Shown here: positions 1 to 64,000 of the stretch, piece after piece
Position numbering within the stretch: the first letter of the stretch is position 1
Layout of the letters: each line of letters begins with the position of its first letter
Assembly (NCBI RefSeq): GCF_025370785.1
Contig: NZ_JAMXFA010000001.1
Location: 107,902 to 171,901, forward strand
Source: Laspinema olomoucense D3b
GTDB taxonomy: Bacteria; Cyanobacteriota; Cyanobacteriia; Cyanobacteriales; Laspinemataceae
Reading direction: 5' to 3'
Length of the DNA stretch: 64,000 nt
The notes under the pieces: generated by a model
Database searches by the model: none
Told to the model about the DNA's origin: nothing
What the model saw: only the letters and a program-made list of their open reading frames with translations
Program-made: the position numbers and the translations under genes

Positions 1-40
1 CATTGGTCCTGGGTCATTTGTCATTTGTCCTTTGTCCTTA
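1..40. repeat. STRR-like heptamer tract (TTTGTCA/TTTGTCC, reverse complement of GGACAAA/TGACAAA)
   Basis: The sequence cattggtcctgggtcatttgtcatttgtcctttgtcc carries 3-4 tandem copies of the heptamer. The same motif family recurs at 39090-39165, 51359-51415, 62583-62600 and 63901-63960. Confidence 0.6.
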
Positions 41-3000
41 TTATGAGTCGTCTTCATCGATGACGGCATTGCGATCGAGGATGAGTAAGTTGCGTAAATT
101 ATCGCTATCTAAGTCGGCTAACCATTGTTCACCTGCGCCTACGACTTGTTCGGCTAACTCTTTCTTACTCTCAATTAAATCGTGGATTTTCTCCTCTAAA
201 GTGCCGGTACTGATGAATTTATGCACTTGCACATTTTGGGTTTGTCCAATTCTAAATACGCGGTCCGTGGCTTGATTTTCCACGGCGGGATTCCACCAGC
301 GATCGTAGTGGAAGACATGATTGGCGCGGGTTAAGTTTAAACCCACCCCACCGGCTTTGATGGATAGTATCATTATCGGCGGTCCTTGGGGGTCTTGTTG
401 GAAGCGATCGACCATTTCCTCCCGTTGATTTTTGCGGGTTCCTCCATACAAAAATAGAACTTCTCGGCCTAATTTTTCGGACAGATAGGGTTGCAGCAGT
501 TTCCCCCATTCTGCAAATTGAGTAAAGATTAAACCCCGATCGCCTTCTGCCAGCATCTCTTCTAGCATTTCCTCTAAGCGCAGCAATTTGCCCGATCGCA
601 GCGGTTGATTCAGGGTTTTTTCTTTTAAAAACTGCGCCGGATGATTACAAATTTGTTTCAATCTAACCAGCAATGCCAAAATCAACCCATGCCGCTGAAT
701 CCCTTCTGCTGCATCAATGTCAGCCAAGGTACTATCCACGATTTCTTGATACAATTTTGCCTGTTCCGCAGACAATCCACAAAATACCGGATTCTCCTGT
801 TTTTCCGGCAAATCCTGAATGATGGTTTTATCACTTTTGAGGCGACGCAGGACAAAAGGACGAACCAGCGATCGCAATGCCTCCAATGAATCCGTATCCC
901 CATATTTCTCAATCGGGGTAGCAAATCGCCGTTGGAAAAATTGTCGCGCACCTAAATAACCCGGATTCAAAAAGTCCATAATTGACCACAGTTCTTGCAG
1001 TCGGTTTTCCACCGGCGTTCCCGTTAATGCAATCCGAAACGGTTGGGTTTCTTCATCAATCAAATCTCGGACAGCTTTGGACTGTTTCGCCTGGGGATTC
1101 TTAATATTTTGCGCTTCATCTAAAATAATACCTTCCCAAGAAACACTCTGTAGTTCTTTTTGATCCCGATAAACCAGGGGATAACTGGTAATGGCTAAGT
1201 TTTTGCCCTGAATGGCTTGTGCAAAGGCTTTCCCCTTGGCCCGTTTATCGCCATGATGAACCATGACTTTAAGCTTGGGTCCAAATTTTTTAATTTCTCG
1301 TTCCCAGTTGCCTAAAACTGAGGTGGGACAAACTAACAATACGGGATTATTTAATTCTTTTTGGTCTTGCAAATACAGCAAAAATGCAATAGTTTCAATG
1401 GATTTCCCTAATCCCATATCATCGGCTAAACAAGCGCCTAAACCCCATTTTTGTAAGAAAGCCAACCAACTGACACCGCGTAATTGATAGGGCCGCAATT
1501 CCCCTTTGAAGTTGGTAGAAACTTCTAAATCTTCTAGCGATCGCTTGTTAGTGATAGTATTCAGCAACTCCTCCAGATGTCCCCCAGCTTCAAATTTAAC
1601 CACGGGGAGTTTTTCCATGACCTGAGTATCTCCCGTCGCCAAGCGCAAAGCATCTTCTAAGGTCAAAGACATCTGATTTTTGCGAGATTTAAAGAAGTCC
1701 GTGGCGGCGCGAATATCTTGGTCCCGCAGTTCCACCCATTCTCCATTAATTTCTACTAAAGGAGAATTCAAGGCAATTAAACGGTCAAATTCTTTCTTGG
1801 AAATGGTTTGTCCACCAATGGTTAATTCCCATTTAAAATTCAGGAGATTTTGTAATCCTAATCCGCCTTTGGGAAGAGTTGGACTATCGGCGCGAATGGA
1901 TAATCCTAAGCGAGTGGCCCATCCATCGCGAGGGGAAAGACTTTCAGGTAAAATGACGCCTAATCCACTATCTTCAAAACGCCAAGTGACAGATTTAATA
2001 AAGTGATAGGCTTGCAGAGGTGCGATCGCACAGGATTGGGGACATTGCGTATCTAAACTCGCTTCCAAGGGCGGAAATAGGCGGGAAGCTAATCCTAATC
2101 CCCGCAACAAAGTTTCCTGGGGGTGTTCAATGGTGCGACCTTGATATACAAACTGTTCCACTGGATTATTCCAGATGGTTTTGGCATCGACTAAACAGTA
2201 AGCATCATCAATGGATTGCAAGAAATATTGCAACGTCCAACGATTATCGCCATATTCCGGGGGGACGAGTTCAAAGGCGGCGCGAAACGGTTGCTGTCCG
2301 GCGAGATGAGGGGCAACTGGGGCCGTCCAGGTGGCGATCGCCGATTCAATTTTGGCGATCGCATCGGGTTCCCCAGAAATCATCCCCGGTTCAGAAACTA
2401 ACCCTTGCAGCCATTCTTTCACCGGAGAGACCAAATTTGGCATGGACTCCTGCCCAGCCGCCTTGCGGATGCGAATATCCAGGGCTTGAGAGAGAAATCC
2501 TTGTAACAACTCCTGGGGTTCTGGGGGGAATTGGACTGCTAATTCTTCTGGGTTGCCGAGTTGATAGGTCCGGCAAGCCGTGGGCATTTGCTGGGTGAAG
2601 CGGTTGAGGCGTTTGCGATCGGTGTCGCTATCCAGGAGGGGTTGCCAATGGGCGATCGCGCCTCCGGTGAGAGGGCGTTGGATTTGGGGGAGAAACTTAC
2701 ATCGCGCCTGGAGGTCCAGACTCCACCGGGCAATGTGGGACCAGAAGCGCAAGTCAGACCCGATAAAATTATCCGCAGGGTCGAGGGTCCCCAAGGGCAA
2801 TGCGGATAAAAAGTCAATGGTATCTGCGGCATTCAGGCAGAGTCCCTCAACTTGCCAAGGATACAGCACAATGTCTTCTTCTGAAGGTTGACTCCCGGAA
2901 TGGAGGGGAATCGGACCCTGAGAGGAACTGAGATCCGTTGGCAGGGCGATCGCCACCTTCTGCCAAGGTTCAATCCCTAGCTTTTTGTCAGTCTTCTTTT

Positions 3001-3262
3001 GTTTTTTGCCTTTTGTAGCAGTCGGATCCGCCCAGTCGGGTAATTTCCAGGACAAGCGATTTTCTGTGTTTAAGCGGGTGATAAACTCGCTTAATTCACT
3101 GGCATTCATGGCTAAAGGATGGACGAGGGCCTTCCCTAAATTTGGCGTTTCATCGGGATTGAATCGCCGCCAAGTTTCTCCCCAAATTAATAAATATTCA
3201 CCGATTTGTTTGCCTTCGGTTGAATCCCCTGATTGAATCCAACTGCCATGTAAAATTGCCAT
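41..3262 (-). CDS. SNF2/RapA-family DNA helicase with a long N-terminal SNF2-associated region
   Basis: The 1073-aa ORF has the helicase motif I LADDMGLGKSIETIAFLL, DEAQNIKN (motif II) and a helicase-C region (LTRANHVFHYDRWWNPAVENQATDRVFRIGQ). About 480 aa precede the ATPase core. Confidence 0.85.
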   Translation of the reverse strand: MAILHGSWIQSGDSTEGKQIGEYLLIWGETWRRFNPDETPNLGKALVHPLAMNASELSEFITRLNTENRLSWKLPDWADPTATKGKKQKKTDKKLGIEPWQKVAIALPTDLSSSQGPIPLHSGSQPSEEDIVLYPWQVEGLCLNAADTIDFLSALPLGTLDPADNFIGSDLRFWSHIARWSLDLQARCKFLPQIQRPLTGGAIAHWQPLLDSDTDRKRLNRFTQQMPTACRTYQLGNPEELAVQFPPEPQELLQGFLSQALDIRIRKAAGQESMPNLVSPVKEWLQGLVSEPGMISGEPDAIAKIESAIATWTAPVAPHLAGQQPFRAAFELVPPEYGDNRWTLQYFLQSIDDAYCLVDAKTIWNNPVEQFVYQGRTIEHPQETLLRGLGLASRLFPPLEASLDTQCPQSCAIAPLQAYHFIKSVTWRFEDSGLGVILPESLSPRDGWATRLGLSIRADSPTLPKGGLGLQNLLNFKWELTIGGQTISKKEFDRLIALNSPLVEINGEWVELRDQDIRAATDFFKSRKNQMSLTLEDALRLATGDTQVMEKLPVVKFEAGGHLEELLNTITNKRSLEDLEVSTNFKGELRPYQLRGVSWLAFLQKWGLGACLADDMGLGKSIETIAFLLYLQDQKELNNPVLLVCPTSVLGNWEREIKKFGPKLKVMVHHGDKRAKGKAFAQAIQGKNLAITSYPLVYRDQKELQSVSWEGIILDEAQNIKNPQAKQSKAVRDLIDEETQPFRIALTGTPVENRLQELWSIMDFLNPGYLGARQFFQRRFATPIEKYGDTDSLEALRSLVRPFVLRRLKSDKTIIQDLPEKQENPVFCGLSAEQAKLYQEIVDSTLADIDAAEGIQRHGLILALLVRLKQICNHPAQFLKEKTLNQPLRSGKLLRLEEMLEEMLAEGDRGLIFTQFAEWGKLLQPYLSEKLGREVLFLYGGTRKNQREEMVDRFQQDPQGPPIMILSIKAGGVGLNLTRANHVFHYDRWWNPAVENQATDRVFRIGQTQNVQVHKFISTGTLEEKIHDLIESKKELAEQVVGAGEQWLADLDSDNLRNLLILDRNAVIDEDDS

Positions 3263-3915
3263 GCCTGTGAAAAATCCTCTAACTGACGACTTATTATGAA
3301 ATGGGTCTGTTTAAAACGCTTGGGTTCAATTTTAGATTAAAAAAGAGGGAATTCATAACAGTTGACCCCGCCGGATTGGATGGAACGGATGGTAATTTTC
3401 CGGCTGAATTCCAATGCCCTGGAATGCGACTGGCCTCAATTTAACATTTTTCCGGCAACCCAAACCTCGGATTCAGGGCGATCGCACCAGGGGATAGGAA
3501 TAGGGCAGGGATAAGGGTCACCCAGGAGGAATCCCGAGAACCGCTTAAGGCTCAGGGGCGTCCAAACCGAACGACTCCTGTCCCTGATTCGCTGAAGATT
3601 TTGCCGGATTGCGGGGATGATGTCTGGCGTGTAAAGCTGCGATCGTGGGCTAAAATGGATCAAAAGGCTTGAAACATGGGGACGAGTACCCAAAGAAAGC
3701 ATCCGCGCAGGGGCGGCGGACCCAAAGAAGGAGAGATGCACTCAAGCCAAAACCGCTCCGTAAAGACCGGGCGAGATCATCAGGGATCGTGGCCAAGAGA
3801 TTGCTGTTGCCTGATCAGTCCGAACCCCTGGTTGCGTCTAAAGCGATCGCACTTTAGAAGTGTTACGATTGCCACAGAAAAGAAAAGAGAGCGAATTAGA
3901 AGGAAAAAGGACTGC

Positions 3916-6066
3916 ATGAAAGAAATTGAAAAGTCAATATCCTTTGATGGACGGGATATTCGACTCACTATTGGGTTGTTTGCACCCCAGGCGGGTGGTG
4001 CAGTATTAATTCAGTCGGGAGATACGGCTGTATTCGTGACGGCGACCCGTTCCCAGGGCAGAGAGGGCATTGATTTTCTCCCCTTATTGGTTGATTACGA
4101 AGAACGCCTCTATGCAGGGGGGAAAATTCCTGGAGGCTTCTTACGACGGGAAGGAAGACCACCGGAAAAGGTAACCTTAACCTGTCGATTAATTGACCGT
4201 CCCTTGCGGCCTTTGATTCCCCAGTGGATTCGGGATGATATTCAAATTGTCGCTACAACCTGGTCAATGGACCCCCAAGTGCCCCCGGATGTCTTAGCAG
4301 TGACGGGTGCTTCGGTGGCGGTGCAGTTAGCCGGAATTCCCTTCTATGGTCCCATGGCAGCCGTGCGCGTCGGTTTGGTGGGTGATGATTTTATCATTAA
4401 TCCCACCTATAAAGAAATCACCTCGGGAGATTTGGATCTGGTCGTCGCCGGGAGCCCCGATGGGGTAATCATGGTAGAAGCCGGTGCGAATCAGCTTCCC
4501 GAACAGGATATCATCGAAGCCATTGATTTCGGCTATGAAGCAACCTGCGATTTGATTCAAGCGCAGCGGGAAATCATGGAAGAGTTAGGAATTGAGCCAG
4601 TCATTGAGCCACCGCAAGAGGTGGATCAGACCCTGGAAACGTTCATTCAGGAACGGACAACCGATGATATTAAAGGGATTTTGTCTCAGTATTTAGACAA
4701 AACCCTCCGCGATACGCGCTTAGATGAGATTAAAGAAACCATCCAAGAGCAAATAGCTCAAATGCCCGAGGAAGAACCCGTGAGGGTTGCGGCAACGGCT
4801 GACAGCAAAGCGTTGGGGAAAGTCTTTAAAGAAGTCACCAAGAAACTGATGCGGCGGCAGATTGTCGAAGATGGCGTGCGCGTCGATGGTCGTAAACTGG
4901 ACGAAGTACGGCCTGTTTCCTGCCGCGTGGGACTGTTGCCCAGACGGGTTCATGGTAGCGCTTTATTTAACCGGGGATTAACTCAGGTGTTATCGTTGGT
5001 GACCTTGGGAACTCCGGGAGATGCCCAAGATTTAGCCGATGACCTGCATCCGGAAGATGAAAAGCGGTATCTACACCATTACAACTTCCCGCCGTTTTCC
5101 GTGGGAGAAACCCGACCGATGCGATCGCCTGGACGTCGGGAAATCGGTCACGGCGCTTTAGCAGAACGCGCCTTACTGCCGGTGTTACCGGATTATGACA
5201 AATTCCCTTATGTGATTCGCGTCGTCTCTGAGGTGCTCTCGTCCAACGGTTCCACCTCAATGGGTTCGGTGTGCGGTTCGACCCTGGGTCTAATGGATGC
5301 CGGTGTTCCTATCAAGAAACCCGTTTCCGGTGCCGCAATGGGTCTGATCAAAGAAGGGGATGAAGTTCGGATTTTGACCGATATCCAAGGAATTGAAGAT
5401 TTCCTCGGGGATATGGACTTCAAAGTAGCAGGAACCGACACGGGAATCACTGCCTTGCAGATGGATATGAAAATCTCCGGGTTGTCTATGGAGACGATCG
5501 CCCAGGCGATTCAGCAAGCGAAACCGGCGCGACTGCATATCCTGGAAAAAATGCTGGGGACAATTGATACAGCGCGCGCAGAACTCTCACCCTATGCGCC
5601 ACGCCTGTTGACGATCAAGATTGACCCCGAATTCATTGGCATGGTGATTGGACCGGGCGGTAAGATGATTAAGAGCATTACCGAGGAAACTGGTGCCAAG
5701 ATTGATATCCAGGATGATGGAACCGTCACCGTTTCGGCGATCGAAAGTGAAAAGGCACAGCGTGCAGTAACGATTATTCAAAACATGACTCGCAAGTTAT
5801 CGGCGGGGGATGTTTATCTGGGGACCGTCACGCGGATTATTCCGATTGGTGCGTTTGTGGAATTCCTCCCTGGTAAGGAAGGAATGGTACACATTTCTCA
5901 GATTGCCGATTATCGAGTCGGCAAGGTTGAGGATGAACTCGCCGTGGGTGATCAAGTCGTGATTAAAGTGCGCGATATTGATAACAAAGGCCGAATCAAT
6001 CTCACTCGTCTGAACATTCATCCTGATGAGGCACAAGCGGCCCGGGAAGCAGCGGGACTGGTGTAG
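3916..6066 (+). CDS. pnp: polynucleotide phosphorylase (PNPase)
   Basis: The RNase PH-like duplicated core and the KH ([10 protein letters not shown]) and S1 domains are present. The ATG at 3916 has an AGGAAAAAGG RBS, whereas the longer ORF from 3676 adds a non-homologous Arg-rich leader. Confidence 0.93.
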
Positions 6067-6164
6067 AAAAGTCTAGCTTTATCCCTCCAATTTGACCTGG
6101 AGGGGTTGCTTATGGCCTGCCTACAAGGATTAATGATCCGTGATAAGTGAGAATGGGTGATAGA

Positions 6165-6190
6165 AAGCTTCTGAAATCAGAAGCTTTTTG
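6165..6190 (+). terminator. rho-independent terminator downstream of pnp
   Basis: The hairpin aagcttctga-aat-tcagaagctt is followed by TTTTG. Confidence 0.5.
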
Positions 6191-6311
6191 CATTTCAAGT
6201 AGGCGATCGCCCCTGTGAGGGTAAGACAGAAACCCCACCCAGGATTCCCCCGGGTGGTGGGGTTTATGCTAAGAAAGCAAATCAAAGCACAACGGTGAGG
6301 GTGGACCTAAT

Positions 6312-6671
6312 CTAACATGACTCGTCGAACCAATCTTCCCGACCTAACAAATCACAGATGCGATCGCGCAGCAAAAAGTCATTTTGTTCTAACTCTCGCT
6401 CGATGTTTCCCCATTCACGAGCGGGAATGTACTTGCAAAGGGTATAAATCGGCTGCTGACGGCTGAGAATGCCTTTTTTGACGAGTTGACGAGCTTCTTG
6501 TTTGATAAAGCCTATGCTATATGAGATCGTCGCTTGAACCATATTGAAAATCGCTATCCCCTTCAGGGCGGTAGGAGAGTCACTTAATTTTATATTTAAA
6601 ATGGCAGTTTCGGCTACAATTGACGCCGATATCGTTCCCGAACCATAACAATTTCTATAGCCTTTTATCAA
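6312..6671 (-). CDS. hypothetical protein (possibly a remnant)
   Basis: The 119-aa ORF has no recognisable motifs. It lies in an intergenic region that also contains a solo MITE TIR, so its coding status is uncertain. Confidence 0.25.
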   Translation of the reverse strand: MIKGYRNCYGSGTISASIVAETAILNIKLSDSPTALKGIAIFNMVQATISYSIGFIKQEARQLVKKGILSRQQPIYTLCKYIPAREWGNIERELEQNDFLLRDRICDLLGREDWFDESC

Positions 6672-7084
6672 TTTGAATCAGCACTTAAGCTCCCTAGCTT
6701 CCTGAGAAAGTAAGGTTTAGGTTGGGTCATGCTCGTTCTCTTTTCAAGACAGAAGAACGACTGAAGTCGTTACTACAAATGGAGGCTAACCGGGGAGGAC
6801 AACTTCCTGAGTTTTTTAAATTCACCGGAATGACTTTAGCAGTTCGGCGGGTTTTTGTAGTAAGCACTTCACTGCTGTCTTCATTAAAATTAATATGAAT
6901 CATTAAGGATGAGCAACAGAAAACTCCCGACCCAGAGTCGCGAGTCACCCCCGAGGCCCTAAACAGCCTACGGCCCCACCGAGAGGTTTGGCGACTTTTT
7001 CGCCAGATTGGCGTGAAACGATCCCAATTCGCTTTACACTCATATTCAGTATTTTGTCGAATTCTGTATCTGACTGAGCTAACC

Positions 7085-7813
7085 GTGCGAAAAATCATTC
7101 TGGCCGGTAATTGGAAAATGTACAAAACCCAGGCAGAAGCCCTGGAGTTTTTAGAGGGGTTCAAACCCAACGCAGAGGACGCCCCGGAGAATCGGGAAGT
7201 GGTTCTGTGCGTGCCATTCACTGCTTTAAGCGATCTGTCCAAGAATTTGCACGGGAGTCGCATTCGCCTAGGTGCTCAGAATATTCACTGGGAAGAAGCG
7301 GGTGCCTATACGGGAGAAATTTCTGGCCCGATGCTGACGGAAATCGGCGTGCGGTATGTCATTATCGGGCATAGCGAGCGTCGGCAATATTTTGGGGAAA
7401 CCGATGAAACGGTGAACCTGCGCCTAAAAGCAGCCCAGAAATATGGACTGATTCCCATCCTCTGTGTAGGTGAAACGAAGGAACAACGCGCCGCTAACGA
7501 GACGGAATCTCACATTTTAGGTCAACTGGAAAAAGACCTGGTAGATATCGACCAAACCCAGTTGGTGATTGCCTACGAACCAATTTGGGCGATCGGGACT
7601 GGGGAAACCTGTGAACCTGACGAGGCAAACCGAGTGATCGGGTTGATTCGCTCAAAATTGGACAATAAAGAGGTCACGATTCAGTATGGTGGATCGGTCA
7701 AACCGGATAATATCGATGAATTGATGGCACAGCCGGAAATTGATGGAGTATTGGTCGGTGGAGCCAGTCTCACCCCGGATAGCTGGGGCAAAATTGTCAA
7801 CTATCGCGCTTAG
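7085..7813 (+). CDS. tpiA: triosephosphate isomerase
   Basis: The N-terminal motif (V)[11 protein letters not shown] is present, along with the catalytic [12 protein letters not shown] and the loop GGSVKPDN. The start is a GTG at 7085, and the in-frame upstream ORF portion (7013-7084) lacks homology. Confidence 0.88.
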
Positions 7814-7956
7814 GTTGAAGGGATAACGGTTCATTTCCGAACCGGAATCCATTCTCCGAATCATGCAGGAGGGGCGCTCTGCGGTGCGCCCTGGACTGTC
7901 TAGGGAAGAAACCCGCAAGAAACCCGCACCCTGGAAGCGGGCTAAAACCATCCAGA

Positions 7957-8163
7957 AACCCGCACCCTGGAAGGGTGGGGCTATATGAACAAAGCCCGAG
8001 AAGCGCGGGCTAAAGAGAAAATTTTAAAAACTAAATGGGGTATGAATCGTTATCCCCCGTTCACAGCAAATCATGCCCAATTCGGTTATTAAAAGTCGAT
8101 TTTCTGTATTAGCCTGCGTAGGCAGGCTTTGTCCGTAGAGCCCCACCCTTGAGGGTGCGGGTT
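7957..8163. mobile_element. MITE-like element with ~25-bp terminal inverted repeats
   Basis: The left end aacccgcaccctggaagggtggggct (7957-7982) pairs with the right end agccccacccttgagggtgcgggtt (8139-8163) with a single mismatch. The internal core agcccgagaagcgcgggctaaagagaaaa...ttttaaaaac is shared with the MITE at 62631-62951. A direct repeat of agaaacccgcaccctggaag lies upstream. Confidence 0.45.
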
Positions 8164-8234
8164 TTGATAAACCTTTCAAAACCGAATTCCGTATCACTCG
8201 TTAACCCCTATCTCTCAAAAGTCATTAATCCTGG

Positions 8235-9104
8235 ATGAATCATCAACCCTTGCCGCTGAGGATTCGCGATCGCCCGTTTGTGTGGGGTCAGCGGACCTAT
8301 TTGATGGCGGTCCTCAACGTTACCCCGGATAGTTTTAGTGATGGGGGCGAATTTAACACCCTGGAGACTGCGGTTACTCATGCCAAGGCGTTAATTAACG
8401 CCGGTGCCGATATTTTGGACATTGGGGGCCAGTCCACGCGACCGGGGGCCTTGGAAGTCTCCTTAACAGAGGAACTGAATCGTGTGGTTCCGGTGGTGCG
8501 ATCGCTTCGAGAAGACCCCGGTTTCGCCACCTGTCCCATTTCTATCGATACCTCGCGATCGGCTGTAGCAAAAGCTGCCATAGAAGCGGGTGCAGATATT
8601 GTCAACGATGTGACTGGGGGAACCGGGGACCCAGAAATGTTCTCGGTAGTGGCAGCATTAGGCGTCCCCTTCGTCCTCATGCATAGTCGAGGCACTCCGG
8701 AAACCATGCAAAAACTCACCCATTATCAGGATTTAATCGGGGACATCACAGAATTTTTCACCGTTCAAATTCAGAAGGCAACTGCTGCCGGAATTCAACC
8801 CTCTCAAATTATTCTCGATCCGGGGATTGGGTTTGCTAAAACCTGGGAGCAGAACCTGGACCTGATTAGAAACTTATCCCAGTTTCAAACATTAGGCTAT
8901 CCCCTGTTAGTCGGCCCTTCTCGTAAAAGTTTTATCGGACATCTGGTCAACCAACCCGACCCCAAACAGCGAGTCTGGGGAACCGCTGCCGCTTGTTGTG
9001 CGGCGATCGCCACTGGCAGTACCGATATCCTCCGCATCCATGATGTTGCTGAAATGCACGACGTTTGTCGGGTGGCTGATGCCATTTATCGACCCAAAAC
9101 CTAA
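8235..9104 (+). CDS. folP: dihydropteroate synthase
   Basis: The pterin-binding motifs LMAVLNVTPDSFSDGG and DIGGQSTRPGA are present, as is the C-terminal ILRIHDV. Confidence 0.9.
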   Translation: MNHQPLPLRIRDRPFVWGQRTYLMAVLNVTPDSFSDGGEFNTLETAVTHAKALINAGADILDIGGQSTRPGALEVSLTEELNRVVPVVRSLREDPGFATCPISIDTSRSAVAKAAIEAGADIVNDVTGGTGDPEMFSVVAALGVPFVLMHSRGTPETMQKLTHYQDLIGDITEFFTVQIQKATAAGIQPSQIILDPGIGFAKTWEQNLDLIRNLSQFQTLGYPLLVGPSRKSFIGHLVNQPDPKQRVWGTAAACCAAIATGSTDILRIHDVAEMHDVCRVADAIYRPKT

Positions 9105-9970
9105 GTAGGATTCGAGCCATTTCCCGGCGGACTGGGGGGAGGATTTCCTCCTGGGGGGGTAGGATTATTCGGATTAGTCAGGTGTTGGCCAATTTCCGGC
9201 GTATAAATCAGCTCTGATAGGGTATCATTTAACGCCTTGGGATCCATAAAAATTACCTTAGAATTAGGACTTTTACTCAGTTCTTGATTCGCATCCACAT
9301 AGCGTTTAGCCAGCAAATATCTCATCACTTCTGTGGTTGTCATCTGAGGTTGTAGCAAGTCTAAAATCAGTTGCACAGACTCGGCAGTTGCTTCAGCATC
9401 AACAATAGTTGCCCGTTTGCGAATTTCCGAAGCGCGTTGCATTTCCATTGATTCTAAAACCGTTTTCGGCGGGTCAAGGTCTTGAACTTCCACGCGCAAA
9501 ACTTTAATTCCCCAACTAAATGTTGCTTCATCTAAACTTTTTAGCACCCGCTTATTAATCTCCTCCGTGGAATAAAAAGTTTCCTCCAATTCCATGTGAC
9601 CAATGGTCGAACGCAGGGTGGTTAAAACCAGGTTTTTAATCGCTAAATTGATGTTATTGATCTCATAATAGGCTTTTTGCAAATCCATGATTTTCCAATA
9701 GACTACCGCATCTAATTTAATAGCGACGTTATCTTTGGTAATGGCATTTTGAGGCGGGACATCTAAAACTTGTTCCCGAGTAGTATCTACTACCACGATA
9801 CTTTCGACATAAGGAAATACCAAATTAGGACCGGGACTCAGTTTGCGATTAAATCGGCCTAACCGTTCAACTAAGGCTTCGTTTCCTTCATTAATAACTT
9901 TAACGGCGCTCACGGTATAACCGAGAATGCCAAAAATTAAGGGAACTACAAAAGCAAAAAATGTATTCAT
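9101..9970 (-). CDS. SPFH/band-7 (stomatin/prohibitin-like) membrane protein with a Pro-rich C-terminal tail
   Basis: An N-terminal transmembrane segment is followed by VKVINEGNEALVERLGRF and an SPFH core. Its stop codon overlaps the folP stop (shared CTAA at 9101-9104). Confidence 0.85.
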   Translation of the reverse strand: MNTFFAFVVPLIFGILGYTVSAVKVINEGNEALVERLGRFNRKLSPGPNLVFPYVESIVVVDTTREQVLDVPPQNAITKDNVAIKLDAVVYWKIMDLQKAYYEINNINLAIKNLVLTTLRSTIGHMELEETFYSTEEINKRVLKSLDEATFSWGIKVLRVEVQDLDPPKTVLESMEMQRASEIRKRATIVDAEATAESVQLILDLLQPQMTTTEVMRYLLAKRYVDANQELSKSPNSKVIFMDPKALNDTLSELIYTPEIGQHLTNPNNPTPPGGNPPPSPPGNGSNPT

Positions 9971-10206
9971 AATGCAGGATATCAGCCCAAAATAATCTCA
10001 AAAAATGCTGAAATTTTAGGCCCAACTTAGAGAAATAGGGCGAGAGTTTAATTCCTGAAGCAATCCCGATGTTTTTGGTTCAGGAATAGGGGGAAAAAAT
10101 CTCTAAGACAGGTATTGTCTCTAGTTTAATCGGTTTGTGAAGGTTAAGCATCCGTACAAGGGCGATCGCATCTTAAACACAGGATGCGATCGCCCTTGTC
10201 AATGCC

Positions 10207-11934
10207 TCAATCCAACCGCCCGAGGGCCGCTTCACTGGTTGCCAACCACCGCGCCAAGCGCGTGGGGAGGGTTTCATTCAGGCGCAAAGCTGTTTCTTCA
10301 GTTCCCAGGGATTGGGCGTAGGCAGCGCTTAAAAATGGGGCGTAGGTACTCGCTTCCGGTGTCTGCTGTTTGACAAATGCCAAGGTGACCCCGCGCAATA
10401 ATTGCCGCAGGTTTTCCGTCTGTTCCCGAGTGGGGTCATCGGGTAAGACGGTTTGACGTTCTAACAGACTGGGATAGTCGGGGTCAGTGACGCTGAAATG
10501 TGTCCCCCCGATCGCCGTGAGGAGATATTTCGGATCTTCCAGTTGAGTAAAGGGCCGCAATTGATGGGTGACTGCCGGGGCCCAAGCATCATCACTGGCG
10601 GCGACTAACAGGATAGGAATTTCAATTTCACTCAGTCCTTTTTCCCCAAATAAACTGCCAATATTCGGATTTAGGGCGACTGCCTGCTTAATCCGCCGAT
10701 CGCGCAAGGTAATCTGATTTCCCGATAATTCTGTGGCAGAACATTGCAATAAATCCGCAGGCGATCGGCCTAATTTACGGCCCTCACTACAAAAGTCTCG
10801 TAATTCGTCTAAATTTAACTCGCCCCCCGCTACAGCTAATGCGGCATAACCGCCTAAAGAATGACCAATGACTACTGTTTCTGCTGTGTTCAATTTCCCG
10901 GCAAGAGAACCGGGTTGGCGGTTCATTTCGGTGAGTTCATCCAGGACGAAACTAATATCTTTGGGAAGTTCTAAAAAGACGGAAGCGGGGATGAGATTGG
11001 TGGGGTCTAAGGTGACGGGGAGATTTTCAACGGATGCCTCATTAATATCAGGATGTTCAATAGCAACGACGGTGATGCCGTGGGAGGCAAGATGTTGAGA
11101 TAAATAGTTCAATAAGAAGCGATCGGACCCTAATCCCTGGGAGAGAACCGCTAGAGGTCCTTGGGGATTGGTGCCGGAATACAGTTCAGCAATAATATCT
11201 CGATTGCGCTGGCGATCGCGAAAGGTGAGGGTTTGCTGAGAAACCTGTTGGGAACCGGGTAAGGCGGGGTCGAAACTGGCGAAAAAGGGTTCGGTTTCTA
11301 CTTCGAGGTCACTTTCTAAGCGAGATCTCAAAATCTGCCCTTCTAAATAGGGTAGATTCAAACGTGATGCAACGCCGATCGCCGAAGTTGCATCAAAAAC
11401 AATATTATCCCCGGGCAAGGCTTTTAAAATGCCTAATAAACTCAGCCCATTACCTTCGGTGGCAACGAGTTTAATAGCATCTTTAATTTGCTCAATGGTG
11501 CTATCAGGAACGAGTAAGAAAATAGCACGAATAAAGCGGTTTCCTTGGGGGGATTTGATGAGACGATCCAGGGCGCGATCGCCAATATCGGGGTCAATTT
11601 CCACCCGTTGCGCCAACACCTCTTGCAATCCGTCCGGTAAAAAGGGACCTAGGGGGGCAAGATTGCCGGGAAGTTCGCCAGTTCTAGCATACTCTTCTAA
11701 ATCAGAAATGGCGATCGAGCCTTGCCAGGGACCGAGACGAAAGGTCAAACTTTCAGCGGCAAGAGTGGCGACATTTGCACCAGAGGCGACTGCCACCATA
11801 GCAGCAATCAGGGGTGCGATCGCCCGATGATGCCAGCGCCTAAACCGGCGATTAAAGCCAAAAATTCCCGAGAATTTTCCTGATGAATCCCAACCGATTA
11901 TTTGAGTGCGTTTCACAACTTTTATCCTCTCCAT
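10207..11934 (-). CDS. alpha/beta hydrolase (dienelactone-hydrolase-like) with a cyanobacterial N-terminal domain
   Basis: The nucleophile elbow VIGHSLGGYAALAVAG is present, along with an N-terminal signal-like region followed by a conserved domain. The start is uncertain, because the ORF extends to 12015 and the M at 11934 was chosen. Confidence 0.65.
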   Translation of the reverse strand: MERIKVVKRTQIIGWDSSGKFSGIFGFNRRFRRWHHRAIAPLIAAMVAVASGANVATLAAESLTFRLGPWQGSIAISDLEEYARTGELPGNLAPLGPFLPDGLQEVLAQRVEIDPDIGDRALDRLIKSPQGNRFIRAIFLLVPDSTIEQIKDAIKLVATEGNGLSLLGILKALPGDNIVFDATSAIGVASRLNLPYLEGQILRSRLESDLEVETEPFFASFDPALPGSQQVSQQTLTFRDRQRNRDIIAELYSGTNPQGPLAVLSQGLGSDRFLLNYLSQHLASHGITVVAIEHPDINEASVENLPVTLDPTNLIPASVFLELPKDISFVLDELTEMNRQPGSLAGKLNTAETVVIGHSLGGYAALAVAGGELNLDELRDFCSEGRKLGRSPADLLQCSATELSGNQITLRDRRIKQAVALNPNIGSLFGEKGLSEIEIPILLVAASDDAWAPAVTHQLRPFTQLEDPKYLLTAIGGTHFSVTDPDYPSLLERQTVLPDDPTREQTENLRQLLRGVTLAFVKQQTPEASTYAPFLSAAYAQSLGTEETALRLNETLPTRLARWLATSEAALGRLD

Positions 11935-12275
11935 TACGCGCGATCGACAATGAGATTGAACCCCCCCAATCCACAGGTGTTCCCGACTCCATAACCCCAG
12001 TCTAACGTACAACACCCGATTCCCAAAAGGGTCACCCAGTTGTAGCAGGCAATTCCTAACTTTTCAATAGACTTATTGTAAAACCCTAAAAAGCCCCCCT
12101 TCTTAAGGGGGGTTGGGGGGATCACTCCGTTATTTGGCACAAGCTAAAATCCAGATTAAACAAACAAATAAAAACTGTTATTTATTGTTGCTTTTAAGAA
12201 CCAATCGCGGTAAAATAAGAACAAATCAAAACAACTAATACGAGATATCCCCAACTCACCTTCATCTCAGCGCCC

Positions 12276-13073
12276 ATGAGAACTGACACAATTTTTTATA
12301 CCATATTCCAAAAATATCCGACTATCTTCTTTGAATTACTCCACCGTCCGATTCAAGAAGCCAGTGCCTATCAGTTCACCTCCATCGAAGTCAAACAATT
12401 GGCTTTTCGGATTGATGGGATATTCATACCCACCGACGAGGAACCCAACCGACCCTTTTACCTCACCGAAGTACAATTCCAACCCGATGATGAGCTTTAC
12501 TATCGGATTTTTGCCGAACTCTTTATCTACCTACGCCAATACAAACCGGCAAATCCCTGGCAAGTCGTCATCATTTACCCCTATCGTCATATCGAACCCA
12601 AAGACCAGTTACAATTTCAGGAACTGCTCAACTGCGATCGGGTCACCCGCATCTACTTGGATGAACTGGAACCGGAAGGGGAAAGCACATTAGGTCTGGG
12701 AGTTGTTAAACTAATCATAGAACCGGAAACGGCTGCGGTAGAAACAGCCAAACGCCTAATCGCCCAAGCCACCACTGAACTCCCCAATCCCAACCACCAA
12801 CGGGACCTCATCGAACTCATTGAAACCATCATTATTTACAAGTTAACCACAAAAACTCGAAAGGAGATAGCCGCCATGTTAGAACTAGGAAGTTGGAAAG
12901 ACAATCGCTTCTATCAAGAAACCCTTGCCGAAGGTGAAATGCGGGCCAAAATTAAGGCTGTTAAACCTTTAATGCGTCAGGGATTAAGTTTAGAAGCTAT
13001 TGCTGAATCGTTGGAGTTGCCACTATATTTAGTTCGGGAAGCTGCCGAAGATAGCAATAGTCAGGAAGATTAA
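12276..13073 (+). CDS. Rpn-family PD-(D/E)XK nuclease / putative transposase-like protein (DUF4351-type C-terminus)
   Basis: A D...E-V-Q-like motif (IDGIF...LTEVQF) sits in the N-terminal half. The C-terminal tail LGSWKDNRFYQETLAEGE...GLSLEAIAESLELPL is typical of the abundant cyanobacterial Rpn/YhgA-like family. Confidence 0.6.
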   Translation: MRTDTIFYTIFQKYPTIFFELLHRPIQEASAYQFTSIEVKQLAFRIDGIFIPTDEEPNRPFYLTEVQFQPDDELYYRIFAELFIYLRQYKPANPWQVVIIYPYRHIEPKDQLQFQELLNCDRVTRIYLDELEPEGESTLGLGVVKLIIEPETAAVETAKRLIAQATTELPNPNHQRDLIELIETIIIYKLTTKTRKEIAAMLELGSWKDNRFYQETLAEGEMRAKIKAVKPLMRQGLSLEAIAESLELPLYLVREAAEDSNSQED

Positions 13074-13188
13074 CCCCACTCAATGCCGATAAAAATCCGT
13101 AGGTTGACATAAACCAATCGACCCCCTCTAATCCAGGTGAATCGAGGGGGTTTTATCCCAAATTTTAGGTTAAGAGGAGATAGCCACC

Positions 13189-13410
13189 ATGTTTGAACTA
13201 GGAAGTTGGAAAGACAATCGCTCCTATCAAGAATGTTTTGCCGAAGGCTGGATTGAAGGTTGGTTTGACGGGTGGAAGCAAGGCCAGATTGTGTTGATCA
13301 AACACTTGATTTGGAAAGGGGTCAGTTTAGAAGAAATTGCCCAGACGGTGGAATTGCCGTTAGAGTTAGTTGAGAAAGTAGCCCTGTTGACGAAGGGGAA
13401 GGAAGATTAA
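13189..13410 (+). pseudogene. partial 3' duplicate of the preceding Rpn-family gene (DUF4351-like fragment)
   Basis: MFELGSWKDNRSYQECFAEG... is nearly identical at the DNA level to the 12880-12940 region of the upstream gene, including the RBS-like GAGATAGCC(G/A)CCATG. Confidence 0.5.
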
Positions 13411-13486
13411 ATCTATTGTTTCATCACCGGCTAATGTTTGAATTTAAGCCAGTGATGGGGTGACTAAATCCGAATTTTTTTCAACT

Positions 13487-16333
13487 CTAGATATCTGCCA
13501 CATCCCACAACCGGACTACCCCCTCATGACTTGCAGAGACGAGATATTTGCGATCGGGACTGAAGGCAACGCAAGAAACCGACCTTGTATGTCCCTGAAA
13601 TGTACGCAGTTGTCTGGCCGTTATTGAATCCCACAGCCTCACCGTATTATCCTGACTCCCAGAAGCGAGGAATTTACCATTGGGACTGAAGGCCACGCTT
13701 TCCACTGGGGCGGTATGTCCAGAGAGTTGGCGCAGTTCCCTTCCTGTAGCAACATCCCACAGCCTCACAATATTATCAAAACACCCCGCAGAAGCGAGGA
13801 ATTTGCCATTTGGGCTGAAGGCGACGCTTTTCATTGGGCCAGTAGGTCTCCAGAATTGGCGCAGTTCCCTTCCCGTAACCACATCCCACAGCCTCACCGT
13901 ATTATCCTCACTCCCAGAAGCGAGGAACTTGCCATCGGGACTGAAGGCTACGCTAAACACTACGGGGCTCGTATGTCCACAGAGTTGGCGCAGTTCCCTT
14001 CCCGTAACCACATCCCACAGCCTTACCGTATAATCCCCACTCCCAGAAGCGAGTAATTTGCCATTGGGACTGAAGGCGACGCTAAAAACCCAGTGAGTAT
14101 GACCAGAGAGTTGGCGCAGTTCCCTTCCCTTAGCCATATCCCACAGCCGCACAGTTTTATCGTCACTCCCAGAAGCGAGATATTTGCCATCGGGACTGAA
14201 GGCGACACTTTCTACCCACAAACTATGACCAGAGAGTTGGCGCAGTTCCTGTCCCTTAGCTACATCCCACAGCCGCACGATCTGATCCCAATTGCCAGCA
14301 ACAGCGAGGTATTTGCCATCGGGACTGAAGGCGACACTGTTCACAGATTCGGTATGACCAGAGAGTTGGCCCAGATCCCTTCCCGTAGCCGTATCCCACA
14401 ACCGCACCGTATTATCTAAACTCCCAGAAGCGAGGACTTTGCCATCGGGACTGAAGGCCAAGTTAACCACGGATTTGTAGGTATGACCAGAGAGTTGACG
14501 CAGTTCCCTTCCGGTAGCGGCATCCCACAGCACCACAGTATTATCTAAACTCCCAGAAGCGAGGTATTTGCCATCGGGACTGAAGGCTACGCTCTTGACG
14601 GTCCTCATATGTGCACTAAGTTCACACAATTCCTTTCCTGTAAACGTATTCCACAACCACAAGGTATGAGGCCCACTCCCAGAAGCGAGGACTTCGCCAT
14701 CGGGACTGAAGGCCACACTGTTCACGATACAGGTATGTTCACAGAGTTGGTAGAGTTCCCTTCCCGTAACCACATCCCACAGCCGCATGGTCTCATCCTC
14801 ACTCCCAGAAGCAAGGACTTTGCCATCGGGACTGAAGGCCAAACTAACCACGGATTTTGTATGTCCACAGAGTTGGTGCAGTTCCATTCCTGTAACGGTA
14901 TCCCACAGCCGCAGGGTCTTATCCTTACTTCCAGACGCGAGTAATTTGCCATCGGGACTGAAGACTACGCTATTCACCCCGTCGGTATGTCCCTGAATTT
15001 GACGCAGGAATTGCCCCGTCATTAAATCGCAGAAGTAAATAGTTTGTCCCCTCGCTAAAGCTAACAGTTTTCCGTCCAGACTTACGGCTCCAGAATTAGC
15101 AGGGCAGTCGATTTCCCAGAGTGCTTCACCACTGCTTAGGTTAAACAATGCCGCGCCACCTGTGGCACAGACAATCGCTAATTCCTGATTCAGCAGGAAC
15201 ACATTTCGGATGGCTCCACGTCCAAAGCGTCGTACCATTCCCTGAGCTTGTAGTTCGGGCAAGATAAAATAGCCGCGCAGATCTATTACGCTTTTGCCGG
15301 GACCGGACGCAGTTGTTGGCCGGGGCTTTAAAACCGGGGGTGAAACCTGGGGTTTGGGTCGAGGGAGTGTTGCCGATCGCATATTCCCAGAGCTATTTAC
15401 CTCAGATGCTGCCGTGTTCCACCACTCACTGATATTGTTAGGGCGCTGATTTTTCTGTAGCGGTAAGGCGGAGGCGACTAAACCCTGCCAGGGTTCCTCT
15501 AATTGGGGTTCCCAGGGTTCTCCGATGAGGCGACTCAGGGCTGGAGGTGGTAGGGTCCCGGTGAGCATTTGATGTAAGAGCATCCCCAGTTCAAAAATAT
15601 CGCTTTCTGGCCCGATCGCCTGGTTGCCAATCAGTTCCGGTGGGGCGTAATCTGGTGTAAATGCTCGGGTACTCCGGGTGGGACCAATGGTGGCGCTTTC
15701 TTGTTTGGCTGCCCCAAAATCGATTAAGACGATTCGCCCTTCCGGTGTCAGGAGAATATTGTCGGGTTTGAGGTCGAGATGATAGACTCCGGCTTGATGA
15801 GTTGCCGCTAAAGCACTGACTAAAGATGTGATGATTTCCCTAACTCGTTGCGGGTCTAATTTTTTCCCAGGCTGCTCGTCTAACTCTTGTCCTAATGTTT
15901 TCCCGGAGAGCAGTTCCATCACCAGATAGGCGGTGTTTCTTTCTTCAAATAAGTCTTGCACTCGCACTAAACTGGGATGATTCAGTTTGGCTAAAATCCG
16001 CCCTTCTCGCAAAAATCGGGTTAACCAACGCTGATACATTTCCGTCTTGTTTTGGGGAACGGTTAATCCCCCATTATTGCTGTGGCGATGGGCGAGTTCT
16101 TGGGGATAGTATTCTTTGATGGCGACAGGTTGTTCCAGGCCAATATGATGCGCTCGATAGGTAATCCCAAATCCCCCTCGTCCTAAAGCATATTCGATTT
16201 CGTAGGTGTCGGCTTTTAAGCGAGTTTGTTCCGGCAGGAGGTTTTGCTGGAGTGCGGGTAAATGAGCGCCGCATTTGGGGCAGTATTGATTCGTTGACGA
16301 GATGCCTTCTGCATGACAGTTTAAACAACGCAT
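13487..16333 (-). CDS. Ser/Thr protein kinase with an N-terminal zinc ribbon and a C-terminal array of ~14 WD40 repeats
   Basis: The N-terminal zinc ribbon is CLNCHAEGISSTNQYCPKCG. Kinase motifs HLDLKPDNILL and DFG are present. Repeated SVAFSPDGK..LASGS..D.TVRLWD units follow. Confidence 0.9.
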   Translation of the reverse strand: MRCLNCHAEGISSTNQYCPKCGAHLPALQQNLLPEQTRLKADTYEIEYALGRGGFGITYRAHHIGLEQPVAIKEYYPQELAHRHSNNGGLTVPQNKTEMYQRWLTRFLREGRILAKLNHPSLVRVQDLFEERNTAYLVMELLSGKTLGQELDEQPGKKLDPQRVREIITSLVSALAATHQAGVYHLDLKPDNILLTPEGRIVLIDFGAAKQESATIGPTRSTRAFTPDYAPPELIGNQAIGPESDIFELGMLLHQMLTGTLPPPALSRLIGEPWEPQLEEPWQGLVASALPLQKNQRPNNISEWWNTAASEVNSSGNMRSATLPRPKPQVSPPVLKPRPTTASGPGKSVIDLRGYFILPELQAQGMVRRFGRGAIRNVFLLNQELAIVCATGGAALFNLSSGEALWEIDCPANSGAVSLDGKLLALARGQTIYFCDLMTGQFLRQIQGHTDGVNSVVFSPDGKLLASGSKDKTLRLWDTVTGMELHQLCGHTKSVVSLAFSPDGKVLASGSEDETMRLWDVVTGRELYQLCEHTCIVNSVAFSPDGEVLASGSGPHTLWLWNTFTGKELCELSAHMRTVKSVAFSPDGKYLASGSLDNTVVLWDAATGRELRQLSGHTYKSVVNLAFSPDGKVLASGSLDNTVRLWDTATGRDLGQLSGHTESVNSVAFSPDGKYLAVAGNWDQIVRLWDVAKGQELRQLSGHSLWVESVAFSPDGKYLASGSDDKTVRLWDMAKGRELRQLSGHTHWVFSVAFSPNGKLLASGSGDYTVRLWDVVTGRELRQLCGHTSPVVFSVAFSPDGKFLASGSEDNTVRLWDVVTGRELRQFWRPTGPMKSVAFSPNGKFLASAGCFDNIVRLWDVATGRELRQLSGHTAPVESVAFSPNGKFLASGSQDNTVRLWDSITARQLRTFQGHTRSVSCVAFSPDRKYLVSASHEGVVRLWDVADI

Positions 16334-16531
16334 GAGCCTATATGTCTACACCTACTCCGATTGTAATAATTTATCATGAACGGGTGAGGAATTTAATAAA
16401 TTTTTGTAACAGTTTGGAAGGAGGGTGCAATCCATCTGTTTTTAATGGAATGTCTACAGTTATTCGCGTCCATTCTTGGGAGTGCGTCAGCGTTTTACGC
16501 ACTCCTGATAGCCTTTGACTGTTAAACGATG

Positions 16532-17011
16532 TTAACTTTCCTCGATGACAGCGGAGATTTCTGTTGCCATATTGATTAAAAATGCGGCAGAATCTGGCTT
16601 GCCATTTTCAGTCAACATTTGAGCAATTTGGGCGAGGACTTGGACGAAACCTCGGTCTACTAAATCGGAGTTGTTATCTAAAAGAAGTGCCACATCTTCC
16701 CCTCGATCGCAAGCTAAAATACCTTCAATGAGTTTAATATAGGCCCCGGTCCGATCGCTGCGATCGGGGTTCATCATTTCCGTCGATTGTCCAAAGGCGA
16801 GTTGTAATTGTTGGGCTAAATCCCCTAAAAAACTAGCGGCTTCTGTTTCCCCTTCGGTTTCGGCTTTGGCGGCTGCTTGTTCCAAAATGTAGATAAATTC
16901 AACATCGACTAAATCTTCATTCTGTCGAAGTATATTTATTTCTTCTCCTTCGGGACAATCTAATAATTTTTGAATGAGTTGGATATAAGCCCTGATCCGG
17001 TTATCAGTCAT
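16532..17011 (-). CDS. hypothetical protein built from two tandem ~75-aa repeats
   Basis: The two repeats are IRAYIQLIQKLLDCPEGEE...LVDVEFIYILEQ and GAYIKLIEGILACDRGED...LVDRGFVQVLAQ. It lies immediately upstream of, and co-oriented with, the WD40 kinase. Confidence 0.5.
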   Translation of the reverse strand: MTDNRIRAYIQLIQKLLDCPEGEEINILRQNEDLVDVEFIYILEQAAAKAETEGETEAASFLGDLAQQLQLAFGQSTEMMNPDRSDRTGAYIKLIEGILACDRGEDVALLLDNNSDLVDRGFVQVLAQIAQMLTENGKPDSAAFLINMATEISAVIEES

Positions 17012-17264
17012 CGGGTTTTTTTAGGATTTTACTGTTTTTATGATACGTCAAACTTTACCGCAATTTCGGAGGGATATTGCTTAGAGGTTAACGAGGCGAT
17101 CGCAGGGTTGGGGTTGAATGGGGGGAACGATTGAAGTCGTTACTACGAACGAATAAAGAGAACGAGTGAAGTCATTTCCCATAAGACTTTCAGTCGGTTT
17201 TAACCGACTTAAGCTATGAGGCGGGGGTTTTAACCCCTGCCGGGTTTTTTTTGGATTGAATCAA

Positions 17265-17351
17265 CGGAGAGGGGGAGATTCGAACTCCCGGAACCCTTGC
17301 GGATTCATCTGATTTCAAGTCAGACGCAATCGACCACTCTGCCACCTCTCC
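17265..17351 (-). tRNA. tRNA-Ser (anticodon UGA), class II with long variable arm
   Basis: The reverse complement folds as a cloverleaf. The acceptor is GGAGAGG/CCTCTCC, the anticodon loop is CTTGAAA, the variable arm is long, and the T-loop is GGGAG-TTCGAAT-CTCCC. Confidence 0.85.
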
Positions 17352-17426
17352 AGTGCGGCTCTGTTTTATCTTACCCCGAGTTGTCTGGAATTGAAAGAGG
17401 CAAGGGGGGAAAAAATCCAGTCGCCC

Positions 17427-18359
17427 CTAGGCGAGGGTGGCAACGGATTCCGGGTGTTGTTGATAGAGTACCTCTTCGGAGGCGATCGCGAAATCTTGAT
17501 CCACCCAAACCAGGGAGGCGCGAGTCACGGTGTTCCCTTGTAATTCAACCAGGGAGAAGTTCCGCAATTGACCCGTTTCTGTAGGAACAATCCGGGGAAC
17601 GCGGGCTGCATTCAGGTAAACAGTGCCATCGCTGGTGGTATGCAGGGATTTCCGCAAGCGGGTTTGAGTGTGGCGCAGACGGTGGTGCATATGTCCGAAA
17701 GTGACGAGGGGGATGGTTTTGCCCATTTTGCGGGTTTGGGCGATCGCATCGGCAAAATCCGGGTCCCCAAAGTCGCCTCCCAGAGGTTTCCAGTCCTTGC
17801 CGCAGGGGTCTTCTGGGCGATCGCCTAACCCTTTGGGTCCATTATGTCCCAGAAAAATAATCGTATCGAAGCTGGCGCGTTTGACTGCTGCCATAATGCG
17901 ATCGGTAGACTCCACAAAACTGCTAACATCGCAGCGATCGCTATAAAAATCCGCATATTTCCATTCCGACCCTCCCCAGCTAAAAGGACGGGACCCCACC
18001 ACCGTCAGTCCAAACTGGGGAAAATCTAACTTGCCATACCCCACATGAGTCTCGCCGAGGATATCCAGTTGAGACTGGACCCAATCCTCACTGCGGCGAT
18101 TGTAGGGACAGGTTTTGCGACCCCAGTCCGTCGCCGTGAACCAAGCGTCATGGTTTCCAAACGTCACCGCTTTGGGAATGTCCAAGGAGGCGATCGCCCG
18201 AACAATCGGTACCGACTCATTCCCAAAATCCCCTACAAATAGCGCTAAATCAACCCCAAGACGGGTTAGCGCTTCCCCATCTGCCGCTTCCCATTGTTCA
18301 TGTACATCTCCAACAATGGCAATTTTAATCTGACTTTTCTGATAATTGTGTCCGAACAT
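17427..18359 (-). CDS. calcineurin-like metallophosphoesterase
   Basis: The motifs IAIVGDVHEQW, FVGDFGNE and GNHD are present. Confidence 0.8.
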   Translation of the reverse strand: MFGHNYQKSQIKIAIVGDVHEQWEAADGEALTRLGVDLALFVGDFGNESVPIVRAIASLDIPKAVTFGNHDAWFTATDWGRKTCPYNRRSEDWVQSQLDILGETHVGYGKLDFPQFGLTVVGSRPFSWGGSEWKYADFYSDRCDVSSFVESTDRIMAAVKRASFDTIIFLGHNGPKGLGDRPEDPCGKDWKPLGGDFGDPDFADAIAQTRKMGKTIPLVTFGHMHHRLRHTQTRLRKSLHTTSDGTVYLNAARVPRIVPTETGQLRNFSLVELQGNTVTRASLVWVDQDFAIASEEVLYQQHPESVATLA

Positions 18360-18905
18360 CCCTGTTTCTCTCGCTGCTCTTTATCTAGGATAGGCAATAG
18401 AGCGCCTGAATGTGAAGAAACTCCAGCCTTTAGCGGGTTCAAAATTAGGGATGAACCGTAAATCCCTTCTGCCGGTTCCTCTGGCAATTTCCCCTGACTC
18501 GGGTATTTTTATTCAGAACAAGGAACAAATATCTTTGTGGGGAGAGGCTTTCCGGCTTCCCCTTCCCGACTCTTGGCATTACTCCCCTCTTTCTTAGCAA
18601 TCTTATCTGCCCAGTCCCTGTCTGGGTTAGCTGGATAATTCCCGATTTGCAGGTGCAGCCCCCCTTCCCCTAAGTGGGAAACCGGAGTGAAGCTCCCACG
18701 TTCTAAAATAGAAAGGGAGCCTCCAAACTTTCCATGTGTCCTGACACGACCCTGAAGCCAAGAAGAGGTAGGGGCGATCGGGTTACAGTGATGTAAGCAG
18801 TCTATTAAAAACGATAGGCTAGAAATAAGACAAAGGCGTTCAGGCTAGTTTTTAGCTGAATCGCCTTTCGTTGATCATAGAATGAGTAGAAACTAAGAGA
18901 TACAG

Positions 18906-19373
18906 ATGGCGCAACAAAGCGAAGGGATCAAGATAGTCAGTGATAATCGCCAAGCCCGTTTTTTATATGAAATTCTGGAAACATACGAAGCGGGGATTGC
19001 ATTAAAGGGGACCGAGGTCAAATCCATCCGGGGAGGGAAGGTGAATATCCGAGATGGGTATGTCTTGTTTCGGGATGCCGAGGCGTGGCTGCTTAATGTG
19101 AATGTTTCGCCGTATGAGACGGCCAGCCTCTATTTTAACCATGAGCCGACCCGGAGTCGAAAGCTTTTGCTACACCGCGATCAAATCCGCAAGTTGATTG
19201 GTAAGGTGGAACAGAAAGGCTTGACAATGGTACCGACAAAGATGTATTTCAAGCGTGGGTTAGTTAAGGTAGAGATTGCTCTAGTCCGAGGCAAGCAACT
19301 CCACGATAAGCGAGCGGCGGTGAAAGAACGGGACCACAAGCGGGAGATAGAACGGGCGTTAAAGCAGTATTAG
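18906..19373 (+). CDS. smpB: SsrA-binding protein
   Basis: The stretch NRQARFLYEILETYEAGIALKGTEVKSIRGGKVNIRDGYV is present, and the ORF is 155 aa. Confidence 0.92.
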   Translation: MAQQSEGIKIVSDNRQARFLYEILETYEAGIALKGTEVKSIRGGKVNIRDGYVLFRDAEAWLLNVNVSPYETASLYFNHEPTRSRKLLLHRDQIRKLIGKVEQKGLTMVPTKMYFKRGLVKVEIALVRGKQLHDKRAAVKERDHKREIERALKQY

Positions 19374-19461
19374 CGCTTCTAGCCGACTGCTTCCCACTCC
19401 CGGACTATCTAGGGCAAAGGCAAATGATGACCCCCGCTCCGATGAGCGGGTTGAGGGTCTT

Positions 19462-19644
19462 CTATCTGGAATATCTGCGTTTGCGTCTGCGTGCGATTTC
19501 TTTGCGCTTACGCTTTTCTAAGGGAGTTTCAAAGTGACGCTGACGCTTCATGTCTGCATAAATTCCCTCTTTTGCAACTTGACGCTTAAAGCGGCGCAGT
19601 GCAGATTCGATCGCTTCATTTTCGCCTACAACGACTTGAGTCAT
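19462..19644 (-). CDS. rpsU: 30S ribosomal protein S21
   Basis: The ORF reads [23 protein letters not shown]...RKRRYSR. It is convergent with smpB, and a hairpin at ~19420-19450 lies between them. Confidence 0.92.
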
Positions 19645-20602
19645 CCGGTATCCTCCTGAGTATCAACAATAAGATGGGCGGGTGAAAAGTGCTCTACCCC
19701 AACTCGGGTAAGCTTAATATCCCAGTTACGGAAATAGCTGATGGAGGCGATGGTCCTCTGTCGAGCCGTTGGCGAGGGTGGGGTTCACAATCGAAGGCTC
19801 GCAGATAGGAGTAAAAAGCCCTCAAATCGCGCTTTGTCCGAAACTGGCTATCTGTTATGAATTGGCTTTAAAACCCGATAGTGTTTGTTGGCTTGTCTGT
19901 ATCGCAACAAACACGACAATCAAACTTTATCTGCGAAATATATTTTAACACAGAATGCCTCGGGTTCAGGAAAAATCCCTGATTGCCAGTCATTAGCTCA
20001 TGCGATCGCCGCCCATTAAATTGTGCTCTCCCCTTAAGGTGAGTGCAAGCGGGCGATCGCCTCACGCATTCAGAGAAATCGGATTGTAGCATGAGAAGGG
20101 GGATTACGTTTCCCTGGGTGTTTCTCTAATCCGGGAGAACCTTGGGGTTCTGTACAGCCCAAAGCCCGATGAGCAGTCTCCCCGTCCAGTTCCCCTCCAG
20201 GGTGGGAATGGGGAGTCTTGCTCGCCCTTGCGGTAGGGGCCGCACCTGGTCATAATCCGATCGCCCTGGTCCCGGGTTGCTGGTCCTGGGTGGCTAGTCC
20301 CTGGTCCCTTTTCCCTTGTGCCTTTACTAAAAAATATTAAAACACTGGCCCCATTTTAATATTTTCTGCTTAAAACTCCTAAAATTAATATAAATACTTT
20401 GGGGTTGGGTAATCCCTAAGCAAATTAACCTGTAGAACCTAGGATAACCGCCCCAAGGCACCGGGCTGATGTTCGGGCTTCGTGACTAAAAATTTTTCGG
20501 TGCAGTAGTTCGCTCATGCCTGGGAGCAGGGGTTTAGTCTCCCCCCACAATCCGGGTAGCCCCGATTAAAATTACCATCCTACTGAAGGGTAGAACTCAG
20601 CA

Positions 20603-23290
20603 ATGATTCGTAGAAAAATAAAGCGTAGTGCAGTGACTATATTAGACCGAGAAAATTTATTAAACCGGATTGCCAGTCGGATTCGGCAATCTTTAGAATT
20701 AAATGAAATTTTAGAAACTACTGCCCGAGAAATTCGGGCTTTTTTAAATACCCATCGGGTCAAAATTTATCGATTTGAAGAAGATGGCAGTGGAGAGGTG
20801 ATTGCGGAATCGATTCACAGCGATCGCTTACCCTCTATGTTAGGGCTGCGGTTTCCCGCTACAGATATTCCCCTGAAGGCACGAGAGTTATTTCTAAGTG
20901 CCCGTCAACGGGTGCTGGTAGATGTGGCATCGGGACGCAAAACGACTGAAGAGCTTGATTGCTCAGACAATGGAGAAAGTATCAGCCGAGGAGGTACGCG
21001 CTATTGGCCCGTAGACCCCTGTCATGCAGAATATCTGACTAATATGGGGGTATCTTCTTCTTTAGCAATTCCGATTCTCCATCAGCACCATCTGTGGGGA
21101 TTGTTGGTTTCCCATCATGCTAAACCCAGAAGATATTCAGAGCGAGAAATTGAGATCGTTCAATTGCTGGTGGATCAAATGTCGATTGCGATCGCCCAAT
21201 CAGATTTGTTAAATCGCACTCGTCACCAAGCGCGGGATGAATCGGTGCTTAATAAAATCAGCGGATTGCTGCACTCGCCTTTAGACCTGAAAAAAATTCG
21301 CCAAACTGTTCTGAAAGAAACTGTACTCGCCTTACGGGCAGATGCAGGCCGACTCTATATCAATCCTGACATGATTGGGGGAGTGGCTCAAATCTATACT
21401 TATGGCGTTCAACCGAGTATTGCTTGGATTGAAGAAACAGACTGTTGGCAACAGTTGATTAACGGCAGTGAGCGCAATGCGCCTCCCGAGACCAAGCCCG
21501 GGACTCATTATAAGGACAATATTTCTCCCCCCGAACCGGCGATCGGTGATGGCTCTGGATTCGATTTACCCTCTCATTTAAAGGGGAATAAAGAATCCCT
21601 ATCTTCCACCCACTCTACCGTTTATCTACACAGTGTCAGTATTGGTAATTTTTATCAAAGTCCCGCTTTCAGCCCCTTATTGCCTGCTTTTAAAGGGACT
21701 AACCTGCGCTCGGTTTTGATTGTCCCCTTAAAATACAATAAACAATATTTAGGATGCTTAACCTTGTTCCGAAATGAAATTGAAACGGAAACTTTATGGG
21801 CGGGACAAAATGATTTAGACGACCGGAACCGGAAACCTCGGGCCTCGTTTGAAGCGTGGCGAGAAATTAAAAAAGGACAGACGCAAATCTGGAAGGTTGA
21901 AGAAATTAAACTAGCCGAATCGGTGGGGACTCATCTCTATATGGCTGTCATGCAACGGCGAGTGGAAAATTTGATTCGTCATGAAGCCTCTCACGATCGC
22001 CTGACAGGTTTAGCCAATCGTCTGCTCTTTAACGAGCGCCTTTCTTTGGCACTCGCAGATACCCAACACCGGGCAGAAATGCTAGGGGTGATTTTCTTGG
22101 ATTTAGATGGATTTAAAACCATTAATGATACCCTCGGTCATGCTCTGGGAGATTTGCTCCTCAAAATTGTCGCCGAACGGTTAAGTCATTCTTTGCCCGA
22201 AGAAGATATGCTGGCGCGTTGGGGTGGGGATGAGTTTACATTTTTAATCAATCATTTGAGTTCCGCTGAGGATGTTGCAGAAATTAGCAATAAAATTTTA
22301 AAGTGTTTTAACGAGCCATTTCGGTTAGATGGTCAAGATTTTTATGTCAAAGCCAGCTTAGGAATTGCCCTCGCTCCTTATGATGGAGAAGATGTAGAAA
22401 CCCTGTTGAAAAATGCGGATGCTGCCATGTATCGCGCCAAGCAACAAGGAAGGAACAACTATCAGCTCTACACCCCAGCGATCGGCACCAAAGCCTTTGA
22501 AAGACTCGTCTTGGAAACGAGTTTGCACAAGGCTTTAGAACGGGACGAGTTCCGGATTTATTATCAACCTCAAATTGATTTAAAAACGGGACGAATTATT
22601 AGTATGGAAGCGCTGCTCCGCTGGCAGCATCCAGAACTGGGGTTAGTTCCCCCCGGTGAATTTATTCCCTTGGCAGAAGAAACGGGTTTGATATGTCCCA
22701 TCGGGAAATGGGCGATCGAAGCGGCAACCAGGCAAAATTACCAGTGGCAGTTAGCCGGACTTCCTCCCATTAGGATGGCGGTAAATTTATCGGCGCGTCA
22801 GTTTCACCAGCAAAATTTACTGCAAGAAATCGCCCAAGTTTTATGTCAAACACAACTCCATCCTAGCTATTTAGAGTTAGAAATCACCGAAAGTATTGCC
22901 ATGCAGGATGTTGACTTAACGATTTCTCTCTTGCAGGGGTTCCAAGAAATGGGAATTGGTATTGCTTTAGATGATTTCGGCACGGGCTATTCATCTTTAT
23001 CCTCCCTGAAATATTTCCCGTTAGATCAATTAAAAATTGATCGCTCGTTTATTCAAGAAGTCACCAGTGAGCCTCATGATGCCGCTATTATTGAAGCAAT
23101 CGTCACCCTGGGGCATGGTTTGAATTTAGAGGTGATTGCGGAAGGAGTGGAAACCCCCGAACAATTGGAATTTTTGCGGTCCGTGAATTGCGATGCGGCC
23201 CAAGGCTATTTATTTAGTAAGCCAGTTCCCGTGGAAATTGCCACGGAACTATACCGGCAGTCTACATTTTCCTTCCATCTGAGTTCATAG
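20603..23290 (+). CDS. GAF-domain diguanylate cyclase/phosphodiesterase (GGDEF-EAL)
   Basis: The N-terminal GAF has IYRFEE. The GGDEF region has RLTGLANR and [10 protein letters not shown], and the EAL region has [19 protein letters not shown] and QGYLFSKP. Confidence 0.9.
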
Positions 23291-23657
23291 TTTACTCATA
23301 GAAAATTACCGGCACTAATATCGGGAGCTCGTCCGGTTGGGTCCGGCTGTCTCCGGAACTGACCCGTCGAGTTTAACCTTCCCTTTTTATTGCAAGGTGA
23401 TGTTTGTACCCTATAATATAAAATCACTAGACCCCCAAAGGGAATAGTTCGTCTTCTACTGCTTGCTGCATAGCCCAGTTGAATCGGTTTTAGCTCGTTA
23501 CAGATTCACGGCACTACCCCCGGGTCAACCCGCATTATGCCGCTTTAAATAATTCTTTCAAACGCAGATGCTAGGGGATGTTAAAGTGATGCAGCTAAGG
23601 CATTTTTCTTCGCCCTAAATTGTCACCGAATACTTTATCCTATAGGATTGAACGAAA

Positions 23658-24704
23658 ATGGGTGAAAAATTTTATTTTCCAAAGCTTGATGCCATTCGGG
23701 GAGCCGCTTGTTTTTATATTTTAATTCATAATTTCATTTACGGATTATATAGTTTAGACCTCGTTCCTGAGTTTGTAAAATTAATATTTGCGGCTGGACA
23801 AGAAGCCGTAATAGTATTTTTTATTTTAAGTGGATTTTTAGTCAGAATCTCTATTTTTCGTCATCCGGAGTTATCTTTTCGGAAATATTTAATTAAGCGA
23901 TTTAGAAGAATCTATTTTCCCTTAATCATTTCCATGTTGCTTTCGGTTCTAATTCTTGCCGGGAAGGGAACGCTGCTTCAGAGGCTATCCGGGGTGGACA
24001 TTATTGGTAATTTTCTGTTACTCCAGGATTTTGGAAGCGTTAAACCCGGGACTTGGTTTTACCCCTTTTTAGGTAACCTCCCCCTCTGGTCATTATCCTA
24101 TGAATGGTGGTTCTACATCATGTATTATCCCCTCATTCATTGGGTTATAAATCCAACCCAGCGAATTTACTATATTCTCTTATTTTCGGCAGTGTCTTAT
24201 GGAATTTATGTAGGTTTTCCTAATCAAATCTCTTTGATTTGTTCTTATTTTATTGTAGGTTGGGTGGGGGTGGAAATGGCAAATTTGTTTTTAAAAGACA
24301 GGAAATTTACCTTTACAAATATGCGACCTATCTTAATTTCCTTGTTAGTAATGGCGTTTATTTCAGCAATTCCTTTGTTAGGTGAATCAGAATTTAAGGC
24401 CGGTCACTATCCGTTTTTAATGTTTCGGCACTTCTTCGCGGCTTTTTTACTCCTGAGTGGCGGACTGTATTGGTATGGTCATAAACTGATTTATTTTAAT
24501 CAGATTTTAGGGGGTTTTTCCATCTTTGCTCCTATTTCTTATGGAATTTATGTATTTAGTTATCCGATTTTAGTTCAATGGGGACTCAATGCTAATTTCC
24601 CGAAAAATTGGGCGTTTTATGGATTAAATTTCCTGATACTAATCGGCCTTGCTTATCTAACTGAGCGCAAGTGGCAACCGGCGATCAACCGTTGGATTAA
24701 ATAG
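23658..24704 (+). CDS. acyltransferase family 3 (integral membrane O-acyltransferase)
   Basis: The N-terminus has LDAIRGAACFYIL, and the protein has ~10 predicted transmembrane segments. The gene is markedly AT-rich relative to its flanks. Confidence 0.7.
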   Translation: MGEKFYFPKLDAIRGAACFYILIHNFIYGLYSLDLVPEFVKLIFAAGQEAVIVFFILSGFLVRISIFRHPELSFRKYLIKRFRRIYFPLIISMLLSVLILAGKGTLLQRLSGVDIIGNFLLLQDFGSVKPGTWFYPFLGNLPLWSLSYEWWFYIMYYPLIHWVINPTQRIYYILLFSAVSYGIYVGFPNQISLICSYFIVGWVGVEMANLFLKDRKFTFTNMRPILISLLVMAFISAIPLLGESEFKAGHYPFLMFRHFFAAFLLLSGGLYWYGHKLIYFNQILGGFSIFAPISYGIYVFSYPILVQWGLNANFPKNWAFYGLNFLILIGLAYLTERKWQPAINRWIK

Positions 24705-24741
24705 ACCGATCGCCCATCTAGTTACCCCTCCCCAATCTCCC

Positions 24742-25890
24742 CTAAAACCGACTTTTCAGCCAATCTAACCAACGGGAACCTTGGCGGTTTGTCTGGGAAT
24801 GTGGCTGATTGGCTACCCATTGATTTAACTCTAGGGCAGTGGGAAATGGCACCGGGCTACTGTAGCGTGATCGCAGCGGTTTCGCCAAAGCATTATTATC
24901 TTCCCGTAACCCTTCATAGAAAAATAACACCTGTCCCGGAAGCCCACAAGCCCGATTGTAATCGATCGCGCTTAACAAATATTCCGGACTGATCCGATAT
25001 TTGCCTAACTTAATCAATATCCCCGGAGAAATTCGCGGTAACTGTTCTGAGAAACCAGGGCTTTTCACCATTTGATTAACCACCCGTTGATAACTCTGAA
25101 AATCCCGGCGATAAATCTGAGGATGCATCAAATCCGTCAGTCCTCGGTTCAGCCAGGTTTGCGAGTCTTGCAGGTACTCATTCAAACACCAGGGATAAAT
25201 ATTCGGAGAAAGGGAAACCAACAAATTGGGATTAATCCCCTTAACTTGTTGATAGAGTTGCGATAAAAATTCCGTGAGTAAATCCGCACGCCACTGCAAC
25301 CAATGGGAGTCTTGACAATTGGACGGGGGATCGCACTGAAAGCTTTGCCGGTAAAGGTTTCGCGTAAACTCATCATAGCCGCCTTCCCTGGGGAATGCCG
25401 GGAGGCGATCGTCACCTTGGATGCCTGCGATCGGGTAATTTTGCACCACTTCTAGGATTAACTTTGACAAGAAATCTTGAACCTCTGGGTGCAAAGCATT
25501 CATCCACTCAAACCCATTTTTGTTGAGGAGATTTCCTGATAGGTCCTTGGCTGCCCATTCTGGTTTTTTTTGCAGCAACATTCCCCCATTGGACTGATAG
25601 GAACTGGCGAATCCATATTCAAACCAGGGAATCACAGCAATCCCACAGGAATTGGCCGCTTCGATGAGTTCAGCCAAGGGGTCTCGACCTTGATAAAGGG
25701 GATCAATTTCCATGCCAAAAGTCTCCCTTAAAACCCGACTGGGATAAAGGGTTAATCCTTTGGTCCAAACAACGGGAAAAACCACATTAAATCCCGTCTC
25801 GGAGAGAAAGGCGACTGCCTCATTGATTCTTTCTTTGGATCGGAAGACTTGACTATCAGTAGTCGTCATCCAAACGCCGCGTATTTCCAT
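24742..25890 (-). CDS. glycoside-hydrolase-like family 10 (GHL10, PF02638-type) protein, cytoplasmic form
   Basis: The ORF reads RGVWMTTTDSQVF...FNVVFPVVWTKG...IPWFEYGF. It is a paralog of the proteins at 44354-45910 and 52390-54126. Confidence 0.65.
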   Translation of the reverse strand: MEIRGVWMTTTDSQVFRSKERINEAVAFLSETGFNVVFPVVWTKGLTLYPSRVLRETFGMEIDPLYQGRDPLAELIEAANSCGIAVIPWFEYGFASSYQSNGGMLLQKKPEWAAKDLSGNLLNKNGFEWMNALHPEVQDFLSKLILEVVQNYPIAGIQGDDRLPAFPREGGYDEFTRNLYRQSFQCDPPSNCQDSHWLQWRADLLTEFLSQLYQQVKGINPNLLVSLSPNIYPWCLNEYLQDSQTWLNRGLTDLMHPQIYRRDFQSYQRVVNQMVKSPGFSEQLPRISPGILIKLGKYRISPEYLLSAIDYNRACGLPGQVLFFYEGLREDNNALAKPLRSRYSSPVPFPTALELNQWVANQPHSQTNRQGSRWLDWLKSRF

Positions 25891-26698
25891 GATATTTTGG
25901 GTCAGGGGTGAGGAATCAGGGGCTATCGAAAAACCCCGTAGGCCGGTTTAAACCTACGGGATCGGAAGGAATGCAGCAGGTTAATGCCGGGAAAATAGTT
26001 TCTCCAAAAACCGATTTTAAGCGATCGCTTTTTTTAGGTGCGGTTCGATGAAGGTCTCTGTCAGGAATTCCTGATAAAGTCGGCTTATACTTAAGAGCGC
26101 CCCAGGAGTGGTAAACGTGGACTTACTTCATCCGCGATCGCGCCCATTAGTTTGAACACACTTGGTTAAGCAGCAACACCGCTTCTTACCTGATTCCCTC
26201 TCACTTTACTCCCTTCCGGAGTTAACGTGAGAGAAAATTCTCTACTATATAGGGTTGCTATTCATCATCCAACCGGCTTGAGGGCTTGGGTGAGTTGAGT
26301 CAGGTAGCTCACTTTGGATTGAAAGTTTCAAGAGTTTATCATCTTTTAATCTTTTGGGAAAATCTCCCCCAGAAGTCTTGCTAGGTTTGACTGTAAGGGA
26401 AAATAAACCGGCAAAAATGAACCCATTTCACCCTAATTTACCCACTCCTGCCTGATCCGGGGTACAGCATCGGGAAGAGCAACGGACTTTCTGGACACCA
26501 TTTTTACTACCTGGCTCACAAAGCAAGGGCCAGAAAACCCATGTCAGGTTCCCTGGCGGTGATTTAGAAACCGGGTTTATTTCCTGAATCGCGCAGTGGG
26601 GTTCAGTTTCATGGAGTTTTTTTAAAAAATTTGCAAAATTCCTCGCCAAAGGTCTTTTCAGACCGAAAAAAACCTGCTATGATGTCTCAAGACAGCTT

Positions 26699-26787
26699 GG
26701 AGAGGTGGCTGAGTGGTTGAAAGCGGCAGATTGCTAATCTGTTTTACGGTTTTAATCGTAACGAGGGTTCGAATCCCTCCCTCTCCG
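26699..26787 (+). tRNA. tRNA-Ser (anticodon GCU), class II
   Basis: The acceptor is GGAGAGG/CCTCTCC, the anticodon loop is TTGCTAA, the variable arm is long and the T-loop is GAGGG-TTCGAAT-CCCTC. A -10-like TATGAT sits ~15 nt upstream. Confidence 0.85.
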
Positions 26788-26961
26788 TTCTAAATCAACA
26801 AGACTCACGGGATTTAACTCTCGGCAAATCTGAGCAGATATCAGCCAACTCTGGATTTGAATGAGTCAGTGTAGAGCAATTTATTTTGAATAATCCCCCA
26901 CTACTTTTGCAAGGCGTGGGGGATTTTTGATTAGGGGTGGCTCTGGTGGAGCGATCGCGCG

Positions 26962-27801
26962 TTACCAACGATAGCCCACGCCGATATAACCAACCGGGAA
27001 GGGAATTACATCGTCAAAGAAGTACAACCCTGCACCGATATTGCCCCCAGCATACCAGCCATTATCCCACTGATAATCCCCACCAATCGTGGCATAGGGT
27101 AATACCACCGCAAGGGTTCCCACCCCCCAGGAGCCCGTAAACTGCCCGGGAACCGCAGGCTGAAAGTATTTTTTGTAAGAGACGCCGAGTCCAACGTTAA
27201 TACCCAGAACGCTATCTACTCCGCGTTCGTCCATCCGGACCCATCCAAAGTTGGGTAAATCAAAACCGGCGCTGTAGCGATAACTGGTAAAACGCGCCTG
27301 AGCAAGATCCGATTCCGGGGGGGATTGCGCTTCGGTGTTTTCCGGAAGGATAGCCGCCTCCCTTACAAAGTCGTCTTTATTAAAGTCAATCGACAGTTCT
27401 AAATCCTCAAGAACGGCGGGGTCAGTTGCCGTGAATGGCGCGATCGCCCTTTCGCGATCGTCCTGAGTCGGTTGTGCTTCGAGATCCATTTGCGCAGGGG
27501 ATTGCGCTTCGGTGTTTTCCGGAAGGATAGCGGCATCCTTTAGGAAGTCCCCTTGATTAAAGTCAATCGCAAGTCCCAAATCCTCAAGACTGGCGCGGTT
27601 AGTTTCCGTGAGTTGCGGTATCCAAGTCTCACCAGCTTTCTGCATCGGTTGTGCCTCTAGGTCCAGCAGTCCCGGCATCTCCACACTGAGTTGCGCTGGG
27701 AAACTCGGCTCTTGCGCTGTAGCCGGTAGCACCTGTTGCATCGCTAAGCAGGGTAATACCATCAAAGCACTATATCCTGCCCATTTTTTCCTCACACCCA
27801 T
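26962..27801 (-). CDS. secreted protein with two ~60-aa tandem repeats and a C-terminal small outer-membrane beta-barrel domain
   Basis: It has a signal peptide. The repeats are LEDLGLAIDFNQGDFLKDAAILPENTEAQSP and LEDLELSIDFNKDDFVREAAILPENTEAQSP, carried by a ~180-bp DNA tandem duplication. The Gly/aromatic-rich C-terminus ends ...GVGYRW. Confidence 0.55.
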   Translation of the reverse strand: MGVRKKWAGYSALMVLPCLAMQQVLPATAQEPSFPAQLSVEMPGLLDLEAQPMQKAGETWIPQLTETNRASLEDLGLAIDFNQGDFLKDAAILPENTEAQSPAQMDLEAQPTQDDRERAIAPFTATDPAVLEDLELSIDFNKDDFVREAAILPENTEAQSPPESDLAQARFTSYRYSAGFDLPNFGWVRMDERGVDSVLGINVGLGVSYKKYFQPAVPGQFTGSWGVGTLAVVLPYATIGGDYQWDNGWYAGGNIGAGLYFFDDVIPFPVGYIGVGYRW

Positions 27802-28243
27802 AATATCCCTCCAAATACATCAATAAACGTGAATTATTTCGCTTTGTTTTTGCATGAGTTCGGGTTCAGGGAAATGAAATTGACTCGAAAGGAATTGGCG
27901 ATTGAACCCAATGGATTCTTGAGAACAAAGCACGGAGATATTCCCCCTGAATCCGACTGTTCCATAAACCGCGAAATCCGCAAACTAAAAGCAAAAACTT
28001 CTAGCAATCTGCCATTCCACAACCAAATTGGGATAATCCAGAAGGGCAGATGCTAAAACATTGCTAATCTAATCCATCCTCGCCTCAGATGCGCTCTTCC
28101 CGGAGATGTATTTTGGGGGTTGTGTGAACAAAACTTAACAAATAGTAGAGGGAGGAATCCTGCACTTTTAGTGAATAGGGAGGGAAAGGGGGAGCGCTGC
28201 TTAAGATAAAGAAGCTAACCTAAAGGGGTTACAGCAAAGCCAT

Positions 28244-29062
28244 TTAGAACCGATACCCTCCCCCCACAAATATCCCAACTTCAACCTCCTCGACATACCC
28301 AACATTTAAGGCAGCATTGGCGACAAATCGGTCAAATAAGACGCGATCAATTCCCACAGTGCCAAAAAATCCAATGAAATTATCCTCATCCGTAGAAAGA
28401 GCAATGCCACTGCCGATATAAGGAGCAACATCGGCTTGTAAAGTATCTTCCGTATCCGCCAAGGGAAAGTCAATGGTGAGCGGAACCATCACCATCAAGT
28501 GTTCGGCAAACAAGACGGAAGGACGCAAAGACACTTGCTCGGCGAGGCCAATTTTACTCGTTAAGGCAAAACTGCCTCCTCCTAAAGGACTAGCATCATC
28601 ACTCAACCCAATATTAATGGCAGCACCGATATAGTTACCCACTCCCCGACTGGTTCGACCGAGTTCGATGTCGTTATCTCGTTGAGCCAAAACCGGATTG
28701 TTGTCCGCTTCAGGAGCAAGGTTTTGGGGAACTGTTGGCTGCCTGGGGATCATGAAATAATGGGGGGAGGCGATCGCGGTAGTGCCGGTCAATAATTCCG
28801 CAAAATTCCCCGATTTAGCCGCCAGTACCGGGGGTGGATTAATCCCCTCAGACTGGACATCCCAGGAGAGTGGTGCAGAATAGGTATCCTCCGGCAACTT
28901 CGCCATCGCCCTTAACCCCAATTCCCTAGCAACATCCCCCGAGAATGGCTCGGCCATCGCTTTTTTTACACCACCCTCACCACCGAGAGCAATCAGACCG
29001 AATAGAAAAACACCAGTTGCGATCGATAGAAACTTCACAGTTACTCCTAATAGATAGTTCAA
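28244..29062 (-). CDS. small outer-membrane beta-barrel protein (paralog of 26962-27801)
   Basis: The N-terminal signal/TM is FLSIATGVFLFGLIALG. The C-terminus ...VGIFVGGGYRF carries the classic OMP terminal aromatic signature. Confidence 0.55.
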   Translation of the reverse strand: MNYLLGVTVKFLSIATGVFLFGLIALGGEGGVKKAMAEPFSGDVARELGLRAMAKLPEDTYSAPLSWDVQSEGINPPPVLAAKSGNFAELLTGTTAIASPHYFMIPRQPTVPQNLAPEADNNPVLAQRDNDIELGRTSRGVGNYIGAAINIGLSDDASPLGGGSFALTSKIGLAEQVSLRPSVLFAEHLMVMVPLTIDFPLADTEDTLQADVAPYIGSGIALSTDEDNFIGFFGTVGIDRVLFDRFVANAALNVGYVEEVEVGIFVGGGYRF

Positions 29063-29230
29063 TGTTAAATCGGGGAATTTTTTATTTTGAAAAGGAGAAT
29101 TCAGCCTTAACGGATTAATCGCCAGCGGCAGATCTATCCAGAAACCGAACCCACGCCAAACCCAGGCGATCGGCTGGAGCTTTCACCCAGAAAATCCTCA
29201 TCCCCAAAGAAGGCCAAAACCAGCCCAGTT

Positions 29231-30166
29231 TTACAGCGAACCCACCGCCTGAGCGACTTGTTGGGAAACAAAGGGCAAAATAGCTTCATTTTTGCTGTGC
29301 GCCTTCCCTTCGGTAAAGACCACCAATAAATAAGGGCGATGTTCCGGTAATTCAATATAAGCCGCATCATGGCGGACTGTACTGGTTAAACCCGCCTTAG
29401 ACCAAATCCGAGTTTGGCGATCGAGACCCGCACCCAAAAACCCCGTGACCTGATTTTCTGGGTCCTCCGCCAGGTCCTCGGGTTCGAGCGATCGCTTCAT
29501 TAACTTCATCATCGCCGTAGTTGCCTTCGCCGAGACCGCTACCCCACCGACAATACTATGCAAGAGGCGTGCCGTCGCATTCGTGGTCAGCATATTCCGA
29601 TTTTCCATTAACTCTCCCAGGAAAACCCGCTCCCGACCATAGGCTCCATCACACCAGGTTTTGTGATTGACATTAATCGATTCCAATTCCGGCCAACCCA
29701 GAGACTGAAAGTAGCGATTCACTAAATTACGCTGGTGCTTCCAAGTTTCAAACGGTCCAGAAGACAATTCCGGACCACTGGTGGTCCCGGTTAACATATC
29801 TACCACTAGACTTGTGGCATCATTGCTAGAGTCCACAATCATATCTCGGATGGCCCGTTCTAACTCCGGGGAAGTCTGAATCATCTCTTTTTCCATCCAT
29901 TCATAGACAGCGACGAGATAAAACAGCTTGACCACACTGGCGGGATAAATCCGTTCTACACCGCGATAGTTAAATCCGCGCACGGGATGGTCCCAAAATG
30001 CATCGGGACTCAGGGCACCGCCAGTATTCACCGATACGGGAGGGTCGTAAACCACCCAAGTCATCGCCAGTTGATTGCGGTTTAATTGAGGGAATTGCTC
30101 CCAGGTTGCCGCTAAAATGCGATCGCCAAAGTTTTCCAGTTGTTCGTCTTTGCGGAAAAATGTCAT
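29231..30166 (-). CDS. class A beta-lactamase-like serine hydrolase
   Basis: An S-x-x-K motif (SVVK) and an SDN-like motif (DSSNDAT) are present, and the ORF is 311 aa. Confidence 0.6.
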   Translation of the reverse strand: MTFFRKDEQLENFGDRILAATWEQFPQLNRNQLAMTWVVYDPPVSVNTGGALSPDAFWDHPVRGFNYRGVERIYPASVVKLFYLVAVYEWMEKEMIQTSPELERAIRDMIVDSSNDATSLVVDMLTGTTSGPELSSGPFETWKHQRNLVNRYFQSLGWPELESINVNHKTWCDGAYGRERVFLGELMENRNMLTTNATARLLHSIVGGVAVSAKATTAMMKLMKRSLEPEDLAEDPENQVTGFLGAGLDRQTRIWSKAGLTSTVRHDAAYIELPEHRPYLLVVFTEGKAHSKNEAILPFVSQQVAQAVGSL

Positions 30167-30294
30167 AGTTTTCTCTGAGGTTGTTCAAGTCAACGGGTAG
30201 GGGTTAAACATTCAAAATTTAGAAGTCAGAATCAAGTATTCTCTCTTCTAGCCACTTCAGTCCGGCTGCTGTAGCCTTACTGTGCTTTCTTCTA

Positions 30295-31041
30295 TTGCTG
30301 CATTTATTTCTAACTATGGTCTTGGTGAGTCAGCTTCAATTTAATCTAGCTTCTAAAGGGTTCGATGCACCGCAATATCGCTGCCAAGTCGATCTCAATC
30401 TGTATGATTCCCCGCAGTGCGAGGCCCTGGCAACCCAGGCATCTGAGGGTCGTCTGCTGAAAATTGTGCTCCCTCCGACCGATGGGGCCGTGGGGGTGAA
30501 ATTATGTGAAGATGACTATCCCGGATGGGTGGCACTCCCGGATTTGGAAAATCTGGAATTAGCCGAGTCCCCTTACCAGGCGATCGCCCTGGACCGCACC
30601 CAGATAGAACCGCAGATTCCCACCATCATTGCCTTTACCCATCAGGCCATGAGCGTCCCCAATCAGTATTTCTGGGGAGGGACCGTCGCCCCGAACTATG
30701 ACTGTTCTGGATTAATGCAGGCAGCCTTCCGGACGGCTCAAGTTTGGTTACCTCGGGATGCCTATCAACAGGAAGCCTTTACCCAATCCATTCCCCTGAA
30801 CGAATTACAGGCGGGGGATCTCATCTTTTTTGGAACCCCAGAAAAAGCCACTCATGTTGGCCTTTATCTCGGGGAGGGTCGTTATATCCACAGTTCCGGG
30901 AAAAAAGTGGGGCGCAACGGCATCGGCATCGATGTCCTTTCAGAAAATAGCGATGATCCCGTCAGTCGTTGCTATTATCAACAACTCCGGGGTGCAGGGC
31001 GAGTTTTAAGCAGTTATTTGCCTCAAGACTCGGAAACCTGA
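30295..31041 (+). CDS. NlpC/P60 family cell-wall peptidase
   Basis: The catalytic Cys sits in YFWGGTVAPNYDCSGLMQAAF, and the His is in THVGLYLGEGRYIHSS. Confidence 0.8.
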   Translation: MLHLFLTMVLVSQLQFNLASKGFDAPQYRCQVDLNLYDSPQCEALATQASEGRLLKIVLPPTDGAVGVKLCEDDYPGWVALPDLENLELAESPYQAIALDRTQIEPQIPTIIAFTHQAMSVPNQYFWGGTVAPNYDCSGLMQAAFRTAQVWLPRDAYQQEAFTQSIPLNELQAGDLIFFGTPEKATHVGLYLGEGRYIHSSGKKVGRNGIGIDVLSENSDDPVSRCYYQQLRGAGRVLSSYLPQDSET

Positions 31042-31090
31042 AGCGTCGAAATATTAACATTCTTTAACAAACTGCAGAAAAATCATTAGC

Positions 31091-32554
31091 ATGAAAGAAG
31101 GGGGCAGCAGATTGCGGCCTCCTCGGGCATCGGGAGCAGATGAGTCCCCGAGACAAGCAACCGGGTTTTTGGCTCTTTCTTTGTGGCGTTCTGGGCAGAA
31201 ATGTTGTCAAAAGACCCAGTTTGTCTTGCCGTTAGGAGACCGATGCCCTAGCTCACTCATTTGTTGCAGTGGAAGAAAAGGAAGCAAGGTTTTGAAGGTA
31301 TTTTTAGAGATAGAGCCGCAGCGTCGCCATAGCCTGTTGGGATTATTTGCGGCAGGCTTATTGTTTTGGGCTTCTCTGGCTTCATTGCTGCCCACACTGC
31401 CGCTCTATGTCGAGCATATCGGGGGGACGAAAGGACAAATCGGTCTGGTTATGGGGGCATTTGCCCTGGGCTTACTGCCTTCCCGGGCTTGGTTAGGACC
31501 CCTGAGCGATCGCCGGGGTCGCAAAATCGTGTTACGGTTGGGGACGGCTGTGGCCACCATCGCCCCGTTAGGATATCTCTTCGTTGATTCTATTCCCCTG
31601 TTGATGGCATTACGGGCGTTTCACGGCATTAGTGTCGCTGCTTTTACCACCGCTTACAGCGCCTTAATCACCGATTTAGCCCCCGATCGCAATCGCGGCG
31701 AATTAATTGGATATATGAGTTTGGTCAATCCTTTAGGGGTTGCCATTGGACCCGCCCTGGGAGGGTTTTTACTAGAAGCTGCTGGTTACCCACCCCTCTT
31801 TGTCATGGGATTTGGATTGGCACTACTGAGTTTCCTGTTGCTCTATTTCGTCAGTGAACCTCTGCGGGAGGATTTTACCTCCCCAGCACTGGGCAAAGAC
31901 TCGGAAAATGCCAAAGCCCCAGCGGATTCATTTTGGCGGCTGTTATGGAGTCCTCGCATCCGAATTCCCTCCCTAGTGATGCTGCAAATCGGGCTAGTCT
32001 TTGGCGCAGTGGCGACCTTTATCCCCTTGTTTATTAAGGAGACAGTCAGTGATTTTAATCCGGGATGGTTTTATACCGCAGCAGCTATTGTGAGTTTTAG
32101 TATGCGTCTGCTCACGGGTCGCGCCTCGGACCGTTACGGACGCGGATTATTTATCTCCGGGGGTTTGCTGGCCTACTTTGTGGCAATGGTTTTGCTGTGG
32201 ACGGCCCAGGATAGCCGAGGTTTTTTACTCGCTGGGGCGGTAGAAGGATGTGCTGCCGGAACGTTTTTGCCGATGATGGTGGCCCTGGTTGCAGACCGTT
32301 GTGAACCTCGGGAACGGGGGCGGTTGTTTGCCCTGTCTATTGGGGGTTTTGATTTGGGCATCGCTCTGGCTGGGCCAATTTTGGGGATTATGGCGGAAGA
32401 TATAGGGTATCGAAGTATTTTTGCGATCGCCTCGGTGATGGCCTTTTTAGCATTGGGGATTTTTCTCACCCAGTCCAATATGAATTTACGTCAATCGCTG
32501 AAGTTTGCCCTGGGTCGCGATCGCGACCTGTATGCCCTGGAAAAATCATCCTAA
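31091..32554 (+). CDS. MFS transporter
   Basis: It has twelve predicted transmembrane segments and the MFS motif GPLSDRRGRK. The true start is probably internal (TTG near 31292), because the first ~65 aa are Arg/Cys-rich non-membrane sequence. Confidence 0.75.
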   Translation: MKEGGSRLRPPRASGADESPRQATGFLALSLWRSGQKCCQKTQFVLPLGDRCPSSLICCSGRKGSKVLKVFLEIEPQRRHSLLGLFAAGLLFWASLASLLPTLPLYVEHIGGTKGQIGLVMGAFALGLLPSRAWLGPLSDRRGRKIVLRLGTAVATIAPLGYLFVDSIPLLMALRAFHGISVAAFTTAYSALITDLAPDRNRGELIGYMSLVNPLGVAIGPALGGFLLEAAGYPPLFVMGFGLALLSFLLLYFVSEPLREDFTSPALGKDSENAKAPADSFWRLLWSPRIRIPSLVMLQIGLVFGAVATFIPLFIKETVSDFNPGWFYTAAAIVSFSMRLLTGRASDRYGRGLFISGGLLAYFVAMVLLWTAQDSRGFLLAGAVEGCAAGTFLPMMVALVADRCEPRERGRLFALSIGGFDLGIALAGPILGIMAEDIGYRSIFAIASVMAFLALGIFLTQSNMNLRQSLKFALGRDRDLYALEKSS

Positions 32555-32631
32555 GCGAGGGCATAAAAAGTTTGGGTGCTGAATTAGCACAAGCCAACTC
32601 AACACCCAAATTTTGTTTAGATTTTAAAAAC

Positions 32632-32704
32632 GGGCTAGGAGGGATTCGAACCCCCGACACCGTGGTCCGTAGCCACGTGCTCTAGTCCACTGAGCTACAA
32701 GCCC
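32632..32704 (-). tRNA. tRNA-Arg (anticodon ACG)
   Basis: The reverse complement reads GGGCTTGTAGCTCAGTGGACTAGAGCACGTGGCTACGGACCACGGTGTCGGGGGTTCGAATCCCTCCTAGCCC. The anticodon loop is CTACGGA, and the acceptor stem has one U-U mismatch. Confidence 0.85.
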
Positions 32705-32740
32705 TTACCGCTTAATCATATTAACACAGGCTTTTGGAAA

Positions 32741-33259
32741 ATGAAACCCCCTTTTCAAAAAAATTCTGAAAATTCCCCAAACCCTTATCAGTTAAGCCAT
32801 TTGGATGCTGAAGGCCAAGCCAGAATGGTCGATGTGTCGGAAAAAGCCGTCACCCATCGACAGGCGATCGCCTCGGGACAGGTGCGGATGGATCGGGCAA
32901 CTTTTGACCAAATTCAAGCCGGGAATGCACCCAAAGGAGATGTTTTGGGGACGGCGAGACTGGCGGGAATTTTAGGAGCCAAACAAACATCGGGGTTAAT
33001 TCCCTTATGTCATCCTTTACCCTTGCACAAAATTGATGTAGAAATTTTGCCTGACGAGGAACTTCCCGGGTATCGGATTCTCGCCGAAGTCAGGACCAAA
33101 GCAGAAACCGGAGTAGAAATGGAAGCATTAACGGCAGTCTCCGTGGCCGCACTGACCCTCTATGACATGGCCAAAGCGTTATCGAAGGCGATCGCCATTG
33201 AAAGCATTCGCCTAGAGAGCAAGACTGGGGGCAAATCGGGAGACTATCACGCGGATTAA
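32741..33259 (+). CDS. moaC: cyclic pyranopterin monophosphate synthase
   Basis: The motifs [11 protein letters not shown] and [17 protein letters not shown] are present. Confidence 0.9.
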
Positions 33260-33786
33260 AACGCTTTGGGGGTGGCATAAGGTTTGAGCACCTGCTCACC
33301 CAGGGTGACTAACTCCTGGGACCCCTCAATCATCAACAAATACCCGCCCTGGCGTAGATGATGATGATAGACTCCCACCGTGGAACCCTCGCCCAAAAAG
33401 CCAATTAACCCTCCCACCACCCCTCCCAAAACAGCGGCGATCGCCACCACACCTGGAATGAGCAACAGAGAGTTAAAACCCAGGGGGTTAATTAGCCCAA
33501 GATGGTAGGCCAAAACCAATGCCGAACCCACTAGGAATCCCATTGTGGCAAACCCTATCAAAAAACGGCGAGCTTGGTCCACCGCAATTTGCGTAGGTTC
33601 TAATAAACCCACGCGAGCTGGAGAACTATACCCTTGACCCACAATCGCCAGATGCTCCGGGGAAATCCCGTGATACTGTAAAAGTCGATAAGCGTCAAAA
33701 GTTGCTGCTTCATTAGCTAAGGGAATGATTGCCAGAGCGGTCTGGCGATTGCGAGAATGTTGCCGGAATAATCGCGAAGGAATCAC
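33256..33786 (-). CDS. hypothetical membrane protein (Gly-zipper TM helices)
   Basis: The 176-aa ORF has a hydrophobic Gly-rich core ([21 protein letters not shown]). Its end overlaps the moaC stop by 4 nt. Confidence 0.4.
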
Positions 33787-34098
33787 AAAGCTGCTGGGGT
33801 GGGTGGGGTGGTGAAGGTTGATACTTGCATTTTATCCTTTGTTTTTTGAACTAAGACTGTCCAGTAAATCTTCCTTCTGCCTTTTAAGGGGCGAATCAGT
33901 CCGGTCATCCCCTGGGGAACGGGATTGAAGAGCGCCCTATTTCTGAAGCTCGTTAACAAATCGGGGTTAAAAACCCATGATGCCCAACCGCAATCAGGGG
34001 CGATCGCTCCTTCATCCGAGGTAGCGAAGACTTACAATTTTAAAAGTACAAGCCCGGGCCAAAACCCGAGCAACTTCCTTAGAAAAGAAAGGAGATCT

Positions 34099-34350
34099 AT
34101 GCCACCTCGTTGGCCTCGTCAACCCGATCGCAGCGAACCCGCTTACCGGAAACTCGATGATCGCATGAATTTCGCCGTCCATGTCGCCCTTTTTGCGGCC
34201 AGCAATTCCGGCCTCTGGTTTTTCCGGGCATGGCAATCTCCCCCCTGGCAGTGGACCCCTTGGCTCACCGCCGCTTGGCTACTGCTGTTAATCGCTCATG
34301 GGGTTTATATTTTCGCAATTGCAAACTATTCCGAAGAATCTAATGGCTAA
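34099..34350 (+). CDS. small 2-TM membrane protein
   Basis: The ATG at 34099 has an AAAGGAGA RBS. The product has Trp-rich TM helices (WFFRAWQSPPWQWTPWLTAAWLLLLIAHGVYIF). Confidence 0.4.
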   Translation: MPPRWPRQPDRSEPAYRKLDDRMNFAVHVALFAASNSGLWFFRAWQSPPWQWTPWLTAAWLLLLIAHGVYIFAIANYSEESNG

Positions 34351-34654
34351 TTCCAGTAACACTGAAAAAATAGAAGCCCTGGCTGCTCAGATTGCCGATC
34401 GCGTTTATATCGATGTCGCCAAATGGCGTCTGCGCTTAGATGACGCTCATCTGCACACCCTCCTGGCTGAACAACTCTATCCGTTAGTCAGCACAAATGC
34501 CGCCGTCAATGAATCCGACGTGAGCAAAGTGCTTGCGGGAATCAACGTTAATCTCGGCGGAGGACGCCGACAAATTCCTCTAAGTGATCTGATTCCCACC
34601 GGAGAACAAATGGACCTCCTCCGCATTTTAGAAGAGTTTCAGCGCGACCTTTAG
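34343..34654 (+). CDS. conserved hypothetical protein (cyanobacterial DUF-type)
   Basis: It begins MANSSNTEKIEALAAQIADRVYIDVAKWRLRL. Its start overlaps the previous stop in AATGGCTAA, which indicates translational coupling. Confidence 0.4.
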   Translation: MANSSNTEKIEALAAQIADRVYIDVAKWRLRLDDAHLHTLLAEQLYPLVSTNAAVNESDVSKVLAGINVNLGGGRRQIPLSDLIPTGEQMDLLRILEEFQRDL

Positions 34655-34844
34655 TCCTGGGGCATCCACAAACACCAGTATAATTCAACTCCACAAGAGC
34701 TTTACCCCAACTGGAGCGCTTGAGGAAAACATCCCTCGGGGGCATTTTTGGCCCCTGGGTCAGTTTCTGACCGGGGCAGTATTTTGCAGGTCCAAATCAC
34801 GGTTTCGCGATCGGGAAGCCAGCCTCACCAGGAAAAGGATATTC

Positions 34845-35348
34845 ATGAAAACACCCTCTATAGTTTATTTGATCCGGCACGGGATCGCCGAAAACCGCGT
34901 AGATAATGTCTCCGATGAGAAGCGCCAGCTAACCAAGGAGGGAGTTCAAAAAACCCGGAAAGTAGCGAACCGTCTGCATCAGTTGAATATTCATTTCGAT
35001 CTGATTTTGACCAGTCCTCTGCTTAGAGCAAGGCAAACGGCTGATATTCTCCAAACCGCTGGTCTCGGCCAGAAAATTAAAGAGTCTACTTCCCTGGTCC
35101 CGAATGGGGATATCAATAACTGGCTGAACTGGTATCAGCAATGGCGTCAAAGTGGAGGGCATTGTTTGGCCCTCGTCGGACATCAGCCGGATCAGGGCAA
35201 CTGGGCAGAAATTTTGGTTTGGGGAGAGTCCAGAGAAGGACTGATCCTCAAAAAAGCTGGGGTGATTGGTTTGGTCCTCCCCGAAACTGGGGATCCCGTG
35301 GGAAATAGTTCCCTATTTTGGCTGACCTGCCCCAAATTATTGCTATAA
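34845..35348 (+). CDS. sixA: phosphohistidine phosphatase SixA (histidine phosphatase superfamily)
   Basis: The RHG motif is VYLIRHGIAE, and the signature LLRARQTA is present. Confidence 0.8.
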   Translation: MKTPSIVYLIRHGIAENRVDNVSDEKRQLTKEGVQKTRKVANRLHQLNIHFDLILTSPLLRARQTADILQTAGLGQKIKESTSLVPNGDINNWLNWYQQWRQSGGHCLALVGHQPDQGNWAEILVWGESREGLILKKAGVIGLVLPETGDPVGNSSLFWLTCPKLLL

Positions 35349-35598
35349 ATTGATTGGGGATTGGTGATAAGTTATGGGTGAGCTAAATCAACAATTCATA
35401 ACGAATCCGTCCTCAGTCCTCGGACTGCATTGCTGCACTGAAAGCCCTGAAAGCATTGAAATCCAAACCTTTTATCCCCTTAAGAGCATCGGATTTTCCG
35501 AGGGTTGCTCCATAAAGGATTTTTCTAAAAGCAGGAACAGTCCAAGCAGATCTGATAAGTTAGCTTGAAGATATTTAATTAAAGCGAAGGCTAAACCT

Positions 35599-36756
35599 AT
35601 GACTGTCGCGGACGAACTAAAGACCGGTTTTGAATTTAAGCCCGGGTTAGAAGGCGTTCCGGTCACCCTATCCAGTATCAGTTTCGTGGATGGGAAGAAA
35701 GGAATTTTGGAATATCGCAATATTCCGATTGAAGAACTGGCCCTCAAAAGCACCTTTCTGGAAACCTCCTATTTATTGATCTGGGGCGAACTCCCGACCC
35801 AGGAAGAACTCGATGCATTTGAAAAGGAAATTCGCTACCACCGCCGCATTAAATATCGCATTCGGGACATGATGAAATGCTTTCCCGAAAGCGGTCATCC
35901 GATGGACGCCCTCCAAGCCTCCGCTGCGGCCCTCGGCTTATTCTATTCCCGTCGGGCTTTAGACGATCCAGCCTATATTCGTGCTGCTGCGGTCCGGTTG
36001 TTGGCCAAAATTCCCACAATGGTGGCGGCATTCCAAATGATGCGGAAAGGGAATGACCCGATTCAACCCCGGGACGATCTGGACTATTCGGCCAACTTTC
36101 TGTATATGCTGACGGAAGAAGAGCCAGATCCCCTAGAGGCTCGGGTGTTCGATGTTTGCCTGACGCTTCATGCAGAACATACCATCAATGCTTCTACATT
36201 TTCAGCCAGGGTCACAGCTTCTACCCTGACAGACCCTTACGCCGTGGTGGCTTCAGCGGTGGGAACCCTGGCCGGTCCTTTACATGGGGGGGCCAATGAA
36301 GAGGTGATTGATATGCTGGAGGAAATTGGCTCGGTTGAAAATGTCCGACCCTACATTGAAAACTGTCTGAAGACTAAATCTAAGATTATGGGGTTCGGTC
36401 ACCGGGTCTACAAAGTTAAGGATCCCCGGGCGATTATCCTGCAAAACCTCGCTGAACAATTGTTTGAGAAGTTTGGCCGGGATAATTATTATGACATTGC
36501 CGTAGAACTGGAGCGAGTGGTGGAGGAAAAACTGGCTTACAAAGGCATTTATGCCAATGTGGACTTTTATTCGGGTCTGGTTTATCGGAAGTTGGGGATT
36601 CCTACGGATTTGTTTACGCCGATCTTTGCGATTTCCCGGGTGGCGGGTTGGTTGGCTCACTGGAAAGAGCAACTGGGGGAAAACCGGATTTATCGTCCGA
36701 CCCAAATTTATACGGGAACTCATAACGCACCTTATATTCCCATCTCAGAACGTTAA
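35599..36756 (+). CDS. gltA: citrate synthase
   Basis: The motifs GFGHRVYKVKDPRA and NVDFYSGLVY are present, and the ORF is 385 aa. Confidence 0.93.
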   Translation: MTVADELKTGFEFKPGLEGVPVTLSSISFVDGKKGILEYRNIPIEELALKSTFLETSYLLIWGELPTQEELDAFEKEIRYHRRIKYRIRDMMKCFPESGHPMDALQASAAALGLFYSRRALDDPAYIRAAAVRLLAKIPTMVAAFQMMRKGNDPIQPRDDLDYSANFLYMLTEEEPDPLEARVFDVCLTLHAEHTINASTFSARVTASTLTDPYAVVASAVGTLAGPLHGGANEEVIDMLEEIGSVENVRPYIENCLKTKSKIMGFGHRVYKVKDPRAIILQNLAEQLFEKFGRDNYYDIAVELERVVEEKLAYKGIYANVDFYSGLVYRKLGIPTDLFTPIFAISRVAGWLAHWKEQLGENRIYRPTQIYTGTHNAPYIPISER

Positions 36757-37211
36757 TGCGATCGCGACGGAATTAGGTCGAGTCTGGGCTGGAGGGACCT
36801 CTACTCACGGATTGGGTCTGGGTCCCGGTTTTTCTTTTAAGGGGAATCATCCATCTAGCCGCGATCGCCATAATTGCCCTTAGATTGTCCTAATCTGAGG
36901 GTTTTTTGTTGGGTAAGTTCCTCCGAAATCACGGACCCACCCGATTCTGCCCTTGAGGACCTGCGCCGATATCCTCCGCTCAAGATTGGCGATCGCCTCA
37001 AATCGCCCCAAACCCTATAATCATCTGCCCCCTTGTCATAGGTCCCTCGGGCGATCGCCTCCCGACCCTTTCCCGGCTATCCCCCGAGGGCCATCCTCTT
37101 GCTTAAAGACTGAAACTCAAGCCTCTCGCAGAGTTCTGGCGTCCATCGAGCGTTATACTATTAGTGCATTTAACCGAGTCGTAAGTAATCTTCACACTCT
37201 CAATAGGAAGC

Positions 37212-38330
37212 ATGAACCCAGGTATAGACCTACAAGGAAGTTTTATAAAAGCGCTCGCAGATTTGGGCCTTCCGGCGGGAGCAGCAAAAGCCATCTGGAT
37301 GCCAGTTCCTATGGTCCTCATGCTAGTTGTCGCAACAATTGGCGTACTGGTGACCGTCTGGCTAGAGCGAAAAATTTCTGCTGCGGTCCAACAGCGCATC
37401 GGCCCAGAATACATCGGCCCTTTGGGGATTTTAGCCCCCGCCGCCGATGGGCTCAAACTCTTGTTCAAAGAGGATATCCTTCCGGCTAAAGCCGACCCCA
37501 TCCTCTTTACCCTCGGGCCAGTCCTGGTGGTAGTCCCCGTGTTCGCCTCCTTCCTGATCGTCCCCTTCGGACAAAATCTCATCATTAGCGATGTCGGGGT
37601 TGCCATCTTTTTATGGATTTCCCTTTCCAGCATTCAGCCGATCGGCTTGCTGATGGCAGGCTATGCCTCCAATAACAAATACTCTCTCATCGGTGGATTG
37701 CGCGCAGCAGCCCAGTCGATCAGTTATGAAATTCCCCTAGCCCTCAGTGTGTTGGCAGTCGTCATGATGTCCAACAGCCTGAGCACCCTCGACATTGTGG
37801 AACAGCAATCCAGCTATGGCATCCTCAGTTGGAACGTCTGGCGTCAACCCCTCGGCTTTGTCATCTTCTGGATTGCAGCCCTGGCGGAATGCGAACGCTT
37901 ACCCTTTGACCTTCCTGAAGCTGAAGAAGAAATCGTCGCCGGATATCAAACCGAATATTCTGGCATGAAATTCGCCCTGTTCTACTTAGGTTCCTACGTC
38001 AACCTAGTCCTCTCGGCACTCCTAATCGCCGTGCTCTATCTGGGGGGCTGGGAATCTCCGATCCCTGTAGAACTCCTAGGACAGTGGCTGGGTGTCAGCG
38101 AAACCACCCCTTGGCTGCAAGTGATTACCGGAACCCTGGGCATCACCATGACCCTGCTCAAGGCTTACTTTTTTGTTTTCCTCGCCATTCTGATGCGCTG
38201 GACTTTACCCCGCGTTCGGATCGACCAACTCCTCGATTTAGGCTGGAAATTCCTGCTACCCGTTTCTCTGGTCAATCTGCTCTTAACTGCGGCCTTAAAG
38301 TTGGCATTTCCCTTTGCCTTTGGTGGGTAA
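37212..38330 (+). CDS. ndhA: NAD(P)H-quinone oxidoreductase subunit 1 (NuoH homolog)
   Basis: It is a polytopic membrane protein with [11 protein letters not shown] and [13 protein letters not shown]. Confidence 0.93.
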
Positions 38331-38440
38331 AGCGGGGTTTCTTTCGTTCAAAAACTGCCCAGTTATTGAGCGATCGCTTAATTTCATCTTGACTTCAGGT
38401 CACCACTCCCTATCACCTAGCAGTCATCGCCGAGAACACT

Positions 38441-39043
38441 ATGCTCAAATTCCTCAATCAAGTTAGCAACTACGCCAAAGAAACCGTTCAAGCGGCCAAA
38501 TATATCGGTCAAGGACTGTCGGTGACGTTCGACCATATGCGCCGTCGTCCGGTTACGGTGCAATATCCCTACGAAAAACTCATTCCTTCCGAACGCTATC
38601 GGGGTCGGATTCACTTTGAATTTGATAAGTGCATTTCCTGCGAAGTGTGCGTCCGCGTTTGTCCGATTAACCTGCCCGTGGTGGATTGGGAATTCAACAA
38701 AGAAACCAAAAAGAAACAGCTCAAACACTACAGTATTGATTTTGGCGTTTGTATTTTCTGCGCCAACTGTGTAGAATACTGCCCGACCAATTGTCTCTCA
38801 GCGACGGAAGAATACGAACTTTCAACTTACGATCGCCACGAATTGAATTTTGATAACGTGGCAATGGGCCGCTTACCTTACAAGGTCACCGACGACCCAA
38901 TGGTGACCCCCTTAAGAGAACTTGCCTATCTACCCAAAGGCGTGATCTCTCCCCATGATTTGCCCCCGAACTCTCGTCGTGCGGGTCTGCGTCCTGAAGA
39001 AATTCGGGAACAGATGGAACAAGAACAATCCACGGAAAAATAG
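38441..39043 (+). CDS. ndhI: NAD(P)H-quinone oxidoreductase subunit I (2x[4Fe-4S])
   Basis: The two cluster motifs are [12 protein letters not shown] and [12 protein letters not shown]. Confidence 0.93.
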
Positions 39044-39089
39044 GGGAAATTTGTCAAAAAATTGCTGGGGATGATTTAATTCCCAATTA

Positions 39090-39165
39090 AGGATCACCCC
39101 AAACAAATGACCCCGGACAAATGACCCCCGACAAAGCACAAAGGACAAAGAACAAAGGACAAATA
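39090..39165. repeat. degenerate heptamer tandem repeat (GGACAAA/TGACCCC variants) in the ndhI-ndhG spacer
   Basis: The sequence reads caaatgaccccggacaaatgacccccgacaaagcacaaaggacaaagaacaaaggacaaatac. Confidence 0.55.
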
Positions 39166-39167
39166 CA

Positions 39168-39794
39168 GTGAATTTAGCGGAAGGCGTTCAGATAGTTTCG
39201 TTTGGCCTGCTGGCCGTGATGATGATAGGAGCAGCTTTGGGTGTAGTGCTCCTGTCTCAGGTCGTTTATTCGGCCTTTTTATTAGGCGGCGTGTTTATCA
39301 GCATGGCCGGTTTGTATCTGTTGCTCAATGCTGATTTTGTAGCAGCGGCCCAGATTTTGATTTATGTCGGTGCCGTTAACGTTCTGATTTTGTTTGCCAT
39401 CATGCTGGTTAACAAACAGGAGGATTTTACGAACCTTCCCAATTACTGGATCCGTCGCGGAGCAACTGCCCTCGTTGCGTTAGGATTATTCGCGCTATTA
39501 AGCACAATGGTCCTCTCAACTCCTTGGGCCGTGACCCCAACTGCAGCAACCGCAGAAAATACGGTGGTGCAGATTGGAGAACATTTATTCAGCGATTTTT
39601 TACTGCCGTTTGAATTAGCCTCTGTACTGTTGTTGATGGCAATGGTCGGCGCGATTATTTTGGCCCGTCGGGAGTTGATTCCGGCGGAGCGAAAAGCCCA
39701 ACTCGATTCAGCCGAACTGGATTTGAAGTTGCCGGAACGTCCCCGTGCACCTGTCCCCGCTCTCCGGGGAAATCAGGTAAAAACCCAAGAATGA
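39168..39794 (+). CDS. ndhG: NAD(P)H-quinone oxidoreductase subunit 6 (NuoJ homolog)
   Basis: It is a membrane protein at the conserved operon position after ndhI. GTG start. Confidence 0.88.
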   Translation: MNLAEGVQIVSFGLLAVMMIGAALGVVLLSQVVYSAFLLGGVFISMAGLYLLLNADFVAAAQILIYVGAVNVLILFAIMLVNKQEDFTNLPNYWIRRGATALVALGLFALLSTMVLSTPWAVTPTAATAENTVVQIGEHLFSDFLLPFELASVLLLMAMVGAIILARRELIPAERKAQLDSAELDLKLPERPRAPVPALRGNQVKTQE

Positions 39795-39912
39795 AAAGGG
39801 TAATAAGGACATCAAACGTTGTGAACTAACGTTGTGAACTTTTACCGTTTTAAGGGGTGAATTTCACCGCCCCTTAATCATTCAAAAGCTAGTAAGATAG
39901 TGATGAGGATTA

Positions 39913-40224
39913 ATGGAACTGCAACTCGAATACTTTTTAGTTTTGGCAGCGGCCTTGTTCTGCATTGGCATTTATGGCTTGATTACCAGTCGCAACGCCG
40001 TCCGGGTGTTGATGTCGATTGAGCTATTGTTAAATGCAGTGAATTTGAATTTAATCGCCTTTTCTAATTTCCTAGACTCCGCTACAATTAAGGGTCAGGT
40101 TTTTGGGGTGTTTGTGATTACTGTGGCGGCAGCAGAAGCGGCAGTAGGTTTGGCGATCGTCCTGGCTATCTATCGGAACCGGGATACGGTGGATATGGAG
40201 CAGTTCAATCTCCTGAAATGGTAA
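39913..40224 (+). CDS. ndhE: NAD(P)H-quinone oxidoreductase subunit 4L (NuoK homolog)
   Basis: It is 103 aa with three TM helices and ends ...EQFNLLKW. Confidence 0.9.
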
Positions 40225-40255
40225 GAAGAGTCTGAGTCGCGAGGCTAGGACTCTA

Positions 40256-40297
40256 TTAAACCGGGTTTTTTAAAAGAGACCCGGTTTCTAATTTTTT
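40256..40297 (+). terminator. rho-independent terminator after ndhE
   Basis: The hairpin aaaccgggt...acccggttt is followed by CTAATTTTTT. Confidence 0.5.
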
Positions 40298-40577
40298 AGG
40301 TGTCGAGAGAAAATTTTCAACAGCGATCGCCAAGATGTCGAGGCGAAACACCTTAAGAGAATAGGCGGCAAAAATGTAGAGACGCCCAATTCCACAGATT
40401 TTTGAAGAGGGGAGGGGCTACTACAACAAGAGTTAGAAATAAATCACCGGGCTGAACGAACAATCGTTAGCTGAAGGATAATAAACCGTAGGAATTCGTA
40501 CAATAACTCATGGGCCGACTGGATAAACTGATGAATGCCCAGAAAAGAACATAAAACGGTTAGGGGGTTAGTCTCAA

Positions 40578-41498
40578 GTGCAGCTTAAAAATGCAATTAT
40601 TGCTCATAAAGCCGGAGATGACCTATCTCGGCGGTGGGCTGATCGATGCGCTCGGGAGTTGGAAAATCGCGGGTGTCATGTTTTGGTTGGACCCAGTGGG
40701 TCTAAAGATAATCCCTATCCCGTTTTTTTGGCTTCCTCAACCAGTCCAATTGATTTGGCGGTGGTGTTTGGGGGGGATGGGACGGCCCTTGCAGCGGCTC
40801 GACAACTTGCGCCGGAGGGAATTCCGATGTTAGCGGTCAATGTGGGCGGGCATCTGGGGTTTATTACGGAACATTTTGAGGAATTTAAAGATACTGAACG
40901 AGTTTGGGATCGCTTGTTAGAGGACCGCTATGCGATTCAACGCCGGATGATGCTGCAAGGACGGGTTTATGAGGGGCATCATACGAATATGAAACCGGCG
41001 AGCGATCGCTTTTTGGCCTTAAATGAAATGTGTGTCAAACCTGCCGCAGCGGACCGGATGATCACCTCGATTCTGGAAATGGAAATTGATGGGGAGGTGG
41101 TGGATCAGTATCAAGGGGATGGTCTGATTGTGGCAACCCCTACGGGATCAACCTGCTATACGGTTTCGGCGAATGGCCCGATTATGCATGATGGGATGGA
41201 GGCGATCGCCGTGACTCCGATTTGTCCCCTGAGTTTGTCCAGTCGTCCGATTGTGTTACCACCAGGAGCCGTGGTCAGTATTTGGCCTTTAGCAGACCCG
41301 GATTTAAGTACAAAGTTGTGGATGGATGGGGTAATGGCTACCTCAATTTGGCCGGGACATCGGGTGGATGTCCGGATGGCAGACTGTCGGGCTAAGTTTA
41401 TTATTTTACAGGAAAATTATTCCTATTATCAGACCTTACGGGAAAAGTTACAATGGGCAGGAGCAAGAATTAAATATAATAATAATCACCGCATTTAA
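40578..41498 (+). CDS. nadK: NAD kinase
   Basis: The motifs GGDGT and NEMCV are present, and the start is a GTG at 40578. Confidence 0.88.
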   Translation: MQLKNAIIAHKAGDDLSRRWADRCARELENRGCHVLVGPSGSKDNPYPVFLASSTSPIDLAVVFGGDGTALAAARQLAPEGIPMLAVNVGGHLGFITEHFEEFKDTERVWDRLLEDRYAIQRRMMLQGRVYEGHHTNMKPASDRFLALNEMCVKPAAADRMITSILEMEIDGEVVDQYQGDGLIVATPTGSTCYTVSANGPIMHDGMEAIAVTPICPLSLSSRPIVLPPGAVVSIWPLADPDLSTKLWMDGVMATSIWPGHRVDVRMADCRAKFIILQENYSYYQTLREKLQWAGARIKYNNNHRI

Positions 41499-42355
41499 AG
41501 GCGGCAAAAAACCATGCGATCTCCTGAATAACCCTGGCAATTTAGGGGGAATAAAAAAGGCGATCGCCTGGGTTTTTGATTAATTTAGCCTCATTTTTTC
41601 CAAAAGTTTACACCGCCGGGAAATCTCATCCCCGAATCTTCAAAATGACTCAGGTTTATGGCCCCGGCGGTTTCAACAGTTTTCAAGCAGAATGTAGGGT
41701 CAAACTTGCAACATTAAGGATGAAGAATAACCCGAGATTTCCCTGTAAGTGGGAGTCATTGTACCCAATTTATCGCTCATGCTTTTGACGCGCTTTTGCC
41801 GATGTAGAGGAGACCCCCCACTGGGGCGATCGCATCGGCGGATTGTTCTTTCGGGCCCGACCCCGGAGACCTTTGTCAAATCTGGACCCTGGCCTTCCCT
41901 CCTCCTAATTTTTTTGTCCCGAGGCGATCGCAGAGGACAAGGGTGAGCAGACGAGTTCGGGGTAGCATCCGCTGGACTCACTACAGACGGGAGGCACCTC
42001 ATAATCACATAAAACCAAGGGTTCAGATTTAATTTGTACCGCCGCTATTAGGGTGGCAGATAAACCCATAATGCTAATCCAAAACAGCCGGTTCATAAAC
42101 GTTTCACTCCACAGCAGATGACTGCCTGATTATTCGGCTGCTGTAGAGCCATTTCCGAAGGAAGCGATCGCCTTAATTTCAACAATCTGCTCAGACTGTC
42201 CTCACAGTGGATCCAAAGCGGGCTGTGCTAACAAAATGGGATTCTGTATTTTAAGCTACAGCACCTCTGGGCAAGGGTGATTATATTGGATTTCTAACAT
42301 ACTTAATAAAATTACATAGACCTGTAGGTCTTTTTAGTAAAGGGATATAAAAGGC

Positions 42356-42393
42356 AATCCCGCCAGACTTGTTCTGGCGGGATTGTCGTTTTT
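42356..42393 (+). terminator. orphan intrinsic terminator in an ORF-free region (candidate sRNA 3' end)
   Basis: The perfect stem aatcccgccaga/tctggcgggatt with loop cttgt is followed by GTCGTTTTT. No CDS lies upstream within 800 bp. Confidence 0.4.
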
Positions 42394-43230
42394 GGCAGGA
42401 GCGTTAAACTTAGGAACCCAGTTTTTGCAAAAATCGTGGAGTCACAGATGTTTTGTCATGGACTTTAACCGAATTGTTCCCCATTATCTCTAAAAAAGGA
42501 ACCCCTGCAGCAAAAAGTGACTGGGGGTTAGCAAAATCTCCTTAAACCTCTTCCTTGCGGGGTAAAACACGAGCGATCGCTGAATTTTTAGCAACCAATC
42601 CCACTCGGTGATATTGGAAGGACTCACAGGTATTTTATAGAGCCGACACCTCGGCAGTCCAGACTTGAATGAGATTTCTCCGGCGGCCCCCTCATCAGCA
42701 TCAGCCTCACCTGTTGAACTCTATCAGAGATTAGCCTCTATAGTAAGCCTCAATCCTTCTGATAATACCATTAATCCCTAGGACCATCTTGCTGGCGAGC
42801 AGCAGTAGGGAGCAAGCTGCTACCCCAGATAAAAATTGTCCAATTCCTGCAAGAGTCGCTATCTCCTAGGTGAGAGCCCCAACCGAGGAGCTTCAGGAAC
42901 CTGTTATAACAAAAGGAACTTGCAGGAGACAAACTGTAGCAATCATTAGCTTCTAAGCGAGAATAATCTCAAAGTGAAAGGATTGAGATCCCATCAGGAT
43001 GTAGATAGTAAAATGTAGGGAATCAATATATCCTAAAATATAAAGGGGAAACCACTTGAACGGGAGGATCAAGGGAGATGTAAGTCTCCGGGGTCCCAGG
43101 AAACCCAGAACCTACCCATTCACCTTTAGGGCAGTGGATGAATGATCGCCTCCCTTACTTGGGTAATGTAGAGGTTAGAGTTGTGGAGTAGCAATGGGTA
43201 ATTGGTTGTCTATATTTCCCCCAACCCTCA

Positions 43231-43833
43231 ATGAACACAGACCCCAAAACTATGATTGAGATATTCGGAGATTTCATTCAAAATCCGCCTTTGGGCACCG
43301 AGTATTTAATTCTGGGATTCTCCCCGAGTTCGGCCTCTATTAAAACTCGCTGGCGAAATAATGGCTTATCAGCGGACTTTGTAGCCAACTACTTATCCAC
43401 TTTTTTTGGTGATAGTGAAAATCAGCAGAATCCCGGGCATAAAAAAGCGGAAAGCGCTGAGATTGTCAACTATATCGCCAATGAGTTATTAGAAAATGCT
43501 ATGAAATTCAGTGATTCTACATTGCCGGATCCCACGACCCTGGAAATTCATTTATATGAAGATTCTATTATCTTAATGACTAAAAATGGTATAAATGCCA
43601 AACAGGATGCGGAGTTGCGGGCCTTCATTGAGCGCTTAACGGTTTCTGAACCGGAAGAGTTGTACCTAGAACAGTTGGAAAAGAATGCAGAAACCGACAA
43701 CCACAGCAATTCAAGAGTAGGTTATTTGACTATTATTAATGATTATCAAGGTAAAATAGGGTGGCAATTTGAACGGACTCCCGAAGAATCTCCAGGCATT
43801 TCTTTGACGACGATGGTTACTTTATTATTGTAA
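43231..43833 (+). CDS. small protein with a GHKL/histidine-kinase-type ATPase N-box (anti-sigma-factor-kinase-like or slr1658-type regulator candidate)
   Basis: The N-box-like motif is ANELLENAMKFSD, and Gly-containing segments occur downstream. The gene is AT-rich and isolated, flanked by a long non-coding region. Confidence 0.45.
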   Translation: MNTDPKTMIEIFGDFIQNPPLGTEYLILGFSPSSASIKTRWRNNGLSADFVANYLSTFFGDSENQQNPGHKKAESAEIVNYIANELLENAMKFSDSTLPDPTTLEIHLYEDSIILMTKNGINAKQDAELRAFIERLTVSEPEELYLEQLEKNAETDNHSNSRVGYLTIINDYQGKIGWQFERTPEESPGISLTTMVTLLL

Positions 43834-44117
43834 TTAAAGTTATTCAGTAAAAAACTTGGATAAAAAAGTAGTAAATAAAGGGCGAGGTTTGGTTTATTTA
43901 TAACGGATATTACCAGGGTTTAATCGGAACAAGCGGATTTTAGGGAGGCAGGGGGAAGGGGGATAAATTTCCGGGAGATTCCTACTCCAAAACCACTTTG
44001 CCGTTTAAAGTTTAGGAACTCCAAGGAGAGCAGTTGCTTTTAAAAAAGGGGGTCAAGGTGAAGTCGCTTTAGTCGCTTTATTGGATGGACTTGATGTCAC
44101 TTCACCCCCTTAGAACA

Positions 44118-44150
44118 TAAAAACCCGGGGTAAAAAACCCGGGTTTTTAT
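44118..44150. terminator. bidirectional rho-independent terminator
   Basis: The perfect stem aaaaacccggg/cccgggttttt with loop gtaaaaa is flanked by A and T runs. It sits between the convergent genes 43231-43833 (+) and 44354-45910 (-). Confidence 0.55.
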
Positions 44151-44353
44151 GTTCTAATATCAAGTCTGTTGGATTAAACTAAAAAAACAGTTTTTCCTCT
44201 TCTCCCCCGGACAGGAATAAAAAATTGGATTCTTTTCTCTCTCCTTTGAGGAGAGGGCGTTAAGAGAGGGGGTTCGGGGGGAAAGGGGGTTAGGTCAGTA
44301 TGGGTGAGGCAGCCAACATGATATAAGGGGTTCATGTGGGAATTGGGGACAAC

Positions 44354-45910
44354 CTAGTTCAGTTGACAGAACTTGCGATCGCGGTCCGAATCCGGTTCTT
44401 GCCAAGAATAGGCAAAGTGACTGACGGAGTTAATCCGGGAAGAATAGCGCCGTAAGGCATACATTTGGTCTTCTAAAGGCGGTCGATTGGTGACTGCAAC
44501 GCCCCAATCTCCAGCTAAAGCCGGGATGACCTCGGTGCCTTCAGGAGCCATGCTTAAAACCCGCTCAACTTCTTCCATAATACAATCAGGTTTTTGGCAA
44601 TTGGCATAAGACATTGGATGCCATTCCATCTCCGGCAAAAAGCGATCCCAAGCTTGTAACCTCGAATCAAATCCCCCTTGACCAACGGGACGATTACCCC
44701 CGGGAAAAAAGACGGCCCCGGAAGGGATTCCTTGAGGTCGAACTTGGTCTACAGCCAGGTGGACAAAATCAATAATTCCTTGCACGGCATGAGCGACACT
44801 GAGATACCAGAGTTGCCATTGTAGGAGGGGCAGACGTTCCCCAGGGGTTCCCATTGTTTTAGCTCCAGGGGGGACATTCCGCCCTTGCCACATCGGTTCT
44901 GCTTCATTGGGATAGAGTGCATCGACCGCAGCAATATCATTCGCGGTAATGGAGCCTTGGGTAACGTAGCGCCGGATTAATTCCTGACCTTTCTGGTTGA
45001 GACCCCGTTGCACGAGGGTTTGCTGGGATGCTTCACTGTAGATCCAGAGGTCCGATGGCTTGGTGACGACGGAAGCAGGGCCGACGCCCCGTAGATAGCG
45101 GACATAATCAAATAACATCCCGTCCGGTTTGCGCTTGAGGATTTCCCGGATCACCCCCGCATAGTCTTGACGCGCTTGAGGACTGTAGGGGTCGATAAAG
45201 GCATGATTGGCATGACTTTGACCGACCTGTTCATGCAAGCTGGGGTCCTGCATGACGGTGAGGGTGGTGTGTCCTTGCCCATTCCGAGCGAGGGCTCCTT
45301 GGCGGTCGGGGAGTTGGGAGTAGCTATAGCCAAAGTTGATGGTGAACAACCAGGCGTAGACCTTGAGGCCGCGTTCTTGGCCTTTTTTGATACCTTCAGC
45401 CAGGAGATCGGCATTTTCATAGCCAGGGACTCGAACGACGGAAGGCCAAGGGGTGTTATTTTCGGCCTGGGGTAGGAGGGCTTGGCCGTCATAAAAGGCT
45501 TCGAGATAGACTTTGTTGTAGCCCTTGTTAACGATTCTATCCATGAGAGCATCTAGGGCTCCGGGTTGGAGATCGCAAGGATACAGGCGTAACCAGAGGG
45601 CTTGATTTTGGGGCCAAGTTTGCTGACGACATTCCTGTAAGCGTTCGGCTTCTTTGACCAGAAAGGCTTGATAGCGATCGCGAGCAGCCTGATCACCTTC
45701 GAGGGAGGCTTGGCGCAGTTGTTCTTTTTCGGCGATATCTGCTGGAGAAGCCAGACAGGACCCTTGAACTTGGGAATGGGCCGGTTGGCTCCAGAATGTA
45801 GGACTCACGATCGCGGTTAGAACCGTTGCCAGTAAACCGCGATAAAAATGCTGCCAGTCAAGCGTCATCGCTGTTTTAGGTTTAAAAGATTTTTTGAGAC
45901 GATTAGACAT
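44354..45910 (-). CDS. GHL10 (glycoside-hydrolase-like 10) family protein, secreted/lipoprotein form
   Basis: It has an N-terminal signal, NKVYLEAFYDGQALLP...LKVYAWLFTINFGYSY and a TIM-barrel-like core. It is a paralog of 24742-25890 and 52390-54126. Confidence 0.65.
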   Translation of the reverse strand: MSNRLKKSFKPKTAMTLDWQHFYRGLLATVLTAIVSPTFWSQPAHSQVQGSCLASPADIAEKEQLRQASLEGDQAARDRYQAFLVKEAERLQECRQQTWPQNQALWLRLYPCDLQPGALDALMDRIVNKGYNKVYLEAFYDGQALLPQAENNTPWPSVVRVPGYENADLLAEGIKKGQERGLKVYAWLFTINFGYSYSQLPDRQGALARNGQGHTTLTVMQDPSLHEQVGQSHANHAFIDPYSPQARQDYAGVIREILKRKPDGMLFDYVRYLRGVGPASVVTKPSDLWIYSEASQQTLVQRGLNQKGQELIRRYVTQGSITANDIAAVDALYPNEAEPMWQGRNVPPGAKTMGTPGERLPLLQWQLWYLSVAHAVQGIIDFVHLAVDQVRPQGIPSGAVFFPGGNRPVGQGGFDSRLQAWDRFLPEMEWHPMSYANCQKPDCIMEEVERVLSMAPEGTEVIPALAGDWGVAVTNRPPLEDQMYALRRYSSRINSVSHFAYSWQEPDSDRDRKFCQLN

Positions 45911-46186
45911 CAGATACCCGTACAGAATCCACGCAGAAGTTTCTCAGCACTGTTCAGTTCTATCTTAGTTTTTCAGCATGATTGCGAGCCTTTGATTAGA
46001 TTTAGGTTGGCAACGAGCTCTAAGCGCCAAGCGTGGCAAGTCATACCCTTACCCCTCAACTGGGGGACTAATAGATGGACTCATTTTTTTGGGCGAGGGC
46101 AATGTTGCGATCGCCCAAATAAAGACCCGCACAAGAGGAGTTGATTGTAAACTGAGCAACTCCATCCCGGATGGGAATTGGGGGAG

Positions 46187-46612
46187 TTAAGTTCCTCGAC
46201 TCAGAGCCGATTCTACCTGTTTTAACTCCTGTTCAAGACGGTCTTTCAACTTTTTGGGAACCGGACGGTTGGGATAGGAATTATAATGTCCTGCTAACCC
46301 ATTCAATGCAGTTTGCATGGTGGTGAATGAGGCCAGCTTCGCCACGGATTCATCCCGACGATAGCGGGCAAAAAATTCGTTGATTCTTAGACGGGCATCG
46401 GCCTGGGCAGAGGATTTCTCAGGGGAATCCTCGGGCAGTTCGATCGCCGTTCTCATACTATTAACCAATGACAAGGTATCTTGGCGATAATCGCCAGTGA
46501 GCAGTCCATTACCCGAACAGCCCACCAAGGCGATCGTCATCACCAAAACTAGGGCCAGGAGGCGGGACCAATATTGTTTTAGGAGGATCATACAAATCAA
46601 TCGTGCTATCAA
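46187..46612 (-). CDS. psb27: photosystem II assembly lipoprotein Psb27
   Basis: The lipobox is LVGCSG. The stretch LTGDYRQDTLSLVNSMRTAIELPEDSPEK is followed by a four-helix region typical of Psb27. The start may be an internal M. Confidence 0.75.
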   Translation of the reverse strand: MIARLICMILLKQYWSRLLALVLVMTIALVGCSGNGLLTGDYRQDTLSLVNSMRTAIELPEDSPEKSSAQADARLRINEFFARYRRDESVAKLASFTTMQTALNGLAGHYNSYPNRPVPKKLKDRLEQELKQVESALSRGT

Positions 46613-47220
46613 AATTAACGTCTATCGTATCTTGAATTGAGGAGTGGCGATCCCATCGAGGATTGGAATTTTTTGGGGGATTCATCAACTCAGCCTCGGT
46701 CAACTGGCTCCACCCGCTATGCGATCGCCAGCCAGAACAGTCCCCTCAATTCTTCTGGCTTCATCCTTCCCACCCGTAAGCGTTTGAGAAAGTTGTCCTC
46801 GATTGTAACAGATTGTTAAGAACAGTCCTCACCGGACTCCCGATGAGCTGGGAAGGAACATTCGGAGCAGACGGCGAGGGGAATGCCCTAAGCGCCCACT
46901 CAAAAGTTGCCCTCCAGATTAAGCGTTACAATAGAACCATTAACTGAATGTGGCTCACCCAAATCCACCAGACATTGCCAAAGTTCCCCTCAAAAGGTGA
47001 TCTGCGATCGCGGAATTTTTAGTACCCTGGGGTACAGGGGAATAGAAAATACCTGTAGAGTCGAAGCGACAAGGATGCCGGTAACGGAATCGAGTCAACA
47101 GACTATTAAGCCGGAACTCCGGATAAGAAATGCGGGGAATCTCCATCTCCATTGCGTGGCACGGGGAAGGAGAAAAGTCAAATGATTAAACAGAAATCAC
47201 GAATCAAAGGGTCAATGAAT

Positions 47221-48819
47221 ATGGCACAAGAGCCTGTTTCTCCAGTGGTGCTAGTAATTTTAGATGGTTGGGGAGTCAGCGAATTAACCACAGGAAATGC
47301 TATTGCTGCTGCCAAAACACCCGTGATGGACAGCCTTCAGGCCGCCTATCCGAATACAACAATTCGCACATCGGGGAAAGCAGTGGGACTGCCCGAAGGT
47401 CAAATGGGCAATTCCGAAGTCGGTCACATGAATATCGGGGCCGGTCGAATTGTCAAACAAGAACTCCTGCGGATCACCGATGCGGTGGAAGATGGCTCCA
47501 TCTTACACAACCAGGCACTGGTTACAGTTTGCCAAGATATTAAAGAAAGAGGCGGAAAGCTCCACCTCATGGGGCTTTGCTCCGAGGGAGGGGTCCACTC
47601 CCACCAAAATCATTTAATGGGACTACTCCGCCTCGCCAAAGGCCAAGGTGTGACCAACGTTTGTATCCACGCCATCACCGATGGCCGGGATACCTCTCCC
47701 AGAGATGGAGCAGAAGCCCTGGGAAAAATAGAAGCAGCCGCCCAGGAAATTGGCGTGGGTCGCATCGTTACCCTCAGTGGTCGATATTATGCGATGGATC
47801 GAGATAACCGCTGGAATCGGGTAGAAATGGCCTATAAAGTCATGACCACCGATGGACCCGGTGACGGTCGTTCGGTCATCGAACACTTAAAACAGTCTTA
47901 CCTCCAGGACCTCACCGATGAATTTGTCCTGCCGGTTCGGATTGCACCGGGAGCCGTAGAACCCGGAGACGGTGTAATCTTCTTTAACTTCCGTCCCGAT
48001 CGCTCCAGACAACTCACCAGCGCCTTTGTAGACCCGAATTTCCGAGGATTTGAGCGGGAGAAAATTGAACCCCTCTCCTTTGCCACCTTCACCCAGTACG
48101 ATTCTGAACTACCCGTTCTGGTGGCCTTTGAACCTCAAAACCTCAGCAATATTTTCGGAGAAGTCGTCTCTAATCACGGGTTGCGGCAGTTGAGAGCAGC
48201 AGAAACGGAAAAGTATGCTCACGTCACCTATTTCTTTAACGGCGGTTTAGAGGAACCCTTCGAGGGCGAGGACCGGGAATTAGTGCAGTCGCCGATGGTG
48301 GCAACCTACGACAAAGCCCCAGAAATGTCTGCTGAGGCTGTAACCGATGTGGTGGTTGCCGGTGTGAAAAAAGGGATTTACTCCTTAGTGGTGGTTAATT
48401 ACGCTAACCCGGATATGGTGGGTCATACGGGAAATATTGAGGCCACCATTACCGCAATTGAAACCGTAGACCGTTGTTTGGGGCGCTTGCTGGATGCGAT
48501 CGGTCGCGCCGGAGGCACTACCTTAATCATCGCCGATCACGGCAATGCCGAATATATGATCGATGAAGACGGCAACCCCTGGACTGCTCACACCACCAAT
48601 CCAGTCCCGTTAATCCTCGTAGAAGGAGAAGGGCGCAAAATTCCGGGACATGGGACCGAAGTCAAACTGCGGACTGATGCCTGTTTAGCGGATATCGCTC
48701 CCACGCTGCTGGAAATTTTACAACTGCCTCAACCCCCGGAAATGACGGGACGTTCTGCCCTTGAGTCTCCCGTTTTTAACCTCCAGTCCTCTCTGGAACC
48801 CCTGCGAATTCCGGTCTAA
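47221..48819 (+). CDS. gpmI: 2,3-bisphosphoglycerate-independent phosphoglycerate mutase
   Basis: The motifs VVLVILDGWG, SEVGHMNIGAGR and ADHGNAE are present. The ATG at 47221 was chosen, and the ORF opens earlier at 47152. Confidence 0.9.
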   Translation: MAQEPVSPVVLVILDGWGVSELTTGNAIAAAKTPVMDSLQAAYPNTTIRTSGKAVGLPEGQMGNSEVGHMNIGAGRIVKQELLRITDAVEDGSILHNQALVTVCQDIKERGGKLHLMGLCSEGGVHSHQNHLMGLLRLAKGQGVTNVCIHAITDGRDTSPRDGAEALGKIEAAAQEIGVGRIVTLSGRYYAMDRDNRWNRVEMAYKVMTTDGPGDGRSVIEHLKQSYLQDLTDEFVLPVRIAPGAVEPGDGVIFFNFRPDRSRQLTSAFVDPNFRGFEREKIEPLSFATFTQYDSELPVLVAFEPQNLSNIFGEVVSNHGLRQLRAAETEKYAHVTYFFNGGLEEPFEGEDRELVQSPMVATYDKAPEMSAEAVTDVVVAGVKKGIYSLVVVNYANPDMVGHTGNIEATITAIETVDRCLGRLLDAIGRAGGTTLIIADHGNAEYMIDEDGNPWTAHTTNPVPLILVEGEGRKIPGHGTEVKLRTDACLADIAPTLLEILQLPQPPEMTGRSALESPVFNLQSSLEPLRIPV

Positions 48820-48950
48820 AAAGCTCAGGGGGGGGGACCCTGCGGTTTGTTCAAAGTCATTTTTTAATTTGAAATTGACAAATGACCTTGAACAAATCAG
48901 AGTAAATAAAGAAGCACTCAATTTTACCGATTTACCCAGGTATCGCTCTG

Positions 48951-49184
48951 ATGAATATCTCAACGCTCGTCGAACTCATTTGGCTATTTTCGGCCATCAG
49001 TTTAATTATTTTAGTCTTACTCCACAGCCCGAAAGGAGATGGAATTGGCGGGATTGGAGGACAAGCTCAACTGTTTACCAGTGCTAAAAGTGCAGAAACA
49101 ACTCTCAATCGGATCACTTGGGCATTGACGATTATTTTTATGGGCCTAACCGTGATTTTAAGTGCCGGATGGCTTGCTCCGTAA
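48951..49184 (+). CDS. secG: preprotein translocase subunit SecG
   Basis: It is 77 aa with two TM helices and a Gly-rich loop (HSPKGDGIGGIGGQAQLF). Confidence 0.85.
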   Translation: MNISTLVELIWLFSAISLIILVLLHSPKGDGIGGIGGQAQLFTSAKSAETTLNRITWALTIIFMGLTVILSAGWLAP

Positions 49185-49359
49185 AAGGCGATCGCCCCTG
49201 GTACAATTCACTCCACTTTAACCCGGTTTCCCCTCAGAAGCCGGGTAATTTTTCACGGATTTTCCACAAGACTACAGTCATGAGCTTTCTTCTTTTGTAG
49301 TAACGATTTCAGTCCTTATCCCCCACCCCAACATTCCTAATAACAACATCTTTTACCTG

Positions 49360-50751
49360 TTGTTACTCCTCATCCAATCCATGAAATTCTTTAAACCGAG
49401 TCTAGCCAATGCTGAGACTGTAACAGAGTCGATCGCCATCGGACGTGCCGTACTCCAATTAGCCACCCCGGCGATCGCCCAACTGCTGCTACAAGCCTTG
49501 GTTTTCCTCGCCGATCGCGCCATGTTGGGTCACTATAGCAGCACCGCCTTAGCCTCCATGCGAATTAGTGGACCCCTGCATTGGTGTCTCTATAGCACCG
49601 TTTCCGCCTTTTCCGTAGGCACGATCGCCCTCGTTGGACGCGCTGTGGGTGCCCAAGACAAATCCCTCAGTAACGCCACCCTGCGCGCCAGTCTGCTGCT
49701 GGCATTAGGGACGGGACTGGCGATCGCCCTTGGTAGCATCCTGGGTTTAAATCCCCTCCTGGCGCATCTTCCCTTCGGAAGCCCCGAAGTCCAACAAGCT
49801 GCCCAAGATTACCTCCAGATTATCTTCCTGGGAATGCCTCTGCAATTGCTCTCAATTGTTGCAGCCGCAGCATTACAAGCATCCGGCAATACTCAAATCC
49901 CCTTGTTTGTGGGACTCATTGCCAATGGGGTCAATATTTTCCTCAACTACTGCCTAATTTTCGGCAATTGGGGCGCACCCCACCTGGGAATAGCTGGTGC
50001 AGCGATCGCCAGTGTGACGGCAATGGCAATTAATACCCTAATTTTAGGGATAGTTTTGTATCGAGGGACTGCGCGCTTAACCTTGCGACATCGCGGAGGG
50101 GAATTGCCAGCCTTGCGGCGATTATTCCGCGTCTCAGTGCCAACTTTCAACGAACGCTTGTTCCGGAGTTTAGGCTATCTCGGGTTTAGTGCAGCGATCG
50201 CCACCTTGGGGACCGAGGCAATGGCAGCTTACGAGATTACCTTGGGAATTGAGGAAATTTGCTACTACATCGCCGAAGGATTTGGCATTGCCACAGCGGC
50301 GATCGTTGCCCAACAATTAGGGGCAAATCGCGCAGATCAAGCCACCAGCAGCAGTATCATTGCCACCGGATTAGCGGTTTGCTGTTTGAGTCTGGGTAGC
50401 CTGTTATTTTTGGGGATTCCCGAGGTATTGTTGGGGATTTTTTCCAAAGATACCCAGATTATTGCAGCGGCAGTACCTTGTTTATATGTAGCAGCAGTCG
50501 CGCAGCCGTTTATGGCGATGAGTATGGCGATCGAGCAAGCACTCCGAGGTGCTGGAAATACGAAAACGGCTTTTTATGTCTCGGCGATCGGTTGGTTTGG
50601 GGTGCGATTGTTGGCTACCTATATTTTTGCATTTATGTTGAATTGGGGATTAGTGGGAGTGTGGATCGGTTCTACCTGTGATTGGATGATCCGGGCGATG
50701 ATCTTGGCGATCGTGTTTTGGCGCGGCAACTGGCGGGAGGTTATAGTCTAG
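49360..50751 (+). CDS. MATE family efflux transporter
   Basis: It has 12 TM segments in a duplicated 6+6 architecture, and the ORF is 463 aa. Confidence 0.85.
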   Translation: MLLLIQSMKFFKPSLANAETVTESIAIGRAVLQLATPAIAQLLLQALVFLADRAMLGHYSSTALASMRISGPLHWCLYSTVSAFSVGTIALVGRAVGAQDKSLSNATLRASLLLALGTGLAIALGSILGLNPLLAHLPFGSPEVQQAAQDYLQIIFLGMPLQLLSIVAAAALQASGNTQIPLFVGLIANGVNIFLNYCLIFGNWGAPHLGIAGAAIASVTAMAINTLILGIVLYRGTARLTLRHRGGELPALRRLFRVSVPTFNERLFRSLGYLGFSAAIATLGTEAMAAYEITLGIEEICYYIAEGFGIATAAIVAQQLGANRADQATSSSIIATGLAVCCLSLGSLLFLGIPEVLLGIFSKDTQIIAAAVPCLYVAAVAQPFMAMSMAIEQALRGAGNTKTAFYVSAIGWFGVRLLATYIFAFMLNWGLVGVWIGSTCDWMIRAMILAIVFWRGNWREVIV

Positions 50752-50855
50752 GGGAATGACCCTGGGCGATCGCCGCGATCGATTGGTGGTATCCAAAGGA
50801 GGTAACCCGAGGCGGCATAATAGAAAAGAGCCTCTGCTCGTCCACCTTCAGTGCT

Positions 50856-51341
50856 TTGAGCGCAGCTTTTATGGATAGATCCTCGATAGAACCGTTACTG
50901 GAAGACTTGAAAAACCCGACGGAGAGAATCCGCGATCGCGCTACTCAAGAGCTTTGGCGAATCTGGTTCCACCAAAAAGGCGTCTATGGGTTGGACTTCC
51001 TCCAGCGTGCTCAAGTGCTGCTCGATCGCGGCAATTTGAAAGAGGCAGAGGCGGTCCTAACGGAACTAATAGAAGATCAGCCGGATTTTGCTGAAGCTTG
51101 GAATCGGCGAGCGGTTCTGTATTACAGTATGGGCGACTATTACAAAGCGATCGAGGACTGCCGCGTGGCGATCGAACTTAATCCGGTTCATTTTGGAGCG
51201 CTACACGGACTGGGATTATGTTATGCCACCCTAGGCAAGTATCGAGAAGCAATTCAAGCATTCCAACAAGCTCTCGCCATTCAGCCTTTTGCTCTGATTA
51301 ATCAACGCTTAATCCTGGAATGCACGGCTCGATTGAGCTAG
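50856..51341 (+). CDS. TPR-repeat protein
   Basis: The motif AEAWNRRAVLYYSMGDYYKAIEDCRVAIELNP is followed by a second TPR. Confidence 0.7.
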   Translation: MSAAFMDRSSIEPLLEDLKNPTERIRDRATQELWRIWFHQKGVYGLDFLQRAQVLLDRGNLKEAEAVLTELIEDQPDFAEAWNRRAVLYYSMGDYYKAIEDCRVAIELNPVHFGALHGLGLCYATLGKYREAIQAFQQALAIQPFALINQRLILECTARLS

Positions 51342-51358
51342 GGTCAATTGATAATGGA

Positions 51359-51415
51359 TAATTGATAATTGACAAGTGACAAGTGACAAGTGACAAGTGA
51401 CAAGTGACAAGTGAT
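51359..51415. repeat. STRR-type heptamer tandem array (GTGACAA x6-7) flanked by a 14-bp direct repeat
   Basis: (caagtga)x6 is bracketed by caattgataatgga at 51345-51358 and again at 51430-51443. Confidence 0.8.
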
Positions 51416-51645
51416 AAAGAGCCATTGTCAATTGATAATGGAACCCGGAACTCTAAAAAAAAACTACACGATGTTCGTGTAGTTAGAACCCAAATATCTC
51501 ACTAAATTGTTAATTTAAGAAGTAATTTAAAGTGGAATTGATGAGGGAATTTAATGTTTGAATCCAGAGATAAAGACGGTCAGAGTTTAAATTTTGAATT
51601 GTTTTGAGAAAGCATCAGGGGAGCAAAGGTTAAGGGTTCGGTTGA

Positions 51646-51846
51646 TTACTCGGTGACTTTAATCCATCCCCGGCGCACGGCGTGCTGTAGACGGTCGATC
51701 GCCGCATAGTCTTCAGAATTGAGGGTATTTTCCACAAGGGCAGCCATCAGACCTTCCCGTTGATTGAGCGTTAGGGAACCGGCATTCCAGGCTTGACCGA
51801 AGACTTCAGCAATCAGGGAGGTGGAGTAAAGGGTGGGTACTTGCAT
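51646..51846 (-). CDS. small hypothetical protein (66 aa)
   Basis: It is an isolated ORF with a plausible start. It has no recognisable motifs. Confidence 0.3.
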   Translation of the reverse strand: MQVPTLYSTSLIAEVFGQAWNAGSLTLNQREGLMAALVENTLNSEDYAAIDRLQHAVRRGWIKVTE

Positions 51847-52389
51847 GGCGAGGTGTGGTTGAACTCTACCCTTTTAATATCTCCTGAAATTCCAGCTTTT
51901 ACAGCGATCGCAAGGGTGGGTAGCTCGTGATAATCGTCAAAGTGGGCGGTGATTTAAAGCCCAGGGCAACAGGGGATCGGATCAGATATCACTTGTGATC
52001 TGCATCACCGAAAACCGAAAAGCAGCCCCCGAATCAGACCCCGTTATCATCCCCCAGAGGCCAAAAAGTGGGAAACGGTTTAAATTTTCAAGGGAGTCAA
52101 TTCTCCGAAAAGATCTGGATAGACCGACTGCTCTAATGTATTGCTAACCCAGACGAGAATGCCACCCAACTTGGAAAAGCGCGATTCCCTGAGCGAAGCA
52201 CTGGATTCTTTCTGGCGATCGCTTGCCCGACTGGGAAACGGTAAGCAACGCCTGGAACTGCTGCCTAATCGGGTCGGTCAGCATCTCGAATCCCTCAGAA
52301 TTTAGAGTAGATACCGGGATGATGGAATTCCCAATCTACGCTAACGTTATTAAGATTGTTGATGCAACGCGGGGTATCCAGCGGGATAG

Positions 52390-54126
52390 ATGATGAAATT
52401 GATGCGCTTAGTATTCCGAATTTTCCAGCAAAGACAACCGAAGCGCCGCATGGGTGCCACAGGTCAGTTATCAACAAACCTGTGGTCCCTATGTCACCGC
52501 ATCGTGCGTACTTTTTTCACGGGAAATCCACTCAAAATCCAGTTTGCAGTCTGGGGTTGTTTACTCTTGTTATTGCTCAACGTTCCACCGGGGACCGCGC
52601 AGTATCCCCGCCCAGTGATGCCGCCTGCGGTTGCTCCCCCCACGGCAGTCCCTGCACCCATCAACAACCCGGGAGGTGAGCGGAACTCCCCTGAAATGAC
52701 ACAACTCCAATTTCCACTCCAAGGCGATGATCGGGTTCAAAAGCTCGTCAGTGTCGGCCATCAGCACGAATTTAGAGGGGTCTGGGTGGCCTCGGTGGCC
52801 AACATTGACTGGCCCTCCGCGAGCAATTTGTCCGTAGACGAGCAAAAAGCGGAACTGCTGGAAATCCTGGACCAGATACAATCATTAAATTTGAATGCTC
52901 TGGTACTCCAAATTCGGCCCAATGGAGATGCCTTCTATGCGTCGCAAATTGAGCCTTGGAGTGGATGGCTAACGGGAACTCAGGGACAAGCGCCCCAACC
53001 TTTTTATGACCCCCTGGAGTTTGCGATCGCCGAAAGTCACAAGCGCAATATCGAGCTTCATGCTTGGTTTAATCCTTACCGCGCTAAAATGCCGGGAGAA
53101 AAATATGGCCTGACTCCTAATCACATGGCCTCTATGTTTCCCCAATATGCCTATCAATATGGGGATTTACTCTGGATGGACCCCGGGGCAAAAGAAGTCC
53201 AAGACCGGGCTTATAACGTGATTATGGATGTGGTCCGTCGCTATGATATCGATGGCATTCATATTGATGACTATTTCTACCCCTATCCACAAGAAGGGGT
53301 GCGCTTCCCCGATACCGCCACTTATGGCGCCTATCAAAACAGTGGCGGAACGCTTTCTCTGGCCGATTGGCGCAGAAAAAACGTCAATGATGCGATCGAA
53401 CGGATTTGGAACGGGATCAAAACCGAAAAACCCTACGTTAAATTTGGAATTAGCCCCTTTGGAATTTATCGTCCGGGCAAAGCTGAGGGAATTGTCGGAT
53501 TTGACCAATTTGATGGACTCTATGCCGACGTTAAAAAATGGCTAGATGAAGGGTGGCTAGATTATCTGGCTCCTCAACTCTATTGGCGGATTGACCCCCC
53601 CCAACAAAGCTATCCCGTCTTATTAAACTGGTGGAGTCAAAATAATCCCCTGCGCCGTCATATTTATGCCGGAAACTATCTGAGCAAACTTGATGGCAGT
53701 GGGTGGCCAATTTCTGAGTTTGAAAGACAGGTGGAAATTTCTCGCCGCGAAGTGGATAAACTTTCCCTGGGCAATATTTTCTTTAGCATGAAAGTGTTTA
53801 AGGAAAATTGGTTCGGAATCAACGAGCGTTTTAGAGCAGCAGTCTATCCGTCTCAAGCGCTGCCTCCTACCATGCCTTGGTTAGATGCAGTTCCTCCAGC
53901 CGCCCCAACGGGTGTTCGTGCGGGTGATAATGCGATCGCCTGGGATTCTGGTAATAATGATGTTCGCTACTGGAGCGTTTATCGTCGCAACGGGAATGAA
54001 TGGCAACTGGTCAAAGTTCTGAATTCCGCCACCAATTCCCTCACCGGATTACAACCGGGAAGTTATGCCGTTTGTAGCGTAGACCGCATGGCAAATGAAA
54101 GCCCTGGAGTTGTGGTTTCTTTATAA
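52390..54126 (+). CDS. GHL10 family protein with a C-terminal Fn3/Ig-like domain, secreted
   Basis: The signal-like stretch is FAVWGCLLLLLLNVPPGTAQ. The core motifs FRGVWVASVANIDWP and NALVLQIRPNGDAFYAS are followed by a C-terminal beta-sandwich tail. The start is uncertain. Confidence 0.7.
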   Translation: MMKLMRLVFRIFQQRQPKRRMGATGQLSTNLWSLCHRIVRTFFTGNPLKIQFAVWGCLLLLLLNVPPGTAQYPRPVMPPAVAPPTAVPAPINNPGGERNSPEMTQLQFPLQGDDRVQKLVSVGHQHEFRGVWVASVANIDWPSASNLSVDEQKAELLEILDQIQSLNLNALVLQIRPNGDAFYASQIEPWSGWLTGTQGQAPQPFYDPLEFAIAESHKRNIELHAWFNPYRAKMPGEKYGLTPNHMASMFPQYAYQYGDLLWMDPGAKEVQDRAYNVIMDVVRRYDIDGIHIDDYFYPYPQEGVRFPDTATYGAYQNSGGTLSLADWRRKNVNDAIERIWNGIKTEKPYVKFGISPFGIYRPGKAEGIVGFDQFDGLYADVKKWLDEGWLDYLAPQLYWRIDPPQQSYPVLLNWWSQNNPLRRHIYAGNYLSKLDGSGWPISEFERQVEISRREVDKLSLGNIFFSMKVFKENWFGINERFRAAVYPSQALPPTMPWLDAVPPAAPTGVRAGDNAIAWDSGNNDVRYWSVYRRNGNEWQLVKVLNSATNSLTGLQPGSYAVCSVDRMANESPGVVVSL

Positions 54127-54322
54127 CTTTAAATTGGATTAAATTAGCCCCCCACCCTCAAAGGCGGGGCTATCAGAAAAAAGCCCTCCTGAGCGGGCTT
54201 TTTTTATTGCTCATAGTCACAACTGCCGTCGTTTCTTCCATACCGCAGTAAAATAGGGGGTAAAAATTGTTATATTAAATTAAAGAATATCCCATTGAAT
54301 GGGAGTGTTTCGAGGTAAAATA

Positions 54323-54880
54323 ATGGTCCAAAAGTTTTATACCTTAACCGATGAAGAACTGATGCAAATCAGTTCACAAAACCCTGAATTGAGATTTGAG
54401 CGGAATGCAGATGGAACGTTAGAGACTATGCCACCCACTGGAGGAATTTCTAGTAATCGAGAACTGAAAGCAGGGGCCTATCTTTTGTATTGGGTAGAAC
54501 AGCACGATTTGGGGGAAGTCTTTAGTTCAAGTTGTGGGTTTAAATTAGCCAATGGTGCAGTGCGATCGCCTGATGCTGCGTTTGTGGCAAAAGGACGTTT
54601 ACCCGAAGGATGGGATCAGGGAACCGATGAATTTTTAAATCTCCCTCCCGATTTTGTCATAGAAATTCGCTCCAAAACTGACGGGCTAGAAAAACTTAAG
54701 GATAAAATGCAAGAATATATTGAAAATGGGGTGCAGTTGGGATGGTTAATCGATCGCCAAAATCAACAGGGGTTCGTTTATCGCGCTGACGGTTCCATTA
54801 CCCCATATCCCGCAACCGCAATCTTAAATGGTGAAAATATTGTCCCGGGGTTTACCTTAGCACTCAAATCCCTACTTTAA
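54323..54880 (+). CDS. Uma2-family (DUF820) putative restriction-endonuclease-like protein
   Basis: The ORF reads MVQKFYTLTDEELMQISSQNPELRFERNADGTLETMPPTGG...DFVIEIRS, which is a PD-(D/E)XK-like core. Confidence 0.8.
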   Translation: MVQKFYTLTDEELMQISSQNPELRFERNADGTLETMPPTGGISSNRELKAGAYLLYWVEQHDLGEVFSSSCGFKLANGAVRSPDAAFVAKGRLPEGWDQGTDEFLNLPPDFVIEIRSKTDGLEKLKDKMQEYIENGVQLGWLIDRQNQQGFVYRADGSITPYPATAILNGENIVPGFTLALKSLL

Positions 54881-54902
54881 GGCTGGGGTAAATTAGACCT
54901 CT

Positions 54903-56351
54903 TTATTCTAACGTCTTAACTGTCAAGACTTGAGGCGGGACGGAATCCGGAGGATAAAGGAAATCAACCTGGACCGATCGCACCTCATTCGGGGCTAAAT
55001 TTAAGGTTACTAATGGATCGAGAATCTGTCCCCGACGATGCCATAAATGTAGATAACGGGTGATGTTTTCTCCATTATCATCGGTGTAACGTAAGCGGAC
55101 CGTTGAGCGGAAAAAGGGATAATCCCAAGGGGGTTGACGAAAGATTAATCCACCTTTAGATAACCGTTCTTCTTTCATCGGGGTTTCTAAGGTAACTGCC
55201 ACTTTTTGCGGGCGATCGCTCTCGTTTCGTAGGGGGAGGGTTAAATCATAATGCACCCCATAGTTCGCATGGGATTCATAAGCCGTATCTGGATATCGAA
55301 CTAACAGCTTGGCCGCTTGAATTTGACCTGTTCCTAATGTCCCAGCGCGTAAGGTACTAATTACATAAGAAACGGCTTTTTCCGGTTCAGGAAGCGCTAA
55401 ATACTCACTTCCTTCATCCACTAAATTAGCCTGCCATTTTGACCCTTCCTGAACTCCTGCAACCCGGCTATAAATCAGTTGACCGCTGACTTGTTCCGGT
55501 GGACTAGGGGTTTTATCTCGGGGTAAAGCTAGATTTCCCCTAGTTAAAAGTTGCTGCCATTCTTCAAGATTAGGTGCGCGTTCAGTTCCCTTAGAATCCG
55601 TTTTAGCATATAGTGCTAAGGATGCTAAATATACCGGCCCATCACTCTGTAAGCGCAGAAAAGTAGAACGACCATTAATCGGTTTTTCTAAGCCTTTGAC
55701 TGGAATCGGATGATTCATCAACATCCGACTTTCTCCCGGGGGAATAACTAAGGTTTCTGGTAAATCCCCTTGTCTAATTCCCCGCAATACGTTATCAACA
55801 GCACGAATTCCTGGACCTGAATAAATCTCCCCATTAGGATTATCACTCATGGCGGGTTTCTCTTGAAAGGGAGCATCGGGTTCTAGTAAATAACTAGCAC
55901 CTTCCGGTACAGTTACCGTAACAGGTTCCGGGCCTGGATTGTTAACTATAATCCCGATATAGAGGGTTTGTAAATTGGGGGGAGTATGGGTAAAGTGATG
56001 AGCAAATAGCTCAAATTTATCGTTAAAGGCAAAGTTAAGATGGGCAGCGGGGACTTGTTTGCCTTCTGGGGGAAAGGTGGAGAGTAAAATGCCTTCAACT
56101 TTGACCCATTCGGGGCTGTTACTATTAAACATGGGGACTTGATCTAATCCACCGGGAAGCGATCGCACCACGTTGGATTGCACAATTTCTTGAGGGGATG
56201 CCGCTTGTGCAGAGTTGGGCGGTTTACCATCAGGAATTCCCGCATCAATTCCTGGCTGGTTGGGGTCAACCTTCGTAATACAGCCGCCTGTAAATAGCGC
56301 TAACAGCCCACAGAAACCTATAGCAATAAACCGACTGACCGAAATCTGCAT
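54903..56351 (-). CDS. hypothetical lipoprotein (cyanobacteria-type DUF)
   Basis: The lipobox is FTGGC, and the ORF is 482 aa with no enzymatic motifs recognised. Confidence 0.5.
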   Translation of the reverse strand: MQISVSRFIAIGFCGLLALFTGGCITKVDPNQPGIDAGIPDGKPPNSAQAASPQEIVQSNVVRSLPGGLDQVPMFNSNSPEWVKVEGILLSTFPPEGKQVPAAHLNFAFNDKFELFAHHFTHTPPNLQTLYIGIIVNNPGPEPVTVTVPEGASYLLEPDAPFQEKPAMSDNPNGEIYSGPGIRAVDNVLRGIRQGDLPETLVIPPGESRMLMNHPIPVKGLEKPINGRSTFLRLQSDGPVYLASLALYAKTDSKGTERAPNLEEWQQLLTRGNLALPRDKTPSPPEQVSGQLIYSRVAGVQEGSKWQANLVDEGSEYLALPEPEKAVSYVISTLRAGTLGTGQIQAAKLLVRYPDTAYESHANYGVHYDLTLPLRNESDRPQKVAVTLETPMKEERLSKGGLIFRQPPWDYPFFRSTVRLRYTDDNGENITRYLHLWHRRGQILDPLVTLNLAPNEVRSVQVDFLYPPDSVPPQVLTVKTLE

Positions 56352-56787
56352 AAAATTTCACTCGCAGTAATTCTGGTTTCTATGTTCTGACTCCGTGGAC
56401 CTGCCGCAGAACCGCCCATGTCCTCTCGGTAAACCCGACGCCCGGTTGAATCGATCAGAATGGCGATCGCCACAGAAAAAAGGATATAGGGGAAGCAAGA
56501 GGAATAAATATTTAATTCTTAGGGGGCCTGTTAGAATTTTGCCCGCCGTCTTATAACGTGAGGCTGGATCTGAAGACTCATCGATTGAGTCAACCTGGAG
56601 GAAAGTCACCCCTTCAAAGGGTTAAAAAATAGCTGACTGTCTCGACTCAGCCTCTTGATAAATAGATTAACCGCAATTTAGGGGTTTAATGTTATTGATG
56701 ATGCAGTTTTAACCGGGTTGACTCCTCAAACTTATGAGGAATCCAAATGGATGGATAAGTTTTAAGGACAACCCGGCTAGGATGGCA

Positions 56788-57156
56788 TTAGCGCACTAAA
56801 GTTAGCTCTTTTTCTTCCACAACCGATGCCTGGGGTTCGGTGACTTCCGTGGGGAACACTTCTGATGAGGGAATCAACTCATCCGTTGAGGAAAATTCTG
56901 GATGTTCGGGACTGCGATCGCCTGCCAGACGACGGATTGCCAAAATACTAGCACCGGCTGCCAATACTGCACCGCCTAGAAAAGCAGCTTTCGTCGTTCC
57001 GTTATGAAATCCTGTAGCATTGGATAGGTTTTGAGTGGATTGATTTAGTCCTTTCGCAAAGGGACAGCCTGATGCCTGGGCCTCGGAGGTGATTAAAATT
57101 CCTGTGGCAACAGCGGCAGTAGAAAGAATTCCCGCTAAAACGTGCTTAGGTTTCAT
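56788..57156 (-). CDS. hypothetical secreted/membrane protein
   Basis: The signal peptide is MKPKHVLAGILSTAAVATGILI, and an internal hydrophobic segment AAFLGGAVLAAGASILAIRR is present. Confidence 0.35.
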   Translation of the reverse strand: MKPKHVLAGILSTAAVATGILITSEAQASGCPFAKGLNQSTQNLSNATGFHNGTTKAAFLGGAVLAAGASILAIRRLAGDRSPEHPEFSSTDELIPSSEVFPTEVTEPQASVVEEKELTLVR

Positions 57157-57690
57157 CAGCAATTTTTTAAAAGAAATGACAACGCTTTTCCCTATTATGT
57201 ACAAAATTTTTAAAATGGCAAGGGTTCTGAAGAAAAGCCCCAATGTCTGAAATTTACACAGGGGACTAACTCAGGTTTTGGGCGGCAGGGCTCACCCCCA
57301 ATTGAGTTACGGAGGGCAGAGGTAACGGGATTTAACTCCTGAAGTCTAGATCGGCGTCTGTCTCCAGGTTGATTTTTGGACAAGTTTCCCCGATGGCTAG
57401 GTGGGGACATTATCTAACGTAAAATTAAAAGCAAGGGAGAAAACCCGCTGGTGTTCCATGCCGGTTGCGATACGACTCCTGATAATTTTATTGAGTCGGG
57501 GTGGGGAATGTTTCGGAATTGGATAGACGGGGGTTGAATCTTGGTGATTCGAGGAGGGGCGACTTAAAAGGTGAAAATTTCTTAATCTTGACTTTTTTAT
57601 CTCTTCAGTCGCCCAACTGTTGCCCGAGGGGAGGGTCTTGCCGGGTCCATTGGGGTTCTATAAATTGTAGAAAAATGATAGAGGAAGTCG

Positions 57691-58329
57691 ATGACGGTGA
57701 GAATAATTTTGTTTGATTTTGATGGGACAATTGCGGATACCCTAGATTCTATTGTAAAAATTACCAATCGCTTGGCTGGAGAGTTTGGATATAAAAAAAC
57801 AACTCAAGAAGATGTGGAGTATTTGAGGAATATGAATTCAATGCAAATTATTAAAACCTCGGGTATTCCTATTTTTAAAGTTCCTTTTTTATTGCAGATG
57901 GTTAAGCTAGAATTAAATCATGAGATTCAAAACTTAAAACCTATTCCCGGTATTGTAGAAGCCTTGCAAATTTTAAACCATAAAGAATATAAGCTGGGCA
58001 TTGTAACTTCTAACTCTCTGGAAAATGTTAAAGGATTTTTAGAAAGAAATGAAATGACTAAACTTTTCAGCTTTATTCATGCGGGTTCCACCTTGTTTGG
58101 GAAAAACAAAGTCATTAAAAACTTTTTGAAAAAAGAAGGAATTCCCCCGGAAAATGTAATTTATATTGGAGATGAAACCCGAGATATAGAGGCGGCTAAG
58201 AAAGCTAAAATTAAAGTAATCGCGGTGAGTTGGGGATTTAATTCTAAAACGGTTTTATCTAAACATAACCCTGATATAGCGATTAATAACCCCCAAGACT
58301 TGATTGAGGCGATCGCCCGCTTACAGTAA
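57691..58329 (+). CDS. HAD-superfamily hydrolase (phosphoglycolate-phosphatase-like)
   Basis: Motif I is ILFDFDGTIADT and motif IV is IGDETRDIEAA. The gene is AT-rich. Confidence 0.8.
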   Translation: MTVRIILFDFDGTIADTLDSIVKITNRLAGEFGYKKTTQEDVEYLRNMNSMQIIKTSGIPIFKVPFLLQMVKLELNHEIQNLKPIPGIVEALQILNHKEYKLGIVTSNSLENVKGFLERNEMTKLFSFIHAGSTLFGKNKVIKNFLKKEGIPPENVIYIGDETRDIEAAKKAKIKVIAVSWGFNSKTVLSKHNPDIAINNPQDLIEAIARLQ

Positions 58330-58897
58330 TCTAGCAGACCTCGATTATCCCGAGGATTCGAGGATACTTTTTCAAGGTCAAATTTTGAGTCAGTTTGCGA
58401 CTCAAAACGACCCCAATGATTTAGACTAGAAATCACGGTCTGGCCTGGGTCGGAAAATCCCCCGAGGATGCGACTCCCCTATTCCCTCAAAAAGACGGAA
58501 TCTGGTTTACCTGGGTCGGCTAAATCTGCCCCATCAAGAGTCTGGGGTTTGCTGACAAAGCCTGCCCCAGCTACGGCTGTCAACATCAAGCAGGTCTTTG
58601 ACAATGGGATTTAGTCGGAGACAGTTACCCAGATTATGGCCCTTTCCTTGGTGGTGAGGGCTACAAATTTTGTCAAGAAAGCCGGTAACCATTCCTGGGA
58701 TGTAAGGCTGTAAGGCTGCCCTGGTAAGATGGAGGCAAAAGAGGTAATTCCTGTTTCAGAATACTCTACTCTGAAAAACCCCAATTTATGAAGGATTATT
58801 TAATCCAAATTGAGATTTTTTTCAGCAAGAGAGATAAAACTAGCAGGAATGAGGGAGATAAATAATCTAAAAAAAGGGTGCATAAATAGGAAAAGTT

Positions 58898-61417
58898 ATG
58901 GCAGAGATCAATCCAGTAGCTTGGTTGCAGGAACGAACGGCATTAAATCGTTTATCGGAACCTGTATTAACAGCGATCGCCCAAGTCCTCCAGGAGCAAA
59001 TTTTACCCGCAAATCAGGCGATCGCCGAACCGGAGAAATTCCCCACCGGATTCTACATCCTCCGGGAAGGAGAGTTACAAACTTCCCTGAAAAATGCCCC
59101 CCCTTCCTCGGATGAATTGAGCCCCGGTTGCACGATTAACTTACGGGCATTACTCTTAGACCAACCTCCAGAACAGACGATTTCTACCGTCACCGAATCT
59201 AAATTCTGGTTTGTCCCAGCGGACCGAGTTCGGGAATTAGTCCGGCAATACCCAGAAATCACCCAAACCTTGACCCGACAACTCGCCCAAGAACTTGCCG
59301 AGGTGTCGAGTGCGCTGACTTATGAACAACAACGACAAGATGCTTTACGGCCTTATTTTGTCACCAAAGCAAAACGGGGAATTGTGGGCAGAAGTCGCTA
59401 TGCTCAACGTCTCAGACAGCAGATTAGAGAGGCGGGGTCGGATAGGCGATCGGTCTATATTTTCGGGGAACCGGGATTAGAAAAAGATAATATTGCTGCC
59501 CTGATTCACTATGGTTCCCCCCACCGTCAGCAACCGATCGTCAAAATCAACTGTGGGATTCTCCAAAAAGGGGGGGCAGAACTCTTTGGACGGGCGGGAG
59601 GGAAACCAGGACTGATCGAATGGTTGGGAGAAGGGACCCTGATTCTCAACAACATTGATGAACTGCCCGAGGAACTGGTTGAGGCAGTCGCCACCCTATG
59701 CAAAACCGCCACTTATAGACCCGTCACCCGAGAAGGGGATGATCCCGCAGCCCCTAAATCCACTCCTGCCAAAATTCTAGCCATCTCAGAAAAACATCTT
59801 CCGGCGATCGCCCCGCATCTGGACCAAACCCTCAAAGTTCCTCCCCTGCGAGTCCGAAAAGCCGACATTAGCGCTCAAGTCGAGTATTATATTAGCTTGT
59901 ACTGTCGCGCCAAAGCGCTGAGCAAACCCCAACTCACCCCAGAAGCTCTCCGTCGGCTACAATCTTATGATTTTCCCGGCAATATTCGGGAATTGCAAAA
60001 CTTAGTAGAACGGGCGATCGTCCAGTCAGATTGCGCCCGAGAATTAACGGAAGAAATTTTTTGGGCAGCCCAAGGGAAGAAAAAACGATTCCGCTTGAAT
60101 TTACTGAATGCTTATCCCCAATTGCGCCATTTTCTTCGCAGTCCTTGGTGGCCCGATCGCATTAACTATGGTTTTACCGTCGTTGCCTTCGCCCTAGTCG
60201 TTGCCATCTTATTTCTGGGTCCGCAAACTCGCGATCGCAACTTTGCCCTCAACTTCTTTTGGGCCTGGTGGTGGCCGTTAATTCTATTCGCCTTTCCCTT
60301 TGTCGGTCGCTTGTGGTGTGCCGTTTGTCCCTTTATGATTTATGGAGAAATTACCCAAAAAATCTCCGAAAAATTATTAAAACACAACCTCAAACCCTGG
60401 CCGCGACAGCAAGCCGAAAAATGGGGCGGCTGGTTTCTGTTCGGCTTATTTACCCTAATTTTCCTGTGGGAAGAACTCTGGGATTTACAGAATACGGCCT
60501 ATCTCTCCGCCTGGTTACTCCTCTTAATCACCGCCGGGGCGATGATTTGTTCCGCCATCTTTGAACGGCGGTTTTGGTGTCGCTACCTCTGTCCCATTGG
60601 CGGCATGAATGGACTGTTTGCCAAACTTTCCATGACCGAATTAAGAGCACAACAAGGAACCTGTTCCGCCGAATGCAGCACCTATCAATGTTATAAAGGC
60701 GGTCCGCAAAAAGGGGAAGGGATGGAAACCAATGGCTGTCCGCTCTATTCTCATCCCGCCCAGTTAGAAGATAACCGGGATTGTGTTTTATGCATGACCT
60801 GTTTAAAAGCCTGTCCCCATCGGTCCGTTGAATTCAATCTACGACCTCCGGGAATTGATTTGTGGACCACTCATCAGCCTCGTAGCTATGAAGTCGCCTT
60901 GTTGCTGTTACTTTTAGGGGGAATATTTTTGCATCGATTGCCCGAGATTAATACAGTCCTGGGATTAGGCATTGATTTAAGCCAATTTTGGCCGCATTTG
61001 GGATTGTCATTGGCCGCATTAGGGATTCCTGCCGCCTGGGTATTACTTGCCGGGGTGGCCATTGTTGGACTAAACCGCACCTTCAAATCTAAACCCTTTG
61101 TCCAATTAGCATACGGATATTTGCCCTTAGTTTTAGGGGGAAGTTTAGCTCATTATTTGCGCTTGGGATTAGGAGAAGCGGGACGCATTTTACCCGTCAC
61201 CTTTGCCACCTTTGGGTTGAGTGGGGAAGGGTTGCCCGTGTGGATTGCACATCCAGCAGTGATTACCTTTTTGCAAGGAACCACCTTAATTGCTGGAGTG
61301 GGGTTGAGCATTCTGTTAACGCAAAAAATTGGCCGAGAGTCCCTGCGATCGCTGCTTCCCCAACATTTAGCCACCCTCGGATTAGCTTTGGGGATGTGGG
61401 TTATTATCGTGAGGTAA
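58898..61417 (+). CDS. multidomain protein: cNMP-binding domain + degenerate sigma-54-activator-type AAA+ domain + NapH/MauN-like membrane polyferredoxin
   Basis: The CAP effector-like domain has FYILREGEL. The sigma-54-interaction-like core runs GRSRYAQRLRQQIREAGSDRRSVYIFGEPGLEKDNIAALIH ... FPGNIRELQNLVERAIV, with the Walker A degenerate (GEPGLEKD) and no GAFTGA. The C-terminal membrane part carries the Cys motifs CAVCP, CRYLCP, CSAECSTYQC and CVLCMTCLKACP. Confidence 0.7.
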   Translation: MAEINPVAWLQERTALNRLSEPVLTAIAQVLQEQILPANQAIAEPEKFPTGFYILREGELQTSLKNAPPSSDELSPGCTINLRALLLDQPPEQTISTVTESKFWFVPADRVRELVRQYPEITQTLTRQLAQELAEVSSALTYEQQRQDALRPYFVTKAKRGIVGRSRYAQRLRQQIREAGSDRRSVYIFGEPGLEKDNIAALIHYGSPHRQQPIVKINCGILQKGGAELFGRAGGKPGLIEWLGEGTLILNNIDELPEELVEAVATLCKTATYRPVTREGDDPAAPKSTPAKILAISEKHLPAIAPHLDQTLKVPPLRVRKADISAQVEYYISLYCRAKALSKPQLTPEALRRLQSYDFPGNIRELQNLVERAIVQSDCARELTEEIFWAAQGKKKRFRLNLLNAYPQLRHFLRSPWWPDRINYGFTVVAFALVVAILFLGPQTRDRNFALNFFWAWWWPLILFAFPFVGRLWCAVCPFMIYGEITQKISEKLLKHNLKPWPRQQAEKWGGWFLFGLFTLIFLWEELWDLQNTAYLSAWLLLLITAGAMICSAIFERRFWCRYLCPIGGMNGLFAKLSMTELRAQQGTCSAECSTYQCYKGGPQKGEGMETNGCPLYSHPAQLEDNRDCVLCMTCLKACPHRSVEFNLRPPGIDLWTTHQPRSYEVALLLLLLGGIFLHRLPEINTVLGLGIDLSQFWPHLGLSLAALGIPAAWVLLAGVAIVGLNRTFKSKPFVQLAYGYLPLVLGGSLAHYLRLGLGEAGRILPVTFATFGLSGEGLPVWIAHPAVITFLQGTTLIAGVGLSILLTQKIGRESLRSLLPQHLATLGLALGMWVIIVR

Positions 61418-61480
61418 AAAAAGATGGAGATGCATTCGCAGCCCCTCTGGAATCAGAATTAACTCAGGAGTAACGAGATC

Positions 61481-62578
61481 GTGCTCGATAGTCTCATTAA
61501 AATTACCGTGATCGGCGTCGGGGGTGGCGGGTGCAATGCCATCAACCGGATGATTGCCAGTGATCTGTCTGGGGTTGAATTTGTAGGGATTAACACCGAT
61601 GCTAGAGCTTTAGCCCAATGCCGTGCCGATCGCCGCATTCAAATCGGGCAGAAACTCACCCAGGGGTTAGGAACTGGGGGAAATCCCCTCATCGGACAAA
61701 AAGCGGCGGAAGATGCCAGAAGTCAAATTGCCGCAGCGATGGAAGGGAGTGATTTAGTCTTTATTACCGCAGGGATGGGAGGCGGAACCGGCACAGGGGC
61801 CACACCCATTGTCGCGGAAATTGCCAAACAACAAGGGGCACTCACGATTGGGGTCTTGACTCGTCCCTTTGCCTTCGAGGGGAAACGCCGCAGTCATCTT
61901 GCCGAGGAAGCGATTACGGCATTACAGAGTCGGTTGGATACAGCGATCGCCGTTCCTAATGAGAAATTGTTGTCCGTGATTTCTGACAATATGCCGGTTC
62001 AGGATGCCTTTGGCGTGGCGGATGATATCTTGCGCCAAGGGGTACAAGGGATTTCTGATTTAATTGTGATTCCCGGGGTAGTGAATGTGGATTTTGCCGA
62101 CGTGCGATCGGTGATGAGTCGCGCCGGAACCGCTTTACTGGGGATAGGAATTGGTCAAGGACAATCTCGCGCTAGACAAGCTGCGATTTCGGCGATGTCT
62201 TCGCCCTTTTTAGAGTGTTCAATTAACGGGGCCAAAGGGGTTGTTTTTAATATTACCTGCGGCATGGATCTCACCTTACATGAAGTGAATGTAGCAGCAG
62301 CAGAAGTCTATAACGTAGTGGATCCGGATGCGAATATTATTTTCGGTGCAGTGATTGACGATCGCCTGCATGGAGAGATGAGAATGACCTTAATCGCTAC
62401 TGGATTTTCCAATGAACCGCAGGTTTCTCTTCCTCAAACCCGGGTAGTCCCGACTCCCCCCCCTCAATATCGGGTTGCCAAACCTCCAACCCCCACACCT
62501 CAACCCGAGATACCGCCTCAAAGTTGGCCCGGATTGGACCTTCCTGATTTTTTTCCCCCTCGGCGATCGCCTAGGTAG
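61481..62578 (+). CDS. ftsZ: cell division protein FtsZ
   Basis: The motifs [13 protein letters not shown] and [17 protein letters not shown] are present, and the C-terminal peptide LDLPDFF follows. The start is a GTG at 61481 with a perfect AGGAG RBS at 61466-61470. Confidence 0.9.
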
Positions 62579-62630
62579 TTGGTCATTGGTCCTTTGTCCT
62601 TAGTTGATGGGGAGGACTGGGAAGATTTTT

Positions 62631-62951
62631 CGTAGTAACGACTTCAGTCGTTTCCGCCTTACTGGCCTTTATACGGAATCCGGTTGTGATAGGTCTATAA
62701 AAACCTGCAGCGTCCAGCCCGGAGGCTACACAGACGTAGACGCGCTAGCGGCTTCGGTGAAGGGTAGCCCGAGAAGCGCGGGCTGAAGAGAAAACCGACT
62801 TTTAAAAACCGGATTTGGTATTACTCCAAGTAACGCGATCCTTAAAGAGGCGATCGCGCCAGTCCCCAAACAACAGGTACTTAATCCGCTCAGGGATAAG
62901 TGTCATGGCGTCCGCCATCACAAGAGAGCAACGACTGAAGTCGTTACTACG
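62631..62951. mobile_element. MITE (~321 bp) with perfect 22-bp terminal inverted repeats
   Basis: The left end cgtagtaacgacttcagtcgtt (62631-62652) and the right end aacgactgaagtcgttactacg (62930-62951) are exact reverse complements. The interior carries the core agcccgagaagcgcgggctgaagagaaaa shared with 7957-8163, and there is no plausible CDS inside. Confidence 0.55.
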
Positions 62952-63067
62952 AACAATCTCCTCAATCCTCCCTATAGCAGTCTGACCTGCACCTGGGAAC
63001 CGGGGGTGGGTATCAGTTTTTTGATTGAAATCCCCATTCATAAGACGGCCAAAGACTCTTCAATGGC

Positions 63068-63898
63068 TTAAGTGTCGTCATGGGCGTAACGACCATAGAG
63101 GAAGTCGAGGGCTTCGTTGCGTAAGTCGTAGTATTCCACCTGTTTCGTGAGTCGGGCGCGATCGCGGGGCCTGGGGAAGGGTAAGTCTAGGATTTCGCCA
63201 ATGCGGGCGGCGGGGCCGTTGGTCATCATGACGAGGCGATCGCCCAGGAAGAGGGCTTCGTCGATATCATGGGTAATCATGAGGATGGTGACTTTGTGAT
63301 CGGCCCAGATTCTTAAGAGTTCTTCTTGGAGTTCTTCCCGGGTGATGGGATCGAGGGCACCGAAGGGTTCGTCGAGAATGAGAACTTTGGGGCGCACGGC
63401 CAGGGCGCGGGCGATGGAGACTCGTTGTTTCATGCCTCCGGAGAGTTCTTTGGGTTTTTTGTCGGCAGCGTCACTCAATCCGACGAGTTCCAGATGTTCT
63501 CGCACGATCGCCGATTTCTCCCGTTGTTTGAGTTTGGGAAAGACGGAGTTGACGGCCAGCAAGATATTATCGTAGGCGCTTAGCCAGGGGAGGAGGGCGT
63601 AGTTTTGGAAGACCACCATGCGATCGGGACCGGGTTCCTCAATCCGTTGTCCTTCGAGGAACACTACTCCTTCACTGGGTTGACGGAAACCGGACACCAT
63701 ATCTAGGAGGGTCGATTTGCCACAGCCGGAGTGACCAATCAGGCAAATAAATTCTCCTTCGCGGATGGTGAGTTGGATGTTATCGAGAACGGGATAGGGA
63801 CCTTCTGGGGTGGCATAGGTTTTACTGAGACCGTCAATGACGAGGTAGGAGTCATTGGTGCTGTGGGGATGGCCGCTGGAGGTTGTTAAGGTTTGCAT
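63068..63898 (-). CDS. ABC transporter ATP-binding protein (NitT/TauT family, NrtD/CmpD-like)
   Basis: Walker A is GHSGCGKST, the ABC signature is LSGGMKQRVSIARAL, Walker B is ILILDEPFGALD, and an H-loop is present. The ORF is 276 aa. Confidence 0.85.
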   Translation of the reverse strand: MQTLTTSSGHPHSTNDSYLVIDGLSKTYATPEGPYPVLDNIQLTIREGEFICLIGHSGCGKSTLLDMVSGFRQPSEGVVFLEGQRIEEPGPDRMVVFQNYALLPWLSAYDNILLAVNSVFPKLKQREKSAIVREHLELVGLSDAADKKPKELSGGMKQRVSIARALAVRPKVLILDEPFGALDPITREELQEELLRIWADHKVTILMITHDIDEALFLGDRLVMMTNGPAARIGEILDLPFPRPRDRARLTKQVEYYDLRNEALDFLYGRYAHDDT

Positions 63899-63900
63899 GG

Positions 63901-63962
63901 GTTAAAGGGAAGGCAAAAGGCAAAAGGCAAAAGGCAAGAGGCAAGAGAAGGCAATAGGCAAT
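63901..63962. repeat. STRR-type heptamer array (GGCAAAA/GGCAAGA/GGCAATA)
   Basis: The sequence ggcaaaaggcaaaaggcaaaaggcaagaggcaagagaaggcaataggcaatagcc lies immediately upstream of the ABC ATPase start. Confidence 0.7.
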
Positions 63963-64000
63963 AGCCTGAGCGCAACGCTTGCCGGAATGCATCGCTTCGG

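Follow-up and report, generated by a model that had tools for sequence, protein, structure and literature searches.

GTAG-tagged REPs are defined as hairpins in which a stem of 6-13 bp closes on a short TY loop and one terminus is GTAG, and this tetramer (or a degenerate GYAG or GTRG) is found at one end of more than 90% of them (PMC3733652). The tag is both a hallmark of REPs and the cleavage site of RAYT, and REP subfamilies typically show complementary changes in their stems (PMC3733652). In A. variabilis, dimers of the GTAG-15 REP have been described inside long palindromic frames (TATAGGAnTnnnATTTGATTnnTGAAA--TTTCAnnAATCAAATnnnAnTCCTATA; Di Nocera et al. 2013, PMC3733652), and this is the closest published description of the repeats reported here. 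Among bacterial MITEs, Nezha is accompanied by a 10-bp direct repeat (for example CATTATCTAC; PMC6042816) and has TIRs in common with ISNpu3 (PMC3184786).

We analyzed a 64,000-nucleotide stretch of the Laspinema olomoucense D3b genome (contig NZ_JAMXFA010000001.1, positions 107,902 to 171,901; hereafter the window, within which all coordinates are given) and compared it with loci around folP from other cyanobacteria (designated L002, L003 and so on). The results make it probable that the spacer between tpiA and folP has been pieced together, as a mosaic, from non-autonomous mobile repeats that all belong to one family, and that the element inserts as one unit and duplicates a TNA target. The element itself is likely to be a lineage-specific MITE with a REP-type core, set in a BIME-like mosaic.

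The tpiA gene (7013-7813, +) and the folP gene (8235-9104, +) enclose a 421-bp spacer at 7814-8234, the bounds of which had been placed correctly in the initial annotation. Relatives of the encoded FolP at 93-96% identity are those of Laspinema palackyanum D2a, Laspinema sp. D2d and several Laspinema or Oscillatoria MAGs. The spacer had been read as a MITE-like element in which a 25-bp inverted repeat enclosed a core similar to that of a second element at 62.6 kb. A repeat search recovers two overlapping pairs of inverted-repeat arms, at 7956-7979 and 8141-8164 (24 nt, 79%) and at 7971-7996 and 8125-8150 (26 nt, 88%), which join into arms of about 41 nt (7956-7996 and 8125-8164); the inverted repeat is thus real, with arms longer than the 25 bp first reported. 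When 7956-8164 is compared with its own reverse complement, 72% of 217 aligned nt agree (E=4.5e-28); folded as single-stranded DNA, the segment reaches -60.5 kcal/mol (z=-8.35), a value equalled by 0 of 200 shuffles. The reported core similarity of about 80% to the 62.6-kb element is likewise reproduced, with 78.7% over 61 nt between 7993-8048 and 62766-62826 (E=2.7e-8). The window contains exactly two occurrences of the 18-mer GCCCGAGAAGCGCGGGCT, where shuffles predict 0.05 matches with up to three mismatches. Two further matches to the 62.6-kb element, both in the opposite orientation, had been missed: 8131-8194 against 62735-62671 (75%) and 8073-8118 against 62821-62777 (80%). The extra tandem copy noticed upstream is also present, one base away from its first-reported position, as two tandem copies of the 20-mer AGAAACCCGCACCCTGGAAG (7918-7937 and 7954-7973), and the repeat search returns a 90% direct repeat at 7909-7937 and 7945-7973. 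Each of the three reported features (inverted repeat, tandem 20-mer and match of about 79% to the 62.6-kb element) lies far above chance.

To define the element, we aligned its copies in the window and in the related strains. The full element is non-coding, 120-150 bp long, and consists of imperfect TIRs of about 27 nt (consensus TAC[C/G][C/G]AAT[C/T]CGGTT[G/T]T...) around a twin-hairpin core. Two GC-rich hairpins that differ in sequence follow one another in the core, first hp_a (AGCC[C/T]GC-loop-GC[G/A]GGCT) and then hp_b' (CCCCACCC-TTNA-GGGTGCGGG), separated by a linker of about 12 nt that ends in GT[A/G]TAG, and hp_b' is usually followed by a T-run. In the family alignment (A3), the order reads from the b-side arm through hp_b (CCCGCACCC-TCAA-GGGTGGGG), the linker CTACAC..ACAAAG, hp_a (CCCGC-CTGC-GCGGG) and the linker CTAAAG.. 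to the a-side arm. The stem of hp_a has 7 bp and that of hp_b' has 7 pairs with one mismatch, with loops of 4-7 nt in the element hairpins, placing both within the 20-40-bp length and 6-13-bp stem of REP stem-loops. The same organization can be described as a repeating unit of about 60 nt, in which an AT-rich arm (ATAC[C/G][C/G]AAT[C/T]CGGTT[G/T]T.AAAG...) is followed by a GC-rich hairpin ending in GGCT, two units being paired in inverted orientation with their arms outermost and their hairpins innermost.

Searches with a profile of this unit (nhmmer) give five clear matches in the window, with E-values from 2e-10 to 1e-16: 8048-7990(-), 8068-8131(+), 8199-8135(-), 62668-62731(+) and 62827-62763(-). 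These correspond to the copies described below, two of which are complete, with lengths of 120 bp (8074-8193) and 149 bp (62672-62820). In each complete copy, about 19-20 of the first 27 nt agree between both ends by hand count, and the ends are conserved among copies in the TIR scan and in alignment A3. The only ORFs that overlap the region are spurious (41-57 aa).

Within the tpiA-folP spacer, the sequence points to three copies in differing states of decay. Immediately 3' of the tpiA stop codon, and outside the mobile repeats, lies a hairpin (GGGCGC-TCTGCGGT-GCGCCC; 7872-7891, +) that is kept in 7/7 Laspinema-clade spacers, with a single loop substitution in L008; it forms the left boundary of the variable zone. 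The first copy is a collapsed twin-hairpin core at 7918-7943 (+), in which the left half of hp_b is joined to the right half of hp_a (AAACCCGCACCCTGGAAG|CGGGCT). This remnant, which is the extra tandem copy of the initial annotation and is also found in L007, presumably arose by deletion within a core, and would represent a third core that has collapsed. The second copy, D1 (7956-8042, -; nhmmer unit 8048-7990; covariance model R1 7955-8018(-), 67 bits), lacks the b-side TIR; it runs from hp_b (7959-7980) through the linker ATATGAACAA and hp_a (7993-8011) to an a-side TIR that ends in ...GGGGTA at 8042 and is followed by TGA. Orthologues of D1 are found in L006 (L. palackyanum D2a) and L003, and L008, which is more distant, retains a decayed trace of it. 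D1 is probably an old insertion from which one TIR has since been lost.

The third copy, D2 (8074-8193, +), is a complete 120-bp MITE, identified by nhmmer (8068-8131(+) and 8199-8135(-)), covariance model R1 (82.9 bits), TIR scan and alignment A3. Its left side comprises the a-side TIR (8074 to about 8100), hp_a (AGCCTGCGTAGGCAGGCT, 8111-8128) and the linker TTGTCCGTAGAG, and its right side comprises hp_b' (CCCCACCCTTGAGGGTGCGGG, 8141-8161), a T-run and the b-side TIR, which reaches CCGTA at 8193. Comparison with empty sites defines the left and right target-site duplications of D2 as TCA at 8071-8073 and TCA at 8194-8196, and its right junction is common to L004 and L007. D1 and D2 lie in opposite orientations, and D2 would be the later insertion. 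The long palindrome in the spacer exists because D1 faces D2, and the 25-bp repeats that had been taken for TIRs are the hp_b hairpins of these two adjacent, opposed copies. More generally, the long hairpin is formed by the TIRs or by two opposed elements, and not by pairing between hp_a and hp_b'.

Elsewhere in the window, covariance model R1 detects a twin-hairpin core without the TIR frame at 54145-54206 (-; 40.5 bits, E=2.6e-8), and nhmmer detects a weak, decayed single arm of the element at 58554-58622 (-; E=0.004). The former sits between genes of the GHL10 and Uma2 families, and A7 and T6 runs on either side of its hp_a give it the look of a bidirectional terminator. A perfect hairpin with a 20-bp stem at 44110-44157 (TTAGAACATAAAAACCCGGG-(8 nt)-CCCGGGTTTTTATGTTCTAA) bears no relation to the repeat family; the genes on its two sides, 43231-43833 (+) and 44354-45910 (-), are convergent.

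The locus at 62.6 kb holds a complete 149-bp copy of the same MITE at 62672-62820 (-; nhmmer 62668-62731(+) and 62827-62763(-), TIRs, alignment A3), bearing out the relation of the spacer repeat to this element. The copy is flanked by TTA at 62669-62671 and TTA at 62821-62823 and lies opposite in orientation to D2. It contains an additional insert of about 27 nt between its hairpins, which recurs in a copy in L004 (about 1890-1976), and its hp_b is decayed. The sequences that the initial annotation had taken as the left and right TIRs of the 62.6-kb element actually belong to an unrelated repeat, the GTAG-tagged REP hairpin hp_c, which is present here twice, at 62630-62652 (TCGTAG-TAACGACTTCAGTCGTT, +) and, inverted with respect to the first copy, at 62930-62952 (-). 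The two ends are 89% identical over 46 nt and form a head-to-head dimer with the GTAG tags outside. The puzzle of two TIR pairs around one core therefore dissolves, the "different TIRs" belonging to a neighbouring repeat family; the shared core is likewise no cargo, being one arm of the element (the TIR with its subterminal hairpin). The complete copy would have landed between two REP hairpins of another family. The alternative suggestion of nested insertions came close. Near this repeat cluster, synteny breaks at about position 62979, where homology with L004 (399-720) and L007 (447-768) stops; the ABC-ATPase gene adjoins ftsZ in the window, but SWIM/SNF2 genes in L004 and L007.

The hp_c hairpin reads (T/C)GTAG-TAACGACT-TC-AGTCGTTA, with a stem of 7-8 bp and a TC loop, and on this sequence it appears to fit the published definition of a GTAG-tagged REP. 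About 25 distinct hp_c sites are present in the Laspinema-clade sample, with a 5' GTAG in about 21 of the 25, and solo copies (GTAG-TAACGACTTCAGTCGTTA) lie in the window at 6755-6779, 17125-17150 and 49294-49324. In L. palackyanum D2a (L006, 18982-19141), five hp_c copies are arranged in tandem with a 35-bp period; a CRISPR-like reading of this run was rejected, its spacers being constant. For the element hairpins, the tag of hp_b' is GTRTAG or GTAGAG in 13 of 17 cases, with an exact GTAG directly against the stem in six, and hp_a has no GTAG tag.

Comparison of the element junctions with those of related strains reveals matching 3-bp flanks in 3/3 complete copies: TCA|TGCCC...CCGTA|TCA for D2 (8071-8196), TTA|TACGG...TGGTA|TTA for the 62.6-kb copy (62669-62823) and TGA|TACC...CCGTA|TGA for the complete copy in L002. 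In Laspinema-clade DNA, TNA precedes 17 of 20 element ends. The D2 site is filled in the window (...GCAAA[TCA]{120 bp}[TCA]CTCG..) and empty, with a single TCA, in L002 and L003 (...GTCAA[TCA]CTCG..) and in L006 (..GTAAA[TCA]CTCC..). From this filled and empty pair, it follows that the element inserts as one unit, arms included, and duplicates 3 bp (TNA). The sample behind the target-site duplication is small, with three complete copies plus a single clean empty site, and if the T and A are counted as part of the element, agreement of the middle base alone has a chance probability of about 1/64. An alternative parse of the ends, in which the target is TA as for IS630-type elements, disagrees with the empty site and was rejected. 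A comparison of L002 (20364-20483) with the window around 18567 was also discarded as a clean empty site, since a 4-nt indel together with the TIR-like remnant TTGGCATTACTCC obscures its junction. With TIRs, a target-site duplication and an empty site in a relative, together with dispersed copies, the original view of the repeat as MITE-like and mobile holds.

The dispersal of the element was assessed with an HMM of the unit on 81 loci around folP, in which matches are confined to Laspinema-clade loci. With an iterated HMM, the approximately 190 kb of Laspinema-clade DNA give 31 unit matches at about eight independent sites, and the 73 folP-region loci of other cyanobacteria (about 1.2 Mb; nhmmer) contain none. 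The full element is thus found in Laspinema-clade DNA only, at about eight sites that vary among strains. An exact 28-mer of the core has 0 matches in a collection of genome contigs that does not include the source assembly.

The spacers that carry these repeats differ strongly among strains. The tpiA-folP spacer measures 203, 206, 239, 283, 421, 560 and 975 bp in seven strains, with differing repeat content. In the spacer between the Band_7 and DUF1400 genes, four strains (L002 11780-11956, L003 3808-3925, and also L005 and L018) carry a copy of the element without most of one arm in place of about 95 bp, a sequence that is retained by the window (10004-10110) and four other strains; in L002, the core of this copy is duplicated in tandem. 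Such replacements and partial copies at several sites indicate that recombination and deletion also shape these loci. The 975-bp tpiA-folP spacer belongs to L002, the closest MAG, and contains at about 9150-9900 an extra ORF, absent from the window and the other strains, that is rich in pentapeptide-like repeats (ANLQ.A.L..ANL) as judged by eye. The tpiA-folP spacer of L003 contains two more palindromic inserts (about 1720-2030), one with GTGTAGGGGCGCAAGCATTGCGCCCC hairpins and the other bounded by GGACTTACGCAG...CGCTTAAGTCC, which are probably further small mobile repeats. Element-bearing spacers are therefore strain-variable hotspots and possible typing markers, and inverted repeats of this type in Laspinema are best parsed through the element ends TNA|TAC..GTA|TNA.

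The twin-hairpin core has a broader distribution. The module TTAGCCCGCGCAGGCGGGCTTTGT..GTRTAGCCCCACCCTTNAGGGTG[C/T]GGG is present in nine JGI metagenome contigs (G+C 35-50%, HIP1 in 7/9), most of them without arms of the Laspinema type, and in plasmids of Gloeothece citriformis PCC 7424 and Calothrix PCC 7716, and the covariance model built from the core adds Tolypothrix (51.7 bits), the L008 spacer and the window copy at 54145-54206. This distribution suggests that the core predates the TIR frame and has spread more widely. The idea that the similarity might be limited to the two loci first compared is contradicted by dozens of family members, at about eight sites and in other cyanobacteria. 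The structural conservation of the core was confirmed as well: 97.9% of stem cells are paired across 20 copies, compared with 31-57% in slid controls, four stem pairs have changed on both sides (C-G to U-A and C-G to G-C), and 0 of 500 shuffles reach the observed covariation score. The hp_b side of this alignment is partly biased, since many rows were retrieved by an hp_b pattern, whereas the changes in hp_a are free of this bias. These compensatory changes imply that the hairpins are under constraint, in line with what has been described for REP subfamilies, and with the stems kept paired, the hairpins would likely be what a nucleic-acid-binding enzyme or the RNA decay machinery recognizes.

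The presence of REP-type hairpins brings up a different account of their mobility, according to which a RAYT (an IS200-like HUH tyrosine transposase) moves the hairpins themselves as elements of the REP or REPIN type, with the AT-rich "TIR" frame as a preferred palindromic target or a passenger. The account draws on the RAYT cleavage tag, which hp_c displays 5' at nearly all of its sites and hp_b' in a GTRTAG-type form in 13/17, on the cores without frames in other cyanobacteria and at 54145 in the window, on the complementary stem changes between subfamilies that are typical of REPs (PMC3733652), and on the view of Di Nocera et al. that in A. variabilis REP dimers have inserted into palindromes (PMC3733652). 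Against it, hp_a carries no such tag, and alignment A2 shows hp_a and hp_b' to differ in sequence and to be each self-complementary, not the inverted copies of one another that a REPIN needs. Single-strand transposition of the IS200/RAYT type is not known to make a target duplication, which is at odds with the 3-bp duplications of all three complete copies and with an empty site that is devoid of frame and hairpins alike. Moreover, tblastn with YafM and IS200 queries, a weak test that covers about 3% of a genome, detects no Y1 transposase in the Laspinema-clade loci; the single match, to an IS200-like ORF, comes from an unrelated locus of Coleofasciculus. We consequently regard movement of the element by a RAYT as unlikely.

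The preferred reading, a MITE that inserts as a unit with its REP-type core, would instead invoke a cut-and-paste transposase of the DDE type acting in trans, as suggested by the TNA duplication. Three-base TNA duplications are typical of some groups of the IS5 family (IS1031) and of PIF/Harbinger elements; for IS1031, we found no citable statement of this in the literature. Pfam searches identify no transposase among 40 ORFs of the window, none was found in the sampled loci of relatives, and an autonomous IS with the element TIRs was found neither in the window nor in those loci. A more speculative extension, to which we attach low confidence, is that a cross-order REP dimer was captured in Laspinema between the TIRs of a TNA-duplicating MITE, so that REP hairpins might spread by a cut-and-paste transposase instead of, or besides, a RAYT. 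In organisms without Rho, the core might then persist by serving as a portable module for RNA 3' ends or termination.

The initial annotation had also proposed that the core could be a small structured RNA or regulatory module, and the constraint on the stems bears directly on this proposal, in which a portable intrinsic terminator, 3'-end stabilizer or small RNA is retained for its function. Compensatory stem changes and strong folding agree with it, as does the TTTTTAT that follows hp_b' in many copies and gives them the look of an intrinsic terminator; D2, downstream of tpiA, reads as two hairpins and a T-run, and the copies at Band7-DUF1400 and 62.6 kb are likewise co-oriented with an upstream gene. 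Across the eight independent sites, however, three copies are oriented with the upstream gene, four against it and one lies in a divergent promoter region, and the terminator scan does not call D2, which led us to reject termination as a general role. Rfam searches of the window at the gathering threshold return three tRNAs only and no family for the element, and no sigma-70-like promoter was found at either the spacer or the 62.6-kb locus. The best sub-threshold Rfam matches are CRISPR-DR28 (29.4 vs 35 bits) and MIR8562 (31 vs 211); the DR28 matches are hp_a hairpins, and a CRISPR-repeat reading was rejected as there is no array. The orientation tally and the presence or absence of the element at the same locus in close strains together favour a selfish element. 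Nothing supports an independent small RNA, and retention of the core for a structured-RNA or regulatory function seems very unlikely to us; an effect on tpiA or folP transcripts, through 3'-end stabilization or partial termination, would be a by-product. For annotation, this means that the tpiA-folP and ftsZ-ABC spacers should be treated as harbouring selfish repeats and not RNA genes. Finally, even though the individual hairpins are short and the sub-threshold CRISPR-DR28 and miRNA-family matches illustrate how easily spurious matches arise, chance similarity of low-complexity GC-rich palindromes can be dismissed almost entirely in view of E-values of 1e-8 to 1e-28 in the window and dozens of members with a conserved non-palindromic linker and TIR.

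Set against the known systems, the Laspinema repeats share with GTAG-tagged REPs, BIMEs and REPINs their short GC-rich imperfect palindromes with a GTAG-type tag (clearly in hp_c, approximately in hp_b'), the complementary stem changes by subfamily and the mosaics of types and orientations within one spacer. They differ from all of these in possessing TIRs and a target duplication, with no RAYT found. In these respects, the element resembles the bacterial MITEs (Correia/NEMIS, RUP, ERIC, and from cyanobacteria Nezha and MaeMITE), which are also non-coding, 120-150 bp long, bounded by TIRs and target-site duplications, intergenic, variably present among strains and able to fold as a long hairpin. 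It is set apart from Nezha by description, its duplication being 3 bp (TNA) and not 10 bp, with no parent IS found; in addition, nhmmer returns no unit matches in the 8+ Nostoc/Anabaena loci.

The resemblance to the A. variabilis frames is closer. In both cases, two GC-rich hairpins of REP type lie within an AT-rich inverted repeat of about 27 nt, in intergenic cyanobacterial DNA and with no unoccupied frames known. The frame TATAGGAnTnnnATTTGATTnnTGAAA is present in eight Nostocales loci (L016, L033, L039, L064 and L072 among them), with varied cargo that includes runs of the GGCAATA heptamer. One Nostoc copy (TATAGGAATCCGGTTTGATTTCTGAAA, L033) has TATA.GGAATCCGGTT in common with the Laspinema TIR; homology between the two frames is suggestive by eye in this copy, but nhmmer detects none at E<0.01, and the similarity is kept as a lead. 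The differences are also clear: GTAG-15 has loops of 9-15 nt (PMC3733652) as opposed to 4-7 nt in the Laspinema element; the Nostocales frame bears other cargo, such as heptamer repeats, where the Laspinema frame holds the twin-hairpin core; and the Nostocales frame shows no TNA duplication, its flanks fitting TA if anything. A MITE-like frame such as that of Laspinema bears on the unexplained REP dimers in palindromes of A. variabilis. Unlike the named MITEs, the Laspinema element has as its core a REP-like hairpin dimer that spans cyanobacterial orders, and the occurrence of this dimer in a MITE-like, target-duplicating frame bears on how REPs relate to MITEs.

Follow-up and report, generated by a model that had tools for sequence, protein, structure and literature searches.

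The 64-kb window (i.e. the whole stretch of DNA that was analysed) derives from a filamentous cyanobacterium of the Laspinema type. Its region 41499-43230 is flanked by nadK (40578-41498, plus strand) and by a plus-strand gene at 43231-43833 that is assigned to the slr1658 family (NF052618, E = 1.6e-73). The nadK locus is syntenic across Laspinema, Oscillatoria and Phormidium genomes. For the intergenic comparison, we used eight species-level genomes obtained by a nadK scan, in which the intergenic region is likewise syntenic, together with two loci obtained via the small ORF described below. Alignment of the related loci shows intergenic conservation to be concentrated in one block, approximately 41905-42393. 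Alignability breaks off right after the T-run at 42393, the right edge of the block, and the sequence between the terminator and the upstream region of the slr1658-family gene (42394-42900) is unalignable across species. The conservation that the original prediction proposed to look for in relatives is found in this block, and it is sharply bounded. Direct computation established the sequence elements of the block (Table 1), how they are spaced and conserved, that the hairpins are strand-specific and that the small ORF carries a coding signature.

Table 1 Features of the region between nadK and the slr1658-family gene, with window coordinates.
Feature	Position	Strand	Description
Compound terminator-like hairpin after nadK	41505-41583	+	two HIP1-like copies pair; inner small hairpin; then GUUUUU
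Compound hairpin downstream of small ORF	41611-41672	-	ACCGCCGG...CCGGCGGT / ACCGCCGGG...CCCGGCGGT, inner stem; TTTT run ~41600-41607
63-aa small protein gene	41905-42096	-	hydrophobic N-terminus MNRLFWISIMGLSATLIAAV, then four-cysteine segment
Shine-Dalgarno-like GGAG	42107-42110	-	10 nt upstream of small-ORF ATG; CTCCA invariant (alignment A3)
Predicted NtcA-binding box TGTATTTTAAGCTACA	42245-42260		TGTA-N8-TACA; GTA 42246-42248, TAC 42257-42259
-10 box TATATT (TAN3T)	42282-42287	+	exactly 22 nt downstream of NtcA box
Predicted small RNA, ~100 nt	42294-42393	+	conserved single-stranded 5' segment, hairpin 1, A/G-rich linker, terminator
Hairpin 1, AGRCC-N4-GGTCT	42318-42331	+	here AGACC-TGTA-GGTCT; then U5
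Intrinsic terminator	42353-42393	+	stem 42353-42367 / 42373-42387, loop CTTGT, tail G+TTTTT 42388-42393
Conserved upstream region of slr1658-family gene	42915-43230 (~315 nt)	+	alignment A6

The compound stem that follows nadK (~41505-41578) folds with an MFE of -29.9 kcal/mol (z -3.1), and both copies of the HIP1-like GGCGATCGCC are kept in most species (alignment A1). A HIP1-palindrome hairpin had been placed here at 41560-41580. A terminator-like structure with a U5 tail is indeed present, but it is formed by two HIP1-like copies pairing with each other and not by a self-folding palindrome. In one metagenome-assembled genome (L007, 7000-7295), the sequence after the nadK terminator is unrelated to that of the remaining species and runs up to the contig end, a divergence that may reflect a mobile-element insertion.

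At the other end of the region, the conserved sequence upstream of the slr1658-family gene shows ~80% identity in several species, and contains TAAAAT/TATAAA motifs as well as structured G+C-rich stretches. It returned no Rfam match and is probably the promoter and 5' UTR of the slr1658-family gene itself; it lies outside the small-RNA unit. Phormidium pseudopriestleyi keeps only the last ~55 nt of it, the rest being deleted. Short MITE-like repeats are seen in the post-terminator spacer of two relatives (L004 ~7830-7990 and L005 ~7830-8020; e.g. TAACTGGGTT.GGGGAC...GCCGAATGGGTTGCTAATGG). Further downstream, an 18-bp perfect palindromic hairpin (AGAACAUAAAAACCCGGG...CCCGGGUUUUUAUGUUCU, 44112-44156) between the convergent slr1658-family and GHL10-like genes looks like a bidirectional terminator and is the cause of spurious Rfam matches.

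A conserved small ORF on the minus strand

The original prediction held that 41499-43230 contains no credible ORF. This stands for ORFs of at least 100 aa, none of which is conserved: the only one, a 102-aa minus-strand ORF at 41700-42008, was rejected on account of in-frame stops in other species. It does not stand for a 63-aa ORF on the minus strand, which is intact in 10/10 related genomes carrying the block. Variable columns within this ORF are distributed 19/14/41 over the three codon positions, compared with 32/30/25 and 30/29/31 in the flanking non-coding segments, where codon periodicity is absent. Because the reading frame is intact across species, substitutions are concentrated on third positions and a ribosome-binding site is present, we consider the 63-aa ORF a credible coding gene. 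A 70-aa plus-strand ORF was also rejected, its frame being broken in relatives.

The 63-aa protein begins MNRLFWISIMGLSATLIAAVQIKSEP and has four invariant cysteines in the arrangement C-x7-C-x5-C-x5-C; it is probably exported. Its sequence matches a Laspinema olomoucense protein at 100% identity, and it is annotated as hypothetical both there and in Oscillatoria acuminata. Homologues are restricted to the Laspinema/Oscillatoria acuminata clade. No Pfam or NCBIfam matches were obtained for the 63-aa, 102-aa or 70-aa ORFs, and an exhaustive profile search with the small-ORF family returned its own cluster and repetitive long proteins, nothing else. The compound hairpin downstream of the ORF is moderately conserved, with a few pairs kept through changes on both sides (RNAalifold, minus strand, seven species), and could perhaps act as the terminator of the small-ORF mRNA.

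A predicted NtcA-activated promoter

The NtcA box is the only TGTA-N8-TACA sequence in the 64 kb, with GTA-N8-TAC sites totalling five in the same window. Both the GTA-N8-TAC core and the -10 box are invariant in nine Laspinema-clade species, the first flanking T of the box being altered in one of the nine. The 21-22-nt spacer between box and -10 drifts (57-67% identity in the two most distant species). The most conserved non-coding stretch of the block, TGTATTTTAAGCTACAGCA, includes the NtcA box. The TATATT that had been reported at ~42283 is the -10 box of Table 1. A scan requiring a -35 element found no sigma-70 promoter in the small-RNA start region. A start at 42294 would set the centre of the NtcA box (42252.5) at -41.5. 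In NtcA-activated promoters, the GTA-N8-TAC box is centred near -41.5 (PMC5714215), and the nsiR4 promoter of Nostoc has the same 22-nt spacing from box to -10 (PMC8491059). As judged from sequence, the layout of 42245-42287 is that of the canonical NtcA-activated promoter architecture.

The same elements can be read on the opposite strand. The NtcA box is palindromic, as is the terminator, and both are readable on the minus strand. The -10 box is part of an invariant 8-mer, ATTATATT (42280-42287), which gives TATATT when read on the plus strand and, on the opposite one, a perfect TATAAT (42285-42280). The latter is a candidate -10 for the small ORF, as is a minus-strand TAAAAT (42253-42248) inside the NtcA box. 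Any plausible promoter of the small ORF overlaps with the NtcA box and the shared -10. Since that promoter must lie in or beside these elements, binding of NtcA may lower transcription of the small ORF; that NtcA shuts the ORF off is speculation.

A second NtcA-type signature (GTAGGAATTCGTAC, 22 nt, TAAACT) was observed upstream of nadK, at 40488-40529, and its box is present in 8/9 related species. The start predicted from this signature falls ~40 nt ahead of the nadK GTG, and NAD kinase may be nitrogen-regulated in the Laspinema clade.

Terminator, hairpins and strand of the predicted RNA

The textbook terminator that had been recognised at 42356-42393 is real and consists of a 15-bp hairpin with a T-run. 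Its stem has nine G-C pairs and 13 perfect Watson-Crick pairs at 42355-42385, and encloses a 5-nt loop, so that the G+C-rich stem, short loop and 3' U-tract (GUUUUU) of an intrinsic terminator are all present. The terminator is unique in the 64-kb window, with 0 matches in 100 shuffles, and a dispersed repeat was ruled out after checking 85 loci. The stem is retained in nine species, with 97% of cells paired. The short perfect hairpin described upstream of the terminator was likewise recovered (hairpin 1).

Hairpin loops vary freely among the species, and the pairs that vary carry information on strand. The basal two pairs of the terminator are G·U in 6/9 species and otherwise A-U or G-C, and the third pair of hairpin 1 is G·U in 7/9 species and A-U in the remaining 2/9. 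Read from the minus strand, a G·U pair turns into an A·C mismatch, which makes hairpin 1 and the base of the terminator plus-strand-specific. A change compensated on both sides of a base pair was not found in the nine-species small-RNA alignment, for which the shuffle control was uninformative. The small-RNA sequence of this window folds equally well on either strand, with an MFE of -35.1 kcal/mol and a z-score of -5.45 for the predicted RNA. The predicted RNA is without an ATG. Its conserved unpaired stretches are CUUAAUARAAUUA, UUUUUAG and AUAUAAA. Long-range structures predicted within 42097-42400 on either strand were not adopted, the helices being almost devoid of covariation.

These observations bear on whether the block could instead consist of the promoter, operator and 5' leader of the small gene, with NtcA acting as a repressor, the hairpin serving as an upstream insulating or bidirectional terminator, and no stable small RNA made from the plus strand. 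Such an arrangement would accommodate the reality of the small ORF, the two minus-strand -10 candidates and the additional scoring of the hairpin as a terminator on the minus strand (tail CCTTTTATAT), and NtcA repression via polymerase-incompatible binding positions is known (PMC5714215). We nevertheless regard it as unlikely. The 22-nt geometry from box to -10 exists on the plus strand only, the minus-strand equivalent being GCCCGC, and transcription of the minus strand would place A·C mismatches in the hairpins of 6-7/9 species. Furthermore, the small-ORF leader (42097-42244) is conserved no better than the promoter spacer, whereas conservation of 42294-42393 is above that of the small-ORF coding sequence.

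The degree of conservation was quantified for the two most distant species, in which the RNA body is 83-84% identical, compared with 60-73% for the small-ORF leader and 77-81% for the small-ORF coding sequence; nadK third positions show 71% identity (L009 only, L081 left out). When the six closest species are compared, identity of the RNA body (84-92%) only slightly exceeds that of synonymous sites (82-89%).

A scan of 40000-45000 against Rfam 15 at permissive E-values yielded only noise. The best scores in 42259-42425 were 15-25 bits, against thresholds of 43-74 bits (E 1.5-9), and all were hairpin-driven. Hence the Rfam search suggested by the original prediction, carried out as a covariance-model scan, brought no family near its threshold. 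Our own covariance model of the RNA (R1) matches only this locus within the clade and, in a search of 83 sources that included ~70 nadK loci of other genera of cyanobacteria, detected neither distant homologues nor paralogues. A metagenome scan with the RNA-body pattern came back empty, and one with the 19-nt promoter pattern hit only three unrelated sequences by chance.

The possibility that the region is a decayed pseudogene, raised by the original prediction, or a chance hairpin in neutral intergenic DNA would fit the failure to find a family match anywhere in 41499-43230 and the partly unconstrained spacer at 42394-42900. We give it next to no credence: conservation is sharply bounded, the promoter elements are invariant, codon periodicity is restricted to the 63-aa ORF and the fold z-score given above is strongly negative.

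Targets within the window were sought by complementarity, and none exceeded shuffle level. The adjacency of a protein with a hydrophobic N-terminus and a structured small-RNA gene on the opposite strand brings to mind a type I toxin-antitoxin-like pair, in which the RNA would act as a cis or trans antisense that blocks translation of the hydrophobic small protein. This we consider highly improbable, as the predicted transcripts do not overlap, and the single-stranded parts of the RNA form duplexes with the small-ORF mRNA that do not outscore shuffled queries (fraction of shuffles at least as good 0.76-0.89). In addition, the protein has a conserved cysteine-rich tail of 35-40 aa that is atypical for type I toxins, and P. 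pseudopriestleyi has the ORF without the RNA.

Natural losses in relatives

In P. pseudopriestleyi (L003), the GTA of the NtcA box is changed to GCA (GCA-N8-TAC) and hairpin 1 is disrupted. A deletion corresponding to ~42338 to 43171 takes out the terminator, and the 63-aa ORF is intact. The losses fit together and affect only the predicted RNA gene, and retention of the small ORF despite loss of the hairpin further argues against a block made up solely of small-gene control elements. A different situation is seen in the metagenome-assembled genome L006, which is without the whole small-ORF/small-RNA block. There, a long MITE-like inverted repeat (CTATAGCGAGTCTT...AAGACTCGCTATATAG, L006 1515-1830) occupies the place of the block.

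The P. pseudopriestleyi deletion also places the promoter remnant directly against the 55 nt that precede the slr1658-family gene. Given that promoter and gene are on the same strand, the NtcA promoter could be imagined to drive a long leader of the slr1658-family gene, with the hairpin as a conditional attenuator. Several observations make this very unlikely. The gap from hairpin to gene ranges from 555 to 840 nt across species (838 nt here), and its first 240-520 nt are unalignable and contain MITE-like repeats, while the gene has its own conserved upstream region of ~315 nt. Folding revealed no alternative anti-terminator pairing, and there is no Rfam riboswitch or leader match.

The case for the ~100-nt transcript that had been postulated to run from the TATATT to the hairpin is strengthened, and the original interpretation as a whole is supported in part. 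In its favour are the NtcA box at 22 nt, the invariant core and -10, conservation that ends at the T-run, the plus-strand G·U pairs and the joint loss in one species.

Proposed mechanism

The orphan terminator probably ends a small RNA of ~100 bases that is activated by NtcA. With moderate confidence, we interpret the block ~41905-42393 as two divergent genes, one for an NtcA-activated ~100-nt small RNA on the plus strand and one for the 63-aa protein on the minus strand. We infer that, upon nitrogen limitation, NtcA together with 2-oxoglutarate would bind the box at 42245-42260 and recruit RNA polymerase. The plus-strand promoter, which is -35-less, would then initiate near 42294, and transcription would run to the intrinsic terminator, ending at 42393. 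The resulting ~100-nt non-coding RNA, if made and stable, would act in trans, its conserved single-stranded 5' segment and linker pairing with mRNAs elsewhere in the genome. The minus strand would supply the probably exported, four-cysteine protein of 63 aa.

An extension of the two-gene model, which we regard as distinctly doubtful, is that the locus combines one NtcA box and a shared bidirectional -10 (ATTATATT) into a lineage-specific nitrogen switch. The exported four-cysteine peptide would be made under nitrogen-replete conditions, and a small RNA of an undescribed family under nitrogen limitation. Polymerase would occupy the minus-strand promoter in the former case and the NtcA-captured plus-strand promoter in the latter, so that peptide and small RNA would be mutually exclusive.

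Comparison with known NtcA systems

In model cyanobacteria, NtcA-dependent small RNAs tie nitrogen status to carbon fixation, glutamine synthetase control and arginine synthesis. To our knowledge, few such RNAs are known, and almost none beyond Synechocystis and the Nostocales. The prediction presented here extends from promoter to terminator and comes with nine aligned homologues, making it a directly testable candidate in mat-forming Oscillatoriales, and the homologues provide ready input for comparative target prediction. A conserved and easily overlooked small protein gene is added. If confirmed, the value of the candidate would be incremental and not conceptual.

Established NtcA-dependent small RNAs are NsiR4, NsiR3, NsiR7, Syr6 and Ncr1071 (PMC8491059, PMC5714215). 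The candidate resembles NsiR4 in being a predicted stand-alone small-RNA gene with an NtcA box 22 nt from the -10, and in having a putative unpaired seed ahead of a Rho-independent terminator; an extra short hairpin is a further resemblance, to the NsiR4 of unicellular strains (PMC8491059). Identity with NsiR4 was rejected, the local score being 13 compared with a shuffle mean of 13.3 (determined against 44 nt of Synechocystis NsiR4 rebuilt from published primers). Unlike NsiR4, the candidate is without the CCUCC/CUCC anti-Shine-Dalgarno motif, and at ~100 nt it is longer. NsiR4 adjoins sll1698 or alr3725 (PMC8491059, PMC5714215), whereas the candidate sits between nadK and the slr1658-family gene. 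NsiR4 is also widespread, in contrast to the candidate, which was found only in the Laspinema clade.

With regard to the small protein gene, the arrangement is similar to the NtcA-repressed gifA and gifB promoters (PMC5714215) in that the NtcA box overlaps core promoter elements. In contrast to gifA and gifB, no family match links the small-ORF product to IF7/IF17-type proteins, and repression is in this case purely inferred.

As for the remaining RNAs, the candidate would share with NsiR3 (Nostocales) and with NsiR7, Syr6 and Ncr1071 (Synechocystis) a non-coding nature and an NtcA site in the promoter, a grouping by regulation. None of these four is described in Oscillatoriales in PMC8491059 or PMC5714215. 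Several of them are lineage-restricted, as is the candidate. It is plausible that the predicted small RNA is a lineage-specific addition to the established class of NtcA-dependent small RNAs, and conceptually not a new departure from it.

Follow-up and report, generated by a model that had tools for sequence, protein, structure and literature searches.

Does the ftsZ gene that follows a sensor-like gene in the window (the whole 64,000-nucleotide stretch of the Laspinema olomoucense D3b genome analysed here) represent the organism's own cell division gene, displaced from ftsQ and brought under a redox or cyclic-nucleotide signal? The displacement was an implicit premise of the sequence-only reading of this locus, and it does not hold. 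In both L. olomoucense and O. acuminata PCC 6304, a canonical FtsZ of 427/428 aa with its N-terminal peptide is encoded at another locus directly after ftsQ; the gene immediately 5' of the canonical ftsZ is an ftsQ with a POTRA_1 domain. Two FtsZ copies are thus present in one genome, as L. olomoucense D3b has both P0001 (the paralogue, 100% identical to the window protein) and P0024 (the canonical protein, 428 aa). In the complete genome of O. acuminata PCC 6304 (CP003607.1), the canonical ftsQ-ftsZ pair is located at ~2.03 Mb and the paralogue at ~3.72 Mb, where it follows the gene for the 839-aa sensor-like protein. The open reading frame at 61481..62578 is a second FtsZ, here named FtsZ-S, and the housekeeping gene lies elsewhere. 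As a canonical FtsZ is encoded elsewhere, any redox/cNMP coupling would act on an accessory paralogue and leave the core division gene aside.

FtsZ-S (365 aa, GTG start, N-terminal peptide absent; this and all other window features are on the + strand) matched the Pfam families Tubulin, PF00091 (E 2.7e-45, 155 bits with a cut-off of 33), and FtsZ_C, PF12327 (E 7.3e-33, 113 bits with a cut-off of 27), and it scored 408 bits with the TIGR00065 ftsZ equivalog model (cut-off 295). Its fold is beyond question because the solved B. subtilis FtsZ, 2vam, matches it at E = 1e-110. The Pfam Tubulin/FtsZ GTPase domain extends over 61499..61981 (aa 7-167), and alignment to 2vam places an intact G-box, GGGTGTG, at 61778-61798 (aa 100-106). 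The T7 synergy loop, NVDFAD (62084..62101, aa 202-207), identified by the same alignment and by direct reading, is intact as well. The FtsZ C-terminal domain (62126..62407, aa 216-309, from Pfam) is rich in paralogue-specific substitutions. A linker of ~53 aa and the conserved C-terminal peptide (62531..62575) are both kept, the latter in a variant form whose canonical counterpart is GLDIPDFLQKRRPPR. This peptide aligns to the canonical PGLDIPDFLQKRRPPR and to DYLDIPAFLRKQAD of E. coli, and its core reads LPDFF in place of the canonical IPDFL (two changes, I->L and L->F), IPDFL being the core motif described for the FtsZ C-terminal peptide (PMC11285052). In this form it resembles the chloroplast FtsZ2 type. 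A C-terminally truncated accessory FtsZ of the Rhizobiaceae/Phyllobacteraceae type was ruled out, as FtsZ-S retains both linker and C-terminal peptide.

The sequence-only reading had placed ftsZ 63 bp after the gene for a redox/cNMP protein, with a strong ribosome binding site, a GTG start, a length of 365 aa and no N-terminal extension, and in each of these respects it was correct. The intergenic spacer occupies 61418..61480, and the AGGAG Shine-Dalgarno sequence (61465-61469) precedes the GTG at 61481 by 10 nt. The ftsZ-S frame is shut 6 codons 5' of the GTG by an in-frame TAA (61460-61462). In eight sister genomes the frame is open for 6-21 codons 5' of the conserved GTG, and no ATG, GTG or TTG was present upstream of that GTG within the open frame in 9/9 Laspinema-clade loci (window included). 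The spacer was also said to hold no terminator, in agreement with our consensus scans and folding: the 63 bp and their surroundings yielded neither a terminator-like nor a sigma-70-like promoter site, with the sigma-70 scan capturing cyanobacterial promoters poorly, and the spacer folding was not unusual (z = -0.72), showing nothing beyond the shuffled background. The spacer sequence is well conserved across seven Laspinema-clade loci, as are the Shine-Dalgarno sequence and the GTG. In the more distant locus L081 it is replaced by 212 bp, which still carry CAGGAGNAAC ahead of the GTG.

The origin of the short N-terminus can be read from a comparison with the canonical gene. In cyanobacterial FtsZ, the core is preceded by an N-terminal peptide whose length ranges from 20 to more than 80 aa (PMC6175996). 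Using blastn, the paralogue and the canonical gene aligned at 70% identity over window positions 61465 to 62410, the first of which pairs with nt 156 in the canonical sequence; both genes contain the identical string CAGGAGTAACGA, and the canonical gene has the same AGGAG-N10-GTG internally. The AGGAG of ftsZ-S corresponds to ancestral Arg-Ser codons (AGG AGT; Arg53-Ser54 of the canonical gene), and canonical FtsZ proteins share a conserved junction motif, [ED]xRSxxIVP[SG]. In ftsZ-S the AGGAGT has become the ribosome binding site and translation starts at the codon for the Val of this IVPS junction, and the ~56-aa N-terminal peptide is therefore absent. The ftsZ-S gene is thereby established as a derivative of a 5'-truncated copy of a cyanobacterial ftsZ; the RSNEIV relic and the shared CAGGAGTAACGA speak for a cyanobacterial source, and the copy possibly arose from within the Laspinema lineage.

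Since then the two proteins have diverged considerably. The window FtsZ-S and P0024, the canonical protein of L. olomoucense, are 68% identical overall; in the core, identity to canonical FtsZ is 73%. When 117 cyanobacterial FtsZ proteins served as the canonical reference, FtsZ-S showed fixed changes at 24 positions with 95% conservation or more, among them W->V35 and, in the C-terminal domain, D->R214, K->Q228, E->Q233, L->F243 and G->C260. Two others are R42 in the T2 loop, at the position of E. coli Q47 (Q->R), and T65 in the T3 loop, at the position of E. coli A70 (A->T), the E. coli numbering having been validated against a solved chain. In a neighbor-joining tree, the paralogues form a separate clade on a long branch with 100% bootstrap support. 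Kimura distances between paralogue and canonical proteins are 0.29-0.33, versus at most 0.17 for the canonical pairs compared, and a distance of 0.23 separates the two paralogue lineages, versus 0.064 for canonical Laspinema and Oxynema. In the rooted tree the paralogue clade fell outside all sampled canonical cyanobacterial FtsZ proteins; an ancient origin on these grounds was set aside, as this position was attributed to long-branch attraction. The ftsZ-S gene is under strong purifying selection. Within the clade its dN/dS is 0.035-0.062, below the values for the sensor gene (0.10-0.14); the comparison with L081 gave 0.135. Its open reading frame is intact in all nine loci of the Laspinema/O. 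acuminata clade (window included) and in one more distant lineage.

The upstream gene (58898..61417) encodes a sensor-like membrane protein of 839 aa whose N-terminal cNMP-binding domain is followed by a degenerate sigma54-type AAA+ domain and then by a probable NapH/MauN-like polytopic 4Fe-4S domain. Pfam matches were cNMP_binding (aa 36-118), Sigma54_activat (aa 162-277), AAA_lid_14 (aa 318-378) and Fer4_5 (aa 538-577). The protein is below every NCBIfam cut-off, with sub-threshold matches alone (NorR/NifA/PspF and NapH); TIGR02163 (NapH), for example, gives 53 bits with a cut-off of 213, whereas Pfam Fer4_5 passes. The motifs CAVCP, CRYLCP and CVLCMTCLKACP are present in the translation. 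VpsR is the closest solved relative of the AAA+ domain, and both have a non-DE Walker B (LND in VpsR, LNN in the 839-aa protein); the Fer4_5/NapH-like membrane part recalls the NapH/MauN polyferredoxins. The protein differs from VpsR-type enhancer-binding proteins and NapH in having no DNA-binding domain and in joining cNMP-binding, AAA+ and membrane Fe-S modules. It was considered as a sigma-54 enhancer-binding protein and rejected on three counts. An 8-residue gap relative to NifA aftgavkq removes most of GAFTGA, so that this loop is deleted; Walker A reads GEPGLEK versus GESGTGK in the aligned enhancer-binding proteins, a departure from the catalytic GxxGxGK, and Walker B reads LILNNI versus LFLDEI in NifA, with NN in place of DE; and no match to an HTH DNA-binding domain was found in the protein, its C-terminal half being the Fer4_5/NapH-like membrane domain.

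The synteny comparison suggested with the sequence-only reading gave a divided answer, as the adjacency is not unique to this strain and is confined to a narrow clade. The ftsZ-S gene lies immediately 3' of the sensor gene and co-oriented with it in every genome that has ftsZ-S (L001-L007, L166 and L081), and the arrangement recurs in both known paralogue lineages. A DUF928 gene downstream of ftsZ-S is syntenic too; in the window a MITE-like element takes its place, with the sensor-ftsZ junction intact. The sensor gene itself occurs at 424 or more cyanobacterial loci. Of the 80 loci kept, 71 (L009-L080 except L016) lie outside the Laspinema group, and in the downstream sequence available for these no ftsZ was found behind the sensor gene. 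Across all 80 kept loci the 839-aa gene has no conserved partner, the commonest neighbor family being present in 24. As this sensor gene is widespread without an ftsZ neighbor, it does not need FtsZ-S. A homology search seeded with P0003 gave no paralogue clusters beyond P0001, P0002 and P0003. Among the metagenome contigs, a pattern scan with a 14-residue paralogue-specific peptide gave no match, and a protein-seeded scan recovered canonical-type or non-cyanobacterial FtsZ alone, no paralogue; the best matches, L085 and L086, carry FW.VNTDAQAL and GLGAGG.

Taken together, we consider FtsZ-S to be a selected paralogue that probably serves as an accessory FtsZ, altering Z-ring assembly, and that may be co-transcribed with the sensor gene in Laspinema. 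According to this proposal, the sensor gene and ftsZ-S would form a two-gene operon in Laspinema, with ftsZ-S translated from its own Shine-Dalgarno sequence. FtsZ-S would bind GTP and either co-assemble with canonical FtsZ filaments or cap them, thereby changing the assembly or turnover of the Z-ring while building no ring alone, and its dosage would track whatever controls the sensor operon. Co-transcription is plausible because the 63-bp spacer contains no terminator-like site and because the adjacency is conserved wherever ftsZ-S occurs. Least secure in this proposal is the suggested link to cNMP or redox sensing.

That FtsZ-S acts as a modulator is plausible by analogy, because of the phenotypes seen in Anabaena upon loss of the N-terminal peptide and because the equivalents of Q47 and A70 are located on the GTP-side polymerization face. 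Anabaena FtsZ lacking this peptide shows more bundling and impaired SepF binding, and ΔN-FtsZ disturbs division when it is predominant (PMC6175996; PMC7766704). In E. coli, FtsZ(Q47K), a substitution on the GTP surface, does not support division, and polymerization is probably disrupted (PMC13423816). The effects of the Q47R and A70T changes in FtsZ-S are extrapolated from such E. coli alleles and may differ in this protein. In Hyphomicrobiales, accessory FtsZ paralogues are reported to act on division by inhibiting or tuning it (bioRxiv 10.1101/2025.09.29.679267). In Anabaena, a ΔN-FtsZ-GFP fusion did not enter native rings (review PMC7766704); FtsZ-S could therefore act apart from the ring.

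FtsZ-S resembles several known systems without coinciding with any of them. It shares fold, family, G-box, T7 loop, C-terminal peptide and a proline-rich linker of similar length with canonical cyanobacterial FtsZ (Anabaena PCC 7120; Laspinema P0024), from which it differs in the missing N-terminal peptide, the position away from ftsQ, the 24 changes at conserved sites and the long branch. The engineered ΔN-FtsZ of Anabaena sp. PCC 7120 (Corrales-Guerrero et al. 2018, PMC6175996) likewise has no N-terminal peptide and coexists with the full-length protein, and a few residues at most separate the end of its truncation from the same core boundary. However, the Anabaena protein is an artificial deletion, which cannot support division alone (PMC6175996), whereas FtsZ-S is natural, separately encoded and long diverged, with additional changes in the core and C-terminus. 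The Hyphomicrobiales paralogues (Agrobacterium FtsZ1/FtsZ3, Sinorhizobium FtsZ2), which have been proposed to tune division (bioRxiv 10.1101/2025.09.29.679267), are also extra, clade-wide ftsZ genes outside the division cluster with a substitution pattern of their own. Most of them are C-terminally truncated, without linker or C-terminal peptide, and keep the N-terminus, which is the reverse of FtsZ-S; moreover, they belong to another phylum, and FtsZ-S arose independently. The chloroplast pair FtsZ1/FtsZ2 (FtsZB/FtsZA) similarly brings together, within a single compartment, two FtsZ proteins that descend from cyanobacteria, one giving stability and the other boosting ring dynamics (PMC12343686; PMC11285052). 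This pair differs in that it stems from a duplication in the host lineage, unrelated to FtsZ-S.

Other explanations must be weighed against an accessory role in the Z-ring. FtsZ-S might be tied to the 839-aa protein and not to the divisome, being recruited or regulated for membrane or thylakoid remodeling or for the positioning of a complex, much as FtsZm of magnetotactic bacteria or FtsZ-like families with membrane-remodeling partners. The altered C-terminal peptide (LPDFF) and the loss of the SepF-linked N-terminal peptide could retarget the protein in this manner, both paralogue lineages have kept the adjacency, and membrane-remodeling contexts are known for members of the FtsZ superfamily (PMC2875224). 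We regard this explanation as unlikely, since the sensor family commonly occurs without FtsZ-S and has no consistently conserved neighbor, and since 73% core identity to the canonical protein makes co-polymerization the simpler expectation.

It is also rather improbable that the adjacency has no regulatory meaning, i.e., that a truncated copy landed behind the sensor gene by chance and is expressed from its own promoter as an accessory, partly redundant FtsZ independent of the sensor. The known cases come from only two independent lineages, with DUF928 likewise syntenic, so the whole sensor-ftsZ-DUF928 block may have been kept by shared ancestry, which counts against coupling, and the 212-bp spacer of L081 is long enough for a promoter of its own, which counts against an operon. 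Third-codon-position variability dips near the junction (0.25 over the last 20 sensor codons and 0.30 over the first 40 ftsZ-S codons versus ~0.49 overall, with other segments reaching 0.35), and an embedded promoter could cause such a dip. On the other hand, no promoter-like site was detected in the 63-bp spacer, and the junction is intact in the window even though the downstream side has been rearranged.

Very unlikely is the possibility that changes on the GTP-side face make FtsZ-S a decoy or a spare FtsZ insensitive to an inhibitor, either SulA/MinC-like or from a phage. The A70T equivalent corresponds to a named E. coli allele, FtsZ1(A70T), and this allele is SulA-resistant. Phage proteins that target FtsZ have also been documented (PMC13423816). 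However, the neighborhood gives no hint of a defense or phage context, and a protein without the N-terminal peptide may not sustain division alone.

The scenario raised at the outset, in which this is the sole housekeeping ftsZ, moved from ftsQ to the sensor gene with loss of its N-terminus and wiring of division to a redox/cNMP signal, can hardly be maintained. Its annotation as "cell division protein FtsZ", its passing of the ftsZ equivalog model and its location close behind the sensor gene would all fit, but the ftsQ-linked 427/428-aa FtsZ, present in this species as well as in the complete genome of PCC 6304, refutes it, and the window protein deviates from canonical proteins at the 24 conserved sites. 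Finally, a decaying, functionless duplicate, as the long branch and truncated 5' end might suggest, is effectively refuted by a dN/dS lower than that of the neighboring sensor gene and by the intact open reading frame at every locus examined, with all catalytic motifs, the Shine-Dalgarno sequence and the GTG preserved.

In chloroplasts, two-FtsZ systems are viewed as a post-endosymbiotic innovation. Cyanobacteria are said in reviews and recent papers to have a single FtsZ (e.g. PMC11285052), and our search of the accessible literature on a second cyanobacterial FtsZ, or on FtsZ of Laspinema or O. acuminata, found nothing relevant. A free-living cyanobacterial clade, including O. acuminata PCC 6304 with its closed genome, keeps a second, selected FtsZ. 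FtsZ-S is a natural counterpart of the engineered Anabaena ΔN-FtsZ that probes the N-terminal peptide. It should be useful for studying the function of this peptide and paralogue divergence after duplication, here with N- rather than C-terminal truncation, and for asking whether a second subunit can tune ring dynamics. Tentatively, and with considerable doubt, one might go further and suppose that a clade of discoid-celled Oscillatoriales possesses a two-FtsZ system of independent origin from the plastid pair. A full-length protein would build the ring, and FtsZ-S, changed on its GTP-side interface and produced from the sensor operon, would join the ring polymer or cap it, adjusting how often septa form or how fast the ring turns over to the cNMP or redox signal.

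There is also a practical warning in the automated annotation, which gives both ftsZ genes the identical name "cell division protein FtsZ" and assigns inconsistent, non-canonical ATC starts to the short copy.

The ftsZ gene of the window, here named ftsZ-S, encodes a selected, N-terminally truncated FtsZ paralogue with a conserved linkage to the sensor gene. The sensor gene (58898-61417, forward strand; 839 aa, with cNMP_binding, Sigma54_activat/AAA_lid_14 and Fer4_5 matches) is separated by a 63-bp spacer from ftsZ-S (61481-62578, forward strand; 365 aa, GTG start, Tubulin and FtsZ_C matches), whose product scores 408 bits against TIGR00065, the ftsZ equivalog (cut-off 295). An AGGAG (61465-61469, forward strand) lies 10 nt ahead of the GTG at 61481. 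A consensus scan found no terminator-like or sigma-70-like sites in or beside the spacer, whose RNA folds no better than shuffled sequence (z = -0.72). The ORFs and scans therefore agree with the sequence-only reading, which had described this spacer, AGGAG, GTG, protein length and lack of a terminator. It was also right that this FtsZ lacks the N-terminal extension, as an in-frame TAA at 61460 rules one out and the GTG is the only canonical start.

The same reading had implicitly taken the window gene to be the organism's ftsZ, and this premise fails because a canonical, ftsQ-linked copy exists elsewhere. FtsZ-S is 100% identical to cluster P0001 of Laspinema olomoucense and 68% identical to P0024, a 428-aa FtsZ also from this species; by their UniRef names, both belong to strain D3b. 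The P0024 gene lies immediately 3' of a POTRA_1 (ftsQ) gene (loci L082 and L083). The closed Oscillatoria acuminata PCC 6304 genome (CP003607.1) carries the ftsQ-ftsZ pair (427 aa; L165) at about 2.03 Mb and, at about 3.72 Mb, a short ftsZ after the 839-aa gene (L166). With the two types at separate loci, these organisms have two ftsZ genes, and it is nearly certain that the window gene is the non-canonical member of the set, a paralogue.

The paralogues form one clade on a long branch in a neighbour-joining tree (100% bootstrap). Kimura distances are 0.29-0.33 between paralogue and canonical proteins, as compared to at most 0.17 for the canonical pairs compared, and 0.23 between the two paralogue lineages, as compared to 0.064 for canonical Laspinema-Oxynema. 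At 24 positions that are at least 95% conserved among 117 canonical FtsZ proteins of cyanobacteria, each of the three paralogue clusters has a different residue, in most cases one derived residue that they share. In E. coli numbering (the E. coli sequence was checked against solved chains), these paralogue-specific substitutions include W to V at F40, Q to R at Q47 (T2 loop, NTDAQAL), A to T at A70 (T3 loop, GLGAGxNP), D to R/N at E219, K to Q at E233 and G to C at A266, together with I to L in the C-terminal peptide. A70T corresponds to the named E. coli allele FtsZ1, which makes cells resistant to SulA and reduces GTPase activity; an unlikely alternative is that FtsZ-S is an inhibitor-insensitive spare FtsZ. 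At Q47, E. coli Q47K, a substitution on the GTP-binding surface, does not support division, with polymerisation probably disrupted (PMC13423816), and is functional only with extragenic suppressors (PMC5405962).

The ftsZ-S ORF is intact in every locus. Its dN/dS is 0.035-0.062 against seven clade members (dS 0.23-0.66) and 0.135 against L081, the distant paralogue lineage; that of the sensor gene is 0.10-0.14. The G-box is preserved as GGGTGTG and the T7 loop as NVDFAD, FtsZ-S matches solved B. subtilis FtsZ with E = 1e-110, and a linker of about 53 aa leads to a C-terminal peptide with the core LPDFF where the canonical one is IPDFL. The GC content is 0.52 (canonical ftsZ, 0.54), and two HIP1 sites within the gene indicate that it is at home in this genome.

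A blastn comparison traces the short N-terminus to the canonical gene: homology begins exactly at 61465, the AGGAG, and ends at about 62410 (70% identity). Canonical ftsZ reads ACC AGG AGT AAC GAT ATT GTG CCG (T-R-S-N-D-I-V-P), within [ED]xRSxxIVP[SG], the conserved motif that joins the N-terminal peptide to the core in canonical cyanobacterial FtsZ; the corresponding stretch of the window is CTC AGG AGT AAC GAG ATC GTG CTC. From these aligned codons, the Shine-Dalgarno sequence is the ancestral Arg-Ser codon pair, the start codon is the ancestral Val of the IVPS junction, and the six codons between (RSNEI) are a non-coding relic. The GTG is kept in 9 of 9 Laspinema-clade loci, window included, with no in-frame ATG, GTG or TTG ahead of it in any. 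Because L081 also starts with GTG, preceded by CAGGAGGAAC, the truncated 5' end is older than the split of the two paralogue lineages. Annotated starts for ftsZ-S (window 61478-61483; L166 6001; L004) are non-canonical ATC codons, inconsistent between genomes, and the conserved GTG after the Shine-Dalgarno sequence is the sole canonical start; PGAP gives the protein 366 aa for L. olomoucense and 371 aa for L. palackyanum and RefSeq O. acuminata, and the GenBank record of PCC 6304 has it at 365 aa. Canonical ftsZ of the Laspinema lineage carries the same internal AGGAG-N10-GTG at codons 50-57 (L082/L083 nt 6148-6170; L165 nt 3148-3170), and canonical entries P0051, P0075, P0077 and P0111 ('MPG...'/'MPS...') are called from that Val codon; internal initiation could conceivably give housekeeping FtsZ a short isoform as well.

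The paralogue comprises only three 90%-identity clusters in a collection of 5.8 billion proteins (P0001, 24 members; P0002, 4; P0003, 2), with named members from Laspinema spp., O. acuminata PCC 6304, Oscillatoria sp. HE19RPO and Phormidium pseudopriestleyi; no further members came from two metagenome scans. Implausible labels were encountered: a 'Sphingobacterium thalpophilum' MAG contig (L009; CALRTB020000016.1) bears a cyanobacterial sensor gene, and among P0122 and P0078, 'Vampirovibrionales' is attached to a Laspinema-type FtsZ-S and 'Candidatus Parcubacteria' to a cyanobacterial FtsZ. Mistakes in binning or labelling are the probable cause.

The sensor gene occurs widely in cyanobacteria and is well conserved: contigs sampled at one genome per species hold at least 424 stretches that match it, most of them from Nostocales, and identity is about 66-75% in Nostocales, Chroococcidiopsidales and others. 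Among the kept loci, an ftsZ flanks it only in the seven Laspinema-clade loci that reach far enough, and no consistently conserved neighbour emerged. Alternatively to a regulatory link, the adjacency may have no regulatory meaning. Synteny in relatives extends it to other Laspinema-clade loci, PCC 6304 and L081, a Logan contig with the same gene order, a 212-bp spacer, and a sensor and FtsZ-S that are 81% and 70% identical, respectively. The earlier descriptor, a sensor-like redox/cNMP fusion protein, is fair. Among solved structures, VpsR is closest to the AAA+ domain, in which most of the GAFTGA loop is missing, with an 8-residue gap in its place; Walker A is GEPGLEK, and Walker B is LILNNI, without DE. 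The C-terminal half resembles a NapH/MauN-like polytopic Fe-S domain, scoring under the family cut-off, and no DNA-binding domain was found in the protein. A sigma-54 activator was rejected on the mostly missing GAFTGA loop, the degenerate Walker motifs and the lack of a DNA-binding domain; cyanobacteria are not known to have sigma-54. As far as we checked, this architecture is uncharacterised.

We hypothesize that in Laspinema the sensor gene and ftsZ-S are co-transcribed, given the 63-bp spacer, the gene's own Shine-Dalgarno sequence and the lack of a terminator-like site, and that FtsZ-S acts as a modulator, an accessory subunit that would co-assemble with or cap canonical FtsZ polymers. 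Among experimental systems, Anabaena deltaN-FtsZ comes closest: it retains its interaction with full-length FtsZ, forms bundles more strongly, shows no detectable SepF interaction, does not support division alone and, when predominant, causes enlarged cells and asymmetric division (PMC6175996; PMC7766704). Accessory paralogues inhibit or tune division in Hyphomicrobiales (bioRxiv 10.1101/2025.09.29.679267), and chloroplasts have two FtsZ proteins with different dynamics (PMC12343686; PMC11285052). A sensor-linked function outside division is an alternative to this modulator role. Cyanobacteria are stated to have a single FtsZ (PMC11285052), and a second ftsZ of Laspinema or O. acuminata appeared nowhere in the literature searched; the genes themselves already have database entries that bear the generic name. 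Most accessory FtsZ paralogues of Hyphomicrobiales are C-terminally truncated, whereas FtsZ-S is N-terminally truncated; it would represent an accessory paralogue in a new phylum, with a new genomic partner.

Across seven Laspinema-clade genomes, third-codon-position variability is 0.25 in the last 20 sensor codons (61358-61417) and 0.30 in the first 40 ftsZ-S codons (61481-61600), as compared to about 0.49 overall. This dip could reflect an embedded regulatory signal, a translation-initiation signal or chance. In L081, PCC 6304 and five other loci (L001 among the sister genomes), ftsZ-S is followed by an oppositely oriented DUF928 gene; in the window it is replaced by a 369-bp, MITE-like element (62607-62975), just 3' of ftsZ-S, with 46-nt inverted ends that are 89% complementary. 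Its 24-nt end motif, TTCGTAGTAACGACTTCAGTCGTT, has three more copies in the window, at 6756-6779 (minus strand), 17126-17149 (minus strand) and 49294-49317 (plus strand), where none is expected by chance.

Follow-up and report, generated by a model that had tools for sequence, protein, structure and literature searches.

Genomic context

The element considered here, at positions 62631-62951 of the window (the whole 64-kb stretch of DNA that was analyzed), occupies part of the 489-bp spacer that separates two convergent genes, an ftsZ paralogue and a gene for an ABC ATPase (Table 1). The FtsZ-family protein shows 100% identity to a protein listed under Laspinema olomoucense, and positions 51478-64000 of the window align at 99.3% identity with contig JAMXFB010000024.1 of Laspinema olomoucense GCA_025370815.1. 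A preliminary description of this DNA had presented the element as a 321-bp MITE with perfect 22-bp TIRs and no coding capacity, and the last of these statements is borne out by the four small ORFs that overlap it, none of which has a Pfam match. The element folds strongly when compared with shuffles (z = -7.9 and -9.1), as any long inverted repeat does. An Rfam search of the element at both gathering and permissive thresholds gave chance-level hits only and no family match, and a known RNA family was rejected as its identity on that ground; likewise, a terminator consensus scan yielded one weak terminator-like site, which is no more than the chance expectation.

Table 1. Features of the ftsZ-ABC ATPase spacer and related repeats elsewhere in the window (window coordinates)
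Feature	Position	Strand	Basis or detail
Solo REP	6756-6779	-	Same family as the element ends
Second family B copy	8071-8196 (body 8074-8193)	-	Duplication TCA; between tpiA and folP
Short tandem REP array	17126-17176	-	Good unit 17126-17149 plus degenerate unit 17161-17176; downstream of a tRNA gene
Solo REP, slightly degenerate	49294-49317	+	Same family
ftsZ paralogue, FtsZ-family protein	61481-62578	+	Pfam domains Tubulin and FtsZ_C
Left outer flank	62607-62627		G-rich 9-mer-type repeats (GATGGGGAG GACTGGGAAG...), mirror of right flank
Left REP, TTTC-GTAGT-AACGACT-TC-AGTCGTT	62628-62652	+	GTAG tag, 7-bp stem, 2-nt loop
Hairpin A left arm, CGCCTTACTGG	62655-62665	+	Split from right arm by MITE insertion
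Target-site duplication, left copy TTA	62669-62671		Matching TNA flanks in family
Nested MITE, family B, 149 bp	62672-62820	+	TIRs TACGGAATCCGGTT (62672-62685) and AACCGGATTTGGTA (62807-62820); central hairpin AGCCCGAGAAGCGCGGGCT (62766-62784)
Target-site duplication, right copy TTA	62821-62823		Matching TNA flanks in family
Hairpin A right arm, CCAAGTAACGCG	62826-62837	+	Homology to intact doublets
Doublet spacer	62838-62899	+	HIP1 site GCGATCGC; homologous to other doublet spacers (...CAGTCCCCAAGCAGGTA...)
Hairpin C, TGTCATGGC-gtcc-GCCATCACA, then AGAGC linker	62900-62926	+	Homology, covariation
Right REP	62930-62954	-	+ strand AACGACT-GA-AGTCGTT-ACTAC-GAAC; - strand GTTC-GTAGT-AACGACT-TC-AGTCGTT
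Right outer flank	62955-62975		C-rich 9-mer-type repeats (AATCTCCTCAATCCTCCCTAT), mirror of left flank
ABC ATPase	63068-63898	-	Pfam domain ABC_tran

The outer ends are GTAG-type REPs

Sequence comparison confirmed that the outer ends, CGTAGTAACGACTTCAGTCGTT (62631-62652) and AACGACTGAAGTCGTTACTACG (62930-62951), are exact reverse complements of 22 nt between the ftsZ paralogue and the ABC ATPase gene, and the inverted repeat extends outward to 46 nt at 89% (62607-62652 and 62930-62975). Runs of 9-mers of the same kind as those in the outer flanks adjoin REPs at other loci. In each end, a GTAG tag is followed by a stem-loop (62632-62652 on the forward strand and 62930-62950 on the reverse strand), so that the short stem, short loop, and unpaired GTAG of a GTAG-type REP are all present, and the palindromic core that had been remarked upon in the putative TIR turns out to be a full stem-loop (AACGACT-TC-AGTCGTT). 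The tag of this REP is usually preceded by GTTC or GTTT. Since the same REP also occurs solo, in tandem arrays, and flanking RAYT (Y1/HuH) genes, the ends do not behave like TIRs; each 22-nt "TIR" is a complete GTAG-type REP hairpin and not the transposase-binding TIR of a cut-and-paste MITE. Looking for an IS that shares these ends would consequently fail, and the autonomous partner to be sought for the outer unit is a RAYT gene.

The borders of the 321-bp unit are in keeping with this assignment. The target-site duplication for which a MITE reading calls is not there: no direct repeat surrounds the unit, whose flanks (TTTTT and AACAA plus the G-rich and C-rich runs) are inverted, not direct. 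Among the matches listed (118 + 7 related loci), no second full-length 321-bp copy occurs outside the orthologous locus of three related assemblies, and pieces of the unit match different loci separately.

Distribution of the REP

With up to two mismatches, the 16-nt REP core occurs at six places in the 64-kb window, as against 0.01 expected from shuffles, and the REPs in the window number five. The solo copies of the end sequence to which the preliminary description drew attention are real and recurrent, although their coordinates were slightly off and are given in corrected form in Table 1. When one genome per species was scanned for AACGAYTGAAGTCGTTACTAC, at least 118 DNA stretches were retrieved. 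Among the matches listed, the exact 21-mer has 237 occurrences in 118 loci. The cyanobacterial matches belong to Laspinema palackyanum, Oscillatoria sp. HE19RPO, Phormidium pseudopriestleyi, and MAGs related to them; outside the cyanobacteria, the matches belong to numerous MAGs of Chloroflexota (Anaerolineae) and to a small number from other phyla. MAGs bearing the labels Terriglobia, Blastocatellia, Zixibacteria, Poribacteria, and Acetothermia also contain the exact 21-mer.

The 50 cyanobacterial loci among the matches listed hold 190 REPs at up to two mismatches, distributed over tandem copies with a period of 31-37 nt (117), copies with an inverted partner, meaning a second REP within 450 nt (36), and solo copies (37). 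Tandem arrays reach 11 or more units. The singletons, inverted dimers, and clusters in which GTAG-type REPs are dispersed are thus all represented in the window and the sampled loci. A CRISPR-like reading of the 31-37-nt arrays was rejected, the inter-repeat segments being 10-15 nt long and themselves repetitive.

A MITE nested in the inner hairpin

In a self-comparison of the window, positions 62671-62821 resemble the intergenic block 7993-8199, and copies at other loci define an element of about 120 bp with 14-bp TIRs, designated family B. Identical 3-bp TNA flanks (TTA, TGA, or TCA) accompany 11 of 11 family B copies, which represent 10 independent sites. The copies measure 119-153 bp, usually 119-122 bp, and the window copy is about 30 nt longer in its center. 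Being small, non-coding, and multi-copy, and possessing both TIRs and a target-site duplication, the inner element is itself a MITE. The hairpin-forming core that had been ascribed to the 321-bp unit is indeed present, but it belongs to this inner MITE and not to the outer unit.

If the MITE body and one TTA are taken out, the arms of hairpin A come together again, from which it follows that the MITE landed in the loop of that hairpin; because it sits there, the unit is about twice the usual doublet length. The other ten family B copies lie outside hairpin A and offer no evidence of targeting beyond the TNA site. Duplications of 3-bp TNA are typical of some IS5-family groups, and the combination of a 14-bp TIR with a 3-bp TNA duplication points to a DDE-type transposase, which presumably moved family B. 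The autonomous partner would probably be an IS5-family element of the IS1031 type. In the sampled DNA, no pair of family B TIRs 0.3-3.5 kb apart encloses a transposase ORF.

The doublet family

Once the MITE is subtracted, the window copy is a doublet of about 165 bp with a spacer of about 60 nt that aligns end to end with other doublets. Such GTAG...CTAC doublets, 125-168 bp in length, recur in Laspinema and Oscillatoria genomes and share a plan that consists of a REP, hairpin A (CGTTACTTGGC-loop-GCCAAGTAACG), a spacer, hairpin C (CTCGTGTGATGGC-loop-GCCATCACACGAG), and a second REP, in either orientation. About ten other doublets with a homologous interior were found among the matches listed, spread over six other places (six contigs, four assemblies). 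Doublet loci are present in L. palackyanum (L058, L069, and L113) and an uncultured Laspinema (L079), and doublets stand in tandem in Oscillatoria sp. HE19RPO (four copies, L108) and in a relative known as a MAG (two copies, L120). Positions 62828-62975 match locus L050 at 84%, and hairpin C precedes the REP also in L011, L016, L108, L058, L113, and L120.

In the doublet alignment, from which a partly related unit of about 200 bp ending in a variant REP (L101) was omitted, 96% of the cells in the four helices pair, and slid controls drop to 19-44%. In the inner hairpins A and C, both partners have changed in 8 pairs and 23 cells, a level that 0 of 500 shuffles reached. The REP hairpins are invariant in this alignment, which is partly a selection effect, as the loci were chosen by an exact 21-mer match. 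No target duplication was found at the doublets, whose outer flanks are often inverted G-rich and C-rich 9-mer runs; these flanks explain the 46-nt extended repeat in the window. Two inverted REPs with a spacer can fold as a single hairpin, and the doublet is repeated as a unit at several loci across the sampled assemblies, one doublet being seen in the 64-kb window. The literature term for such a unit is REP dimer or REPIN (PMC3116915; PMC3337134).

Association of the REP with RAYT genes

An approximate E. coli RAYT sequence was used as a tblastn probe, as a lead only, and every match was re-tested with NCBIfam. Among the matches listed, six loci have an ORF of about 200 aa near the REP motif, directly adjacent in five of the six. 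NCBIfam NF047646 (REP-associated tyrosine transposase) matches every one of these ORFs, four of them above the curated cut-off (86.8-91.3 bits) and two just below it (73.7 and 78.2); Pfam Y1_Tnp gave sub-threshold hits only for these proteins. At L074 and L072, the RAYT gene lies between inverted REPs with GTAG tags outward, in the same geometry as the window element, and the RAYT genes at L062 and L115 contain in-frame REP insertions.

An alignment of 12 RAYTs shows invariant N95 H96 Y97 H98, W137, Y157-H159-Y160-N161, and P40-P41-H42. The proteins beside this REP accordingly carry the motifs NHYH, WY, and YIHYNP and a PPHP proline-rich N-terminus, with lengths of about 198-205 aa. TnpA_REP subclass 2.8 is described as having NHYH, W[YH], and YIHYNP motifs, about 199 aa, a proline-rich N-terminus, and occasional in-frame REP insertions (PMC6006769), and the RAYTs adjoining this REP would fall within it when assigned by motifs and length (Table 1 of PMC6006769).

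A profile scan of metagenome contigs supplied 80 further RAYT loci. A REP-format hairpin lies within about 200 bp of the 5' end of the RAYT gene in 72 of the 80, of the 3' end in 64, and of both ends in 57; for REPs with the AACGACT stem, the count within about 200 bp of the gene is 63/80. GTAGT-AACGACT-TC-AGTCGTT is the most frequent unit (43 instances) and matches the ends of the element in the window exactly. The background beyond 400 bp from the RAYT gene amounts to 35 hits in 168.7 kb. REPs thus flank RAYT genes in other genomes, and most of the RAYT loci found are from Anaerolineae (Chloroflexota). Sequence identity among the RAYTs next to AACGACT-stem REPs is down to about 41-45%. The same clade is widely represented in cyanobacteria, with members in Allocoleopsis, Prochlorothrix, Coleofasciculus, Microcoleus, Nostoc, and Oscillatoria sp. 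PMC 1051.18; the RAYT gene of the last of these (L121) is flanked on either side by doublets that share the format but have other stems.

In a REPIN-RAYT system, the genome that carries the doublets also has a cognate RAYT gene, as a rule in one copy. A tblastn search with the six RAYTs found no RAYT gene in the window or in the other host-type DNA sampled (about 100 kb of L. olomoucense-type loci and about 50 Laspinema/Oscillatoria blocks of 8 kb), which makes up a small fraction of the genomes, and no Laspinema-named entry occurs among the best 120 RAYT homologues of either query. Because the REP is identical to RAYT-flanking REPs elsewhere and its copies are homogeneous, the doublet may be mobilized by a RAYT resident in this genome.

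Strain differences and rearrangement

The three related assemblies each contain the element, in a spacer of 502 bp. Relative to the copy in GCA_025370815.1, the window differs by a 9-bp, one-unit indel (GATGGGGGA) just outside the left end and by a 4-bp GCGG indel in the central hairpin of the MITE. Elsewhere, the related strain L208 has three additional units in the REP array at 17126-17176 (+31 and +73 nt), and a 127-nt MITE with a TTA duplication, its core like that of family B and its termini different, is present in GCA_025370815.1 and absent at window position 20037.

No empty site for the doublet was found in the three related assemblies, all of which carry it, and the locus is rearranged in the more distant L120. 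In that genome (92% identical), the sequence remains homologous across ftsZ and the left REP but no further, and two tandem doublets come next. L120 is without the ABC-transporter operon of about 6.3 kb, its next gene being the DUF928 gene found on the far side of that operon in L. olomoucense. This break in homology indicates that the repeat block marks a rearrangement breakpoint.

Proposed explanation and alternatives

The element at 62631-62951 is very probably a REP doublet, REPIN-like and of the GTAG/RAYT kind, in which a TNA-duplicating MITE is nested; this reading draws on the anatomy of the locus, the family membership of its modules, the target-site duplication of the inner MITE, and the adjacency of REP and RAYT in other genomes. 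Two GTAG-type REPs, inverted with their tags outward, would enclose two hairpins and a spacer of about 60 nt as a mobile unit, which a RAYT (Y1/HuH) supplied in trans would excise and insert as single-stranded hairpin DNA. Single-strand transposition that leaves no target-site duplication is known for IS200/IS605-type Y1 transposases and RAYTs, and by analogy such a mechanism may apply to the doublet, in which case the hairpin route would account for the missing duplication. In a later step, a conventional MITE would have entered a TTA in the loop of hairpin A and doubled the length to 321 bp. The element is fixed at the locus in 3/3 related assemblies, which tempers any statement about its mobility; the doublet, being longer than textbook REPINs and equipped with internal hairpins, might owe its spread to recombination or duplication and not to transposition. 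The hairpins may also affect the 3' ends of the two convergent genes.

The reading from which the preliminary description started, namely a classical cut-and-paste MITE in the form of an internally deleted 321-bp IS with 22-bp TIRs, mobilized by a DDE transposase and leaving solo TIRs as remnants, is sound insofar as the element is non-coding, repeated, and derived from mobile elements, and its perfect 22-nt inverted ends, intergenic position, and strong fold are all compatible with it. As an account of one 321-bp MITE, however, it carries very little probability. The unit is a composite with REP ends and lacks a direct repeat, its flanks being inverted; no second 321-bp copy was found among the loci listed, whose matches are to separate pieces; and half of its length is an unrelated nested MITE with a TIR and a target-site duplication of its own. 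The supposed TIR, moreover, is a complete hairpin that forms long arrays and flanks Y1/HuH RAYT genes in most of the metagenomic loci.

Two further explanations concern whether the element is a mobile unit in the first place. Because REPs do occur solo, two independent copies might face each other by chance across ordinary intergenic DNA at a recombination-prone spot, and the stop in L120 homology after the left REP, together with the missing ABC operon of that genome, is what a rearrangement breakpoint would look like; even so, such a chance pairing is unlikely, for the interior shows homology along its entire length with about ten doublets that occupy unrelated loci in four assemblies, the inner hairpins covary, and L120 itself has two tandem copies of the doublet at this position. 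It is less probable still that the element is primarily a functional RNA or DNA structure, such as a bidirectional terminator or an mRNA-stabilizing 3' element of the convergent genes that is conserved for that role. Its location, very stable fold, and compensatory changes in the inner hairpins would suit such a role, and one survey reports that most REPs are found downstream of genes and that they function as RNA elements (PMC3733652). Nevertheless, neither the Rfam search nor the terminator scan rose above chance, any inverted repeat folds stably, and the same modules recur at many unrelated loci and in tandem arrays; a structural role is, in any case, compatible with the element being a REP doublet.

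Comparison with known systems

The archetype of GTAG-type REPs and their clusters is the E. coli REP/BIME. According to the survey by Di Nocera, De Gregorio & Rocco (2013, PMC3733652), GTAG-tagged REPs are short stem-loops (5-13-bp stem) with an unpaired GTAG, reported in Cyanobacteria and Chloroflexi and linked to RAYTs, and the REPs described here share the tag and have a 7-bp stem with a 2-nt TY loop. The same survey describes singletons, inverted dimers, and tandem clusters that are intergenic, often downstream of genes, and sometimes inside larger palindromes, as is also the case here; the sequence GTAGT-AACGACT-TC-AGTCGTT does not occur in the portion of the text that is accessible (PMC3733652). 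Further points of difference from GTAG REPs are the GTTC/GAAC tail, the G-rich 9-mer runs, and the mostly head-to-tail 31-37-nt arrays in Laspinema.

Pseudomonas REPINs are smaller than 125-168 bp. The doublets resemble REPINs (Bertels & Rainey, 2011, PMC3116915; PMC3337134) in forming a long hairpin and in being repeated as a unit, non-autonomous, and free of target-site duplications, but they are 125-168 bp long with two extra internal hairpins, and the associated RAYT clade would be subclass 2.8 (NHYH) and not proteobacterial groups 2 and 3. With TnpA_REP subclass 2.8 (Quentin et al., 2018, PMC6006769), the system has in common long canonical REPs with a 5' GT[AG]G and an occurrence in Cyanobacteria and other phyla, the match being one of motifs and length alone and most of the loci here being from Anaerolineae.

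The inner element is comparable to the Nezha MITE (Zhou et al., 2008, via PMC3184786) in its 120-150-bp size, TIRs, short direct repeats, stable fold, and multi-copy nature. As with Nezha, a family related to the inner element shows filled and empty sites between close strains. Insertions of IS1397 into REPs (cited in PMC3184786) likewise place a mobile element inside a palindromic unit, of which the present locus is a single case.

Implications

The analysis corrects an annotation trap, in that the perfect 22-bp "TIRs" at this locus mark a REP hairpin and no transposase-binding end. It also documents a REP and REP-doublet family in Laspinemaceae, the sequence of which is tied to an NHYH-type RAYT clade, and illustrates how large palindromic blocks arise in the intergenic DNA of cyanobacteria through the nesting of a REP doublet, a MITE, and 9-mer runs. 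Such blocks coincide with strain-level length polymorphism and with the 6.3-kb operon indel. In most respects, this is ordinary repeat biology for a filamentous cyanobacterium, and the current understanding of REP/RAYT systems and MITEs is unchanged.

What stands out most is that the REP is the same, base for base, in Cyanobacteria and Chloroflexota, in conjunction with the array-forming habit in Laspinema. The REP GTAGTAACGACTTCAGTCGTT is base-identical in an Anaerolineae RAYT clade, where it is the cognate repeat, and in Laspinema-type cyanobacteria, where it is high-copy. REP-RAYT systems are usually regarded as vertically inherited. It is conceivable, albeit rather doubtful, that this identity reflects the inter-phylum transfer of a whole REP-RAYT system or else a very hard constraint on the hairpin, and that Laspinema has switched to 31-37-nt arrays, possibly without a resident RAYT.

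REP arrays and their flanking sequences

In Laspinema and Oscillatoria, REPs recur head to tail in arrays that reach 11 or more units and have a period of 31-37 nt, the repeated unit consisting of the REP, GAAC and a variable linker of 6-11 nt (see the table, in which the arrays at the matched loci L012, L015, L084 and L103 are examples; others exist). Array length varies among strains: relative to the window, the array of a related strain (L208) is longer by three units at 17156-17177. Runs of C-rich 9-mers (ATCCTCCCC / ATCTCCCCC) and STRR-like heptamers (TGACAAA / TGACCAA) very often follow REPs, after GAAC(A); these runs may belong to the mobile unit, represent a preferred target or be a by-product.

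Features in the window and at matched REP loci
Feature	Location	Remark
REP array	L012 1731-2065	
REP array	L015 21-257	
REP array	L084 4568-4810	
REP array	L103 7083-7313	
REP array	window 17126-17176	
Family-B MITE	window 8074-8193	tpiA-folP block; TCA duplication
Additional hairpins		tpiA-folP block, adjoining the family-B MITE; GAAACCCGCACCCTGGAAG repeats and AAAGCCCGAGAAGCGCGGGCT
Runs beside REPs	window 62607-62630 and 62955-62975	also at many other REP loci among those matched
839-aa protein gene	window 58898-61417	cNMP-binding, sigma54-activator AAA and Fer4_5 membrane domains; precedes ftsZ paralogue

Distribution of the REP and its occurrence within RAYT genes

Among the matches listed (L001-L118), MAGs that carry the exact REP 21-mer belong to six or more phyla, namely Cyanobacteria, Chloroflexota, Acidobacteriota (Terriglobia, Blastocatellia), Zixibacteria, Poribacteria and Acetothermia, and in Chloroflexota the 21-mer mostly makes up hetero-doublets with a GTAGTGGCGACTTCAGTCGCT variant at a distance of 13-20 nt. 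In-frame REP units (GTAGTAAAGGCTTTAGCCCTT and similar) are also present within the RAYT ORFs of one cyanobacterial MAG and one related MAG (L062 3074 and L115 7078), where they contribute ~20-30 extra residues on the C-terminal side of the HuH motif; some subclass 2.8 genes are described as bearing such an in-frame REP insertion (Quentin et al., 2018; PMC6006769).

The neighboring ftsZ paralogue

The 'ftsZ' product at 61481-62578 is a divergent FtsZ paralogue of 365-366 aa, whose identity to the ordinary FtsZ of cyanobacteria (about 420-430 aa) is no more than 68-70%; a canonical FtsZ of 428 aa (P0144) is also present in L. olomoucense. Only two close relatives of the paralogue (100% and 96% identity) were among the homologues found.

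Insertions and strain mosaicism

The related assembly GCA_025370815.1 (L209) contains a 127-nt insertion, flanked by a TTA duplication, that the window strain lacks at position 20037, giving a clean filled/empty pair. Its core is like that of MITE family B but its termini are different (GGGAACTCCATAAAATAAA...), and the insertion suggests that there are MITE families with common cores and swapped ends. The tpiA-folP spacer (7880-8210) is a further composite palindromic block.

A ~6.3-kb operon encoding an NMT1/NrtA-like binding protein, a permease, two ABC ATPases and a HisKA fragment is carried by L. olomoucense (L119 11500-17877) and missing from a 92%-identical relative (L120 2090-2540). One of the two junctions carries REP doublets, and a family-B MITE (L119 17557-17678) lies close to the second. 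Identity to GCA_025370815.1 is mosaic over three stretches of the window (93.9% at 1-19940, 98.9% at 19358-40168 and 99.3% at 51478-64000), which suggests that Laspinema lineages have recombined with each other.
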